A stretch of 64,000 bases of DNA from an uncultured candidate division Zixibacteria bacterium (GTDB lineage: Bacteria; Zixibacteria; MSB-5A5; UBA10806). Positions 1-64,000 of this stretch are shown in pieces. Location: assembly GCA_963817915.1 (NCBI GenBank), contig CAWFQL010000010.1, positions 39,482 to 103,481 on the forward strand, given 5' to 3'. Positions within the stretch are counted from its first letter, which is position 1, and each line of letters starts with the position of its first letter. A program made the translations under genes and the position numbers. The notes under the pieces were generated by a model. It was given only the letters and a program-made list of their open reading frames with translations. It searched no databases and was not told the origin of the DNA.

Positions 1-22
1 TCGACGTGATTTAGGGAGTAAT

Positions 23-1253
23 ATGGATAACACGCAAAAGACCGAACGAATCATCGCCCTGGTCGATATGAACGCCTTTTTGGCCTCTGTCGAGCAGGCG
101 TTAAACCCGGAACTCATTGGCCAGCCTGTGATTGTGGGCGGCGAGCCGGGCACACGTGGCATCGTAATTTGCTCATCTTACGAGGCCCGCAAAGCTCGGT
201 GTCGGCTTCGGGGTTTCGCTGGCGGAGGCATATCGAAAATTGCCAAAAGCCGTTTTTATCAAGGGCGATATCAAAATCTATATCGATTATTGGAAAGAGG
301 TTCAGCGAATATTCGAGGAATATACACCGATTATCGAGCCTGTCTCAATGGATGAGGGGTATCTCGATCTCACCGGTTGCCGTGGCAAATTCAAATCAGT
401 CCGCGAATTAGGGCAATCATTGAAAGATAAAATAAAAGATCAACTGAGCATCCGTTGCTCAATCGGCATTTCGACCTCGAAGATGTTTGCCAAGATCGCC
501 TGCAATATGAGAAAGCCCGATGGCCTGACAGTTATCAGCCACGCCCGCGCCGCCAAGATGCTTCCCGACCTGCCGATCAGACAACTCCCCAATGTCGGCC
601 ACAAAACCGAAAAGATATTCGCGGAATTAGGCGTGCATACAGTCGGCGGCTTGATCAAAGTTCCCCGCCCGGCGCTGATAGATCTATTCGGTGTCCGCGG
701 CTCCGAATGGTACGATTACGCGCGCGGTGATGATTCTCGTCCTGTCAAACCGAATCTGTCCCCCAAGACTATCAGCCGCGAGACCACATTCAACGCTGAT
801 TCGGTCGACAGGAAATTTCTCGATGGCACCCTCTATTATCTGTTGGAACGGGTCTGCCAGAAATTACGCGAATTGGAATTGGTCGCCGGGCGGATCAGTG
901 TCAAACTGCGCTACGTGGATTATTCATCGGTCGATGACGCCCACACCATGCGTTTCCCGACTAGCGCCGAAGGTGAAATACATAGCTATATACTCGATCT
1001 TTTCGATAAAATCTATACCCGAAAAACCGGCGTTCGTCATCTGGGGATTACGGCCATGAGCCTCTCCCCGGCCTTCAGACAGATCAAACTTTTCGAAAAT
1101 GAGAAATCATTCGACCTGGCGCGCGGGCTTGATAAGGTTCGCGCCGGACTCGGCTATCATGCTGTCTATACCGGACGAACCCTGCCGCTCGGCAAAAACT
1201 TCCGCGAGGTTGTCGATGGATACGAGCTTCGTACCCCTTCGCTGTCGCAGTAA
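23..1253 (+). CDS. dinB: DNA polymerase IV (Y-family), split by one apparent +1 indel near 191
   Basis: ORF 23..355 has ALVDMNAFLASVE and SYEAR. ORF 240..1253 has IEPVSMDEGYLD, SIGISTSKMFAKIA and KPDG. Removing one A at cgcaaagctc (~191) joins them (KLGVGFGVSLAEAYRKLPKAVF). RBS gggag upstream. Confidence 0.9.
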
Positions 1254-4234
1254 TTACTCATTTCTGCACGGCGCCGCGACTCTCGATGGCTTATTGGAGC
1301 GCGCGGCAAGACAGGGACTTGGCGCGCTTGGCTTGGCCGATCTCGGCGGTCTATATGGAGCAATCCAGTTTTATCAGGAATCCAAAGATTACAATATCAA
1401 ACCGATCGTCGGACTCGAACTCGATACCAAAATCGGCAAGATCCTTTTTATCGCAAAAAATCTCGCGGGGTACGGCAATCTCTGCCGCATATCGACTATT
1501 CTAAAATTGGACGAGAGAATACCATCGCCGGATGATATTCAAAAAAACAGCGATAACTTGATCGCGATCCCCTTTGATACGAAGGAAATCGAAAACCTTA
1601 TCGAGATATTCCATAACGATCTCTATTTCGGCGTTGTCAATTTCGGGGATATGCATAGTCGTATCGCTATTAATAAATACTCCCGCGATCTGAAACGATT
1701 CGATATCCGTATTATCGCCGCCAATCCGATCGCTTTTCTTGATAAAGATGATTTTCCGACCCACCGAATTTTGCGGGCCATCGGGGAAATCGTTCCGTTC
1801 GCTCAGCTATCCGATAGTATGATCGAAAATCAAAATGCCTATTTCATGGCCAAAGATGAATACGCCAATCTATTCAAAGAAATCCCCGAGGCCCTGGCAT
1901 CGACATTAGAAATTGCTGAAAAATGTGACCTAAAATTGCCGGTCGGCAAACTGAATTTCCCAAAGTATCAAGGCACATCCGACAAAACCAATAACCGCCT
2001 GCTATATGAACTGGCGTCATCGGGACTGCAAAAAAGATATTCCAAAATCAGCGGCGAGGCTATCTCGCGGCTCGAATACGAACTCAATGTCATCGAACGA
2101 TGCGGCTTCACCGACTATTTTCTGATCGTCCATGGCATAATCGATTTCTGCAATCATAACGGCATCCCCTGTGTCGGACGGGGCTCGGCGGCATCATCGA
2201 TAGTCTCGTATTCACTGGGAATCACCGAGGTTTGTCCGATTGAGCAGAATCTTTATTTCCAACGTTTCCTCAACGAGGGCCGCAAGGACCCGCCCGATAT
2301 CGATCTCGATCTGTGCTGGAAACGGCGCGATGACGTTCTCGAATTTATCTATGAGAAATACGGCCGTGATCGCGTGGCCATGATATGCACATTAAACACC
2401 TTCGCGGTGCGCGGCGCGATACGCGAAGTGGCCAAGGCCTTCGGGCTTTCCGGCGATGAGATTTCCGATTTCACCAAACGACTCCCCTGGGGCGGCAGTG
2501 TCGAAAATATCGAGAAACGGGTCGCCACCAGCCCCGAATGCCATCATCTGCCAATATACAATGAACCATACAAGACGATTATCGAATTGGCCCGCAAGAT
2601 CGAGGGGTACCCGCGCCATCTGGGAATCCATTGCGGCGGGATCGTGATCACGCCCGGCCCGATGCTTGACCTGGTGCCGTTACAGATGTCGGCCAAGGGC
2701 ATTGCCATCACGCAATATGATATGTACTCGATTGACGATCTAGGCCTTGTCAAAATCGATCTTCTGGGACAACGGGGGCTTTCGACGATTGAAGAGGCAA
2801 AAGACATAATCGCAAAGAAGACCGGCAGCCGCCCCGATACAATCCCGACCAACGACGAAAAAACCTATTCCCTTCTCCGGCGAGGCAAGACTATCGGCGT
2901 TTTTCAAATCGAATCGCCCGGCCTGCGCGCCCTGCTGATTGCCATGAAGCCAAAGGAAATAAATGATATCACGCTGGCGTTGTCGCTGATTCGCCCTGGG
3001 GCATCGGAATCCGGAATGAAAAGGATCTTCCTCGAACGATTATTCGGAAAACGGCCGGTCGAATACCCCCATCCCTGCCTTGAACCTGTTCTTAAAGAGA
3101 CATTGGGAAATATAATCTATCAGGAGCAGGTATTGAGAGTTGCTGAGACGATGGCCGGATTCACGCCGGAGCAGGCCGATCTTCTGCGTCGTGTAATGAC
3201 CAAGGAACGGGGCAATCGCGATTTCGATGTCATGCGAAATAATTTCATGATTCAATCATCGAGGCGCGGGGTTAATTCGGAGACCGCCGAAAATGTTTTC
3301 AATATGATGATTCAATTCGCGTCGTATGGCTTCTGCAAGGCGCATGCCGCCACCTATGCCATGCTCGCCTATCGCGGCACATATTTGAAAGCCCATCATC
3401 CGGTCGAATATATGGCCTCGATGCTTAATAACTTCGCCGGCTATTATCGCCCGCGAGTCTACGCCGAGGAAGCCCGCCGCTGGGGCGCTATTCTGAAAAC
3501 GCCCACTATCGACCGTCCATCGGATGTCTGTTTTGTCGATGGCAAAAATCTATTCATTGGAATGCTGTATATTAAGAATATGTCTTCGAATACGATTCAT
3601 AATATTATCAACGAACGAGCTCGTGGAGAATTCAAAAACCTGTTCGATTTCCTCTATCGTGTCAGGCCGACCACAGATGAAGCCTTGAGCCTCATCAAAT
3701 GCGGCGCGCTCGATTGCCTCGGGCAAACCCGTCCTCAACTTCTCTGGCTCTATAAAATATATGGCGAGAAACGATTAAAGAAACCCGATGACTCCCCCAT
3801 GCTGGATTCTCTCACAATTCCCGAGCCGGACTTCGCCTTCCTGCCCGATCTCCCCGATTTCGATCTCGATCAGAAATTGAAAGCCGAGGCGGAAATATTC
3901 GAGATGTCGATATCATGCCATCCGATCGAGCGATTAGGAATAACGAATAATCATGTTAAAAGTATCGATCTACCCCGGCTCGAAAATAAGAAAGTGCATA
4001 TAGCGGGATTTGTCGCCGATCGCAAACGAATAAAGACATCCAATGGGCGAAGCATGGTTTTTCTGACTATGGAAGATGAATTCGATCTATTCGAAGTTAC
4101 GCTATTCCCCAAGGTTTATCTGCGTGTTGGCGAACGGATATTCCGCAAGCCGCTGCTTGATATCGAAGGCATAGTTCAGAACCGAGTCCGGCGGCCTGAC
4201 GATAATAGCCGATAAAATAAGTGTAATCGGATAA
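1216..4234 (+). CDS. dnaE2: DNA polymerase III alpha subunit, error-prone DnaE2-like
   Basis: PHP start FVPLRCRSNYSFL, GRGSAASS, PPDIDLD catalytic motif, GFCKAHA and C-terminal OB fold (MVFLTMEDE). Start ATG 1216 overlaps the end of dinB. The ORF stops at 4215, but a probable indel near 4182 gives the more natural end ESGGLTIIADKISVIG* at 4234. Confidence 0.88.
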
Positions 4235-4312
4235 AATTCGCTCTGGAAAAATAAATAGACAGAATGCTATATTTGCTTTATGAAACCGCTGTATGGGAAT
4301 TGAGAGGTAACC

Positions 4313-4873
4313 ATGCCTGAACGATGCGCCTGGCCAATGAGCGATATGATGATCGCCTACCACGATAACGAATGGGGTACTCCGCTCCATGATGATCAAA
4401 AGCTCTTTGAATTTCTTGTCCTCGATGCCTTCCAGGCAGGATTGAGCTGGGCGATTGTTCTGAAGAAACGGGACAACTTCAGAAAAGCATTTGATAATTA
4501 CGATATCCCGAAAATCGCCAAATACAATAAGCGAAAAATAGAATCGCTCCTTAAAGACGAGGGTATAATTCGCAACAAACTGAAGATCGCCACGACGGTC
4601 GACAACGCCATATCGTTTATAAAGATTCAAAATGAATACGGCAGTTTCGATAAATATATCTGGCAATTCGTAAATCATAAGCCGATAAAGAATAAATGGA
4701 AATCGATGAAGGATATCCCCGCGAAGACAGAAATATCCGATAATATGAGCAAGGACTTGAAATCGCGCGGATTCAGATTTGTCGGTTCGACAATATGCTA
4801 TTCATTCATGCAGGCGGCGGGAATGGTCAATGATCACGTTATCACATGTTTCCGCTATAAGGAATTAAAATAG
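4313..4873 (+). CDS. tag: DNA-3-methyladenine glycosylase I
   Basis: RCAW, YHDNEWG, LFEFLVLDAFQAGLSW, IIRNKLKI, FVGSTICYSFMQAAGMVNDH motifs. Confidence 0.95.
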   Translation: MPERCAWPMSDMMIAYHDNEWGTPLHDDQKLFEFLVLDAFQAGLSWAIVLKKRDNFRKAFDNYDIPKIAKYNKRKIESLLKDEGIIRNKLKIATTVDNAISFIKIQNEYGSFDKYIWQFVNHKPIKNKWKSMKDIPAKTEISDNMSKDLKSRGFRFVGSTICYSFMQAAGMVNDHVITCFRYKELK

Positions 4874-4878
4874 ATCCA

Positions 4879-4908
4879 TGTAGAGACTTGCTATGGCAAG
4901 TCTCTACA
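4879..4908. repeat. GTAG-type REP-like perfect hairpin
   Basis: tgtagagacttgc-tatg-gcaagtctctaca, perfect 13-bp arms. May also act as a terminator for tag. Confidence 0.75.
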
Positions 4909-4952
4909 AAACCATAGTGCGTATCAATTTCGATATCATTTAGGAGGATTGG

Positions 4953-5948
4953 GTGAATCAACTGACCAATACAAATATCGACTTAAACAAACCAATCTCG
5001 GAATTTGCCCAAAAACTTGTCACGACTCTTTGCGATACTCAAACCATAGGCATGGCTATCGAGCATCTGCGAGGGCATGAGCTTGCCGAAAAAATCGTAT
5101 ATTTCTATGTAGTCGATAATCAGAACAAACTCGTCGGCGTGGTTCCGGTCAGACGATTGCTTATGAGCGGACTCGATAAAAAAATCAGCGACATTATGAT
5201 TCCCAGGGTAATTTCGGTGAGAAGCACGACAACATTGCTGGACGCCTCGGAGATGTTGATCGAAAAGAAATTAATGGCTCTTCCGGTTGTAGACGAGACT
5301 AACAGATTGCAGGGAGTTTTCGATATCACTTTATTTACGGATGAAATCTCCAATCTTGCCCATAAACACGAAATCGAAAATGTATTCCAGCTAATTGGTG
5401 TCCACGTATCCGCCGGCCGGGTTGTATCTCCCTGGGTTAATTATCGTGAACGAATTCCATGGCTGATATGCAATATCATTGGCGGAATTGTCTGCGCTTT
5501 TATCGTAAGCATGCACGAGACTCTTATCAATATGATTACATTGCTGGCATTCTTTATACCGGTAATATTGACCTTATCCGAGAGTGTCAGCATGCAGGCC
5601 ATGACCTACACTCTGCAATCGCCGCTTTTCCAGGTTTATTCAACCCGAATGATTTTAAAGTCAGTTCGAAAGGAAATTATTCCATCGATATTTTTGGGGT
5701 TGAGCTGCGGTATTATAGTAGGCGGGATCGCCTATATCTGGAAAGGTAATCCTTTGAGTGCTCTTGCCGTCGGTGTAAGCATAACTATGGCGATTATTCT
5801 CGCCTCCCTTTTCGGCGTTCTAATACCGGCGGCGATTAAATCATTCAAAATCGATCCCAAAATAGCATCGGGACCAATAGCGCTGGCGATTGCCGATATC
5901 GCGACATTGCTTTTATTCTTCAATGTTGCAGTGCTTATTCTGGATTAA
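4953..5948 (+). CDS. mgtE: Magnesium transporter MgtE-like (CBS pair plus TM domain, no N-domain)
   Basis: YFYVVDNQNKLVGVV and ALPVVD CBS motifs, RIPWL, IDPKIASGP...IAD TM motifs. Confidence 0.85.
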   Translation: MNQLTNTNIDLNKPISEFAQKLVTTLCDTQTIGMAIEHLRGHELAEKIVYFYVVDNQNKLVGVVPVRRLLMSGLDKKISDIMIPRVISVRSTTTLLDASEMLIEKKLMALPVVDETNRLQGVFDITLFTDEISNLAHKHEIENVFQLIGVHVSAGRVVSPWVNYRERIPWLICNIIGGIVCAFIVSMHETLINMITLLAFFIPVILTLSESVSMQAMTYTLQSPLFQVYSTRMILKSVRKEIIPSIFLGLSCGIIVGGIAYIWKGNPLSALAVGVSITMAIILASLFGVLIPAAIKSFKIDPKIASGPIALAIADIATLLLFFNVAVLILD

Positions 5949-5978
5949 AATTATTTAGATTGTAGATGATATAATTTT

Positions 5979-6006
5979 GTAGAGCTTTGCTATAGCAAGG
6001 CTCTAC
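5979..6006. repeat. GTAG-type REP-like hairpin, sister of 4879 copy
   Basis: gtagagctttgc-tata-gcaaggctctac, lying between convergent genes. Confidence 0.7.
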
Positions 6007-6012
6007 TTTGAA

Positions 6013-6825
6013 TTACATAAAATATTTCTTCTGATTATGAATCATATCGCCATATTCCTTAATCAAATTCATTTCATCCTGATTCAGCGGGCCGTCCTTC
6101 AAAGCGGCGATATTGTCATTAAGCTGTTTTATATTCCGCGGAGCCGTCAGGCAAACATCGATATTTGGATTTGATAAAACAAATCGATAGCACATCCCCG
6201 GTGTCGGTATCGGGCGATCTTTCGGCCATTGGCGTGAACGCCTTATGAGATAAGTCCATCTTGTCGCGGTATATCCAATTACTCCTGGTTTATGCCGTGG
6301 CAGATATGGGAAAATATCGGTTTCTGCCCCGCGATGGGCGGCGTTGTATCGTATCATCAATGTATCGAGTGCGCCTTCGTCCGCCATCTGCCCGGCGAAT
6401 TTCCGATCGTGGCAGGACATTCCTACCGCGCGTACCTTCCCCTCTTCTTTAAGGCGATACATATCTTCGCGCACCTTTTCATCCAAATGCTTGGCCTTGG
6501 TAACTCCGAGAAACAAAAACATATCGATATAATCCGTTTTCAGCTGCTTTAGTCTTTTCTCCAATGTCCTTCGAATATCCGGATGGCCATAGAGTAGATT
6601 GTATGCGCCGGTCGCAATTACCATATTTTGACGGTTCGTTTTCGCTACATCGCGGAGCACCCTCGTCATTTGCATATCGAATCCAAAACAAAAGAATAAA
6701 TCCAAACCTTCATCGAATGCTTTGTGAACCGTCTTCTTCCCTGGCCAGTAACTCGCCGAGAGACCGAGGCGATGAACTTTGGTCTCGCTTTTGCCTATTC
6801 TCGCGTGTGTAAAATCCTCAACCAT
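6013..6825 (-). CDS. Aldo/keto reductase family protein
   Basis: LKQLKTDYIDMF, LKEEGKVRAVGMSCH, MIRYNAAHRG, CYRFVLSNP AKR-fold motifs. Confidence 0.85.
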   Translation of the reverse strand: MVEDFTHARIGKSETKVHRLGLSASYWPGKKTVHKAFDEGLDLFFCFGFDMQMTRVLRDVAKTNRQNMVIATGAYNLLYGHPDIRRTLEKRLKQLKTDYIDMFLFLGVTKAKHLDEKVREDMYRLKEEGKVRAVGMSCHDRKFAGQMADEGALDTLMIRYNAAHRGAETDIFPYLPRHKPGVIGYTATRWTYLIRRSRQWPKDRPIPTPGMCYRFVLSNPNIDVCLTAPRNIKQLNDNIAALKDGPLNQDEMNLIKEYGDMIHNQKKYFM

Positions 6826-6993
6826 TGTATCCCCGCTTTCTTATTCAAATTCCGAATATTTCTTTTCTACATCGCCATAAGATTTAGCATTGCGGGTATA
6901 TTAACGCAAATTATTTTTGCGATATTTCTTAAAATATCCCCCACGCCCTCTACTCCTCTCTCCAACTGCGAATTCGATATGGCATTTATATGC

Positions 6994-7043
6994 TTATTTG
7001 ATATCAAATAAATCTTGAATAAATTTTGTAATTTCGATATAAT
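6994..7043 (+). promoter_or_regulatory. Sigma70-like promoter with upstream perfect palindrome
   Basis: TTGAAT(7015)-17 bp-TATAAT(7038), and 18-bp palindrome ttatttgatatcaaataa at 6994-7011. Confidence 0.6.
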
Positions 7044-7086
7044 TTTGTCGGTAGACTTTTGAATGGCTTAAAATAAGGGGATCAAA

Positions 7087-9045
7087 ATGAAATATTTCAC
7101 TTTGGTAATATTGATTTCATTTCAAATGGCAATTGCGGAGGATAACAATAATACAATCGCAATGACAAATAAACCTATTGGACTCTTATATGAAGCGCCT
7201 TCAAAAGAGCTCCTTGATGAGAAATTCTGCCCTCTTGATAGTACAGCCAATGCTATGGTCGAGCGTAATAGTGTGAACTATGTCGTTCGTAAAGGCGTCA
7301 TGAAATTGCAGGTATTTAGGCGTATTAAAATTTACACCGAAGCCGGCTTGTCCTACGCTCAATATGAAGAGCTTTATGATCAAAATAAAATCATTGATAC
7401 GCTTGGCGCGATATGCTTTACACCCCAAGGAACTCAATTTGCTCTGTCAGAAAAAGACATTATTGATGAAACCGTCATCAAAGATCTCGGTTCCGGAAGA
7501 TATCTGAAATCCAAGAAATTCGCGATCCCCGGAGTAACTCCGGGATGTGTAATAAATATAATTTCAAAATGCCATTTTATAGGTCAAATTGAACCTCCTG
7601 TATTCCGCTTTCAGGAAGATATTCCCGTCGAGAATGCTTACTATTCTTTTGGATTTCCTGAAAATTTAAAATATTCCTATATAGTAACCAATGAAAATTT
7701 TCTTACCAGATTCAAGAGATTTGGATATGAAATATCATTTGATTGCATCGCCGAGGATATCGCTGCAATTGAAGAGGAACCAAATCGGCCTCCTGATAGA
7801 TTTATGTCAACTGATGTATGGGTTCATTTTACTGGAGTCGAAGTAAATAAGGAAGTCATCGATTTATCCGAGACATGGAAAGAATACCTCAAGCCCATCA
7901 GGCAATCCTACTCAAAAGCATTCGATGGATCCCGAAAAGCAAAAATAATCGCCGACAGCTTGCTGACCCTCACTAATGAGCATAATCTACTGATCAAGTT
8001 TGCCATTAATATAGTGCGAGATAGATGGGGTAATGACCCCCTATATTATATGCATTCTGCAGGCAGCGATGATATTAACAAAATCATGGGGAGAGAAAAT
8101 CTCGATCCCGTTGAAAAATCACTCGTGCTATGTGCTATTTTGAAAAATTTGAAGATCGAAAGTGAAATTGTATGGGCTTGTTCGGAAAAATGTAAATATA
8201 CTCCCGTAAAGGACTTTCCATCATATATAATATTCGATCATGCGCTTGCTTATATACCAGAGGATTCATTGCTGCTCGATCCTTCAGATCCGGGAGGTGA
8301 CGTTGGAATCCTTGATGAAGACTATTCCGATAGAATAATGTGCCGCCCTATGGCTACGTCCAATATTATTTCGATGACGCCAAAATTCGGGGAATTCTCA
8401 TCGAAAATGATCGATTTAACTTTTACGGCTATCGATGAAAACACATTCACCGGTCAGGGATCGGTAAAGTTCTATAATCAGGACGCTATTGAGGCGCGGC
8501 GACTTTTCCGCAAGGAAGGAGAAGTTGCAAGAAAGAAAGCTTTGAATAATATGTTATTCAGAGATGGCAAAGATATCGTAACTTCTCTCAAGGAAGCCCC
8601 TGACTCTTTATTAAGCCCCAAAATCTACCAGCTCGATTTTGAGGTGAAACTTTCCGATTTCAATCCCGATGAGAACACGAGCCTTGATTTCAGTCCTTAC
8701 CCCGGGCCATCATTCGATAATACAACGGTTGATTACAATCCTCCGAGACAATATCCCTTCTATTTTGATTATAGTAAAGTTTGGGATATTTACAATATTA
8801 AATGGTCATTTGGGAAATTTTTCCACCCTATTAAAACAGATAGCCTTAGTTTTAAGTTAGACAATATTCTCGTTGTCTATTCATATCTTACCGATTACAA
8901 CAAGGAAAATAACGAATTTACAGTTCGACGGGAATACAAACGGATTCAAAAAAGCTTCAGACCGGATTTCGCTACCGCCTATGAAAGATTCCTGCAAAGC
9001 TCCAAAAAATGCGACATGACGCCGTTAGTCCTGGAGAAATATTGA
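7087..9045 (+). CDS. DUF3857 / transglutaminase-like secreted protein (probably non-catalytic)
   Basis: Signal peptide, RRIKIYTEAG, KKFAIPGVTPGCVI, FRFQEDIPV, EEPNRPP, FDHAL...LLDP. No Cys at the usual GxC site. Confidence 0.75.
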   Translation: MKYFTLVILISFQMAIAEDNNNTIAMTNKPIGLLYEAPSKELLDEKFCPLDSTANAMVERNSVNYVVRKGVMKLQVFRRIKIYTEAGLSYAQYEELYDQNKIIDTLGAICFTPQGTQFALSEKDIIDETVIKDLGSGRYLKSKKFAIPGVTPGCVINIISKCHFIGQIEPPVFRFQEDIPVENAYYSFGFPENLKYSYIVTNENFLTRFKRFGYEISFDCIAEDIAAIEEEPNRPPDRFMSTDVWVHFTGVEVNKEVIDLSETWKEYLKPIRQSYSKAFDGSRKAKIIADSLLTLTNEHNLLIKFAINIVRDRWGNDPLYYMHSAGSDDINKIMGRENLDPVEKSLVLCAILKNLKIESEIVWACSEKCKYTPVKDFPSYIIFDHALAYIPEDSLLLDPSDPGGDVGILDEDYSDRIMCRPMATSNIISMTPKFGEFSSKMIDLTFTAIDENTFTGQGSVKFYNQDAIEARRLFRKEGEVARKKALNNMLFRDGKDIVTSLKEAPDSLLSPKIYQLDFEVKLSDFNPDENTSLDFSPYPGPSFDNTTVDYNPPRQYPFYFDYSKVWDIYNIKWSFGKFFHPIKTDSLSFKLDNILVVYSYLTDYNKENNEFTVRREYKRIQKSFRPDFATAYERFLQSSKKCDMTPLVLEKY

Positions 9046-10835
9046 AATATTTTAAGGTCTTGCTTGTATCGGCAATCCTATCAGCTTCAAGCTTATTGGC
9101 TCAAGAGAGCCATTATATTTACAATAATATTTTGATCAAATTTGACGGCAAATCGACAAAGTTTATCGCTGAATCGTCAAAACTTCTATTCAATGATGTC
9201 GATCTCGAAGATTATCGTGAGGAAAAATTGCCGACCGGTCATAATCTCACGATCGCCAATGCCCAAATCATTATCTCAAATCCAAAATCGAAGACCAAAA
9301 GATTCAAATTAAAAGATGCCATTTTCGTAGCCGACAGATCCGATTACGTGCTGGCGTCCGATGCCGGAGTATATAGCTGGGATCTGGGCAAGATCGATCC
9401 GGGGGATGAATTATATTTCAATTATGAGTCCTCAATCAAAGAGGATTATTGGGGCGGCTACTTTTCCGTGATCGAATCTATACCGGTTGATTCCTCAAAA
9501 ATTACGATTGAATTCCCGCATGGAAAATGGCGTCTCAAATATAGCATTGATAATAATCCGATTCAATATACCGATGATCCCAAAAATGCAGTTTTCATCT
9601 GGCATAAATTGCAGGCAAGCACAAGGCCCGAATTAAAAAATGCGCCCGCAGATGTCTTACCTGGTATTTGGATATCATTTGAATCTCTGAAGAATGAAAA
9701 AGACTATTCTGATTGGAATGACGTCAATGAATGGGCCGCGGAACGTTTTGATAAAAACGGATCATTCATGTATCCCGATTCAATGCTGGCAATCGCGCGA
9801 ACTCCGGAATCTATTTTATCGGCAATTGCGGCCAAATGTCATTATGTCGCGATTGAAATTGCTGAAGGCGGGTATGTGCCCTCTCCTTCTGATGATGTCT
9901 GGTCCAAAGGATACGGCGATTGCAAGGGCCTGGCAATGCTTTTTGTCAATTGGATGAAGGCCGCCGGGTTCAAGGCCTGGCCGGTTCTCGTGCTTGCCGA
10001 TCGTTCTCGTATTGGAAATGAATTATTTCCATCACCGTATCAATTCAATCATGCTATCGCTGCCTATGAGATGAAGGATGGCGATACGTCATACCAGGAT
10101 ATCACGGCGGAATATTGCCCACTAGGTTATCTACCAAGAGATTTATTCGGCTCACTCGCGTTTCCAATTTCATCAAATTCGAAACCGATATTGTTAGGTA
10201 CTTTCCCCGATACCCCGGATACCATCTCTTTTACTATTTCCGGAGATTTGGATAATTCGGGGACTCTGACAGGTATCCTGAAAGCGAGAATCGAAGGAGA
10301 GCCTGCCCTGAGACTTAATTGGTTAAATAGATCATCCAAAACCATCAGTGGCGATGAAGTATTCAAATCATTCCTCGAGCATTCCCTGCCCAAGGCATCA
10401 TGCTTTAATATTAAGAGGGATAGCACAACGAATAGCATTATTTCATTTTCCGCAAAAATACTCCAAAACAATTTTAGCTATATCAGAGATAACTATACGA
10501 TTTTCAGGCCGTGGCAGTTGGATTTTTTTAATCGCGAAACCAAAATTGATTCCTCGCTTACCTGGAAGAAATTTCAATTTTCAAATCAGATAGTTGAATT
10601 GAAATACGAAATAAGAGTTGCCAATAACGGTCATTCGAATTCCGCCGATTCCGTTATTGAAAAATCATTCAATGGCCTTAAATATTCAACGCGAAATCAC
10701 TTCAAAGGAGACTCCGTCGGTTTTAATATGATAATGTCTTTTACTCCGCAAATAATGACGCCGCCAAAATATTGGCAATTTCAGAGTGATTGGCGCACAA
10801 TGATTAAGGATATTTCGAATATTTCTATCAAATAA
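9042..10835 (+). CDS. DUF3857 plus transglutaminase-like protein
   Basis: YVAIEIAEGGYVP, KGYGDCKG (catalytic Cys), PSPYQFNHAI, YQDIT. Likely TTG start at 9042 overlapping the upstream stop. Confidence 0.8.
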   Translation: MKYFKVLLVSAILSASSLLAQESHYIYNNILIKFDGKSTKFIAESSKLLFNDVDLEDYREEKLPTGHNLTIANAQIIISNPKSKTKRFKLKDAIFVADRSDYVLASDAGVYSWDLGKIDPGDELYFNYESSIKEDYWGGYFSVIESIPVDSSKITIEFPHGKWRLKYSIDNNPIQYTDDPKNAVFIWHKLQASTRPELKNAPADVLPGIWISFESLKNEKDYSDWNDVNEWAAERFDKNGSFMYPDSMLAIARTPESILSAIAAKCHYVAIEIAEGGYVPSPSDDVWSKGYGDCKGLAMLFVNWMKAAGFKAWPVLVLADRSRIGNELFPSPYQFNHAIAAYEMKDGDTSYQDITAEYCPLGYLPRDLFGSLAFPISSNSKPILLGTFPDTPDTISFTISGDLDNSGTLTGILKARIEGEPALRLNWLNRSSKTISGDEVFKSFLEHSLPKASCFNIKRDSTTNSIISFSAKILQNNFSYIRDNYTIFRPWQLDFFNRETKIDSSLTWKKFQFSNQIVELKYEIRVANNGHSNSADSVIEKSFNGLKYSTRNHFKGDSVGFNMIMSFTPQIMTPPKYWQFQSDWRTMIKDISNISIK

Positions 10836-10950
10836 ATAATTAGTCACGATATAAAGTACCGGTCAATTAGCAGGATCGGGCTATCCAAACCTCTAATTTA
10901 TCTCCACCGAAACATGTTCAATCAGCATTTACTTTCAAAATAGCCTATAA

Positions 10951-11070
10951 GTGGAAGGACGGGGGCCCCGCTTTCTAGTCGGCTTTGTTTCGCCGGCAAT
11001 GTGACGATTTGGATCCTGGGATCCAGCGCCACATTATTTGTCCGGCAACCGACGGACTTAATGTGGCGCA
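10951..11070. repeat. Nested palindromic intergenic element
   Basis: gcgccacatta...taatgtggcgc arms enclosing gtccg-gcaaccga-cggac, next to tggatcctgggatcca. Lies between convergent genes. Confidence 0.55.
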
Positions 11071-11165
11071 ATTACGCAAACACTAATGTTCGTTTGTCGA
11101 TTTGACCGGAATATAATAATGTAGGATGTAATTAAAAATGAAACGAAAATAAAACTAAACACAAA

Positions 11166-11666
11166 TTACTCAAATACTATCAAAGTCTGATTCTTATCCA
11201 CCGCCTGCCGCGTGCCGATTTTTATCTCTTTGATTATTCCGGACGCAGGGGCCTTTAGCTCATTTTCCATTTTCATGGCTTCCATAATCACCAGGCCGTC
11301 ACCCTTCTTCACCTTTTGGCCGACTTCAACTTCGATTTTCAGTATCAATCCCGGCATCGGTGCCTTTAGCGATGATACCTTCGATTTATTTTCGGTATTG
11401 CCCATCAGGCTTTTGAAGCGCGCCGTTTTCTCATCGACCACGTCGCCATTGAGCCGACCGCCATTGCTCCAGATAATATAGCCGCTCTCGGCCTTTTCGA
11501 ATTCCAGTTCGTAATGGCGATTTTCAACTAATATCGAATGTGATTTATTACCGTTCGAATTCAAATAGCTGAAGTTGATTTTTTCGCCGTTAATGATAGC
11601 ATTGGAATCGGAACCATCCAATTCGATTTCAAATTTTCTTTCGCCAATCGTGACAATATATTTCAT
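11166..11666 (-). CDS. accB: Biotin carboxyl carrier protein subunit (acetyl/propionyl-CoA carboxylase)
   Basis: LKAPMPG and [11 protein letters not shown] biotinyl motif. Start MKYIVT at 11666. Confidence 0.9.
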
Positions 11667-13180
11667 CGCCATCCTCCATTGAATGGCTTGACAGCCTGAT
11701 TCGCTCGTCCGCTGGCCTTCCATTGCGACTTCACGGACTTTTGGTTTAGCGAAATTGTATTTTTGCTTTTGGATCGATGCTCAACCAACGCCATTGTCAG
11801 GGCCGCGGCTTTCTCCATTGATTCATCTGATTTTGACGAAGGATCGTAATATTCCGCTATGAAATTAGTCGATAGATTCCCTTTAACAAATTCCGGATGG
11901 TTCAAAATAACTTTGTGAAATTCAATATTGGTCGTAATACCGGCGATTCTGTATTCATCGAGCGCGCGCAGCATCCTGCCGATCGCTTGCGAGCGGTCTT
12001 TCCCGAATGTCACTAATTTTGCGATCATCGGGTCATAATAAACGCTGATTTCCATCCCCTCATAAACGCCGCTATCAACCCTTACACCCGGCCCCGAAGG
12101 CTGATTGTACCCTCTAATCACTCCGGTGGATGGCATGAAATTCGATTGCGAATCCTCGGCATATATACGGCATTCGATGGAGTGCCCCTTGATCTCGATA
12201 TCGTCCTGTTTGAATGACAGCTTCTCGCCCGCCGCGATTCTAATCTGCTCGACCGCTAAATCTATCCCTGTGACCATCTCAGTCACCGGATGCTCCACTT
12301 GCAGACGAGTATTCATTTCGAGAAAATAAAATTTCCGCTCGTTGTCAGCCAGGAACTCGACAGTCCCCGCGTTAACATACCTGGCCGCTTTCGCCGCGGC
12401 AACCGCGGCCTCACCCATACGCCGTCTCATTTCGGAATCGACTAATACGCTTGGTGCTTCTTCAATTACCTTTTGGTGACGTCTCTGTATCGAGCATTCA
12501 CGTTCGCCGAGATAGATATAGTTGCCATGCGAATCGGCGATTATCTGAATTTCAATATGTCGCGGATGATGCAGGTATTTTTCGATATAAATCCTGTCAT
12601 CCCCGAATGCCGATTTCGCTTCAGACTTCGCGCCTCGAAATGCCGATTTGATTTCGTCGCGACTATTTACAACCCGCATCCCTTTGCCGCCACCGCCGCC
12701 TGCCGCTTTAATTAATACCGGATATCCGATTTCTTCAGCGATCTTGATACACGATGCCTCATCATCGATTTTATCCTGCGTGCCCGGCACAACCGGCACT
12801 TTCGCCTTCATCATCGCCTTGCGGGCCGCCATCTTGTCGCCCATCATCTCTATTGCCGATGGCGGTGGACCTATAAAAATCAAACCAGCTTTTTCGCATG
12901 CACGAGCAAAATTCGGATTTTCCGATAAGAAGCCGTACCCCGGATGAATCGCCTCCGCCCCGGCCTTTTTCGCGGTCGAAATTATTTTATCGATTACCAA
13001 ATAAGATTCCGACGACGGAGCGGGGCCAATATGATATGCCTCATCCGCCAGACGAACATGCAGCGATGTTCTGTCGGCATCGGAAAAAACCGCCACGGCC
13101 TGTATTCCCAAATCATGGCAGGCGCGAATCACCCTGACCGCAATCTCGCCTCTATTGGCAATCAAAACCTTTTTAAACAG
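11663..13180 (-). CDS. accC: Biotin carboxylase subunit
   Basis: [58 protein letters not shown]. Apparent CTG start at 13180 after gagg. Confidence 0.95.
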
Positions 13181-13204
13181 AATAAACCTCGCTCATAACT
13201 AATA

Positions 13205-13870
13205 CTATATCGGCCAATCTTTCATATTCCAAGCCATTTCCCAAAACATGTATTCCAACCTTGAGCTCATATCGAATGTTTCCTGCATCGAATGTAATTC
13301 ATTCTGCGGCGCCGATCTGGCATAATCATCGACTATTGTTCTATAATGCTTAATCATCTTATCATAATCATCCGACGCGTATGTCTCGATCCATTGACGA
13401 TAATGCTTCTCATCCGGCAGGCCTTGTTTTTTTAAACGTTGCCCAATTTCGACATATCCCCATCCACATGGCAGAAATCCGCAAAGTATATCGCCGGTCG
13501 ATCCCAGCAACGCCGACTTAATCAGATATGATGTATAGTTCAAACAATCCGGCGCTGGACGAGTCCTTTCAAGATCAGTAGATGTAATTCCAAAATCAGC
13601 GCAGATACTGCGATGCAATTCCATCTCGCCCGTCAATGTCAGATGTGCTATTTCGATAAATCCTGTCATCAAACCAAGGTCGCGTTGACGAATAGCCACC
13701 AGCGAAAGATAACGGGCGAAATCGATTAGATAGACATAATCCTGCTTGAGAAAGAATATGAATTTATCTTTGGGAAGTGTCCCATTGCCAATACCCTGCA
13801 CGAATGGGTGGCTGTAATTCGCCTCCCATATCGCGTCGGCGTTATTTCTCATTTCGTCAGTAAATCCCAT
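13205..13870 (-). CDS. tenA: Thiaminase II / TenA
   Basis: HPFVQGIGNGTL, FLKQDYVYL, FLPCGWGY (catalytic Cys), WIETYAS, LEYMFWEMA. Confidence 0.92.
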   Translation of the reverse strand: MGFTDEMRNNADAIWEANYSHPFVQGIGNGTLPKDKFIFFLKQDYVYLIDFARYLSLVAIRQRDLGLMTGFIEIAHLTLTGEMELHRSICADFGITSTDLERTRPAPDCLNYTSYLIKSALLGSTGDILCGFLPCGWGYVEIGQRLKKQGLPDEKHYRQWIETYASDDYDKMIKHYRTIVDDYARSAPQNELHSMQETFDMSSRLEYMFWEMAWNMKDWPI

Positions 13871-13888
13871 AATATCGTTTTCTTGATC

Positions 13889-13956
13889 GTAGGTCGAAAC
13901 CTTTATGGTTTCTACATCTGGAAAATATTGTCGAAAGAGCAAACCTTTCAACCTAC
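13889..13956. repeat. Inverted doublet of GTAG-type REP hairpins (REPIN-like)
   Basis: gtaggtcgaaacc-tttat-ggtttctaca, facing an opposite-strand gtaggttgaaagg-tttgc-tctttcgaca. Confidence 0.7.
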
Positions 13957-13959
13957 TTA

Positions 13960-14406
13960 TTATTTTCGCAATGAATCCTTATACTCTTTGAGTTTGGCAG
14001 TATGCCAGCCGTTATGTTCGATAACAACTCCGCTGAGCCATTTTGGCGGACCGCCTCTCTTATTCCAAACATCGGCAGGGACGGCGGAAACATCCATTAT
14101 AAGTGCTTCGTGAGTGGCATTGTATAATTTCAATACCTGCTCGTAGGAAAGATGCTTCATGCTTTCATACCATAGTTCATTGAATTTTAGATATTCCTTG
14201 GCATAGGAGAAATCGATTTCATTGCCGGTGCGCCAGATAGCAAATAGCTTAAGTACTTCGCCCTCCCACATGGCAACATGCAGAACTACATCGCGCGCGG
14301 ACCATTTGCCTATAGTGCTTTCCCGAATCATTTCCTCTTCGGTCAATCCATCAATCGACTCCAACAAATTAGTGCGTGATTTATTAAGATCATCTACAAT
14401 CTGCAT
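13960..14406 (-). CDS. DinB/ClbS-DfsB-like four-helix-bundle protein
   Basis: LLESIDGLTEEEM, WSARDVVLHVAMWE, C-terminal HxxxH (EHNGWH). Confidence 0.75.
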   Translation of the reverse strand: MQIVDDLNKSRTNLLESIDGLTEEEMIRESTIGKWSARDVVLHVAMWEGEVLKLFAIWRTGNEIDFSYAKEYLKFNELWYESMKHLSYEQVLKLYNATHEALIMDVSAVPADVWNKRGGPPKWLSGVVIEHNGWHTAKLKEYKDSLRK

Positions 14407-14480
14407 GTCATCCTCTCATCATTTCAACAAAAGCATAATCCCGTATCTACCTGTCTATGAAGATAAAATTTATATTCTCG

Positions 14481-14964
14481 ATGGTCAACGATAATCGCTT
14501 TGGCGGGTAGGCCCGAACCCCTGCGGTTCGGGCTCTTTTTTGACCGCGCCGTAATGTATCGGCCCTCGAGCGAGTGCGATATTGGGCGGCAGTGGTCATC
14601 GACTGCCCCTCACGAAGTTTTGATAAAGGGCAGCCGGGACGTCTGCCGCTCAGCCAATCCCCGGTTATTGCGAGGAATCCGCCGAAGGCGGATGACAAAG
14701 CAATCTGAAGGCTGTCCCCAGATTGCTTCGTCCGGCAAATGCCGGACTCGCAAAGACAACTGTAGGATCAAAATGATCAATGATAATCGACTAATGAGTA
14801 GGCCCGAGCCCCCGCAGTTTAAGCGGTGTCAGGAATCCCTTCCTGACACCTTACGCGGGGAACGGTCATGAAGGGATTCATGACCGCGCCGTAAAATAAA
14901 ATAGGGGCTCAAAATTTTGAACCCCTACAATTCCATATCATCGTCGGGTCAGACGACTCGACGA
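14481..14964. repeat. Mosaic cluster of several REP/REPIN-like palindrome families
   Basis: At least 8 hairpins, including gtaggcccgaacc..ggttcgggc, the 14584/14628 doublet, the gttattgcgag..ctcgcaaagac element (14664-14757), the 14825/14863 doublet and gtaggggttcaaaattttgagcccct (minus, 14902-14928). Confidence 0.8.
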
Positions 14965-14977
14965 AACAAAATATCTC

Positions 14978-15511
14978 TTACACCGCCGCGGCGCCTTTAT
15001 CGATCGCCTTCTTGTTCATATCGAGCATCGCTTCGGTCGCGCGCGGATAGACCTTCTTGATATTATTTTTCAACGTATCCAATTTGATCGCGCCGGTCTT
15101 TTTGATGTAAGCGCCGAGCATGACCATATTGGCGGCCTTGAGATTGCCAAGACTCTCCGCGAGATCATTCACCGGCACATCGACAATATTAATATCGGTG
15201 CGCTTTGGACGAGACGAAACCAGCGACGTATTGATTATCATCAAACCGCCCGGCTTCAATGACGATTCGAATTTGCCCAATGACGGCTCATTCATGATGA
15301 GAAGCGTATCGGGGCTGCCGACTACCGGCGAGGCCACGGGATCGGTCGAAATAACTACCGAACAGTTGGCCGTACCGCCTCTCATCTCAGCGCCATAAGC
15401 GGGGAAGAATGTGACATTGAGTCCGTCCATCATACCGGCATAGGCCAGCATGATTCCACCGGAGATTATCCCCTGTCCCCCGAAGCCAGACATGATTACA
15501 CCTTGATACAT
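14978..15511 (-). CDS. 2-oxoacid:ferredoxin oxidoreductase gamma subunit
   Basis: SGFGGQG, PAYGAEMRGGTANC, ANMVMLGA. Confidence 0.93.
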   Translation of the reverse strand: MYQGVIMSGFGGQGIISGGIMLAYAGMMDGLNVTFFPAYGAEMRGGTANCSVVISTDPVASPVVGSPDTLLIMNEPSLGKFESSLKPGGLMIINTSLVSSRPKRTDINIVDVPVNDLAESLGNLKAANMVMLGAYIKKTGAIKLDTLKNNIKKVYPRATEAMLDMNKKAIDKGAAAV

Positions 15512-15526
15512 GATATGACTCCCTTC

Positions 15527-16303
15527 CTACTCATCATCCGATGATTTTGATGTGCCACGTTTATCGTCTTCCGGCTCTTTGTAAATTCCAAGCGGGAAGT
15601 ATGGAATCATCTCTTTCCTAACTCTCTCGAGCGAATTGAGCGGCGTCATGCCCCAATCGGTCGGGCATTGAGAAAGCACTTCTACCAATGTAAAACCGCG
15701 TTTCTGAATCTGATATTCTAATGCTCTCTTGATGGCTTTTTTCGTTTTTATCACACCAGCCGGTTTATCAACCGTGGTTCTCTCAAGATAGACCGGGCCA
15801 TCGAGCGCGGCCAACAATTCGCATACTCGAATAGGATAGCCGTTGGCAGCGACGGTTCGGCCCGCCGGCGATGTTGTCGAACGCATTCCAAGCAATGTTG
15901 TCGGGGCCATCTGGCCGCCGGTCATGCCATAGATAGCGTTATTGATGAATATGATCGTGATATTTTCCGAACGGGCGGCGGCGTGAATAGTCTCGGCCAT
16001 CCCTATCGATGCCAGATCGCCATCGCCTTGATATGAAAATACTAATTTGTCCGGCAGATTTCTTTTGATACCGGTAGCGATCGCCGGACCTCTGCCGTGC
16101 GCTCCCTGAATCATATCGCAATTGAAATACTCATCCGCGAAAACCGAGCATCCGACAGGCGCGACACCAATAGTCTTATCGCCCATTCCAAGTTCGGTAT
16201 AGCATTCGGCCAGCAATCGATGGACTACGCCATGACCGCAGCCGGGGCAGTAACGCATGGGAGTCGAAGTCAGCCCGTTAGTTCTTTGAAATACTATTTC
16301 CAT
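15527..16303 (-). CDS. 2-oxoacid:ferredoxin oxidoreductase beta (TPP-binding) subunit
   Basis: YCPGCGHG, HGRGPA, YQGDGDLASIG, NNAIYGMTGGQMAPT, SQCPTDWG. Confidence 0.95.
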   Translation of the reverse strand: MEIVFQRTNGLTSTPMRYCPGCGHGVVHRLLAECYTELGMGDKTIGVAPVGCSVFADEYFNCDMIQGAHGRGPAIATGIKRNLPDKLVFSYQGDGDLASIGMAETIHAAARSENITIIFINNAIYGMTGGQMAPTTLLGMRSTTSPAGRTVAANGYPIRVCELLAALDGPVYLERTTVDKPAGVIKTKKAIKRALEYQIQKRGFTLVEVLSQCPTDWGMTPLNSLERVRKEMIPYFPLGIYKEPEDDKRGTSKSSDDE

Positions 16304-16322
16304 TATCTATCTCCAATCCCGG

Positions 16323-17411
16323 CTATGGCCTGATATAAAGTTTATAGTCATCGCCCGAGAGTATTTTCTTCGTGATTTCCAAAATTTCTTCGCCGGTCGG
16401 AATACCGCCCGCGGGACGTTTGTGAAGATGAATCTCAGCCTTGCCATTAATTGACAATTGGACATCTTCAACATATTGGCCCAGACTCATTTCCACGACC
16501 AGAAACTTCTTCACCTTCTTCGCCAGGTCTCTGAATACCTGAGTCGGGAATGGCCAAACTGTTATCGGGCGAATGAAACCGATTTTCAATCCTTCTCGTC
16601 GACCCAAATTCATCGCTGTCTCGCAAATTCTGGCCGAGGTTCCGTAAGCCGTCAGGATTATATCGGCGCCATCGGTATTCAATTTTTCATATCGAATTTC
16701 ATTGGCAGTGATGAGATTGTATTTTTCTTCCAGACGGAAATTCCATTTCTCCATTTTCAATGGAGCCAGGTCATAGGATTTGACGATTCGCCTGTTATCG
16801 CCGCTCCCGCCTCTCAACGCCCATGTGGGCAATGAAAACGATTTGGGATCAATTTTATCAAAATCGAATTCGATCGGTTCCATCATTTGGCCTAAAATTC
16901 CATCGGCCAGGATCATCGTAGGAATCCGATACTTGAAGGCAACTTCGTAGCAAATTTTGGGGAAATTCGCCATCTCGCCGACAGTCTTCGGCGCCATTAC
17001 GAAAACTCTGTAATCGCCGTGCCCGCCGCCACGAGTAGCCTGGAAATAATCGCCCTGCGATGGCGCGATATTGCCAAGTCCCGGCCCACCGCGAACAACA
17101 TTGGCGAAAAATATGGGTAGCTCTGCAGAAGCACAATATGAGATACCCTCCTGCTTCAAGCTGATACCCGGCGACGATGATGATGTCATCGTGCGCGTGC
17201 CGGTAGCTGACGCTCCGAACAGCATATTAATAGCGGATACTTCGGATTCGGCCTGAAGGAATGTTCCTCCCACCTCCGGCAATCGCCACGACATGTATTC
17301 CGGGATTTCGTTTTGTGGTGTAATTGGATAGCCCGCGAAAAAACGACAACCGGCCCTGACCGCACCCTCGGCCACGGCCTCATTACCCTTCATCATGATT
17401 CTTTCACCCAT
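16323..17411 (-). CDS. vorB: 2-oxoacid:ferredoxin oxidoreductase alpha subunit (VorB-like)
   Basis: MKGNEAVAEGA, GYPITPQ, QAESE, TSSSSPGISLKQE, RGGPGLGNI, GGGHGDY. Confidence 0.9.
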   Translation of the reverse strand: MGERIMMKGNEAVAEGAVRAGCRFFAGYPITPQNEIPEYMSWRLPEVGGTFLQAESEVSAINMLFGASATGTRTMTSSSSPGISLKQEGISYCASAELPIFFANVVRGGPGLGNIAPSQGDYFQATRGGGHGDYRVFVMAPKTVGEMANFPKICYEVAFKYRIPTMILADGILGQMMEPIEFDFDKIDPKSFSLPTWALRGGSGDNRRIVKSYDLAPLKMEKWNFRLEEKYNLITANEIRYEKLNTDGADIILTAYGTSARICETAMNLGRREGLKIGFIRPITVWPFPTQVFRDLAKKVKKFLVVEMSLGQYVEDVQLSINGKAEIHLHKRPAGGIPTGEEILEITKKILSGDDYKLYIRP

Positions 17412-17423
17412 TATCAATCCTTC

Positions 17424-17627
17424 CTACTTATAAACCGTGATGGCTACATCGGGGCAGACAAAGGCGCACAACCGGCAACCATTACATGCCGATGGATTCA
17501 CCATTGTGGCCGGATAATAACCTGTGGAGGAGAATGTTTTCGAAAGGCCAATAACTTTTTTGGGACATGAAGGGATACATAACTCGCACCCCTTGCAGAG
17601 TAGCGTATTTACATCTATTTTCGGCAT
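17424..17627 (-). CDS. 2x[4Fe-4S] ferredoxin (delta subunit)
   Basis: CKGCELCIPSCP and CNGCRLCAFVCPD. Confidence 0.93.
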   Translation of the reverse strand: MPKIDVNTLLCKGCELCIPSCPKKVIGLSKTFSSTGYYPATMVNPSACNGCRLCAFVCPDVAITVYK

Positions 17628-17662
17628 CAAGAACCTCCTCAAAGTAAAGCCTAAACTCCCTG

Positions 17663-17691
17663 AATATAAGTTTACGCCTATGGGGGGTCAA
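17663..17691 (-). promoter_or_regulatory. Sigma70-like promoter of the oxidoreductase operon
   Basis: TTGACC-17 bp-TATATT on the minus strand. Confidence 0.65.
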
Positions 17692-17724
17692 GGATTTAAG
17701 TAAAAAGTTCTATACTTGAAACAC

Positions 17725-17757
17725 AAAAAGAAAACCGCCCCACGAACATGGAGCGGC
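17725..17757 (-). terminator. Rho-independent terminator
   Basis: Minus strand gccgctccatg-ttcg-tggggcgg followed by ttttcttttt, downstream of the 61-aa gene. Confidence 0.75.
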
Positions 17758-17791
17758 CAGAACAACTTAAAATCGAGTCTATTTTAATCTA

Positions 17792-17977
17792 TCAATAGTA
17801 TTCTTTCTGATTGCACTTGCAGATCGGAACAATATTTCTTCTAAATCTGATAGACCCGCTGGCCGACGGTATCGGCAAGATTAATGCTGTCGGTGTCATT
17901 GGAGTCCCACATACCGGACAGTTCATCACGTGTTTCTTTTTCGATGCCTTATCGGCGAATGATTGCCTTTTAGCCAT
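17792..17977 (-). CDS. Small basic Cys-containing protein (possible DUF4295/bL38-like, Zn ribbon)
   Basis: Strong RBS ggagg, MAKRQSFADKASKKK, CPVC...CKC, own terminator. Confidence 0.7.
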   Translation of the reverse strand: MAKRQSFADKASKKKHVMNCPVCGTPMTPTALILPIPSASGSIRFRRNIVPICKCNQKEYY

Positions 17978-18058
17978 AAATCCTCCGTTGGCGCCAATAT
18001 AATATCAGCCGTCAATAATGCAAATGGTTTTTTTGCGGGTTTTTGACATAATTTATGT

Positions 18059-18943
18059 CTACCTTGTCCGGAATAAGACACCAATGGAATACGACCCGTA
18101 GGAATAGATATCGTCGATACAGTCTTCTTTGAAAACATCTACGAGAAAATGCCCGAACATTGACGTATTGGGAAGCGCGAAGGTGACAATTCTTGTTTGG
18201 GATGAATCATTGGGTACATCGATAGCAGTATAAACTCCCGCCGTCGTGGGGTAGCGAAATCTAATGAAATCCCTCGAATTTGGAGTATGGATATTAACAA
18301 TGAGAGTTTCCCCCGGGGCAAACTGCAAAATTGAGGCTAACGGTTTCTCGGCGATATCGACAGCATGATTGGGGTATGAAACCGAGTTAATAATGATAGT
18401 GCTGATGCCTCCGATATAAGCGCCGGCATAACTCGCGTCCGATATATTCCGCAAGAGCCAACCTCTATGCGTATTATAATCGAATCCCATTTTGACAAAA
18501 TATGCGGTCATTGTACCCTTGATTGAGAACGGCTTCGATAATCTTACAGGCGTGGAGCCGCCATTGGTTGTGTCGACACCGATTATTTCCAAAGTGCCCC
18601 AGAAAAATTTATCCACTGTTACATCGGCCACAGGCAGGCTGTCCGGAGGCGCGCCCTGAGGGGGATAGGTAATATGAATATCAATGAAAAGGGAATCTTT
18701 ATTTACCATCCTCCAGAAATGAAGCGGTCGAAATGAGCTACTTAGTCCCAATGTCGTATCGGGAATGGTACGATCAAGTAAATCGATATTAAACTCGGCC
18801 GTTCGATCATATCTGATAATATTATAAATCGCGTCTTCATTGGTCGGCTCGAACGGTTTATCGACACCGGTAGCCCCGCATGATAAAATGACTGCCACCA
18901 AAGAAAACATCGATATCAGCCACATTCTAATTGTAGATTTCAT
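18059..18943 (-). CDS. Hypothetical lipoprotein
   Basis: Signal peptide with lipobox-like VILSC. Start overlaps the uvrB stop. Confidence 0.65.
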
Positions 18944-20936
18944 TTCTTATCAACCACCTTCCGCAAACGGGCAATCTCATCTCTCATTTCAGCCGCCTTT
19001 TCGAATTGCATATTTTTTGCCGCACCTTTCATCATTCTCTCCAGGGCTATGATTCGCTCCACATATTCCAAACGGGCAACAGCGTCGATCTCCTCCGACG
19101 CATTTTTCTCCGGCGCCACAGTTTTGGCGTCGGCGAATGCCGTAGTTTTCATGATTTCCTCGCGAGTCTTGAAAATAGTCTCCGGTTCGATGCCATGGTC
19201 AATATTGTATTGCATCTGAATTTTGCGCCGTCTATCGGTCTCGTAAATTGCTTTTCTCATAGACTCGGTGATTTCGTCGGCATACATGATAACTTCTCCG
19301 GCCTTATTCCTCGCGGCTCTACCGGAAGTTTGTATTAGTGATCTCTCAGAGCGAAGGAAGCCTTCCTTGTCAGCATCGAGAATGGCGACTAAAGATACTT
19401 CGGGCAAATCAAGCCCTTCTCTCAATAGATTAATGCCAACCAAAACATCAAATTCGGCCAGTCTAAGGTCTCGCAATATTTCGACTCTATCGATAGCGTC
19501 GATCTCGGAATGAAGATATCTGACTTTGATATCCAGATTATGAAGGTACTCGGTCAAATCCTCGGCCATACGCTTGGTCAATGTGGTTACCAAAACCCGT
19601 TCCTTTTTCGCGACTCGCATCTTAATCTGGGCAATCAAGTCGTCTATCTGAGTCTTAACCGGCTTTACGGTGATCAGAGGATCGATTAATCCGGTTGGGC
19701 GAATTATCTGCTCGACCACGACGCCGCCCGATTTTTCGAGCTCATAATTCGATGGCGTTGCGGATACAAAAACCGCCTGATGAATTCGGCTTTCGAATTC
19801 CTCGAAATATAGCGGTCTGTTATCCAGCGCGGACGGAAGCCTGAAACCGAATTCGACAAGGGTTTCTTTACGCGATCTATCGCCTTTAAACATGCCGCGG
19901 ATCTGGGGGATTGTCTGATGAGATTCATCGATTATTAATAAGATAATCTTTCGGGAAAAAATCGAATAGTGTATATGGCGGCTCACCGGCTTTCCGTCCG
20001 GCAAGATGACGGGAATAATTTTCTACCCCGGTGCAGTATCCGATTTCCTGCATCATCTCGATATCGTAATGAGTTCTCGATTCCAGTCTTTGGGCTTCGA
20101 GCAATTTGCCATTGTTTTTAAAGAATATCAGGCGATCGTTTAATTCCTTTTCGATATCGCCAGCGGCACGGGTGAGATTTTCCTCGCCGGTTACAAAATG
20201 CCGAGCCGGATATATCGAATGCTTTTTCTTCTCTTCAAGCAAACGTCCATCAACAAGATCGACCAGTGATATTTTTTCAATCTGCTCGCCGAAGAATTCT
20301 ATTCGAATAGCATATTCTTCATAGGCCGGATGGACTTCTACTACGTCTCCCCTGACCCGAAATTGCCCGCGTCCGAATTCGATATCATTTCGTGAGTAAT
20401 GGATATCAATTAGCTGCTTTAGAAGTTTGTCCCGTTCGACTTCTTGACCGACCTCCAACATTATCAGCATATTTTTGTAATCGATCGGAGAGCCAAGTCC
20501 GTAAATGCAAGATACCGATGATACGATCACGACATCTTCCCGTTCGAGAAGAGATGATGTCGCCCGCAATCTAAGGCGATCAATATCGTCATTGATCGAT
20601 GTGTCCTTTTCAATGTAGGTGTCGCTCGACGGCACATAGGCTTCCGGCTGATAATAATCGTAATAGCTGATAAAAAACTCGACCGCGTTTTCCGGGAAAA
20701 ATCCCTTTAATTCGCCGTAAAGCTGGGCGGCCAGTGTCTTATTATGCGACATTACCAAGGTCGGCCTGCCGTAATTGGCGATGACATTGGCCATGGTGAA
20801 TGTCTTGCCCGAACCTGTAACTCCAAGCAGTGTCTGGAATTTGTCGCCTCGTCTTGAGGGCTTCAGTCAGCTCGTTTATCGCCTGCGGCTGGTCGCCCTG
20901 CGGCGAATAACTGGATTGTAATTTGAATTCTGCCAT
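18940..20936 (-). CDS. uvrB: Excinuclease ABC subunit B, split by two apparent indels (~20850, ~19935)
   Basis: [65 protein letters not shown] and C-terminal UVR domain across three ORFs. Confidence 0.95.
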
Positions 20937-21000
20937 AAGTTATAAATATATACAATTGAAACGGCAAAACCATTCTTAAATTATGAAAATATTTTCCCCG

Positions 21001-21274
21001 TGTCGTCGGGTCGCCGTACCCGACGACAACCCAATTATAATTAATTTGATTCATTGCGTGTCAAAGCTTGCTTTGACCGCAGGATGTAGGGTCGCGGGGC
21101 AGGAGTGGAACACTCCTGCCAATAGAGCCCGGTCGGCAGGAGTCTTCGACTCCTTCCCGACTTTTCTTGCGAGTCAGTAGCAATAGGTTGCGTTTTGATC
21201 CGGCTTCTGCCGGAGAAAACCCGACAATGCGAATCTTTTGTCGGGTTCTTTGAACCCGACCTACTCAGGCTATA
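21001..21274. repeat. Cluster of REP-like hairpins
   Basis: tgtcgtcggg..cccgacgaca, ggcaggagtg..cactcctgcc, and an inverted doublet at 21184-21264 ending in gtaggtcgggttcaaagaacccgaca (minus). Confidence 0.75.
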
Positions 21275-21291
21275 AAAATATCTAATTTCGA

Positions 21292-22759
21292 TTATCTTAA
21301 ATATATCAGCTTTAGGGTCTTGTCAATTTGTCCGGCTCTTGCTCTGGCGAAATAGATACCTGAAGAGATTTTATTTCCCATAGCATCCTGGGCGTCCCAT
21401 TTTATTTGTCCCTCCAAATTTTGTTCGGTCCCCAATTTCCTGATTAATTGCCCATTGATATTGTATATTTCTATCTCACCTCCTTCCATTCCTGAATAAG
21501 TTATTATAGTTGTCGAATTGAAAGGATTTGGATATGCAGATAAACCTGCAACAATTGGCATATATTCCTTACCCTTAATCCCAGAAGGCTCAGGGTCGTA
21601 GCGCTTATAATATATCTCATCGTAAGAAACTCTCTTGCCACCAAACCACATGAAGTTTACTATTATTTTGGGAAATCCAAGGCGTGTAAGATGAACCAGA
21701 AACATCGCTAATTCGTTCATAAGGAGACCAACTCTGACCCAAATTCGTGCTGGCGGAATAACATATGTCGGTCCCAAACGATGGATCCAAATCAGACCAG
21801 ACAGCGTAAATGGAATCACCCTTAATGGCAAGCGAGGGATTTGAAGCCTGATGATGAGTCGTGGCATATTGGATCTCACCCCAGTTCCGCCCACCATCAG
21901 TTGTGACGCGAACAAAAATATCTCCCGGGTAGCCATGGGAAAGAGCGAAGTCCATCCAGCCTACCGCCAGGTATCCCGTCTCCTCATCGCAGGCCACGCA
22001 GGAATGTTGTGCTACGTAAGGATCAGGAGAAGAGATAAAGAAATGGTCAGACCAATTCCGACCGCCATCGAAACTAACCATACCGTTAACCTCCCAACCC
22101 AAGTGCTCGGGAGGAGCGTTGCCCGACCAGATAATATAGAGACTGCCGCCGCAATTGACTATTTGGAGGGGATTGGTATAAGCATACAAATATCTCAGCG
22201 TAATTTCCCCACTCCAGCTCTGTCCTAAATCAGTGGAACGAAGGAATTTTAACGGTCTATACCCTGTAGAATCGCTGTGATTTGAACCATAAATGGCATA
22301 GACGGTGTCGCCTATTATTACAAGAGAGAAGTCTTCAAAATTACCTCCTCGGACAGCGTCAAATACATATCCCGCCAACGACCACCCCCCTCCTCCAATG
22401 GACGTAGAAAAGCCGATGTTTCTTGGACTGTTTTCAGGATTAGTATCGATGTCATACCATGAGACAAGAAGCCTATCTCTGCTAAGGCAAAGACCAGGGG
22501 AGTCGCACTTGTGTCCTGAATCTTGCAGGCTTATCGCTTGATCCCACTGGTTTCCCGCATCGAGACCACGCATATAGAAAATGGAATCCGTTGGAGCGAT
22601 CTGCGCCGAAGTCACATGAACGGTGTCGCCTCTAGCTATTATTTCGGGCTGGAAGTTATTGGACCCAAATTCCAGCTTTATATCTTCAGACCAGCCGGCA
22701 TAGGCGGCACCGGCGGTCAGGGCTATTATCAGGACTATTAAAATCAGTAATCGGGGCAT
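21292..22759 (-). CDS. Secreted BNR/Asp-box beta-propeller protein with T9SS-A/FlgD-like CTD, copy 1 (one indel ~21630)
   Basis: Signal peptide, SxDxGxxW repeats (STDLGQSW, SFDGGRNW, TTDGGRNW), CTD AYPNPFNSTT...IYNINGQ...SSGIYF. Confidence 0.82.
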
Positions 22760-22830
22760 ACTAAGCCTCTTCATCATATTTTGAAATATCCGCATATATA
22801 ATAACATATTCTTCATAATATTCAAATACT

Positions 22831-24324
22831 TTACTTTAAATACAGCAGTTTGATAACTTGAGAATTGTGGGACGCTCTTGCTCTGGCGAAATAGATTCCC
22901 GCTAGAGATTTTATTTGCCGGAGGCATCCCGGGCGTCCCATTTTATTTGTCCCTCCTCAATTTGTTCGGTCCCCAATGATTTGATTAATTGCCCATTGAT
23001 GTTGTATATCTCGATCTCACCTCCTTTCATGTTGGAATAGGTTATTACAGTCGTGGAATTAAAGGGGTTAGGATAAGCGGATAAACCTACCTCACTTGGA
23101 ATCTGTCTTGATCATTGCAATACCTGCAGGATCAGGATCGTAACGCTTGTAGTAAACTTCATCCCAGTAATGCGGTGGCCGTATGATTCCCACCACGCCA
23201 CATGAAGCTTTCCCATATCGTATGAAATCCAGGGAGTATAGGAATACCCCTCGGCATTTGTAAGTCTGTAATAAGGGCTCCAGCTTTGCCCCAGATCCGC
23301 ACTGTTTGTAAAACAAATCTCGTAATTGGAATTGCCATAGGCCGCGTCTCTATCGCACCAAACGGCATAAATGGAATCTCCCTTAACGGCAATAGAGGGA
23401 TTAGAGGCCTTATGGTGGGTAGTGGCGTGTCGAATCTCACCCCAACTTCGCCCGCCATCAGTTGTGATTCGAACGAATACATCTCCCGGAAAACCATGTG
23501 AGAGGGTGAAGTCCATCCAGCCCACAGCTAGATATCCAGTCTCCTCGTCGCAGGCAACACAGGAGTGCTGAGCCACGTAGGGGTCAGGAGAAGAGATAAA
23601 GAAATGATCCGACCAATTCCGACCACCATCAAAGCTCACAGTGCCGTTAACCTCCCACCCCAAGCTTTCGGGTGGCGCATTGCCCGACCAGATAATATAG
23701 AGACTACCGCCGCAATTTACAATCTGGAGAGGATTGGTATAAGCATATAGATATCTCAACGTAATCTCGTCACTCCAGCTCTGTCCCAAATCAGTGGAAC
23801 GGAGGAATTTTAACGGCCTGTACCCAGTGGAATCGCTGTGATTGGAACCATAGATGGCATAAAGAGTGTCACCGATTATCTCCAGCGAAAAATCGTCAAA
23901 ATTGCCTCCAAAGAAAGTGTCAAAGACATACCTTGGTCTTGACCATACCCCCCCCCTAACGAAGTGGAGAACCCAATATTGCGCACCCAGTTGACAGTAT
24001 TGGTATCGATGTCACGCCAATAGACCAAGGAACCTATCTCCCCAGAGGCGCAGACTGTGTAGGTTACATTTATGTCCTGAATCCTGCAAGCCAATTGCTT
24101 CTCCCCAAGCCCGCCCCCCATCTGTACTGCGCATATAATAAATGGAATCGGTCGGGGAAATCTGCTCGTAGGTCACATGGACAGTGTCGCCTCTTGCTAT
24201 TATCTCGGGCTTCGCTGCCATCAAGACCGAAAGGTCAACCTTATGTCTTCGGACCAGCCGGCATTGGCTGCATCGCGGCAGTAAGGACTACGAATAAGAT
24301 TATTAAAATTTAGGATTTGGGCAA
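22831..24324 (-). CDS. Secreted BNR/Asp-box protein with T9SS-A/FlgD-like CTD, copy 2 (several indels)
   Basis: Fragments 24012..24224, 23112..23789 and 23092..23316 are collinear with copy 1. CTD ends GIYFARARASHNSQVIKLLYLK*. Confidence 0.75.
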
Positions 24325-24403
24325 ACGATGCCTCTCTGGTTTTGGTCGAAACTACTTGTTTAGTATAACAGATTTTTGGGGAAAAGGTATCGTTTATTTT
24401 TGT

Positions 24404-24472
24404 GTAAGGTGTGGCATGCTTCCACCGACATTCTTATGTCGGGTTTTTTGAACCCGACCTACCCAGGCTATA
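24404..24472. repeat. REP-like doublet; 24437-24472 repeats 21239-21274
   Basis: tgtcgggttttttgaacccgacctacccaggctata is 34/36 identical to the copy at 21239. Confidence 0.8.
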
Positions 24473-24479
24473 TATATTG

Positions 24480-25751
24480 TTAATTTAGATTGGAGAGGAC
24501 TTCGCCTACGGTATAATGAGAGCCGGTTACAAGGATAACTTCATCGGGTCTGCATAATTCCTTTGCCGATCTGTAAGCCTCGCGAACCATCGGAATAACC
24601 TGAAAATTATTATTGATCTTCGCTATGTCCTCGGCCAGGATCGATGGATCCATCGCGCGGTCGGTCATCGGCCGGGTCAGGATAATAACTTCCGCGAATT
24701 TATCGAGCTCTTTCAACATGGCGTGATAGTCCTTATCCGATAATATCCCGAAAACCGCGATAATCCTGACACCATCGTAAAATTCCTTGAAATATTCTCT
24801 GATTCTATCAACCGCCGCCGGATTGTGAGCCACATCGAGGATTATATCAGGAGAGGTACTGATTTTTTGCAGACGGCCGTCCCATTTGACATTGCGGAAT
24901 CCAGCCGAGACTGCCGATGGCGGGACCTTGAATTTCAGGCTCTCTTCTATCATTTCTGTCGCGATTAGAGCACAAATGGCATTTTCGAGTTGATGCCTTC
25001 CCGGCAAAGCCAAACGCAGATTGTAATATTTATTTGAACGAGTGAATATATCCATCTCGGTGCTGTCCCGATCGATACTTTTTATCACCCATTGGGTTTC
25101 ATCGAATACAGATATCAGTTTGCATTTATTTTGCTCGCAGGTTTGCCTGATCACTCTTTTGGCGTCGATATTGGTGGACGCTGTAACCACGGGAACACCT
25201 GGTTTTATGATTCCCGATTTTTCGAACGCTATTTCGCGGATTTTCGAGCCGAGCCATTTGGTATGCTCGGTAGCAATATTGGTTATTACGCAAACTTCGG
25301 GCTGAATAACGTTGGTGGCATCGAGCCTGCCTCCCATGCCTGTTTCTATCAACGCGATATCGACATTTTCATCCCTGAAAAATGATAATGCCATCGCCGT
25401 TACGGCCTCGAAATAAGTGATTGGAAGAGTCTCGATTTTCTTGATATTGTTATTAATAAAATCGGTTACATATTTTTTATCAATCAATCGGCCATTAATC
25501 TTGATTCTCTCTCTGAAATCCACAAGATGGGGCGACGTGTAACTGCCAACTCGATACCCGGCGGCGGCCAGCATCGCCTCCATGACAGCGAGTGTGGAGC
25601 CCTTGCCGTTGGTGCCTGCTATATGCGCAGTCGGGAATGCCTGATGCGGATTGCCCAGGTGAGATAGGAATTTGGTGATATTCGATAAGCCAAGCTTAAT
25701 ACCGAATTTCTCCATCTGGAGGATATATTCGAGTACCTGGTTATAATCCAT
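24480..25751 (-). CDS. folC: Folylpolyglutamate synthase / dihydrofolate synthase
   Basis: HIAGTNGKGS, YTSPHL, ETGMGGRLDATNV, LDVAHNP, VTGSHY. Confidence 0.95.
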   Translation of the reverse strand: MDYNQVLEYILQMEKFGIKLGLSNITKFLSHLGNPHQAFPTAHIAGTNGKGSTLAVMEAMLAAAGYRVGSYTSPHLVDFRERIKINGRLIDKKYVTDFINNNIKKIETLPITYFEAVTAMALSFFRDENVDIALIETGMGGRLDATNVIQPEVCVITNIATEHTKWLGSKIREIAFEKSGIIKPGVPVVTASTNIDAKRVIRQTCEQNKCKLISVFDETQWVIKSIDRDSTEMDIFTRSNKYYNLRLALPGRHQLENAICALIATEMIEESLKFKVPPSAVSAGFRNVKWDGRLQKISTSPDIILDVAHNPAAVDRIREYFKEFYDGVRIIAVFGILSDKDYHAMLKELDKFAEVIILTRPMTDRAMDPSILAEDIAKINNNFQVIPMVREAYRSAKELCRPDEVILVTGSHYTVGEVLSNLN

Positions 25752-25766
25752 GATTGGCAAAATAAT

Positions 25767-26621
25767 CTACTTGGAGACCTTCGGCAGCATGTAAGCCAAA
25801 AGCTGGGAGACAGTCTTCTTCAACTGCGGTCTGTGAACTATAGCATCGAGAAAACCATGTTCCATGAAAAATTCCGATGATTGAAATCCGGGTGGTAATT
25901 CGCCGCCAATTGTCTGCGCAATAACGCGGGGCCCGGCGAATCCCAATAATGCCTTGGGCTCGGCAATAATGACATCGCCCAATGACGCGTAAGATGCCAT
26001 TACACCAGCAGTGGTGGGATTAGTGAGGATCGAAATGAATGGTATCTTCTTTTTGGCCAGCACGGCCAGCAACGCTGATGTCTTGGCCATTTGCATAAGA
26101 GACAGGATGCCTTCCATCATTCTGGCGCCGCCGGAACAAGAGACGATCACTAATGGAATTTCTTTATTGATAGATCGTTCTATCGATCGCGCTATTTTTT
26201 CGCCAACCACGCTACCCATGGAGCCGCCGATAAAATCGAAATCCATGACGCTGAACGATGTATCGATACCATCGATCTTGCCTAAACCGCTGATTACGGC
26301 GTCATTGCGGCCGGTCTTCTTTCGGGCGGCGGCGATTCGTTCGGGATATTTTTTTAAGTCTTTGAAGCCCAGAGGATCATCGGAGACCAATCCTGAGTCA
26401 AATTCCTCGAAGGTATTTTCATCGATTAGCAAATTCAAATAGGATACCGCCGGTATCCTGAAATGATAATCGCATTTAGTGCAGACCCAGTATTTTTTTT
26501 CTAGAGATAAAACCGTGAGGATTTCGTTGCAGGAAGGGCATTTTGTCCAAACACCATCAGGGATTTCCCTCTTCTCTCCGCCTAAGATACCTTTTTGGGC
26601 ACGGTTGAACCAGTCGACCAT
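25767..26621 (-). CDS. accD: Acetyl-CoA carboxylase carboxyltransferase beta
   Basis: WTKCPSC..CTKC Zn finger, GGSMGSVVGEK, SGGARMMEG, GFAGPRVI. Confidence 0.96.
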   Translation of the reverse strand: MVDWFNRAQKGILGGEKREIPDGVWTKCPSCNEILTVLSLEKKYWVCTKCDYHFRIPAVSYLNLLIDENTFEEFDSGLVSDDPLGFKDLKKYPERIAAARKKTGRNDAVISGLGKIDGIDTSFSVMDFDFIGGSMGSVVGEKIARSIERSINKEIPLVIVSCSGGARMMEGILSLMQMAKTSALLAVLAKKKIPFISILTNPTTAGVMASYASLGDVIIAEPKALLGFAGPRVIAQTIGGELPPGFQSSEFFMEHGFLDAIVHRPQLKKTVSQLLAYMLPKVSK

Positions 26622-27064
26622 AATAACTCCTTGGCCATTACTATAGCACTTTCCATCGGACTTCGGTAGTAGTTTTTTCGCCTTCCTACCGGTCGAAATC
26701 CATAGGCCTTGTAAAGATTTACCGCGGGGGTGTTCGATTCGCGGACTTCCAGATAGATGGCTTCGCTGCTGCGGTCATTGGCTAACTTAATTATTTCGGA
26801 CATCATCATTTTCCCTAATCCATGCCCCTGATATTCCTTGGCGACGGCGAAATTCCCTATTTGCATCTCACCGCTTACGATATAAAGGCAGGAATAGCCT
26901 GCAATTTCCTTATCAGAGACAACGACTAATGGGTAGGCCATATTATTATTCAGATCTGATTTGAAGGATTCGAGCGACCAGGGATCGGTAAAGCATTCCT
27001 TTTCGATATCGTGAATCCTATCGAGATCGTTCTCGGTCATTCTGCGGATGGTGAATTTATTCAT
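26582..27064 (-). CDS. rimI: Ribosomal protein S18 alanine N-acetyltransferase
   Basis: IEKECFTDPWS, YQGHGLG, LEVRESN, RRKNYY. Confidence 0.9.
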   Translation of the reverse strand: MNKFTIRRMTENDLDRIHDIEKECFTDPWSLESFKSDLNNNMAYPLVVVSDKEIAGYSCLYIVSGEMQIGNFAVAKEYQGHGLGKMMMSEIIKLANDRSSEAIYLEVRESNTPAVNLYKAYGFRPVGRRKNYYRSPMESAIVMAKELLWSTGSTVPKKVS

Positions 27065-27067
27065 AGA

Positions 27068-27742
27068 CTATGCAATCCTTTCAGCTTGTGGAATTCGAAC
27101 GTAGTTTGGAGTTGCAGAGGCTAAATCTAATTTCATGCCCTGTAAAATCATTTTATGACCTAAAATGGCGACCGAACCGCCAATCATCTCTCTATCATAC
27201 TTATTATTTTCCAGCGGGAATCTCTTCGAATCGAGAACGTTAAGCTCCTCATACCCTGGCCCGATAGGCGTAAAACCGCTGTCAATCAATCTCATCACGC
27301 TATTTATACTGCCAACTGAATCTTCCATATTCCGGTTAATCTCTTCCCCATTTTTTGAAAATGAGGCGTAATATAGCTCATTGCGCTTGGCATTTTTGAT
27401 AGCGACCAGCTTGCCGTCAAGTAGAGAACTCCGGGCTATAGCCATCAGCGATGAAACTCCGGCCAAAGGCAAGTTCAAAGCCCAGCATATCCCCTTGGCC
27501 GCCGCCAGGCCGACTCTCAGGCCTGTAAATGACCCGGGACCGACCGCCACCGCCACTCCATCAATTGCCGAAATATTCAGGTTCGCCTCTTTCATTAAAC
27601 TTTCAAAAAACTGGTGCAGTATCACCTTAGATTTTTTATCGGCCAAAGAGGATTTCGAAATAATTTTGGCTTTTTCGCCATCGCTATTTAGGATTCCGAT
27701 TGAAACAAATTCATCGGAACTATCTATTCCCAGTGTTACCAT
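27068..27742 (-). CDS. tsaB: tRNA t6A biosynthesis protein TsaB
   Basis: LGIDSS, GPGSFTGLRVG, PNYVR. Confidence 0.92.
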   Translation of the reverse strand: MVTLGIDSSDEFVSIGILNSDGEKAKIISKSSLADKKSKVILHQFFESLMKEANLNISAIDGVAVAVGPGSFTGLRVGLAAAKGICWALNLPLAGVSSLMAIARSSLLDGKLVAIKNAKRNELYYASFSKNGEEINRNMEDSVGSINSVMRLIDSGFTPIGPGYEELNVLDSKRFPLENNKYDREMIGGSVAILGHKMILQGMKLDLASATPNYVRIPQAERIA

Positions 27743-28172
27743 TCGCAACAATCTCTATTCTTCGATTTTCATCCCCCTGAATAGCAAAGTAAATATCATA
27801 TCTATCCAACGGCAACATGTTTTTGGCTTTTTCAGCCCATTCTACGACTACTATTGCGCTGGAATCGAGATAATCGGTCCATCCAAGGTCCAAAATCTCG
27901 GCATAATTATTCATGCGGTATAAATCAATATGAATTAGAGTAATATCTCCATGATATTCATTTATAATATTGAAAGTTGGGCTCTTAGCTGGTTGAACAC
28001 AATTAAGCCCATTGGCAAGCCCCCTTACAAAACATGTCTTGCCGCTGCCAAGCTCACCATGCAATGCTAATAAATCGCCGCCGGATAATGTTTTGGCAAA
28101 ATCGGTGGCGATCTTTTCGGTTTGCAGGGCACTATCGGAAATATATATGGCCGGCGATTTCATTGTTTCCAT
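27720..28172 (-). CDS. tsaE: tRNA t6A biosynthesis ATPase TsaE
   Basis: GELGSGKT, SPTFNI, HIDLYR, VEWAE. Confidence 0.95.
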   Translation of the reverse strand: METMKSPAIYISDSALQTEKIATDFAKTLSGGDLLALHGELGSGKTCFVRGLANGLNCVQPAKSPTFNIINEYHGDITLIHIDLYRMNNYAEILDLGWTDYLDSSAIVVVEWAEKAKNMLPLDRYDIYFAIQGDENRRIEIVANGNTGNR

Positions 28173-28220
28173 AATACTAAATATGATAATGTCTTACCAA
28201 TATTATTTTAGTGAGATTGA

Positions 28221-29780
28221 TTACCTTGGTCTTAATGTAATCACGGGCAGGATCATCTCATCGAGGCTTATGCCGCCGTGCTGGAAGCTATTTTGATATT
28301 GCCGTTTATACTCCGAAAATTTGGTGGGATAGACAAAATAGTAATCTTCCATCGCGATAATATAGGTGGTCGCCACTCCCCAAACAGGTAAATTATATTC
28401 TCTGGGATCTTTTATCAGCCATGATTGCTTGGGATCGCAATTGAGATTATCACCGTATTTATATCGCAGGTTCGTGGATGTATCCTTCTTGCCGTAGGCC
28501 AATGTTCCTTTAGTGCCGATTACCGAGCCGTGATCTGTCGTAATCACGATCGCGCAATCCCACTCAGCCAGTTTCTTTAATAGATCAAACATATGGGAAT
28601 ATTCGAACCATGATTTCATCAGAGATCTGAAGGCGGCTTCATTGGGAGCGACCTCCTGCAGAATTTCGGACTCTGATCTGCCATGCACGAGGATATCGAC
28701 AAAATTATATACAACCGATAGCAATGGCACATTGGAGTAAGAATTAATTTTCTTCGCGAGATTCTGCCCTTCTTCGAAATCAAGAACCTTGACATATTTC
28801 GGCTCATTTTTGAATGTCATACCTAACTTCATCAGTTGTCTATCCAATAATTGTCGTTCGTAACGATTGCGGCTGGACTCATTTGAACTTTTATCCCATA
28901 AATCGGGATTTAATTCCGCCACCTTATCGGGCATCTCCCCGGAAAATATTGCATTGCGGGCGAATGGAGTTGCGGTCGGAAGAATCGAATAATAGTAATC
29001 TTTTTTAATCGAAAAGTACTGCGCCAAAACCGGTTCAATCATCAGCCATTGATCGAGTCGCATGCAGTCTACGACGATAAAGAATACCTGCTTCCCTTCC
29101 TTCAGGAGCGGCAAAACATTATTGCGCACAACATCGTGGGACATAGGGGGCCCGCTTTTCGATTTAATCCAGCTTTTGTAATTCTTGACAACGAATCTTC
29201 CAAACTCCGCGCTTCCCTGCTTTTTCATATCCTGATGAGATTGTTTAAGGCCGACATCGCGGAATCGTTCGAGTTCGAGGTCAATTTCGGATAGCTTGGT
29301 ATGGATTTCAATCCATTCCTTCCAATCGATCGGCCCGGACATGAGCGCGTTGATTCGCGAAAATTGAGCCACGAATTCCTGGGTAAGAGACGATTCGGTC
29401 AGGCGCTGGCGATCGAGTATTTTTTTAATAGCTGATAAAATCTGGCTGAGATTGACAGGCTTTGTCAGGTAATCATCGATTTTCTTGCCAATTGCCTGAT
29501 CCATTAAATGCTCTTCCTCGGATTTGGTTACCATAATAACCGGCAGGTTCGGGTCGGTATCTTTAATCGCCATGAGCGTGGAAAGACCATCGCGCCCCGG
29601 CATCATCTCATCAAGGAGCACGAGATCGAGACCGCCCTTCGAGACAATTTCGATGGCGTCGTCGCCGTTGTTGGCCTGCATCACATTATAGCCGCGTTCT
29701 TTTAGAAAAATAATATGTGCTGAAAGAAGATCGATTTCATCATCGACCCATAGAATATTCTTTACTTCATCTTTTTGCAT
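28221..29780 (-). CDS. porX: PorX-like response regulator (REC plus PglZ alkaline-phosphatase domain)
   Basis: ILWVDDE, LLDEMMPG, TKSEEE, DCMRLDQW, LPTATPFARNAIF, TDHGS, FQHGGISLDEM. Adjacent to tsaE. Confidence 0.9.
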   Translation of the reverse strand: MQKDEVKNILWVDDEIDLLSAHIIFLKERGYNVMQANNGDDAIEIVSKGGLDLVLLDEMMPGRDGLSTLMAIKDTDPNLPVIMVTKSEEEHLMDQAIGKKIDDYLTKPVNLSQILSAIKKILDRQRLTESSLTQEFVAQFSRINALMSGPIDWKEWIEIHTKLSEIDLELERFRDVGLKQSHQDMKKQGSAEFGRFVVKNYKSWIKSKSGPPMSHDVVRNNVLPLLKEGKQVFFIVVDCMRLDQWLMIEPVLAQYFSIKKDYYYSILPTATPFARNAIFSGEMPDKVAELNPDLWDKSSNESSRNRYERQLLDRQLMKLGMTFKNEPKYVKVLDFEEGQNLAKKINSYSNVPLLSVVYNFVDILVHGRSESEILQEVAPNEAAFRSLMKSWFEYSHMFDLLKKLAEWDCAIVITTDHGSVIGTKGTLAYGKKDTSTNLRYKYGDNLNCDPKQSWLIKDPREYNLPVWGVATTYIIAMEDYYFVYPTKFSEYKRQYQNSFQHGGISLDEMILPVITLRPR

Positions 29781-29782
29781 AA

Positions 29783-31021
29783 TTAAACCGGCAATTCTAT
29801 TCCGAAGGCTGTCTTAACATTCGGCTCCGAGTATTTAACATATATTCGGCCGCCGTGATATTCTTCCACGATCCTTCTTGCTAATGTTAACCCTAAACCC
29901 CATCCGCGCTTCTTAGTCGTAAACCCGGGAGCAAATATTTTTTTGAAGTCCGATGCCGGTATGCCTTTTCCATTATCCTCGACTGTTATCAGAACCTTAT
30001 TTAGATTCTTGTTGAAGGCAGTCGATATTTGGATAACCCCGGTTTTCGGGCTGGTGGATTCGAGAGAATTTTTAATCAAATTTTCAATAACCCAGCTCAT
30101 TAACTCCTTATTTATGTTTATACGAGGAATCTGGTCATATTCTTCTTTTATAATTATCCCGCCCGATGGCATTCTAAATCTGAAATAACCGACAATTTCC
30201 TTAATTATTTCACTTAAGTCGTTGTCTTCCAATTCGGGAGCCGATCCAATTTGACCGAATCGAGTGGCAATTCTGTCCAGGCGTTTAAGGTCGCTTAGCA
30301 TTCTAACAGTCATCTCGTCGAAATTGGGGCCTGACTCATCCCCCTGGACTATAATTTTACCCTCCGCGTATTTAAGCCGGATTAACTCAACCCAACCTAT
30401 CAGTGAGGAAAGCGGGGTGCCAAGCTGATGGGCGGTTTCCTTTGCCATTCCGACCCAGATCGATCTTTGCTCCGATTGCTGGATATTGCGAATACCTACG
30501 AACGCCACTAGTATAAAGAAACCAACCACAGAAATTTCGATGACCGGCATTAGCTGAAGCCGTTTGATTAGATAAGAATCACCATAATGCAAAATGCTGA
30601 CAATTTCCTTGCCGGATGTGATTTCAATCGGCGCATTTTCAGAATCGAATTCCTTGACAAAATCAGCCAGTTGCTTTTTGGCGAGCTGAGTGGTATCCGA
30701 TAGGCTAATATTTACTGTCCAGGCAGAGGGTGTTCCGCTGCGATCAGTAACCACTATCGGGATATTAACCTTGGTAATAATATTATCGAAAATGAAATTA
30801 ATTACGGCGGGATCGGTAGCCTCGCTGGCGCCGTATTGAATCAAATGCGCATAGGCTTCGCTGACCCTGGATGCGTCCTGCCTGAGGTATCTGACGACCG
30901 ACTGGTTGAAATAGATAAAAAGAGTTATTACGGCAATCATGCCGAATATCAGAAATGCCTTAAATAACCAGGAATATCCGACATATAATCGTTGAGTGTA
31001 TCTGCCGCCGCGTTTCGCCAA
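29783..31021 (-). CDS. Sensor histidine kinase (PorY-like)
   Basis: Two TM segments, H-box WVGMAKETAHQLGTPLSSL, ENLIKNS, DNGKG, PGFTTKKRGWGLGL. Confidence 0.88.
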   Translation of the reverse strand: MAKRGGRYTQRLYVGYSWLFKAFLIFGMIAVITLFIYFNQSVVRYLRQDASRVSEAYAHLIQYGASEATDPAVINFIFDNIITKVNIPIVVTDRSGTPSAWTVNISLSDTTQLAKKQLADFVKEFDSENAPIEITSGKEIVSILHYGDSYLIKRLQLMPVIEISVVGFFILVAFVGIRNIQQSEQRSIWVGMAKETAHQLGTPLSSLIGWVELIRLKYAEGKIIVQGDESGPNFDEMTVRMLSDLKRLDRIATRFGQIGSAPELEDNDLSEIIKEIVGYFRFRMPSGGIIIKEEYDQIPRININKELMSWVIENLIKNSLESTSPKTGVIQISTAFNKNLNKVLITVEDNGKGIPASDFKKIFAPGFTTKKRGWGLGLTLARRIVEEYHGGRIYVKYSEPNVKTAFGIELPV

Positions 31022-31025
31022 TTGA

Positions 31026-32300
31026 TCAGCCTTTCAATGAATTGACTCCGCCGAGATACGGCTTGAGAACTTCGGGCACTGTTACCTCGCCCGATTTTGT
31101 CTGATAATTTTCCAATATTCCAACAACCGTTCTAGGCAATGCCAGGCCTGAGCCATTCAGTGTATGAGGGAAAATAGTTTTGCCGCCTTGTTCGGGCCTA
31201 TAGCGGAGATTCATTCTTCGAGCCTGAAAATCCTCGAAATTTGAGCATGAGGAAACTTCAAGCCAGGTGTCCACTCCCGGGGCGAAGAGCTCCAGGTCAT
31301 AGCATTTGGCGGCGGCGAATGATAGATCGGCAGTGCAGAGATTTTTCACTCGATATGGGAGATCGAGAAGCTGCAATACTTTTTCAGCATTTTCCCGCAA
31401 TAATTCATGCTCCTTATACGATGTCTCCGGTTCGACTATTTTAACCATCTCTACTTTATGGAATTGATGAACACGAACGATGCCTCTTGTTTCTTTGCCA
31501 TACGAGCCGGATTCTCGTCGAAAACAAGGAGAAAAGGCCACTACTTTTTTCGGCAGTGATCCCGGAGGGAGTATTTCCCCAGCGAAGTAATTCGTCAAGG
31601 ATACTTCAGCGGTCGGAATAAGATATAGATTATCATCGGGCAAATGATACATATCCTCGGCGAGCTTTGGAATCTGGCCAGTCCCGCGCATCGCGTTTTC
31701 GCCGGCGAGATATGGAATTAGCATCTCGGTGTAGCCATGTTGATTTGTGTGAAGATCGAGCATGAAATTAATAAGAGCTCGTTCGAGGCGAGCGCCCGGT
31801 CCGGTCAGAAAATAGAAGCCTGATCCGCTGACATTCGCACCCCTCTGCAAATCAAGGGCCCCTATCATTTCGCCAATTTCCCAATGCGGTCGCGGCTTGA
31901 AATCAAATGTTCTCGGTTCGCCCCATTTGCTTACCACAATATTATCAGCATCCGAAGTGCCTACGGGTACAGTAATGTGTGGGATATTGGGAATCCATAG
32001 CAGGATATTTTCGATTTCGGCCTCGGCCTCTTTTAAGGCGGAATCCAGCGATGCAATTTCATTGCCTACCAGTCGCATTTTCTCTATAAGGCTTGTGGCA
32101 TCCTGAGCAGCTTTTTTTAGTTTGGCTATTTCGGCGGTCACAGTATTGCGCTCGGCTTTAAGCCTTTCGACTGAGGCGATGATATCGCGTCTTTTTTCGT
32201 CCAATTCAAGGAAACGGTCTATGTTGACTTTTTCACATTTATCTTTTATGGCTTTTCTGACAATATCGGGGTATTGCCTTATGAATTTGGGATCAAGCAT
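31026..32300 (-). CDS. serS: Serine--tRNA ligase
   Basis: IPNIPH, LIPTAEV, CFRRESGSYG, RVHQFHKVE, EVSSCSN, HTLNGSGLA. Confidence 0.97.
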   Translation of the reverse strand: MLDPKFIRQYPDIVRKAIKDKCEKVNIDRFLELDEKRRDIIASVERLKAERNTVTAEIAKLKKAAQDATSLIEKMRLVGNEIASLDSALKEAEAEIENILLWIPNIPHITVPVGTSDADNIVVSKWGEPRTFDFKPRPHWEIGEMIGALDLQRGANVSGSGFYFLTGPGARLERALINFMLDLHTNQHGYTEMLIPYLAGENAMRGTGQIPKLAEDMYHLPDDNLYLIPTAEVSLTNYFAGEILPPGSLPKKVVAFSPCFRRESGSYGKETRGIVRVHQFHKVEMVKIVEPETSYKEHELLRENAEKVLQLLDLPYRVKNLCTADLSFAAAKCYDLELFAPGVDTWLEVSSCSNFEDFQARRMNLRYRPEQGGKTIFPHTLNGSGLALPRTVVGILENYQTKSGEVTVPEVLKPYLGGVNSLKG

Positions 32301-34572
32301 TTTCCAGAGACCTTTCCTTTATCAATGCTATGCCGAACACAGATTTTAATAGTATCAAAAAATCGTGATAAACAGATGATTTTTCCAGATATTCTAAATC
32401 GATTAATAACTTTTGATCAGCCGATTTTCCGAAATACCCGGGGCCAATCAAACCCGGTTTTTCGATGAATTTTCTCCAATATCCGGGATATATTCTTTTT
32501 GCTGTCGCATATTCACTTTCAGTTGAAATTGAAGTGCCTACCAGGCTAAGATTGCCCCTGATTATCTCCATCAATCCGAAAGGATTAAACTTCGCAGATC
32601 GACCCTGCCCGTCAACCAAGTATTTGTAATTCATGACATTTTCATTTTTGACAATTATATTCATCTCTTTGACAATATTAAGCTTTTCCCGTCGAGCTAA
32701 CAAGAACTTAATTGCTATCCAGGGCGATATTATGACAAGGGCAGCTATCGAAATAGCGGCTTCGGTAATTCGTTTTATGAATCGGGAATATATTCTTCTC
32801 CCCCTTAGGGAAACCATGAAGATATTCTTAAAGACCGCTGGATTTTTTCGGAATCCCCTTAAATTAGCATGACATTCGCCTGCTACCAGGAAAATAGATT
32901 CCATATAATAGGTAGAATCGAATATCCCCGTCAGATTTTCCTGAAAATCCGGACATATATCCAAAGCTATTCTAGCGACACGATTTGATTTTAGAATATC
33001 ATTCAGATTTTCTACTTCTCCGAGATAAATCAAATCGCTTTGGACTCTTTTTCCTACAAAGCCGACGATATTATAGTATTTCGCCAGCATCTCGATATTA
33101 ACGGGTGCCTCACTATAGTTCGCTAATTTCACAATGACGCAGTTCATCTTTTTCGAGAACGCCGAATACTGTTTATTCATTATGATATGAAATAAATATC
33201 TCAGTAGAGAATTTATACTGAATAAAATAACAATAAAGATCAGCACTGATAACGGCGATACCAGGAATCCCTCGGCGGCATTGAAGTTCGCGAGGAGGAA
33301 TATGGCGGCTCCTACAATATAAGCCTTTAAGTATCCAATAATATATTTTCTGTATTTTGATTCCGCGGGAAGATCGTATATCCCGGTCGCCGAGAAAAAG
33401 AGAATCCAGAATATATTGATCCATATGAGCGAGATCATCATGGCGTCGGTTCTTAAATCGGTCAAAAGATATTTAAAGGAAAATTCATATTTCAGCATGT
33501 AATAAAAAATGAATGAGAAATTGACAGCCAGGATATCAAGCAGTATGGAAGCGAGTCGTTTCCACATATAAAGGATATTCTTATACAAATGCGCGCCAGT
33601 GAAGGCCAGAATGGAAGCGATCAGCACGATGGCCAGAGTTCTCAAAGGCGACTCTCCAATATAATAAGTCATTAGACCGAATACTATCAGGAGGATATTT
33701 ATTAGATATATTATGAAAACTGTCGCTCTGCGGGTTATTCCCATGAAACTAATTTTATGGGATGAATGATCCTTGCCTCCGACATATATTTTTCGTCCCT
33801 CGCTGAGACGGCTGATAGTTACAAATGATAAATCGAAAACCGGATAGGCTATCATTATCATAGGAGCAAGAGCAGCTGTGAGGGATTTTGATGTATTAAG
33901 ATGGGCTATCCCCAGACATGATAAGCTGAAACCAAAAAACAGGCTCCCCGCGTCTCCGAGGAATATATTCGCGGGGGACAAATTGTATTTCAGAAAGCCT
34001 AATGCGGCGCCCGCCAGGGCAAAACTCAAGATCGCGAAAATAGGCATTTCTTTCAGTATGAATAATATGCCAAAGCCGGAAGCAATAATCAGGGAAATGC
34101 CGGAGCAAAGACCATCCATATTATCCAGAAAATTAAGGGCATTCTGCATGCTGACTATCCAGAGCATGCCGATCATGAAAAATGCGAAAATTGACATGAT
34201 TGCTGGAGGATTTTCGACAAAGGCGAGAAAAATAAATGCCGCGATTGCCTGACCTACCAGTTTGGTCAGCGGCATCATTTCGTAGAAATCATCATAGATT
34301 CCGATTATGACTATCAGAAACGCTCCGCTAATCAGCCCTCTCGCGGTCTTGGGAATATCCATGCCGAAGATTAACGATATCACGGCGACGGTGATCAAAA
34401 AGCCGATGAATACCGACATTCCACCGCCCAGAGCAATCGGCGCGCTATGAATTTTGCGGGCCGATGGTGCGTCTACAAATTTGAATTTGATCGCAAAATA
34501 TCTGATCAATGGCGTTGTAATCACTACAACAACGAGGGAAATCAGAAATGATATGAGGTAATAGTTGATCAT
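32293..34572 (-). CDS. Fusion of MraY/WecA/TagO-type phosphoglycosyl transferase with a degenerate WcaJ-type sugar transferase
   Basis: N-half: RKIH, GIYDD, NALNFLDNMDG, IFLGDAGS, GGKDH. C-half: TM block, NIVGFV..YLG, KRITE, GNLSLVG, KPGLIG, DLEY..DFLILLKS. Confidence 0.8.
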   Translation of the reverse strand: MINYYLISFLISLVVVVITTPLIRYFAIKFKFVDAPSARKIHSAPIALGGGMSVFIGFLITVAVISLIFGMDIPKTARGLISGAFLIVIIGIYDDFYEMMPLTKLVGQAIAAFIFLAFVENPPAIMSIFAFFMIGMLWIVSMQNALNFLDNMDGLCSGISLIIASGFGILFILKEMPIFAILSFALAGAALGFLKYNLSPANIFLGDAGSLFFGFSLSCLGIAHLNTSKSLTAALAPMIMIAYPVFDLSFVTISRLSEGRKIYVGGKDHSSHKISFMGITRRATVFIIYLINILLIVFGLMTYYIGESPLRTLAIVLIASILAFTGAHLYKNILYMWKRLASILLDILAVNFSFIFYYMLKYEFSFKYLLTDLRTDAMMISLIWINIFWILFFSATGIYDLPAESKYRKYIIGYLKAYIVGAAIFLLANFNAAEGFLVSPLSVLIFIVILFSINSLLRYLFHIIMNKQYSAFSKKMNCVIVKLANYSEAPVNIEMLAKYYNIVGFVGKRVQSDLIYLGEVENLNDILKSNRVARIALDICPDFQENLTGIFDSTYYMESIFLVAGECHANLRGFRKNPAVFKNIFMVSLRGRRIYSRFIKRITEAAISIAALVIISPWIAIKFLLARREKLNIVKEMNIIVKNENVMNYKYLVDGQGRSAKFNPFGLMEIIRGNLSLVGTSISTESEYATAKRIYPGYWRKFIEKPGLIGPGYFGKSADQKLLIDLEYLEKSSVYHDFLILLKSVFGIALIKERSLENA

Positions 34573-35528
34573 CTTCGATAGAAATCTATGATTTCCTGTA
34601 TAGTTTGATCGAGGGCCACTTTAGGGGCATAACCTATAGCTTTTTCCACCTTGGAAACATCGGGAACCCGTCGCTGCATATCTTCAAATCCCCTTACAAA
34701 TGCTTCATCATAAGGAATATATTGGATTAATGATGATGACTTGCACATCTCCTTTATTTTAACTGCCAATTCTCTGATGGATATCTCTTCTTTGGTTCCG
34801 ATATTGAAAACCTGCCCGACAGCTTCGGGCTTTTGAGCAAGCTCCGCAATTGCCCAGACAACATCTTTGACATTGGTAAAGCAACGAGTTTGGCTGCCAT
34901 CTGAATAAACTGTAATCGGCCGATGCATCAATGCCTGCTTGACAAAATTCGGTACAACCATTCCGTATTGTCCTGTCTGACGCGCGCCGATTGTATTGAA
35001 TAATCTGACTATGACAACCGGCAACTTTTTCTCCTGAAAATAGGCAAGAGATAAGAATTCATCGATCGCCTTGGAACAGGCATAACTCCATCTCGATTTG
35101 GTAGTCGGTCCAAGAAGCGAATCATCCTCTTCCTTGAATGGCACCTGTTCGTTTTTGCCATAGACTTCGGAAGTCGAAGTAATGATTACCTTTCTCTTGC
35201 GACGATTGGCGAGTTTCAAGACGATTTCGGTCCCCATAATATTTGTTTCGATTGTGCTGACCGGACGATCAATGATCAATCGAACTCCGACCGCAGCCGC
35301 CAAATGAAAGACATAATCACATTGCGATATTAACTCTGCCATCAGGATTTCGTCGAGGATATTACCAGTTATAAATTCAAAATTCTTATTTCCCTTTAGA
35401 TGCGCGATATTTTCATACCTTCCGGTGGAAAGATCATCGACCGCGACTACGGAGTATTTTCTATTTAATAATTCCTCAGCAAGCCATGATCCTATGAAAC
35501 CTGCTCCCCCGGTTATCAATGCCTTCAT
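34569..35528 (-). CDS. NAD-dependent epimerase/dehydratase (UDP-GlcA decarboxylase-like)
   Basis: ITGGAGFIGS, HLAAAVG, STSEVYG, YACSK, RLFNTIG. Confidence 0.92.
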   Translation of the reverse strand: MKALITGGAGFIGSWLAEELLNRKYSVVAVDDLSTGRYENIAHLKGNKNFEFITGNILDEILMAELISQCDYVFHLAAAVGVRLIIDRPVSTIETNIMGTEIVLKLANRRKRKVIITSTSEVYGKNEQVPFKEEDDSLLGPTTKSRWSYACSKAIDEFLSLAYFQEKKLPVVIVRLFNTIGARQTGQYGMVVPNFVKQALMHRPITVYSDGSQTRCFTNVKDVVWAIAELAQKPEAVGQVFNIGTKEEISIRELAVKIKEMCKSSSLIQYIPYDEAFVRGFEDMQRRVPDVSKVEKAIGYAPKVALDQTIQEIIDFYRR

Positions 35529-36079
35529 TTATTTGCCCTTTCTTTAATAATTTCGATAGCATTATATAAATTATCAGCCAGAAAATCAGGCTCAATATTA
35601 ATAGAATTGGCCTCTTTCCCGCCGTAACCAGTTTTTACAAGAATTGTCGTCAGGCCGGCATTAATACCGGCCTTTATATCCGATGATTTATCTCCGATCA
35701 TCCAACTTTTGGTTAAGTCGATATCGTGTTCAAAGGCCGCCCGCAATATCATTTCCGTACCGGGCTTTCGACACTGGCAACCATCATCCGGGCCATGAGG
35801 ACAAAAATACCATCCAGCAATATTTATATCGTTATTTTTTAGTAGGGAATCAAGGCGATTATTAAAAACAATAACATCGCCTTCGGAAAAATATCCTCTG
35901 GCCACACCGGATTGATTGGAGACAATTATAAGTTTAAAAATATTGTCGATATTCCGCAGTGCCTTTACCGAATCAGGCAGGAATTCGATAGATTGCGGAT
36001 CGGCCTGAAAATTCTTTTCGATGATAATAACTCCATCTCTATCGAGAAAAATCGCTGGGGCTTTAATTGGATTACTCAT
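35525..36079 (-). CDS. gmhB: HAD-IIIA phosphatase (GmhB-like)
   Basis: FLDRDGVI, VSNQSG, CPH..CQCRKPG, MIGDKSSD. Confidence 0.88.
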   Translation of the reverse strand: MSNPIKAPAIFLDRDGVIIIEKNFQADPQSIEFLPDSVKALRNIDNIFKLIIVSNQSGVARGYFSEGDVIVFNNRLDSLLKNNDINIAGWYFCPHGPDDGCQCRKPGTEMILRAAFEHDIDLTKSWMIGDKSSDIKAGINAGLTTILVKTGYGGKEANSINIEPDFLADNLYNAIEIIKERANK

Positions 36080-36090
36080 TAATTCTGATT

Positions 36091-36924
36091 CTAATAAGGA
36101 ATTTTAAAGACATTCGACACAGATGAAAATCTGAAATCGCTCAATAATTTGTGCAATTTATTTTCGGTCGAGTGCAGGCGATGATAATGGGTTAGTGAGA
36201 GTCTCTTCGGCAGCTGAATGCGCGGCTGGTCAGGATCGATTTCCCATGGGTGAACATAAAATACGCCCGGCATGCCTTCTCTATTGATCTTATGGAAAGC
36301 CCATTTGGTTACAGGATATGGCCATACTCGAAAGTAAGCGCCTCCCCCTACGGGCAGATTAGCGCCCATAAATTTGGCAGTCGCGACTGGAATTTCGCAG
36401 ATTCTTTTTCCTTTGGGAGAAGTCATATCATGTTTAAATCTTTCCGCCTTCACCACACCATAACGATAATTGAAAGTAGGATATATGCTGGAATCATACG
36501 TAAATCCATTTTTCAATAATATATCAAAAGCCCAGAAGGATTTTTCAATAATAGAAAAAATGGGAGCTCTAAAACCAATTGGAGGTTTGCCAATTATCTT
36601 CATTATTGCCTGGTTGGTACGGGATAATTCCAAATCATACTCCTCTTGAGTTAATTTGAAAACCTGCGTATGCGAGTACCCATGAGAGCCAACCTCGTGA
36701 CCGGCATCCGAAATCATCTTTATAAGCTCGGGATTATTTTCCGCCAGATAACCGAGGACAAAGAACGTGGCTTTCACATTATGCTTTTCCAGTATTTCAA
36801 GCATTTTATGGCAGTTTCGTTCGATTCGAGATTCGAAATTATGCCACGTATCGACTTTAAATATTTCCAGTCCCTGATACCAATCCTCGAAATCAACCGT
36901 AAAAGCATTCACAATATCTGACAT
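36091..36924 (-). CDS. Polysaccharide deacetylase (DUF3473, XrtA-system type)
   Basis: TVDFEDWY, ATFFVLG, HEVGSHGYSH, GFRAP, GGGAYFR, YVHPWEID. Confidence 0.88.
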   Translation of the reverse strand: MSDIVNAFTVDFEDWYQGLEIFKVDTWHNFESRIERNCHKMLEILEKHNVKATFFVLGYLAENNPELIKMISDAGHEVGSHGYSHTQVFKLTQEEYDLELSRTNQAIMKIIGKPPIGFRAPIFSIIEKSFWAFDILLKNGFTYDSSIYPTFNYRYGVVKAERFKHDMTSPKGKRICEIPVATAKFMGANLPVGGGAYFRVWPYPVTKWAFHKINREGMPGVFYVHPWEIDPDQPRIQLPKRLSLTHYHRLHSTENKLHKLLSDFRFSSVSNVFKIPY

Positions 36925-36928
36925 TCGG

Positions 36929-38150
36929 TTATCTCCTACTCGCGCTTACGCTTGTGTTAATAAGATCAGCGAATTCTCTGGCTAGTGTTGATCGGCGAAA
37001 TTTCTCGTAGACTAATCGTTTACCATTCTGTCCCATCTGTAAAGCCTTATCGCGATTATTTTTCAAATATTCGATTTTATCGACAAGGTCCCGACAATTT
37101 CCCGGTTCATAATAAATTCCGGTATTATTATCTTCGAGAATTTTCCGGGCTTCGCCATCTACTCCAAGAATTATTGGAAGACCCAAAGCCATACAATCGA
37201 AGAATTTGGATGGAATTGTGGAAAGAAATATTTCATTTTTTATAAGAGCAACAACGGCAGCATCCGCGGTTTTGAGAAAAGATAAGGATTCATTGAAAGA
37301 GACCCCGCCAGTAAACACTATGTTTTTCAGATTTAAGGAATTCGCTTGCTTTATTAGTGCTTCCTTCATTACTCCGTCGCCAACTATGAGATACTCGATG
37401 TTATCATTTTCTCGTGTGATTTCTGCCGCACATATAATATCCTCAACCGCACGACCTAATCCTAGCACACCAGCAAAACAAATTCGATAACGAGAATTCT
37501 TAGTTAAATTCGAATTTGGAATATCGTCGCTATTAAGATCCGGGATCGAAGAACCATTTGGCGCTAAAAAGATATTATTTTCATCCTTATATTTGCGTAA
37601 GTAATTTTTAAAATCCGGCGGAAGTAGTAGTTATTATTCTGGCTTTTTTATAAAACATTATCGCGGGCTTCATACCGGCCCAAGCCGTAAGTGGATTATT
37701 CAAATGTCCCATTTTGATGGCAATTTCCGGCCACAAATCCCGAATATCCGCTACTAAAAAAGATTTTTTTATGAAGGCCAAAAAGATAGCGCTCGGCCCA
37801 ACAAAAAGCGGCGGAGAAGATGCTATTATGACATCGGGACGAGGCAAAAATATTCCGACGATAAAAGAGGATATCATAAAGCTAAAATAATTGATTAATC
37901 TGGATAATAAACCTGACCTTTTTGTAGGTAAAACAAACGTATGAAAAATGGAAATGTTTTCGAATTTAGTTTTTTGGAATAATTTGAATTTGTGCTCTTT
38001 ACTTAATATTCCCGACGGATAACATGGAAATTCGCAGATAACTTTGACATCATTGCCGGAATCAGCCAAGGCTCTAGCATATGGCAGAAGTCTATTGGTT
38101 GGAGCGCCAGGCTCTGGATAAAAATATTGAGTCATCAAGAATATTTTCAT
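36929..38150 (-). CDS. GT4 glycosyltransferase (WbuB-like), one apparent indel ~37610
   Basis: TQYFYPE, NYFSF, SSPPLF, DIRDLWPE in the N part. IVGDG, IPSKFFDCMALG in the C part. Confidence 0.85.
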
Positions 38151-39222
38151 CGAGATTCCAATACATTTCGATAAAGATTTTCCATAGATTTCAAATTATC
38201 TTCCCATCTATAATTTTGTTCAGCAACATGTCTTCCGGCGGATCCCATTTCGTTTGTTAACTGTGAATTCGTGACCAAGTCTTCTTAGGGCATTAACCAA
38301 TTGATTTATGTTATTTCGCTCAATCAGGATCCCGGTGACCCCATCGACTATAACTTCTGGAACACCCCCGACGCTGATGCAACGACAGGCAAACCCGTCG
38401 CCGAGGCCTCCAGCGCCGCAACGCCGAAACTTTCACCATCGGATATGGAAGGCATGACGAAAATATCGATTGAGGCCATGAAATCTGGAATTTGCGAATG
38501 CTTTAGAAATCCCAGAATTCAACTCTGTCAGAAAGACCAGATCCTCGGCAACCTTTTACGGATACGCGCCTTCCGTATGGCCCACGACCGGCGATATGAA
38601 GCTCAATATCAAGACCTTCGGATCTTAAAATAGCAAAGCCTTGATGAGTATATCGAATTCCGTATTTGGCGTCAAGCCTTTTGCTATTCCAATTTTGACT
38701 TTGGACGAGGCTTTCGATCGATAAATCTTAAATTCTTGAAGTCGATTCCAAACGGTATTACGCTTGGATTGGAAATATCAGGATTGAGTTTTAATGCAGC
38801 CAACCGCAAGTAATCGCTGGTCGCCGTTATTCTTTGTTGGCGCCAAGTGCTTTACGAGTCAGAATATCTTAAGATAAAATTGCGATATGGGAATATAATT
38901 ATATCATCGCCCCACACCGATAATATCTTTTTCGGGGATGATCAACAAAGCTCATCAGAACACCATAGCTCGAAGCATGATGTGCATGCAATATCTCAGG
39001 ATTAATACTTTTTACTATTTTTCTGAGCTTCCAAATTTTGAATAAATAAGTTGCCTTATCCCCGCATTGAGGCTGATACCTCCGATATCATCTTCTGAGG
39101 TCCTTGCGTAAGGTTATTAGGTCAATCTATGGCCCAAGCGATCTTAAGCCCTAAACCCATCGCTTTATATGAATAGATCGTTCCTCGCCTAAAATACAGA
39201 TATGCATGGATGAATTTGTCAT
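38147..39222 (-). CDS. GT4 glycosyltransferase, heavily frameshifted
   Basis: Minus-strand fragments read HICILGEERSIHIKRW and IFVMPSISDGESFGVAALEASATGLPVVA. No intact ORF. Confidence 0.7.
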
Positions 39223-39233
39223 ATATGCGTCGC

Positions 39234-40329
39234 TCACAAAGACTTCAGCATCTTGATATAAAAATAAATCAAATATCTATCAATCGATTTAATTATTTCG
39301 ATCATGGGCTTGGCGGCCGGCCTGGTAAGATAATCCAAGTCATCGTTTTTTGACTTGGGAGATAAATCTAAATGAGTGAGATTAAAGTCATATCCGGCTA
39401 CAATAACCCATCCCAAATCAACAAGCTCAATCCATTCGGTTTCATCACGGGCCAAAACTACTTTCTTTTGGAGATAGGCTGATTCTCGTTGGACGCCTCC
39501 GGAATCGGTGATCACAAATTCCGCTTTTTTAATCAAGGAAAGCAAATCGTTATAACCGACTGGCTCAGTAAACTGGATATTCGCGCCGTGGATATTATTT
39601 TCGGTGACAGGCGACAATTTTTTCCGCGTGCGTGGATGAACCGGGAATACAACTGGAAGGGGACAAGTATTCAATGATTTTATGATGGTCCTGAGATTTT
39701 CGGAATTATCAACGGCATCGGCACGATGAATTGTGGCGAGCACAAATTGCGAGGGCAATTTCGCCAGCGACCTATTACTCTGGTTAACGTGTCCTTCGAA
39801 CATGCGCAGACAATCATATAAAATATCCCCGGTGTCATGGACATTAGATGTTTTCCCTTCGTTTTTAAGATTATTTACAGACGAAGGAGTGGGACACAAA
39901 AAGAATGACGCTAATAGAATCGGTCATGACTCTATTTATCTGCTCGGGCAAATTACGATCTTTCGATCTTACACCGGCCTCCACATGAATTACCGGTATC
40001 TTCAGCTTGGAAGCCGCGATTGATCCAGCCAGTGTCGAATTGGTGTCACCTATGACGATTGCCAAGTCAGGCTTTTCAAAATTAAAAACAGATTCAATAC
40101 CTTCAATCATTCTGCCTGTCTGACGGCCATGCGAGCCGCCGGGAGTATTCAGATGATAATCAGGATCAGGAAGATTGAGCTCCGAGAAGAAATTCTCCGA
40201 CATCATATAGTCAAAATGCTGACCGGTATGAATTAATATCGGATTGAAATACCGCGCCAATTCAAGAATTAAAGGAGCGGTTTTTATAAACTGCGGTCGA
40301 GCGCCGACTATAACCGCTACCTTTTTCAT
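39234..40329 (-). CDS. wecB: UDP-GlcNAc 2-epimerase (WecB/WbpI-like), one apparent indel ~39900
   Basis: GARPQFIK, HTGQH, GDTNSTLAG, HVEAGVRS, PEQINR, TIHR, VHPRT, TDSGGVQRE. Confidence 0.9.
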
Positions 40330-41435
40330 TTCTTTTTATAGAACTCCCTAATCGTATCACAGACATAATCGTGTTCCGGAGCGGTCATTTCCGGAAAGAC
40401 CGGCAATGAAATCGCCATTCCGGCGAGCCGTTCGGCAACCGGTAAATCACCTTTTTTGTATCCAAGGTCTTTGTAGCATTCCTGCAGATGTAATGGCAAT
40501 GGGTAATATGTATCTGAGCCGATTCCATTTTCTCGTAGATAATCACGGAGCTTGTCGCGGTTTTCCGCAATTAGGGTGTACTGATGATATATATGGTAGT
40601 TGTATTTTTGTTCAAGTGGAGTCATGATTTCGGGAATATCTTTCAGATCGTCATTATATCTGAATGCCCATTGCCGACGGGCTTCGTGCCACTTTGAGAG
40701 ATGATTAAATTTAACATTGAGTACGGCCGCCTGTATGGAATCAAGTCGGCTATTATATCCGACAATCGAATGATAATATTTTGATTGGGCTCCATGCACC
40801 CTGAGTTTCCTTATCAGCTCATTCAAGCTATCATCATTTGTTACGATAAGCCCGGCATCACCATAGGCGCCCAGATTTTTTGTCGGAAAGAATGAAAAAC
40901 ATCCCGTCGTTCCAAACTGACCCGCAGACTTATTTTTATATTTTGCGCCAATCGCCTGCGCGGCATCCTCGACTATCGGAACATTCTTTTTATCTGCGAT
41001 CGCTATGATTTCATCCATCTCGGCGATCTGGCCATAAAGATGAACAGGAATGATCGCGCGAGTTTTGGAGGTTATTGCCGCTTCGAGTCGTTTAGGATCC
41101 ATGTTGAATGTTCTGGGGTCGACATCGACAAAAACCGGTTTTGCGCCCAAACGGGTGATTACCCCCGCCGTCGCAAAAAATGAGAATGTGGTAGTGACGA
41201 CTTCAGTACCGGGACCGGCATCGAGAGCTCTCAATGAAATCAATAAAGCATCGGTTCCAGAAGCCACCCCAATTCCGTATTTTACGCCGCAATAATCAGC
41301 GATGCTTTTTTCAAGCTCGTCAAGTTCCGGTCCCATGATAAATAGCCCATGATCCAAAACTTTTTGAACGGCTTTATCGATTTCAGGCTTGATAGTTGCG
41401 TATTGTCGTTTGAGATCTATAATAGGTACTTTCAT
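40326..41435 (-). CDS. DegT/DnrJ/EryC1/StrS aminotransferase (WbpE-like)
   Basis: ASGTDAL, PVHLYGQ, EDAAQAIGA, FSFFPTKNLG, GYNSRLD. Confidence 0.93.
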   Translation of the reverse strand: MKVPIIDLKRQYATIKPEIDKAVQKVLDHGLFIMGPELDELEKSIADYCGVKYGIGVASGTDALLISLRALDAGPGTEVVTTTFSFFATAGVITRLGAKPVFVDVDPRTFNMDPKRLEAAITSKTRAIIPVHLYGQIAEMDEIIAIADKKNVPIVEDAAQAIGAKYKNKSAGQFGTTGCFSFFPTKNLGAYGDAGLIVTNDDSLNELIRKLRVHGAQSKYYHSIVGYNSRLDSIQAAVLNVKFNHLSKWHEARRQWAFRYNDDLKDIPEIMTPLEQKYNYHIYHQYTLIAENRDKLRDYLRENGIGSDTYYPLPLHLQECYKDLGYKKGDLPVAERLAGMAISLPVFPEMTAPEHDYVCDTIREFYKKK

Positions 41436-41444
41436 AAAAATCCT

Positions 41445-42200
41445 TTATTTATTTTGATTTTTCAGGAGCTGCTCCGGCGGGACAGCACGGAATTTTTTTG
41501 CGGGAACTCCCGCAAATATCTGTCCAGCTTCAGCATCGGTTGTAAGCAAAGCGCCTGCGGCAATAAGAGCGTCTTCATTAATAACCTTACCGGGCAAAAT
41601 TACCGCACCAACTCCGACGCGAGCGCCTTTTTTCAGAATCACACCTTTGAAATGCTTGAATCGTTCCTCGGTGCGGCCGACAAAATTATCGTTCGAAGTG
41701 GCAACACAAGGAGCAACAAAGACCCGATCTTCAATTTCGGAATAAGCTGTGATGTAAACGTTGGTCTCAAGTTTGCAATATGATCCGATTTTGCAGAAAT
41801 TTTCAATCGTGACACCGCGGCCGACAATCGTGAAATCTCCGATTTCGACATTCTCCCTGATAGAAGAAAGATCGGCAATCAAAATTTTATTCCCTATGCG
41901 AGCGCCCCTGTACAAAACAGTAGATGTTCCAATTATGCAATCATTGCCGATAGTCAGGGCCGGAAGTTGTTGCTCCTTGGTGGTGGCTGAATTGGCGGCT
42001 TTCATGGGAAGCTTGCCAAGAACAGAATTATCATCGATGCGAACATTGGATCCGATAATAGTATCGTCATGAATCACAACGCCGCATCCAATTTTGCAAC
42101 CTTCACCGATGACTACATGCGCTCCAATAAAGCTGTTATACCCTATTACGATATCTCCAGCGAGTTTCGCTGTCTTATTCACGTAATATTCCATCTCCAC
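41445..42200 (-). CDS. Hexapeptide-repeat N-acetyltransferase (WbpD-like)
   Basis: Left-handed beta-helix repeats, APCVATSND, AGVPA. Confidence 0.85.
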   Translation of the reverse strand: MEMEYYVNKTAKLAGDIVIGYNSFIGAHVVIGEGCKIGCGVVIHDDTIIGSNVRIDDNSVLGKLPMKAANSATTKEQQLPALTIGNDCIIGTSTVLYRGARIGNKILIADLSSIRENVEIGDFTIVGRGVTIENFCKIGSYCKLETNVYITAYSEIEDRVFVAPCVATSNDNFVGRTEERFKHFKGVILKKGARVGVGAVILPGKVINEDALIAAGALLTTDAEAGQIFAGVPAKKFRAVPPEQLLKNQNK

Positions 42201-42335
42201 CTCATTTCATCCAGGGCATTATTCCGGCCTTATTAATTTCCGAGAGTAATTGATAATAGGCGGCCGGATTTATTGCAGATATACCCCATTATTTCACGAC
42301 ATCTATTATTTTGAAGTTTAAACTATATCGAAAAA

Positions 42336-43586
42336 TCAATTCCTTTTCAATCTGAAAAGACTTATCAGCCAAAACAGGTCTTCATTAAGCATTTGGGAAA
42401 ATGATGACATCTTCCGATAGGCTTCCGAATTCGCACTTTTTTCCCTAGTATAATATTCAAACAAAACTATAAATATTAACGACATACAAAATGAAAGTAT
42501 TCCTGCGATCAAGGATATAATTGCTCTCTTGGGACCGGATTTAAGATGCGGCGGTTTGGCAATATCGAGGACTTGAACAGTAGGAGTATCTCGTTGTTCC
42601 TGAATTTTAGCCTGTTCGAATTGTTGTTTAAGAAGTTCGAATATGGTTTCCTGAATTTTGAGATCTCTGGTCAATCTTGCTAATTCAAGACCCAATGCTG
42701 GTGTAGCATCAACCGGAAGATTCAAAGATGATGATGTCGAAGTGCTATCGCCTTTTTCAAGAATATTAATCTGTTTTTGAATTTGCTGGATTTTGTATAC
42801 CTGATTGAGATAGCGGGAATTATCAGATGAGAGCGATTTTTTCATTACGCCCAATTCGATCTCGGCCAACACCATCTGCCCTCGCAATTCGGCCACAGCG
42901 CTAATAGTGGCCTTGACCTGATCTTCGAGTGAAATAGCCTTATTTTTTTCTTGGAAATTTCGATACGCTTCTTCAGCCGCAGTTAAATCAACAATGCAAG
43001 CCGATAGCCGCTGTTCAATGAATTGCCTCGTGAATCCGGCTTTTGAAGTCAGATTTTCCGTATTGACGCGATTAAGCTCTTCTACAAAACTATTGGCAAC
43101 CCTTGCGGCTCTCTCGGGATCGGTATCCTCATAGCTGATAGAAATCATCCCTTCCGGTCTTACGGTAACAGTCGTGCGATTCTGCAACTCTGCTATTGCT
43201 CTTTCCTCAAGATCTATCTTGAAAACTTCGGGGAGATTATTTCGCTTAAGGACCGCCTCTGATACGATTCTACTCTTAAGAACAGATGCATATAAATCCG
43301 AAGGACTTGAAAAGCCGGGCATTGACATTCCACCGCCACTTAGCAGCGAACTAAGCCCCGAAGGCAGCATCGCTCCAGCGAGTCCTAAACCGGATTCTTT
43401 TTCAGGAGGCATTAATATTGTAGTGGCAGTATATTTATTTGGGAAGAAGACCAGCATTATGACCATCGTAAGCAGAATGGCGATAATAAAATTTGTCAGG
43501 AGCACGCGTCGCCATTTGAAAAACAGATTTAATAATTGCCAGAATACTTTTTTATCCCCGTCTTCATTATTTATATTGTTATTCAT
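42336..43586 (-). CDS. Polysaccharide chain-length determinant (Wzz/GumC-like)
   Basis: Two terminal TMs, YTATTILMPP, coiled coil, VQVLDIAKPP..KSGPKR. Confidence 0.88.
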   Translation of the reverse strand: MNNNINNEDGDKKVFWQLLNLFFKWRRVLLTNFIIAILLTMVIMLVFFPNKYTATTILMPPEKESGLGLAGAMLPSGLSSLLSGGGMSMPGFSSPSDLYASVLKSRIVSEAVLKRNNLPEVFKIDLEERAIAELQNRTTVTVRPEGMISISYEDTDPERAARVANSFVEELNRVNTENLTSKAGFTRQFIEQRLSACIVDLTAAEEAYRNFQEKNKAISLEDQVKATISAVAELRGQMVLAEIELGVMKKSLSSDNSRYLNQVYKIQQIQKQINILEKGDSTSTSSSLNLPVDATPALGLELARLTRDLKIQETIFELLKQQFEQAKIQEQRDTPTVQVLDIAKPPHLKSGPKRAIISLIAGILSFCMSLIFIVLFEYYTREKSANSEAYRKMSSFSQMLNEDLFWLISLFRLKRN

Positions 43587-45280
43587 TTTGTAGCCTGCCG
43601 TATTACTAAATAGACTGTTGCCAAATTTCCTACGAATACCATGATATCTTTAACCAATGCTATTGTATTGCTTTTTTTCTTTTCTGGAATCCAAATAGTA
43701 TCTCCCGGTTCAAGCGGCTTTCCGTTGCTTGGATCCTGCCATTCCTGAGTGACACCCTTGATTATGGCTATCCCGCCTTTTCTTGCTCGCGAAGAAAGCC
43801 CGCCTGATCTTTTTATATAGTATCTATAATCTTCGCCAGGCACATATGCCACCAGCCCCGGATTAGCAACTTCACCCGAAATTGTAATTACCTTACTTTT
43901 ACGCGGAATGTAAATTATATCGCCCGAGCGTAGAATTATATCTTTTGAAAAATCCTTATTGACGAATAATCCTTCGAAATCAATCGAGACTCTACCAGGT
44001 TTGCTTCTCGATTTAATCTTGAAATATTCATATTCGGTCTCGGACATATCGGCAACAAGCATCTTTTTCAAACGTTCAAATTCAGGATCAGCTACTTCTT
44101 CCGAAGTATAGCGGGTCATTTCGGCTTCCTGCAACGAGGCAAATTCGGTAAATCCGCCAGCCTTCAAAACTACTTCCGATAAGGAAGTAGAATCGCTTTC
44201 GATGGCATAATAACCGGGATACTTGAATTCACCCACCAACTGAACCTGATTTTTTTCATGATAACCCTGGATGGGCTTGACATAAACGCGGTCATCCGGT
44301 TTTAATGGTACATTCCAATTACTTTGCCTTAGATCAACAAAAACGCTATACGAGCTCTTGTTATCAGGATAAAAACTGACTATTTCAACGGAATTTGAAT
44401 CCGCGTCCAGAGAAAGTCCATGCGCAATATTCAATAGATCAGCAAGAGAATCTCTTTCAGAATATTCAAAATAGCCCTGGTTACGCACGGCGCCGAAAAT
44501 ACCATAAAAATTGATGTTTTTTTCACGAACCGGTACAAAAACATTATCACCATCTTGCATTTGGGGATTAAAATCGGAGCGACCTGTGAGTTCAAATCTG
44601 AGAATGTCGGCTTTCAATGTATCACCATTTGCGCGATAGATTTTAATATCTCGCTTGGCAGGTAATTTGGTATTATCCCAATCCTGCTGTAGATCGGCCC
44701 GATAATTCTGGTCTTTTTCCTTTTGATTGAGAAAACCTCCTGCAAGTTCAATTATTTCGGACACGCGAGAAACTGCAGTGGCAGGATAAGCGCCCGGATT
44801 ATTAACAGCGCCACCGATAAAAACTTTGAATTTTCTGAGACTGACCAAGGATACTACAGTCTGAACATTCCGGAATCTGCCCCCAATATCATCCGCAGTC
44901 TTGATCCTTGCTTGCGCAAGTGTCAAGCCGGCAACCTGTACAGGGCCGATTTCTGGAATAAGCAATACGCCTTCGGGAGTAATAGGTAACTGATATTGCC
45001 CTTGGAAATTGCCCCAGATAAAAACAGAGAGGACATCTCCGGGGCCGAGGACATATGTATCTGGATCAATTTTTTTATCGAGGAGATTGGACGAGAAATC
45101 CATCTTTTGGGCTTTTAGGTCCAATAATTCTTTTTCTTTGTCGTCGGATAAAGAGGAAGACTGAGCAAAAATAGTGGAAGGATTGAAAATATTTGAACAG
45201 ATTACGCATGAAATAAAGCTAATAAAAAAAATGCGGGCATAAATTGAAACCCGTCGGCCATAAATACTTATTATTTTCAC
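43583..45280 (-). CDS. Polysaccharide export protein with SLBB repeats (Wza/KpsD-like)
   Basis: YVLGPGD, IPEIGPVQVAGLTL, GAVNNPGAY, GEVANPG, PGDTIWIP. Confidence 0.88.
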   Translation of the reverse strand: MKIISIYGRRVSIYARIFFISFISCVICSNIFNPSTIFAQSSSLSDDKEKELLDLKAQKMDFSSNLLDKKIDPDTYVLGPGDVLSVFIWGNFQGQYQLPITPEGVLLIPEIGPVQVAGLTLAQARIKTADDIGGRFRNVQTVVSLVSLRKFKVFIGGAVNNPGAYPATAVSRVSEIIELAGGFLNQKEKDQNYRADLQQDWDNTKLPAKRDIKIYRANGDTLKADILRFELTGRSDFNPQMQDGDNVFVPVREKNINFYGIFGAVRNQGYFEYSERDSLADLLNIAHGLSLDADSNSVEIVSFYPDNKSSYSVFVDLRQSNWNVPLKPDDRVYVKPIQGYHEKNQVQLVGEFKYPGYYAIESDSTSLSEVVLKAGGFTEFASLQEAEMTRYTSEEVADPEFERLKKMLVADMSETEYEYFKIKSRSKPGRVSIDFEGLFVNKDFSKDIILRSGDIIYIPRKSKVITISGEVANPGLVAYVPGEDYRYYIKRSGGLSSRARKGGIAIIKGVTQEWQDPSNGKPLEPGDTIWIPEKKKSNTIALVKDIMVFVGNLATVYLVIRQATK

Positions 45281-45320
45281 AGTAAAGGAGTACCCTTTCG
45301 ATTTAAAGTCTTACCATTTT

Positions 45321-45353
45321 CTCGCTACTACCTAAACCACAAACTTTTAGCTA
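45321..45353 (-). promoter_or_regulatory. JUMPStart/ops-like element
   Basis: Minus strand TAGCTAAAAGTTTGTGGTTTAGGTAGTAGCGAG in the 5' UTR of the polysaccharide operon. Confidence 0.5.
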
Positions 45354-45387
45354 TATTTCCCGGGCGCTCCTCCTTCAAATTGAATTC

Positions 45388-45416
45388 AATATAATTGGGA
45401 TGCCAAATCAGGTCAA
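45388..45416 (-). promoter_or_regulatory. Sigma70-like promoter of the polysaccharide operon
   Basis: TTGACC-17 bp-TATATT, the same hexamers as the promoter at 17663. Confidence 0.65.
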
Positions 45417-45457
45417 GTAAAATAAATCACAATGGGATGCCCGGTTAGCCTCGATTT

Positions 45458-47962
45458 TCATTCGTTTTTTTGCCAATTCCTGATGCTTTTGGCATACTGT
45501 TTTACTAATTCCTTGGCGGTCTCCGATGAATACGATTCGGCCAAAATATAGAACAAAGCTTTCTTCCGATCGGGACGCAATAATACCCAGCCATCGTCAA
45601 CTGAAAGCCTGGCTCCATCAACCAATATTCTCGTGGAATTTTCAGAATCGGCCATTAAATGACGCATTACCTGCCCCTTTTTGGCCCAGGCGCAGGCGAC
45701 TTCTTTCTCGGCCATTTCCAGTCGATCCCAATCTCCGGTAACTCGTCCTATTTTTGTCCCTGCTTTCGCGAGAAGCTCGAGTATTTTGACGGTCACGAAC
45801 ATGGCATCGACACCAATCTGGAATCCGGGGAATATGAAGCCACCCTTGGTGCCACCTACATACCCTATTTCAGGATTGCTGGCAGCTTCCATCATGGCCT
45901 GATGGTCGCTCGGTATCCAGAGTATCTCCGCGCCGTGCTCGTCTGCCACCATTTCCAAGCCTGCCGTCGCGGTAACCGGAGCGGCTATCTTTTTAGGTTT
46001 GGCGGATTGACAGAATAATTCTGTAACCTTAAGAAGAAGCTTTTGCGATGTTATAGGATTGCCTTTTTCATCGACAGCGATAATCTTTTCGGCGCCGGGA
46101 TTTAGCATAAATCCGATATCGGCATCAAGCGATTTTACTATCGAACCCAATTGCTTAAGTGCTTCTCTTTGGCTTCCCGCGAAATAATGAACCTTTCTGG
46201 GATCGACAAATGAATTCAACGAGACAGCGTCGATACCCAATTGCCCGAGAATATTAGGCATTATATCCGAGGCGGCCCCGAATGAATAATCGATAATGAC
46301 TTTTAATTTGCTATCACTGAATAATTCCTTATCGAAATGCGAAATGAAAGCGTCGCGATACGATTCCAACGCTCTTGGCGGATATTCGATATTGCCTATT
46401 TTCCCGATGGGCGCCCGGCGAAAATCTTCCCGAAGGAAGAGCCGTTCTATCGTTTTATTTTTGGAGGTCGGTAAATCTCTGCCGCCATGTTCAAAGAAAA
46501 TAATATCAATTTCGCCATTGCCATCAGGATTCATTCGAACATGGATGCCCCCCGCTTCGCGGCCGCCTTTCAGCACCTGACGCAGAATCGGAATGGGTGC
46601 TATTCTGAGATCGGCGACATTAACACCTGCCGAAAGCAGGCCGCACATTACGGCGCGATATATCATTCGGCTGGCATCGGATGCACCGCGGCTGAGAGCC
46701 ACTGTCCGTTCTTCGCCAAGCATGGCACCATAGGCGGCCCCCAATTTGGTGGCGAATTCCGGTGTGATTTCAGCATTGCCAACCCCTGTGACTTTGGCGT
46801 CGGAGAAAAGCTCTCGAGTCCACATCTCTCCCCAGATAAGGCTTGAATTGAGAATCGCGCCAGACTCGACTTCTTTATTAGGCCATATTTTGACATTTCG
46901 CTTAATTCGAGCCCCATCCCCTACCCGGCTGTTGTCAGAAAGGATGCAATTTTCTTCGATTTCCGATTCTTCTCCGACATGACTGCTATTGCATAAAATT
47001 GCCTCGCTTACACGGGACATGGGACCGATTGTGGCATTTTCCCAGGTCACAATGCGATTGACATTGGCATCGCGGCCTATAATCGAATTGCTTCCGATTA
47101 CACTCTGGAAGATTTTTGCTCTCGGACCGATTTTGACATTATCTCCGATAACCACGCAACCTGAAAAATCCGCGCCATGGGATATAATAGTATTTTCACC
47201 GACAAGCACATTGGCATCGGGATAATTTAATTTCTTGCCATCGATTTTGATTTTGACTTTGCCATCGAGGATATCTTGATGGGCCGAAAAATATTCTTCT
47301 ATATTGCCGATATCTCGCCAATACCCCGAAGAAACATACCCCATCAGTTTCATTTTTTGGGCAAGCATGGCCGGAAAGAGGTCTTTGGAAAAATCGAATT
47401 CCGTTTTGACCGGAATCATATCGAGTATTTCAGGTTCGAGGATATATATTCCGGTGTTGACCGTATCGGAAAAAACCTGGCCCCAGCCTGGCTTTTCGAG
47501 AAACCTGGTGATTTTGCCATTTTCACCAGTAATTACGATGCCATATGATAACGGATTATCGACGCGAGTGAGGACTATTGTTGAGTCAGCCTTTTTCTTG
47601 TGATGATATTCTAATGCCTCGGTGAGATTGAAATCGGTTAGAACATCGCCGGATATAATGATAAATCGTTCTTTTAGCAGATCCTGAGCATTTTTGACTG
47701 CGCCCGCCGTTCCGAAATCTGCCTCGGCTGTAACATATTCGATATTGACGCCCCAGCTTTTGCCATTTTTAAAGTATGATTTTATCTGATCGGACTGGAA
47801 ATAAAGTATAGCCAAAATGTCGTCAATGCCATGAATTTTGAGCAGGCGAATAATATGTTCCATTATAGGCTTTCCCACCACCGGCACCATTGGCTTTGGT
47901 ATATTGGCAGTCAAGGGCCTGAGCCTCGTGCCAAAACCACCCGCCATAATCACAGCCTTCAT
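45458..47962 (-). CDS. Mannose-1-phosphate guanylyltransferase / phosphomannomutase-like fusion
   Basis: MAGGFGTRLRPLT..PKP, FLEKP, YWRDIG, hexapeptide repeats, then PGM/PMM domains. Confidence 0.9.
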   Translation of the reverse strand: MKAVIMAGGFGTRLRPLTANIPKPMVPVVGKPIMEHIIRLLKIHGIDDILAILYFQSDQIKSYFKNGKSWGVNIEYVTAEADFGTAGAVKNAQDLLKERFIIISGDVLTDFNLTEALEYHHKKKADSTIVLTRVDNPLSYGIVITGENGKITRFLEKPGWGQVFSDTVNTGIYILEPEILDMIPVKTEFDFSKDLFPAMLAQKMKLMGYVSSGYWRDIGNIEEYFSAHQDILDGKVKIKIDGKKLNYPDANVLVGENTIISHGADFSGCVVIGDNVKIGPRAKIFQSVIGSNSIIGRDANVNRIVTWENATIGPMSRVSEAILCNSSHVGEESEIEENCILSDNSRVGDGARIKRNVKIWPNKEVESGAILNSSLIWGEMWTRELFSDAKVTGVGNAEITPEFATKLGAAYGAMLGEERTVALSRGASDASRMIYRAVMCGLLSAGVNVADLRIAPIPILRQVLKGGREAGGIHVRMNPDGNGEIDIIFFEHGGRDLPTSKNKTIERLFLREDFRRAPIGKIGNIEYPPRALESYRDAFISHFDKELFSDSKLKVIIDYSFGAASDIMPNILGQLGIDAVSLNSFVDPRKVHYFAGSQREALKQLGSIVKSLDADIGFMLNPGAEKIIAVDEKGNPITSQKLLLKVTELFCQSAKPKKIAAPVTATAGLEMVADEHGAEILWIPSDHQAMMEAASNPEIGYVGGTKGGFIFPGFQIGVDAMFVTVKILELLAKAGTKIGRVTGDWDRLEMAEKEVACAWAKKGQVMRHLMADSENSTRILVDGARLSVDDGWVLLRPDRKKALFYILAESYSSETAKELVKQYAKSIRNWQKNE

Positions 47963-47995
47963 TGTCTCTCCTTTATTTCGCCAATATCATCGAGC

Positions 47996-49195
47996 TTAAT
48001 ATTTCCGATCGCCCTTAGGCTTTCTTATCATTTTTATATATTGAAATGGGACAGCTTTCAAGTCATCTTTTGGAGGAAGCCAGGAGATTTCGTTGTCAAC
48101 TATTCTAAAATCATTTGCCGCCAGAGGAAGAATAGTATCAACATTTTCTATCGATGGCGTCACTTCGAATGCCGAATCAGGCCATCTTCTCTGTGCCAGA
48201 CCAACCAGATAATTCCAGGCGTCATATTCCATGTCCTTGCCTCGAAATTCAGGATAGAGCCTGACATTGAGCTTGCAGATCTTATTCGAGTCCGGAAATT
48301 CCGCGCCGCACTCGCCGACAAATTTGCCGGATTTATCTTCGAGCGAGAAATGGAATCTATTTGCGCCGGATGTGATTTTGTTTAAATAAGAATCGTATTG
48401 CTCCATAGTCCACCCGAGTCCATCGGGATAGCCGTCATTTTTCATTACTTCACTATTCTCCCAGAGTTCGATCAAGTGACTTCTATGACGTTCCGCGGTA
48501 ACGCAAAAATTATAATGCCGGCTGATGGCAAATATCTTCTTTTTGATGATTTCAACTATGGAAATGATAATATCATAAAAATCATCGTATTCGATATGAG
48601 ATGATGAACTGCCGAGCATCTTGCTTAAGTCTGAACGGGCGAAAATTATATCAGCGGCACGGGCGGCGTGCAAATCCGAATGACCATCTCCTATGAAAAT
48701 AGACGATTGATTAGTTTGGGTTAATTTGGAAATATGATATCCCTTACAATTGGAGCATTTCCCGCAGCCCCGATCATAATATGGAAAGGCGGGATGAATT
48801 TGGCCATCTTCATTCTCATCAGCATGATTACAGATTCTCTCCAAACCATTCAGATCATGCTGACTCAGGATTTTATCTATATAAAAATCAAAACCTTCGG
48901 ACAAGATTATTGGATCGATATTATTGGTTTTTGCCCATTTGAGGAATTCATCAAAACCATTTCTTAATTGTTGGGCTTCCAGAAATGCCCTGTAATCATT
49001 CGGCGATGGATTATGCTGATTCCAGATTTCGCATTCTTTAGAAAGACATTCGAACGAACCAATCTTGCCTCTGCGGTAAAGCTGGACCACTTCTTCAGTG
49101 TCGGCATTGGTGAATTCTTTAAACATCTCATAGCCGACATCGTTCCGGGTAATGGTGCCGTCAAAATCGACAAATATTTTAAGCCAATCATTCAT
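47996..49195 (-). CDS. MtnX-like HAD-IB phosphatase fused to a RimJ-like GNAT domain
   Basis: DFDGTIT, ILSEG, CGKCSNCK, GDGHSD. C-terminal FVGECG, LYPEFRGK. Confidence 0.75.
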   Translation of the reverse strand: MNDWLKIFVDFDGTITRNDVGYEMFKEFTNADTEEVVQLYRRGKIGSFECLSKECEIWNQHNPSPNDYRAFLEAQQLRNGFDEFLKWAKTNNIDPIILSEGFDFYIDKILSQHDLNGLERICNHADENEDGQIHPAFPYYDRGCGKCSNCKGYHISKLTQTNQSSIFIGDGHSDLHAARAADIIFARSDLSKMLGSSSSHIEYDDFYDIIISIVEIIKKKIFAISRHYNFCVTAERHRSHLIELWENSEVMKNDGYPDGLGWTMEQYDSYLNKITSGANRFHFSLEDKSGKFVGECGAEFPDSNKICKLNVRLYPEFRGKDMEYDAWNYLVGLAQRRWPDSAFEVTPSIENVDTILPLAANDFRIVDNEISWLPPKDDLKAVPFQYIKMIRKPKGDRKY

Positions 49196-49476
49196 TTGGA
49201 TATGAACATTGCCGCAATAATAACTATGACAATAATTAAGGATATTACCAGCATTTTAATATTTTTGGACCTATAATAAGCGACTGAAGCGGCAATTATT
49301 CCAATAAGCGGGGCTATTATTACGATCCCGACACCGGTATAAGATAATGATTTTTTGATTGGCAATTTTGCTATCTCCGCGATCACGGCGATGATGAGCA
49401 GCGCGATTGCGGCGATTTGAACTATTTTTAGGGTCTTCGCAATTTTAATTCCGATGTCATTTCCACTTTCGGCCAT
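49192..49476 (-). CDS. Small membrane protein (DUF1634-like)
   Basis: Three hydrophobic segments, GIVIIAP, directly downstream of tauE. Confidence 0.55.
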   Translation of the reverse strand: MAESGNDIGIKIAKTLKIVQIAAIALLIIAVIAEIAKLPIKKSLSYTGVGIVIIAPLIGIIAASVAYYRSKNIKMLVISLIIVIVIIAAMFISK

Positions 49477-50226
49477 CTAAAATCCTTTCATCCCCATTCT
49501 GATAGCAGTATAAACAAGAAATATCACAAAAATCCATTTCAATAATTTGGTATGAATTCTATATGATAATGTCGCGCCAAGCCTGCTCCCGGCCATTATG
49601 CCTAACATCACCGGCGGCGATTTTTCGAGATCAAGCGTGCCATTGAAGAAATATACTATCGCGCCGGTCGCGGCAGTAATGCCAACCATATAGCTCGAGG
49701 TGGCAGTTGCCACTTTCATAGGCACATTCATGATAAGATTCATAACCGGCACTTTGATAATCCCGCCGCCTACTCCGAGGAGGCTCGAAATATTTCCACC
49801 AATAAATGAAACGAACATCCCGATAGTCATATGTTTCGGCTTGCCTTCATAGACGGTATCATCGTCGGTCTTTTTGGGTAGAAGCATGTGAAAGGAACTA
49901 TAAAGCATCACAAACGCAAACAGAAGATAGATGATTTTCGATGAAATCATTCCAGCGATGATGGCTCCAATTAAAGCCCCAAAAGTAGTAATTGTCTCAA
50001 GAGTCAGCGCCAATTTCAAATCAGTGCGACCGGTCTTTAAAAAATCGATAGCGGCCATTGTCGAGCCCGCGACAACACCGGTCAGACTTATACCGGCGGC
50101 TTGAACAGGTGTCATTCCGAGGAGCAAAGTAAAAACTGGTACCATTATAATTCCGCCGCCGAGACCGAGCAACGATCCTATAAAACCCGCAAAAAAGCCG
50201 GTTGAAATCAGATAAAGCAATTCCAT
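49477..50226 (-). CDS. TauE/SafE family sulfite exporter-like permease
   Basis: GSLLGLGGGIIMVP and SSLLGVGGGIIKVP repeats, ATATS. Confidence 0.9.
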   Translation of the reverse strand: MELLYLISTGFFAGFIGSLLGLGGGIIMVPVFTLLLGMTPVQAAGISLTGVVAGSTMAAIDFLKTGRTDLKLALTLETITTFGALIGAIIAGMISSKIIYLLFAFVMLYSSFHMLLPKKTDDDTVYEGKPKHMTIGMFVSFIGGNISSLLGVGGGIIKVPVMNLIMNVPMKVATATSSYMVGITAATGAIVYFFNGTLDLEKSPPVMLGIMAGSRLGATLSYRIHTKLLKWIFVIFLVYTAIRMGMKGF

Positions 50227-50699
50227 ACCCGGTCAATCTATGATAGTCTAACGCAAAAGGCAAGTATCAGGGGCATGCCAGCATATAATTGGTCATTAAT
50301 AGACGTAATCACTCAGGATCGGATGCGGTAATGGTAAACCGTGATTCGCGGGACGCCCATCGGTCGGGTGCGGAGACCCGATCGCACTTGGGACACCCGA
50401 TGTGGTCACGGCAAGCCGTGACTCGCAGGAAAACTTGGAATCGCTAAGCGCTGGCTGCGGTCACAGAAAGCGGTTAAGTATATGACGCCTATCGGTCGGG
50501 TACGGAGACCCGACCGCACTTGGAAAGCAATTCCATACCCGGTCAGTCTATGATAGTCTAATGCAAAAGGCAAGTATCAGGGGCATGCCAGCATATAATT
50601 GGTCATTAATAGACGTAATCACTCTGCATCGGATGCGGTAATAGTAAACCGTGATTCGCGGGACGCCCATCGGTCGGGTGCGGAGACCCGACCGCACTT
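50214..50699. repeat. 176-bp direct duplication (50214-50389 and 50524-50699) with REP-like hairpins
   Basis: 6 mismatches counted. Includes the tauE start and promoter (TTGCCT-17-TAGATT or TAGACT, minus). Hairpin cggtcgggt..acccgaccgcac at 50361, 50493 and 50671. Confidence 0.9.
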
Positions 50700-50762
50700 A
50701 CGATAATGAGGTTAATCGCTCAGCGCCGGATGCGGTCACGGCAAGCCGTGACTCGCAGGAAC

Positions 50763-52412
50763 TCAGCGAGATACCAGGACGTCCGCATATTTTTTTGAAT
50801 CGGAGAGAATCTCGAGTGCGTTTTTCATTTCAGGCTGAGTGATCACATAATCAGGATCGTATAACGCATTCTCGCCGATGGAAATGGACACAATTGAATC
50901 GTGAAGATGCCTGGCAATGAGGGAACGGTTGGAATCAAATTGGTGTAATTCTATTGAATTGATCTTTGCGTCAATAGTCTGGAGTGCTTTCATAACATCG
51001 CTGCTTGAATTATTAAGCCCTTGTTCGAGGCGATTCAAAGATTGCCTTCTATCGTCACAGTATTTAAAGCCTCGTTTGACCAGGAAATTTTTGAAATCGT
51101 CAATTACAGATTCGCTGACTTTGAAACGAGAATCGACCTTATGCGAATCATCATATTCGCAGGCAAAATCGAAAAACAATGATCCCCTGATAAGTGAATC
51201 AACATAGGGCGTGTTATTTTCGCTTTCGATGAAGATATCGGGGATAATCCCTCCACCACCGATAACGGGTCGTCCCGAATCTGTAAGATAAAGGCTGTCG
51301 GATGGCTGATCATTGGGGTTATCCAGTAATTCGAATGATGACCAATCGGGTTTTTGCAGACATCGACCTGATGGCAAATAGTATTTCGCGGTGGTCAACT
51401 TCAGAGCGGAATCATCGGAAAATTGAAGAACTTGCTGAACAAGCCCCTTGCCGTATGTAGCAGATCCAATGATTACTCCGCGATCATGATCCTGAAGAGT
51501 ACCCGCGACAATTTCGGCGGCGCTGGCCGTTTGGCCGTCAACAAGGATGGCGAGGCTGCCAAAGGGAAATATCGGAAAACCGGTGGATGAGTATATGCTG
51601 GTGATGGAATCATTTTTCCCGCGTGTTTCGACAATATCTGTATTATCGGGAAGGAAAATTCCGGCGATTTCAACCGCTTCAATCAGAAGGCCGCCGGGGT
51701 TGCCGCGCAGATCGAGAATCAAGGATTTCATGCCCTTTTTCTTTAGCTCCCTGATCGCTTTCTTCATTTCGATAGAACAACCCTCGGAGAATTTCGCCAG
51801 ACGGATATATCCAATATTTTCGTCGATCATTTCGGATATGTTTACAGCCTTGATTTCGACCCTATCCCTGGCGACTTCCAAGACCAACTCGCCTTTATTG
51901 GGTCTATCGATTTTTATTTTAACTGTGCTTCCGGCCGGTCCCCGAAGAAGCATTTTGATTTCCTTAATATTTTTGCCAATAATAGGTTTATTATCAATCG
52001 AGATAATACGATCGGCTGTTTTGAGACCGTTATGGGCCGCCGGGGCATTTTCTTGTACTGATACTACTGTCAGGGTATCGTGATGCAATTCCAATCCGAC
52101 ACCGATACCATCAAATTGGCCATCGGTCTCCTGCTTGAGATAGAGAAAATCGGGGCCATCGAGAAATTTTGAATATTGATCGAGACCGGAAAGCATGCCA
52201 TCGATGCCCGACCTTATTAATTTGGTTTCATCGATATCTTCTATATAATTGCTGCTGACCATCAAGGCCACGCGGTCAAACAGCCTGATATTATCGTAAA
52301 GCTCATCCGATGACGACCAGGTGGAACCGACAGCAAGGCTGGCTAAGATTATTACTGTCACCGGCCATCCATATTTGCTTAAGATCCTGATGAAATTTGA
52401 TCTATTTATCAT
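50763..52412 (-). CDS. ctpA: S41 carboxy-terminal processing protease
   Basis: PDZ (GIGV), IGYIRL, LDLRGNPGGLL, TASAAEI, TYGKGLVQ, GGGGIIPD. Confidence 0.92.
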   Translation of the reverse strand: MINRSNFIRILSKYGWPVTVIILASLAVGSTWSSSDELYDNIRLFDRVALMVSSNYIEDIDETKLIRSGIDGMLSGLDQYSKFLDGPDFLYLKQETDGQFDGIGVGLELHHDTLTVVSVQENAPAAHNGLKTADRIISIDNKPIIGKNIKEIKMLLRGPAGSTVKIKIDRPNKGELVLEVARDRVEIKAVNISEMIDENIGYIRLAKFSEGCSIEMKKAIRELKKKGMKSLILDLRGNPGGLLIEAVEIAGIFLPDNTDIVETRGKNDSITSIYSSTGFPIFPFGSLAILVDGQTASAAEIVAGTLQDHDRGVIIGSATYGKGLVQQVLQFSDDSALKLTTAKYYLPSGRCLQKPDWSSFELLDNPNDQPSDSLYLTDSGRPVIGGGGIIPDIFIESENNTPYVDSLIRGSLFFDFACEYDDSHKVDSRFKVSESVIDDFKNFLVKRGFKYCDDRRQSLNRLEQGLNNSSSDVMKALQTIDAKINSIELHQFDSNRSLIARHLHDSIVSISIGENALYDPDYVITQPEMKNALEILSDSKKYADVLVSR

Positions 52413-52574
52413 AATTTTCCCCAATATCAGAACACGATTAGTGATACTTCCATCAATATCGACATGAAATTGAGGATTAATATGAAGGTATATTGCTAAT
52501 AATTTAGCGGCGTTTCAGTATGGAAATTCGGGCGGAAGAATAAGATAAAATTACGGTAAATTGACCAATATATT

Positions 52575-53211
52575 CTATTTCAACAGCTTATCAACTCTCG
52601 TACAGATTTTTTTGGCAATCTGGTCTATATTATCCGAAGCTTCGATGACAAGGAATCTGTCTTTTTCTTTTTCGGCAATTTCGAGAAAACCATCCTGCAC
52701 TTTTTTCCTGAATGTGACAAATTCCTGCTCAGTGCGATCATCGAATAAAGTAGGGGCCAATCGTTTCATTGTCTTTTTTGATTCACCGTTGGCGATATAA
52801 AGCAGAATTGTCAAATCCGGGACAATATTTTCGGTCGCTATGGAATTGATAGCCTGCACCGAATTTAGATCGATGCCCGCGACCGTAACCCTGATACGCA
52901 GTGGAGGAATCATAATATCTATCAGCAATCACGATTTTACCATTCTGAAGCTCAGGCTTGATGGTTTCATTGACAAGTTGGGCGCGGCTGGCGGAATACA
53001 GCAAAAATTCGGTCAGGGGACAGATTTTGCCTTTTAAAGAGGCATCTGCAAGGATATCTCTTATCCGTTCGGATATCGCTGTCGAGCCAGGTTCCCTCAC
53101 CAATACCGGATCGAGTCCCTTGGACGTAAGATGGGAAATAAGTCGTTCCACTTGTGTGGATTTCCCCACCTTATCGAGACCCTCGAAACTTATCAGAATT
53201 CCCTTATTCAT
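52575..53211 (-). CDS. tmk: Thymidylate kinase, one apparent indel ~52875
   Basis: FEGLDKVGKST, REPGST, DRYYDSSTAYQGYGRG continuing IDLN..PDLTI in a second frame. Confidence 0.92.
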
Positions 53212-54101
53212 ACTTTCGATTCTAATGTCATTTTCATTTTAATAATTGTCATCGTAATCGCCAATATAATGATAATCCCACCAAAAATCGTGCTTAAAGT
53301 AGGCATTTCCGAAAAAATCAGCATTGCCCAAATTGAGGCCAGAATAGGTTCGCCAAGGATCGACATACCCACCGGGAACGCGGGAAGATGGCGCAAGGCG
53401 TAATTGTAAAGGTTGTGGCCGAGAATTGTCGGCCCTAACGCCATAAGGAAGAAAAACCAGTAGTCGTTATTATTCGATGGAAGGCGGAAATTGGAGAATA
53501 GTAATCCCAGAATCAGAAGTACTATGGCTGAGACGCTATAGACTACCATTACATAAGGGATAAGGTCCACCCTTCGTCGTACGAATCTCCCAATGAAAAG
53601 ATATGATCCGGCAAAAACTGCTCCTAAAATTGCAAGTATGTCACCTTTTAAATGTATAGAGTCTATTCGTAAATCGCCACTGGCAACCAGGTAACTGCCA
53701 ATCATGGCAAGTACTACAGCGATTATTCCAATTATGCCGATCCGCTCACGAAGCACCATGAAGCCGAGAATCGCCACGAATATGGGTTGAGTGGTGACCA
53801 GAACCACAGATGATGAGATCGATGTCATGGACAATGACGCGATCCAGGTGAAAAAATGAAGTCCGAGGAGAATCCCGGAAAGTACTGAAATCATTAAATC
53901 GGATTTCTTGGAAAACCATTGTTTTTTATAGAATGGGAGCGCGAAGGAAATCATTATAGCGGAAAAAAACATCCTAAAAAAAGCGATTGTGGTGGAATCA
54001 GAGCTGCACATGCGGACAAGAATCGACGCCCAACTTACGAAAAATACGCCAATCAATAAAACGATTGCGCCAAATTGGGGAGATATTTTGGAAATACTCA
54101 C
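53208..54101 (-). CDS. DMT/EamA family transporter
   Basis: About 10 hydrophobic segments, LHFFTW, TQPIFV, GHNLYNYAL, LGEP. Confidence 0.9.
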   Translation of the reverse strand: MSISKISPQFGAIVLLIGVFFVSWASILVRMCSSDSTTIAFFRMFFSAIMISFALPFYKKQWFSKKSDLMISVLSGILLGLHFFTWIASLSMTSISSSVVLVTTQPIFVAILGFMVLRERIGIIGIIAVVLAMIGSYLVASGDLRIDSIHLKGDILAILGAVFAGSYLFIGRFVRRRVDLIPYVMVVYSVSAIVLLILGLLFSNFRLPSNNNDYWFFFLMALGPTILGHNLYNYALRHLPAFPVGMSILGEPILASIWAMLIFSEMPTLSTIFGGIIIILAITMTIIKMKMTLESKV

Positions 54102-54108
54102 GTTCTTT

Positions 54109-54489
54109 TCAGGCCAGCGGCTGAGATATAACTATCGAGATATTGTCTGGGTCTTTGATCTTGAAAATTCTATAACCCCACGGCATATCTTGCGGTTTGC
54201 CGGAGATTTTGACGCCTGAATCCGATAGTCTCTTATATAGAATATCGATATCGTGAACTTCGAAGAAAATATCGATCTTGTCGCGCTGGGGTATATAATT
54301 GCTTTCCTCAAGGCCGATACCGGAAGGCTGCCAGAGAATTTCAATGAAACCAGTTCCTGTATTAAAAATCGCGCCCCAACTATCCTGCCTCTGCCACGAT
54401 GATGAAAGCTTCAACCCTAAAATATTCTTGTAAAATTCGAAACTCGCGCGATAATCTTTAACTTTGATTACGATTCGAGATAATTTCAC
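54109..54489 (-). CDS. VOC/glyoxalase family protein
   Basis: VKDYRASFEFYKNILG, FFEVHDID, DMPWG, KDPD. Confidence 0.88.
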   Translation of the reverse strand: MKLSRIVIKVKDYRASFEFYKNILGLKLSSSWQRQDSWGAIFNTGTGFIEILWQPSGIGLEESNYIPQRDKIDIFFEVHDIDILYKRLSDSGVKISGKPQDMPWGYRIFKIKDPDNISIVISQPLA

Positions 54490-55301
54490 GATAAACCTGC
54501 CCTGTCTTCGGCATAGACAAAACCGCTGCCGCTTCCATTCGCGGGCCTGAGTAATGGCTCCGCTTCGCCGGATAGGGCTGAGCAGACGTCATAAAGGACA
54601 TCGGGCTTATTTGTAATAATACCTTTGACCCCGATTTTCAGGAATCGTTTCTGCGCTTCGGGCTCATCGACAGTCCAGACAAAGACGGTAACGCCAAGCC
54701 CATAAAGCTTTCTGATTACCGATTCGGTAATAATCGATTTCTGAAGGTGAATCGATTTGACCCCTAGCGATGATACCAATTTTTGGATAATCGGCCGGGT
54801 GAGAAAATTCAGCCTGGTCATCCGTTCATATCCCAGGATCAAAGCGGTCTTAATAGTTGGATCAAGACGTTTAATTCTCACTAAAGTCCAGGGATAAAAT
54901 GAGGAGACCATGGTACCGTCAAGCGTAGGATATTTTTGCAATAGCCGTACGGTTTGATCTTCATAACCGCCAATTTTGATTTCGATGGCAAGCGGGATTT
55001 TATTCCCGAATATCTGCAAAGTCTCTTCCAGGGTCGTTATAGGAAAATTCTTTTTCAAAGCGATAGATTTTATATCTGAAAATGATGTCTTAGCGATGGG
55101 GCGCTTGCGGCCATTGATGTCTTTTATAACCCCATCGTGAAATAGGACCAGTACCCCATCGGAGGTCATGCGGACATCGAGTTCGATCATATCCGCGTGT
55201 CGGGCAATCGCTTCCGCGAATGATGCCAATGTATTTTCTCGGATATAGGCGCTGGCGCCGCGATGGGCTACATTGCAGAATTTATTATTTCCATTTTCCA
55301 T
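54486..55301 (-). CDS. glpQ: Glycerophosphodiester phosphodiesterase
   Basis: AHRGAS, ENTLASF, IELDV, LFHD, IEIK, WTVD, IITNKPD. Confidence 0.9.
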   Translation of the reverse strand: MENGNNKFCNVAHRGASAYIRENTLASFAEAIARHADMIELDVRMTSDGVLVLFHDGVIKDINGRKRPIAKTSFSDIKSIALKKNFPITTLEETLQIFGNKIPLAIEIKIGGYEDQTVRLLQKYPTLDGTMVSSFYPWTLVRIKRLDPTIKTALILGYERMTRLNFLTRPIIQKLVSSLGVKSIHLQKSIITESVIRKLYGLGVTVFVWTVDEPEAQKRFLKIGVKGIITNKPDVLYDVCSALSGEAEPLLRPANGSGSGFVYAEDRAGLS

Positions 55302-55340
55302 AATCATTCAAATCCGTCATGCCCGTGAATGGCGAAAATG

Positions 55341-55369
55341 ATTCTATAATGGATAACTCAAAATGGCAA
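55341..55369 (-). promoter_or_regulatory. Sigma70-like promoter for glpQ
   Basis: TTGCCA-17 bp-TAGAAT. Confidence 0.6.
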
Positions 55370-55388
55370 GCGAATGTTTTTAAGATAC

Positions 55389-55420
55389 AAAAAGCGCCTC
55401 GCCGTTAGACGGCAAGGCGC
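55389..55420 (-). terminator. Rho-independent terminator after ino1
   Basis: gcgccttgccgt-cta-acggcgaggcgc followed by ttttt. Confidence 0.8.
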
Positions 55421-55444
55421 ATATAGGTATATTTAATCGCCGAG

Positions 55445-56632
55445 TTATTTTCCGGCGGGCTTTTTGTCTTTAGCCGTGAATTTTATCCGTGATTTTGCTT
55501 TTTCAGTCGGCTCTGCCGCCTTCTTCGGCTTTTTGCCATTGCCGCCAACTTCCACGAGCTTACCATAAGTCTTGATAAATTCGTCGGTTTTCTCGCGAGC
55601 GACATCGTCGAAATATTGTTCGGGCGGGGATTTCATGAAATAGGATGCCGGGCCGAATAAGGTGCCTGAGATCTTATTATCAAGAGCCAGTTTGCAGCAA
55701 CGGACAGCGTCGATAACTACGCCCGCGGAGTTGGGGGAATCCCAAACTTCGAGCTTCATTTCGAGATTGAGAGGGACATCGCCGAAGGTCTTCCCTTCCA
55801 GTCTTATATAGGCCCATTTTCTATCATCGAGCCAGGCGACATAATCGGAAGGTCCGATATGAACATTATTGGCCCCGATGTCGTAATCGAGCTGAGAAGT
55901 AACGGCATTGGTCTTGGAGATTTTTTTGGATTCGAGCCTGGTTCTCTCAAGCATATTATAGAAATCGGTATTACCGCCGACGTTAAGCTGACTTGTTCTT
56001 TCGAGACGTACGCCGCGCTCACGGAAGAGACGCGTAAGGACACGATGGACAATGGTAGCCCCGACTTGCGATTTTATATCGTCGCCGATCATCGGAAGGC
56101 CGCGCTTCTTGAATCTTTCCTGCCAGTACGCTTCCCGCGCGATAAATACGGGGATACAATTGACAAAACCGCAACCAGCTTCGAGGATTTGCTCGACATA
56201 CCATTTGGTGGCTTCTTCGGAACCGACAGGGAGATAATTGACAACGATATCGGTACCGGTATCTTTCAAAATTTTTACGATATCGGCGGTCGGCCCGGGC
56301 GCCTTTTCGATAATTTGGGAAAGATAAAATCCGAGACCATCGTGTGTCATTCCGCGGACTACTTTTACATTGGCCTTGGGGACCTGAGCGAATTTGAAAG
56401 TATTATTTGGTTTTGTATAGATAGCCTCCGAAAGATCCTTGCCGACTTTATTTTTATCAATATCTATAGCGGCGGAAAATTCGATATCCGAAATATGATA
56501 GCCGCCCAGGTTGACGTGCATCAATCCCGGGATAAATTGCTTTTCGGAGGCATTCCTGTAATAGTGAACCCCCTGAATGAAGGATGAGGCGCAATTACCC
56601 ACCCCGATTATTCCCACTCTGACTTTACCCAT
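55445..56632 (-). CDS. ino1: myo-inositol-1-phosphate synthase
   Basis: [53 protein letters not shown]. Confidence 0.96.
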
Positions 56633-56643
56633 TAGAATCCTCT

Positions 56644-57276
56644 CTATTCTGAGTTTAACTTAGCGCGTACATACATGACTCGTTGAACAACCGTGATATT
56701 GCTGAGAACCGCGATGGCCACAAGCGCAATCACCATCAAAAGGTCATGTGTATGGAATAGCCTATCAACAAGCGGCCCGATGATAGCTCCCACTGATATG
56801 AATGTAATTCTTTCAGGTCTCTGCATCAACCCGATTTTGCATTCGATATTTAATCCTTCGGCACGGGCTCTGGCGTAAGAAGTAAGCAACGAACCAGCGA
56901 TAGCCATTACAATTGTCAGGCTGACGAGGGTAGAATGATAATACGCCATGATGCCGATAAAGGCGGCGATTTCGGAATAGCGGTCGATTGTCGAATCGAA
57001 AAGGGCTCCGAATTTTGTCATTTGGGATGTCTTGCGAGCCAGACGGCCATCGAGGACATCGCAGACACCGGACAGAATCAACGCTATACCGCCCAAAACG
57101 AATTTGCCATTCCAGAAGAATGCACCGGAAAGTATTGAAAAAAGAAAACCTGCAATCGTAACCGCGTGAGGGTGTATCTTGGTATTTTCCAGAATTTCGC
57201 CAATCGGGTTAACGATTGTATAAAAACCGTTTACGAAATATTTATTTAAGATTCTCACATCAGACATAATAAACAC
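56644..57276 (-). CDS. pgsA: CDP-alcohol phosphatidyltransferase (phosphatidylinositol-phosphate synthase-like)
   Basis: [36 protein letters not shown]. Confidence 0.85.
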
Positions 57277-57524
57277 TAACCATGATTGTTAGAGATTTGA
57301 ATATTTTATCATAGAGCCTTGAAGGCATTTTGCCGGCCATTATCGTCGCCAGTGACCAATAATGAATTGGATTCGGCGGGAATATTATTTTGGCTCCAGT
57401 CGTTCATTTTTGTAAGAAAGCTGTTTTGCCATCGAATTGTCAATACATTTACTAAGCCGCCCACAAAAAGTCCGACTATGACATCGGAGACATAATGATA
57501 TCGCCCATAGATAGTACCGGCGAA

Positions 57525-57535
57525 CGATTACCCAA
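57525..57535. other. Abrupt compositional junction between two unrelated sequences
   Basis: AT-richer DNA switches to ~70% GC at cgaacgatta|cccaagggcg, truncating ruvB. Confidence 0.9.
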
Positions 57536-58325
57536 GGGCGTCGATATCGAGCAGGGCCAGGGCGTCGCTCGCCACCTGCCGGTCGATGGCCTTGCCGTCG
57601 GACACGCACCTCGGCGAAGTCGCGCACGCGGCGCAGCAGGCGCAGGGCGACGCGTGGCGTGCCGCGGCGCTCGCCGGGCGATCTCGTCGACCCCGCCGGC
57701 ATCGATCGTGCACGTGCGAGGACGCCGCCGGCGCGGGCGACGATCGCCTCCATCGACGGCGGATCGTAGAAATCCAGGCGATAGACGGCGCCGAAGCGCG
57801 CTCGCAGGGGCGCCGAGAGCAGCGCCGGGCGGGTTGTGGCGCCGACGATGGTGAACGGCGGCAGCTGCAGCCGGATCGAGCGCGCGCTCGGGTCCCTTGC
57901 CGATCATGATGTCCAGGGCGAAATCCTCCATCGCGGGATAGAGCATCTCTTCGACGGCCCGTCCCAGGCGGTGGATCTCGTCGATGAAGAGGACGTCTTG
58001 CGGCTCGCAGGTTGGTGAGGATGCGCCGCCAGGTCCCCGGCGCGCTCGATGGCCGGGCCGGAGGTGACTGCGCAGGTTGACGCCCATCTCGTGCGACAGG
58101 ATGTGCGCCAGGGTGGTCTTGCCCAGGCCGGGCGGACCGTAGAACAGCACGTGATCGAGGGCCTCGCTGCGGCCGTGGCCGCCTCGGATCAGGATGCCGA
58201 GGTTCTCCTTGACCCGCTCCTGGCCGATGAGCTGCGACAGGCAGGCGCGGCCGGAGCGTGAGCTCATCCTGCGTCCTCCGGCGTGCTCCTGACTGGCGAC
58301 CAGGCGAGTCTTCGGGGCAGGTCAC
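57531..58325 (-). CDS. ruvB: Holliday junction helicase RuvB, 3'-truncated and frameshifted
   Basis: [63 protein letters not shown]. Stops at DIDALG at the junction. Confidence 0.9.
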
Positions 58326-58545
58326 GCTGCGGATTATACCGGATTGCCCGCATCCTTCAACGGCAGCACCGCCGCCGGGCGCAGCGAGCTTCGAGGGCGC
58401 CTCACCTGAGCATGACCCTCCGCCCAGTTGACGGGTCTGTGACGAGGCTCCTATACTGGCGGCGGGCAGGCCGGGCAGGGGCGAGGGGAGGGGCCTCGCC
58501 CTTTGGGGGACGCCTGTCAATGCAGCATGGGAGGCAGGCGAATGC

Positions 58546-59516
58546 GTGATCGGGCTAGGGCTGCGCCAGGTCCAGGATGCGCTCAACCGCAAAGCGGACG
58601 AGATTGCAGCGCGAGTTCGTGACCACCAGCGAGCGCCTGGAAGAGATCGGCCGCATGCTCCTCGAGGCGAATGAGGAGGAGCGACGGCCGCTGCGGGCCG
58701 AACAAGCCGGCCTGCGCGAGCGCCAGCAAATGCTGGCGGATGAGATCAACCTGTGGCGCGAAGCGCGGGCGGCACGTCCTGACCCAGCCCGGCCAGACCT
58801 CGCTGCGCACGCTACCTCAACGAACTGCTGGCCCTGGAGGACCCTCGGATTACGTCCGGCTGTCAAGCATGCGCTCTACCTGCTCGATGCCCCCGAAGAC
58901 GAGCTGGCCCGCCTGGCCGAGAACCCCCAGCGCGCGGCGTGCCGAGACGCCTGCCGCCAGGCTGCTCAAGCGTGCCCGCACCGAGTACGACATGCGCGGC
59001 ACCGACCCGGATGCCACGACTGCGCACGGCGGTCGAGTTCGCCAATCGGCCGGGATGGCGCAGGACGATGACGCCATCCTGGAAATCGAAGAAGCGCTCA
59101 AGGACCCCGATCCCCTGGTGCGCGAGGTGGCGGCGCTGACGGCCATCCAGCTTCACCGGTTCCGGGCGCTGCGCGTCGCCGACCTCGACGTCGCACACCG
59201 CTCCACCCAGAAACTGGCGCAGATCAAGTTCCCGGCCGCCATCCCTGTCCTGGTCGAGATTCTCGAGAAACCTCGCACCGGGTTCGTGACCAGCCGAGGC
59301 CGGCTCCGAGGAACGCGACAACGCCCGCTCGCGGATGGTGGCACTGCTGCGCCTGGTCGAGTGGCACACTGGCGAGGCGCAGAAGGCGCTGCGAGCGCGG
59401 CAGTTCGATCGCGACTCCAATATCGTCAAGGCCGCGGCACATGCTCTGGATCTGTTCCCCGGCGAATGGACAGGCCCGCTCAAGCCCGACCGGGTCGCTG
59501 CGGCACCAAGGGCTGA
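58546..59516 (+). CDS. Hypothetical coiled-coil plus HEAT-repeat-like protein (multiple indels)
   Basis: Fragments LKDPDPLVREVAA, AAIPVLVEILE, DRDSNIVKAAAHAL across frames. Confidence 0.55.
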
Positions 59517-59540
59517 CGGCGGTTCGATCGGCGGCCGGGC

Positions 59541-59569
59541 TTGTTCGCCGCCTGGGCATCTGCTATACT
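59541..59569 (+). promoter_or_regulatory. Promoter for the T-box/valS leader
   Basis: TTGTTC-17 bp-TATACT with extended TG. Confidence 0.55.
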
Positions 59570-59584
59570 CAACGGTCAACCGAA

Positions 59585-59848
59585 TAGCGAACCCGGGAGG
59601 AGTAGGCCGGCGCAGGCTGTCAGAGAAGGCGGGCTGTGGCTGCGAGCCGCCGCTGCCGAAGCCGCCGAAGGTCGCCCGGGAGGTCCGCCGAAGAAACCCC
59701 CGGACGGGGAAAGTAGACCGGCGCGGGTAAGCCCGTTACAGCGCACTTCCCGTGATGGCGGGAAGGCCAAGCGCACCGGCAACGGTGAAGCGAGGTGGTA
59801 CCGCGGAGGCCAAGCCCTCCGTCCTCGTGGACGGAGGGCTATTTGTTT
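59585..59848 (+). ncRNA. T-box riboswitch (Val specifier) with intrinsic terminator
   Basis: AGUA and AGAGA/GGCUG stem I motifs, GUC specifier at 59671, T-box gaggtggtaccgcg at ~59792, terminator agccctccgtcc/ggacggagggct plus atttgttt. Upstream of valS. Confidence 0.88.
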
Positions 59849-59883
59849 GCCCCACGAGCACCGCCTCGACAGGAGGAAGACCG

Positions 59884-62592
<2,709 letters not shown>

Positions 62593-62647
62593 CCGCGGGA
62601 AGATCTCTCGTCTGGCCGGCGTGTTAGAATGCCGGCCGGAGCACAAT

Positions 62648-64000
62648 GTGCGACGTACAGGGCCTGACCTACTCCGCTTGAGCTCGCTGGCGCTGCTGCT
62701 GATCGCCATCGGGTTGACATTCTTCGAGCTGCTGTCCTTCAGCCGCCAGCGAGCCCGGCTGCCGCGCAGCCTGGAGATCGCCGGTGTGCCTGTCGGCGGG
62801 CTCGATCGGACCGACGCCTCCGAACGACTGCTGCAAGTCTACGGCTCACCCGTCGAGCTGCGCTACGGCGACCAGGTAATCTGGATGTCGCCGGCGGCGG
62901 CCGGGTTCTCGCCCGACGTCGAGGCCATGCTCGCTGCCGCGGAGCTGGTGCGCACGGGCGGCTCGTTCTGGACCGAGTTCTGGGATTATCTGTGGAACCG
63001 GCCGGGCGAGGTAGAAGACATCCCCTTGCGGGCGAGAGATCTCGCCGGCGCAGATGGAGGCGGCGCTGCGCGATATCGCCGCGCGCTACGACCAACCGCC
63101 CACGGCCGTTCAGCCCATCCCCGGCACGTCCAACTTCCGCCCCGGTCAGCCCGGGGAGGTGCTAGACGTCGCCCGTGCGGCCGAGCTGTTGAGCGCCGTA
63201 CTGCGACAGCCGGCGGACAGGAGGCTCAACCTGCCGGTGGTCGAGGGCGAGGCGCCGCGCGCCAGCCTGGCCACGCTGGCCACGCTGCTCAAGCAGAACA
63301 TCGATGTCGCCGGATTCGACGGGCTGGCGGTGCTCTACCTGCAGGACCTGCGCTCGGGGGATGAGCTGCAGCTCGGCCGCTACCGCAACGCGGAGTTCCA
63401 GCTCCAGCCCGATATTGCCTTTACGGCCGCGTCGACGATCAAGATCCCGATCATGATTGCCTTCTTCCGGGCGTTCGACCTACCGCTGGATGCAGGAGCG
63501 CCGAGTTGGCTGCGCGAGATGATCACCCAGTCGGGCAATGATCCGGCCGACTGGTTGATGGAGCGTATCGATCCGGTGTTCGGCCCGATCCGCGTCTCGG
63601 ATACCTGCGCGACCTCGGCTTCGAGAACACCTTCATGGCGGGGTACTTCCATCTCGACGCGCCGCTGCTGCGCGAGTACCTGACGCCTGCCAATCAGCGG
63701 CCGGATCTCTCGACGTCGCCCGATCGCTACAACCAGACGACGGCGTCCGAGATCGGTATTCTGCTTGCGGACCTGTACGCGTGCGGGCAGGGAGGTGGCG
63801 CGCTCTGGCCGCGTTCCCGGGCGAGGTGAACGCCGACGAGTGCCGGCCGATGTTCGACCTGCTGGCGGAAAACAAGATCGGCGTGCTGATCGAGGGCGGG
63901 GTTCCCGACGGCACGCGCGTCGCCCACAAGCACGGCTGGACTGACTCGCCGCTCACGTGGGCGGCAGATGCCGGCATCGTCTACTGGCCGGCGGGCGATT
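62648..64000 (+). CDS. Membrane-anchored class-A beta-lactamase-like serine hydrolase (partial, indels)
   Basis: N-terminal TM, IAGVPVGGL, SxxK (AASTIK), SxN (QSGN), HKHG. Runs off the window end. Confidence 0.75.

Follow-up and report, generated by a model that had tools for sequence, protein, structure and literature searches.

Polytopic and monotopic phosphoglycosyl transferases (polyPGTs and monoPGTs) are unrelated enzyme types that both start cell-surface sugar chains. In their abstract, O'Toole, Imperiali and Allen (PNAS, 2021) reportedly described monoPGTs fused with polytopic PGTs, and the union of both superfamilies in one chain, for which an earlier reading made from sequence only knew of no description, is therefore probably already in print. 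The fusion analyzed here shares this layout with those reported, but its monoPGT appears dead and is deeply eroded across a whole lineage; we see an about even chance that O'Toole et al. also describe such pseudoenzyme halves. Our literature searches, whose scope did not extend to that article and which thus do not imply absence from print, found no description of a polyPGT-monoPGT fusion, of a monoPGT pseudoenzyme or of the lineage-wide dead variant, and the available passages of PMC11257628, PMC10942596, PMC10541605, PMC10186338, PMC9860679, PMC12550135 and PMC12802240 mention neither a fusion nor such a pseudoenzyme. In monoPGTs, a DE dyad carries the nucleophile (PMC10541605), and K59, R88 and R111 orient the substrate (PMC12802240, whose PglC numbering is used for the monoPGT site). 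What the 4TM and DUF domains do in large monoPGTs is described as still open (PMC10942596).

The fusion gene lies in a window of 64,000 nucleotides from an uncultured bacterium, the whole stretch of DNA that was analyzed, and is the sole PGT gene of its locus, other PGT genes of the genome being located elsewhere. The relevant features are:

35525..47962, minus strand: upstream polysaccharide cluster
34569..35528, minus strand: NAD-dependent nucleotide-sugar epimerase/dehydratase, directly upstream of the fusion gene
32293..34572, minus strand: fusion gene of 759 aa (polyPGT, 4TM bundle, DUF and putatively dead monoPGT domain)
33583..34572, minus strand: polytopic PGT domain of the WecA/TagO/WbpL type, 'DNMDG' subfamily (residues 1-330; from PF00953, model and motifs)
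33163..33573, minus strand: four-helix membrane bundle of a large monoPGT (residues 334-470; TIGR03025/TIGR03023 from 344, four model helices)
32803..33153, minus strand: cytoplasmic DUF, CoA_binding_3-like (residues 474-590; Rossmann-type model matches)
32323..32796, minus strand: putatively dead monoPGT (PglC-like) domain (residues 593-750; PglC fold)
32575..32589, minus strand: FNPFG (662-666) where the DELPQ catalytic dyad is expected (aligned to the intact large PGT encoded in the same genome)
31026..32300, minus strand: serS, fixed downstream neighbour, next to the fusion in 31/31 loci

The reading frame proceeds from 34572 to 32293 with zero internal stops, its start overlapping the stop of the epimerase gene and its end the start of serS. 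Pfam detects Glycos_transf_4 (PF00953) at 79-222 above the cut-off (E 6e-30) and Bac_transf at 667-746 (E 7e-8, covering profile positions 94-175 only), while EPS_sugtrans and WcaJ at 344-625 and WecA at 10-304 are NCBIfam matches below the cut-off. Taken with the predicted model and the orthologues, these matches place both catalytic folds within one polypeptide. Profiles and the predicted fold were needed to recognize the C-terminal half: phmmer found no PDB match for the final 175 residues, and BLASTP aligned no more than residues 667-752 with the large PGT of the same genome. A single-sequence fold of this half reached a pLDDT of 40 and was left unused. Promoter and terminator scans stayed at chance level.

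A wecB-like epimerase, a glycosyltransferase and uvrB nearby are frameshifted in the assembly, as might be expected if two genes had merely been read through. Such an artefact is, however, refuted by full-length single-frame orthologues in many independent genomes: of 24 genomes from the host's order, 22 have the fusion as a single frame and two have it in pieces whose breaks are not at the junction, and the 759-aa frame aligns with the orthologue of genome G003 over residues 1-759 in a single frame. Since serS also follows in every fusion locus, the gene is real and conserved, and the uninterrupted frame of the sequence-only reading holds; its halves are neither split by a frameshift nor always separate genes. 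The artefact and the alternative that the monoPGT half works through other residues are, even when taken together, very improbable; against residual activity speaks the dyad position, which shows 18 different residue pairs and no conserved residue among 42 full-length copies from the host's phylum, probably Zixibacteria.

The N-terminal half had been read as a WecA/TagO/MraY-type enzyme of about 330 aa with intact DD, DxxDG and FLGD motifs, and all of these are in place. They comprise GIYDD at 91-95 (G91, D94, D95), NALNFLDNMDG at 144-154 (N144, D150, D153, G154) and FLGD at 204-207 (F204, D207), the 'FxGD' motif, and are joined by the histidines H269 and H272. The predicted model of residues 1-305 matches MraY with a Z of 34.6 and an rmsd of 2.0 over 282 aligned residues. 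E. coli WecA needs DD90/91, D156/159 and H279 (PMC5222938), and H269 is the equivalent of H279. In common with WecA, TagO and WbpL, the fusion has the fold, the aspartate motifs and the loop histidines, but it carries DNMDG instead of DGLDG, DHSSH instead of HIHH and a C-terminal extension of 430 residues; with TIGR02380, the profile of E. coli-type WecA, it scores 92.8 bits, below the cut-off of 326.05. Judged by these motifs, the polyPGT half looks active. GxxDD and DxxD are kept in 42/42 full-length genome-derived copies from the phylum, whereas the H279 equivalent is present in 25 and lost in 17 of them and the FxGD aspartate is present in 40 and lost in two, so that some relatives may have an altered or inactive polyPGT half.

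The C-terminal half shows the WcaJ/WbaP architecture that had been proposed: four membrane helices, a Rossmann-like domain at 474-590 and a PglC fold are all seen in the model, which thus matches MraY in its first half and WbaP and PglC in its second. It aligns with WbaP 8t53 over 334-750 (Z 17.8, rmsd 14.0, the domains being shifted) and with PglC 8e37 over 156 residues (Z 17.6, rmsd 2.4), and region 474-591 gives Rossmann-type matches with Z of 7-8. Pfam CoA_binding_3 has no match in the 759-aa protein, though many relatives match. The DUF ends in a beta-hairpin at 575-588 (model strands 575-579 and 584-588). The large monoPGTs WbaP (8T53), WcaJ and EpsZ (TIGR03025) have the 4TM bundle, the hairpin DUF, the re-entrant helix and the PglC fold in common with the fusion, which differs from them in sitting behind a polyPGT and in the erosion of its active site.

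At the dyad positions stand F662 and N663 of FNPFG, ahead of GNLSLVG (673-679). The replaced dyad had been noticed from the sequence, but the loss goes further: equivalents of all five active-site residues, K59, R88, D93-E94 and R111, are missing. Compared with the intact large PGT of the same genome, the aligned protein has YLVDG for KFRSM, a gap at R88 and GTSI for GPRP, and the mobile-loop segment measures 73 aa compared with 100 in dyad-bearing fusions, about 27 residues fewer. Judging from these losses, the monoPGT half is in all likelihood catalytically dead. It still keeps K600-R601, GxLSLVG and KPG as well as the re-entrant helix signature D-x12-P and the stabilizing C-terminal aspartate, here E604-x12-P617 and D737; residue 604 is Asp in 39 of the 42 phylum copies.

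None of these 42 copies has the DE dyad (0/42). E-K or E-R occupies its position in 12 of them, from less eroded families and often with a preceding Arg or Lys. It is possible that such basic residues bind phosphate and that the domain uses its re-entrant helix, whose signature persists (R601 and P617 in 42/42), to hold undecaprenyl phosphate or the lipid-linked product, feeding or clearing the polyPGT site. But the fusion protein itself has lost both these basic residues and the loop, and we regard this function as quite unlikely.

The invariant or nearly invariant residues of the dead domain are all structural (R601, P617, G673, G679, P706-G707 and D737), and its dN/dS lies between 0.12 and 0.25 in six of seven close pairs, all drawn from relatives of this genome, one pair from its family; the seventh pair is a mosaic. 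The domain is therefore under purifying selection in relatives and its fold is retained, in agreement with the earlier view that it is kept. It could still be a functionless remnant, constrained solely because a misfolded membrane tail would harm the fused enzyme. The stepwise erosion across families (segment medians of 97, 78 and 73 aa) would fit this, as would the frameshift at codon ~515 of the G110 copy, which could be either genuine or caused by a sequencing error. Yet a stop after residue 330 would be cost-free, and all 42 copies, spanning seven families, keep the 430 residues of the C-terminal half; together with the low dN/dS this makes a mere remnant doubtful.

Our best explanation, which we consider probable, is that the polyPGT initiates the adjacent surface polysaccharide and that the dead half serves as a structural membrane scaffold or dimerizer. 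From motifs, fold and context, the N-domain would take a sugar-1-phosphate of the N-acetylhexosamine type from a UDP-sugar and place it on undecaprenyl phosphate. The C-terminal half would be a former large monoPGT, unable to form the covalent Asp-phosphosugar intermediate, that stays folded and membrane-anchored under the selection seen in relatives, and its WbaP-like 4TM/DUF/hairpin scaffold could dimerize the protein or hold the other enzymes of the pathway. The cluster encodes a nucleotidyl transferase/PGM, Wza-like and Wzz-like proteins, a hexapeptide acetyltransferase, a DegT aminotransferase, a UDP-GlcNAc 2-epimerase (frameshifted), glycosyltransferases (split), a deacetylase and a GmhB-like HAD protein; Wzx and Wzy were not identified in the window's cluster, and relatives have them. 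The epimerase directly upstream, present in 25/31 fusion loci, probably provides or modifies the donor sugar. The DUF hairpin dimerizes WbaP (PMC10942596), and the predicted monomer model of the fusion retains it. On the other hand, polyPGTs such as MraY dimerize by themselves (same article), so a second dimerizer is not obviously needed, and the low conservation of the DUF in this lineage also counts against a scaffold.

Scaffold, dimerizer and regulator had all been suggested from the sequence. The first two are plausible, a structural role being the most likely; regulation is weaker and, in our estimate, unlikely. A regulatory DUF could tune the polyPGT by sensing UMP or a UDP-sugar, or by docking a partner, for instance a response regulator. 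The WbaP DUF binds uridine nucleotides, a proposed allosteric effect (PMC10942596), and activation by a response regulator is described for the large PGT EpsZ (PMC12802240). A histidine kinase lies two genes downstream in 27/31 loci and a PorX-type regulator three downstream in 25/31; beyond serS, the window continues with these two, tsaE, tsaB, GNAT, accD and a folC-like gene. The DUF is moreover the best-kept domain in 21 fusion copies with YK at the dyad position (0.59). In the host's order, however, it is the least conserved one, with a mean identity of 0.30 compared with 0.44 for the polyPGT, and its first-strand glycine, which presumably matters for UMP binding, is lost in the fusion protein and absent from 21/21 directly read copies of the order, while 20/20 copies from other families and 101/101 dual-intact copies keep it. 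Three close database relatives retain this glycine.

Both sites are intact in 101 of 186 fusion copies examined, the polyPGT site only in 83 and the monoPGT site only in one. Copies from Ignavibacteria/Bacteroidota and Marinimicrobia keep both sites and those from Calditrichota have YK at the dyad position, with Caldithrix abyssi as a cultured host of such a dead-monoPGT fusion; public records of the same architecture include C. abyssi WP_456440010.1 and Ignavibacteriota MBI3194419.1. One of 80 loci among the matches listed in a genome-collection scan, mostly ordinary WecA genes, was a full fusion. At E<=1e-130, neither 101 genomes from the phylum of G209 (KSB1) nor 101 from that of G208 (Cloacimonadota) yielded a fusion; these sets contain no positive control. 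One architecture thus offers a natural series with both sites, the polyPGT only or the monoPGT only, and a comparison of its members can tell scaffold, regulation and catalysis apart.

A single origin of all fused polyPGT halves was rejected (AU p=2.6e-6); they derive from two subfamilies. One clade of all fused monoPGT halves was likewise rejected (p 0.0099) with the unfused P0357 included, which nests among them, and received a support of 96 when P0357 was left out; the 4TM-DUF tree favours neither one nor several clades. The earlier suggestion that the polyPGT has taken over catalysis fits the series from dual-intact to dead copies, although the trees leave the order of events in this lineage unproven. 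Among the best 150 representatives, 77 combine a polyPGT with the 4TM-DUF module and lack a monoPGT domain (a few are fragments); the module is therefore of use to polyPGTs even where no second active site accompanies it. A more speculative reading is that polyPGTs acquired 4TM-DUF, with or without the monoPGT, several times as a transferable scaffold or control unit, that the monoPGT site of the fusions was lost on at least two occasions, with YK in Calditrichota and first EK and later full erosion in Zixibacteria, and that the Zixibacterial polyPGT came from another subfamily by separate fusion or domain swap. If true, a dead half would control in cis an enzyme of unrelated mechanism, and the long-open role of large-PGT accessory domains would become testable apart from their own catalysis.

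Proteins of ~600 aa composed of polyPGT, 4TM and CoA_binding_3, for which we know of no name, mostly belong to the same broad polyPGT clade as the fusion and share the kind of accessory module and the upstream epimerase, orthologues of which (53-63%) also precede these genes in other phyla. They lack the monoPGT domain, and their 4TM-DUF forms a separate clade; descent of the fusion's module from this family was rejected (AU p 0.0096). Some of these ~600-aa proteins end in a PglF-type dehydratase tail.

The fusion gene (window 32293..34572, minus strand) forms a stop-free frame of 759 amino acids that is real, as the sequence-only reading had proposed. Neighbouring genes are frameshifted in the assembly and the fusion therefore had to be checked as a possible artefact. 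A full-length match in one frame was found in 22 of the 24 genomes of the host's order, the host counted, which bears out a single real protein; genome G009 carries two adjacent pieces, broken close to residue 232, and in G011 the gene lies in fragments on short contigs. Another 200 genomes of the phylum were searched at E<=1e-160, and 43 of them, in 7 of 19 families, gave a match; a few copies were split or cut by contig ends. At this threshold, and with at most five candidates scored per genome, the remaining 12 families (154 genomes) gave no match.

Genomes with a fusion match, by family of the host's phylum
f1: 8 of 9
f2: 9 of 9
f4: 4 of 4
f8: 8 of 8
f12: 4 of 4
f18: 9 of 10
f15: 1 of 2

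Homologues named as Zixibacteria (locus L024, proteins P0420 and P0424) fall in the same clade, which makes the host itself a probable Zixibacterium. The split genes of the window (uvrB, glycosyltransferases, 2-epimerase and valS at 18940-20794, 36929-40329 and 59752-62592) are probably indel errors of the assembly.

Pfam assigns Glycos_transf_4 to residues 79-222 and the last half only of Bac_transf to 667-746, and NCBIfam gives weak WcaJ/EPS_sugtrans matches at 344-625. An AlphaFold2 model (33-sequence alignment, pLDDT 84.5) matches MraY over residues 1-305 (Z 34.6, rmsd 2.0) and PglC over 593-751 (Z 17.6, rmsd 2.4). It also matches WbaP at 334-750 (Z 17.8, rmsd 14.0), and residues 474-591 resemble Rossmann folds (Z 7-8). 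From these database and structural matches, the order of parts is a polytopic phosphoglycosyl transferase (polyPGT), a four-helix bundle, a DUF with its hairpin and a monotopic (monoPGT) domain.

The polyPGT half retains GIYDD, NALNFLDNMDG, FLGD and H269/H272. The fusion protein thus carries the hallmarks of polyPGTs and is predicted to work like a WecA-type initiator. It is built like the large monoPGTs but lacks their catalytic residues: in the alignment, the equivalents of PglC K59, R88, D93, E94 and R111 (numbering from PMC12802240) are gone. Both the intact polyPGT motifs and the lost Asp-Glu dyad of the first reading were recovered, the loss extending to K59, R88 and R111. The segment running from the re-entrant helix to GxLSLVG is 73 residues long, compared with 100 in dyad-bearing fusions, and the fold residues of the domain are retained.

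Our survey covered 186 full-length fusions, 42 from genomes and 31 plus 113 from homologue searches, after four short new matches had been left out. Both sites were kept in 101 and only the polyPGT core in 83, shares that are biased since the 113 came from a search started from a dual-intact protein, of whose 1006 matches the best 120 were used. One protein, P0035, combines an Asp-to-Asn exchange in the polyPGT core with a missing dyad. P0054 is the single reverse case: its monoPGT site is intact (KFRSM, DEIPQ, GPRP), and its polyPGT is ruined, lacking DD, DxxD and GD. Dual-intact copies, where named, belong to Ignavibacteria/Bacteroidota or Marinimicrobia, and Calditrichota copies have YK at the dyad position. 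DE is absent from all 42 copies of the host's phylum; f4, f8, f12 and f18 mostly show EK, ER or similar, and in f1 and f2 the monoPGT site is fully eroded. According to PMC5222938, E. coli WecA needs aspartates matching those kept in the fusion, plus H279. The H279 equivalent is also gone in 17 of the 42 phylum copies (loops YNNSPRR, PDSSPYR), which speaks against a simple picture.

Seven pairs with unsaturated synonymous sites, none including the host genome, were suitable for dN/dS analysis (NG86, whole-gene dS). Values for the dead monoPGT domain were 0.25, 0.15, 0.12, 0.19, 0.16 and 0.15, and the seventh pair, a mosaic, gave 0.03. The polyPGT half ranged over 0.07-0.32 and the DUF over 0.16-0.69, with 0.93 for the DUF in the mosaic pair. 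Because its dN/dS is low in these pairs, the dead domain is under purifying selection in relatives, in line with the earlier proposal that it is kept. That it is a functionless remnant appears improbable, and we give a role in lipid handling the same slight chance. A regulatory role could draw on uridine nucleotide binding by the WbaP DUF, reported in PMC10942596, as is WbaP dimerisation via the DUF hairpin. However, the DUF diverges more than any other domain here and its first-strand glycine is lost across the host's order, making regulation unlikely. These two features favour a structural role of the DUF over nucleotide sensing. The hairpin is retained in our model, and the dead half would probably serve as a scaffold.

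The gene serS directly follows the fusion gene in all 31 loci examined. Polysaccharide genes precede it in all 31, their content differing between families: glycosyltransferases, flippases and O-antigen ligase/polymerase-like proteins, with Wza-like and Wzz-like genes in the window's own cluster. Of the 31 loci, 25 also have an NAD-dependent epimerase/dehydratase gene, in most cases immediately upstream of the fusion. The host's other PGT genes all lie away from the fusion; they encode MraY, a large PGT and a shorter monoPGT (both intact), and a free WecA-like protein whose gene is about 50 kb distant. Since polysaccharide genes adjoin the fusion and these genes are elsewhere, we infer that it is likely the initiator of the adjacent cluster, for which the polyPGT half would make the undecaprenyl-PP-sugar. 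The operon serS-HK-porX-tsaE-tsaB-GNAT-accD-folC is kept in most loci; its histidine kinase and PorX-type response regulator with PglZ domain (NF052313, 657 bits) occupy window 28221-31021. An acetyltransferase, a DegT aminotransferase and a 2-epimerase (window 39234-42200) look like the WbpD/WbpE/WbpI steps that lead to di-N-acetylated mannuronic acid. At this place seven loci of the same family carry a Gfo/Idh/MocA oxidoreductase, which is absent from the window's locus (best host-genome match 25%).

Fused polyPGT halves form two groups: a DGLDG type in Ignavibacteria, Marinimicrobia and Calditrichota, and a DNMDG type in the host's lineage, near free Cloacimonadota WecA-like proteins. A single clade for all of them was rejected (AU p 2.6e-6; 45 rows, LG+G4). 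The fused monoPGT halves all lie within one FCB-type group. With unfused P0357 excluded they occupy one side of the tree (support 96), and its inclusion breaks them up. A tree of the 4TM-DUF region alone favours neither arrangement. Given two polyPGT groups and monoPGT halves from one group, either two fusions with related large PGTs or one fusion with later polyPGT replacement may have occurred. In genome G029 (L120 / L151), residues ~251-600 are f18/f12-like between flanks of f8 type, and residues 601-750 match G206 at 92-96%; unless misassembled, this mosaic would show that segments of the fusion gene are exchangeable.

In a larger, separate and widespread family of ~600 residues, a polyPGT is followed by a 4TM-DUF module (CoA_binding_3 DUF) and no monoPGT domain is present. 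The family (P0044-P0162; L027, L030, L039, L043, L048, L068) accounts for 77 of the best 150 representatives, a few of which are fragments. Its hosts include Acidobacteriota, Planctomycetota, Omnitrophota and Desulfobacterales, among others. Some members (P0040, P0052, P0121) run on into a PglF-type dehydratase, and the gene often stands behind the same epimerase gene as the fusion; its module forms a clade distinct from that of the fusion. Elsewhere, P0073 and P0116 fuse a polyPGT to an O-antigen ligase-like Wzy_C domain, and L195:305-2620 fuses a GT2 to a large monoPGT with DK instead of DE.

The fusion is a real, conserved variant of a fusion class that has probably been published already, and the first reading's claim of an undescribed architecture is not supported. 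In 2021, O'Toole, Imperiali and Allen reportedly came upon monoPGTs unexpectedly joined to polytopic PGTs. Our literature search returned no description of a lineage-wide dead variant under selection, or of two sources of the polyPGT half, some of which that paper or its supplement might already contain. The protein is a good target for biochemistry.

Two further gene pairs were observed in the window. A Y-family polymerase adjoins a DnaE-type polymerase at 240-4215, an arrangement like that of an imuB-dnaE2 mutagenesis cassette. At 55445-57276, myo-inositol-1-phosphate synthase next to a CDP-alcohol phosphatidyltransferase suggests synthesis of inositol lipid or di-myo-inositol phosphate.
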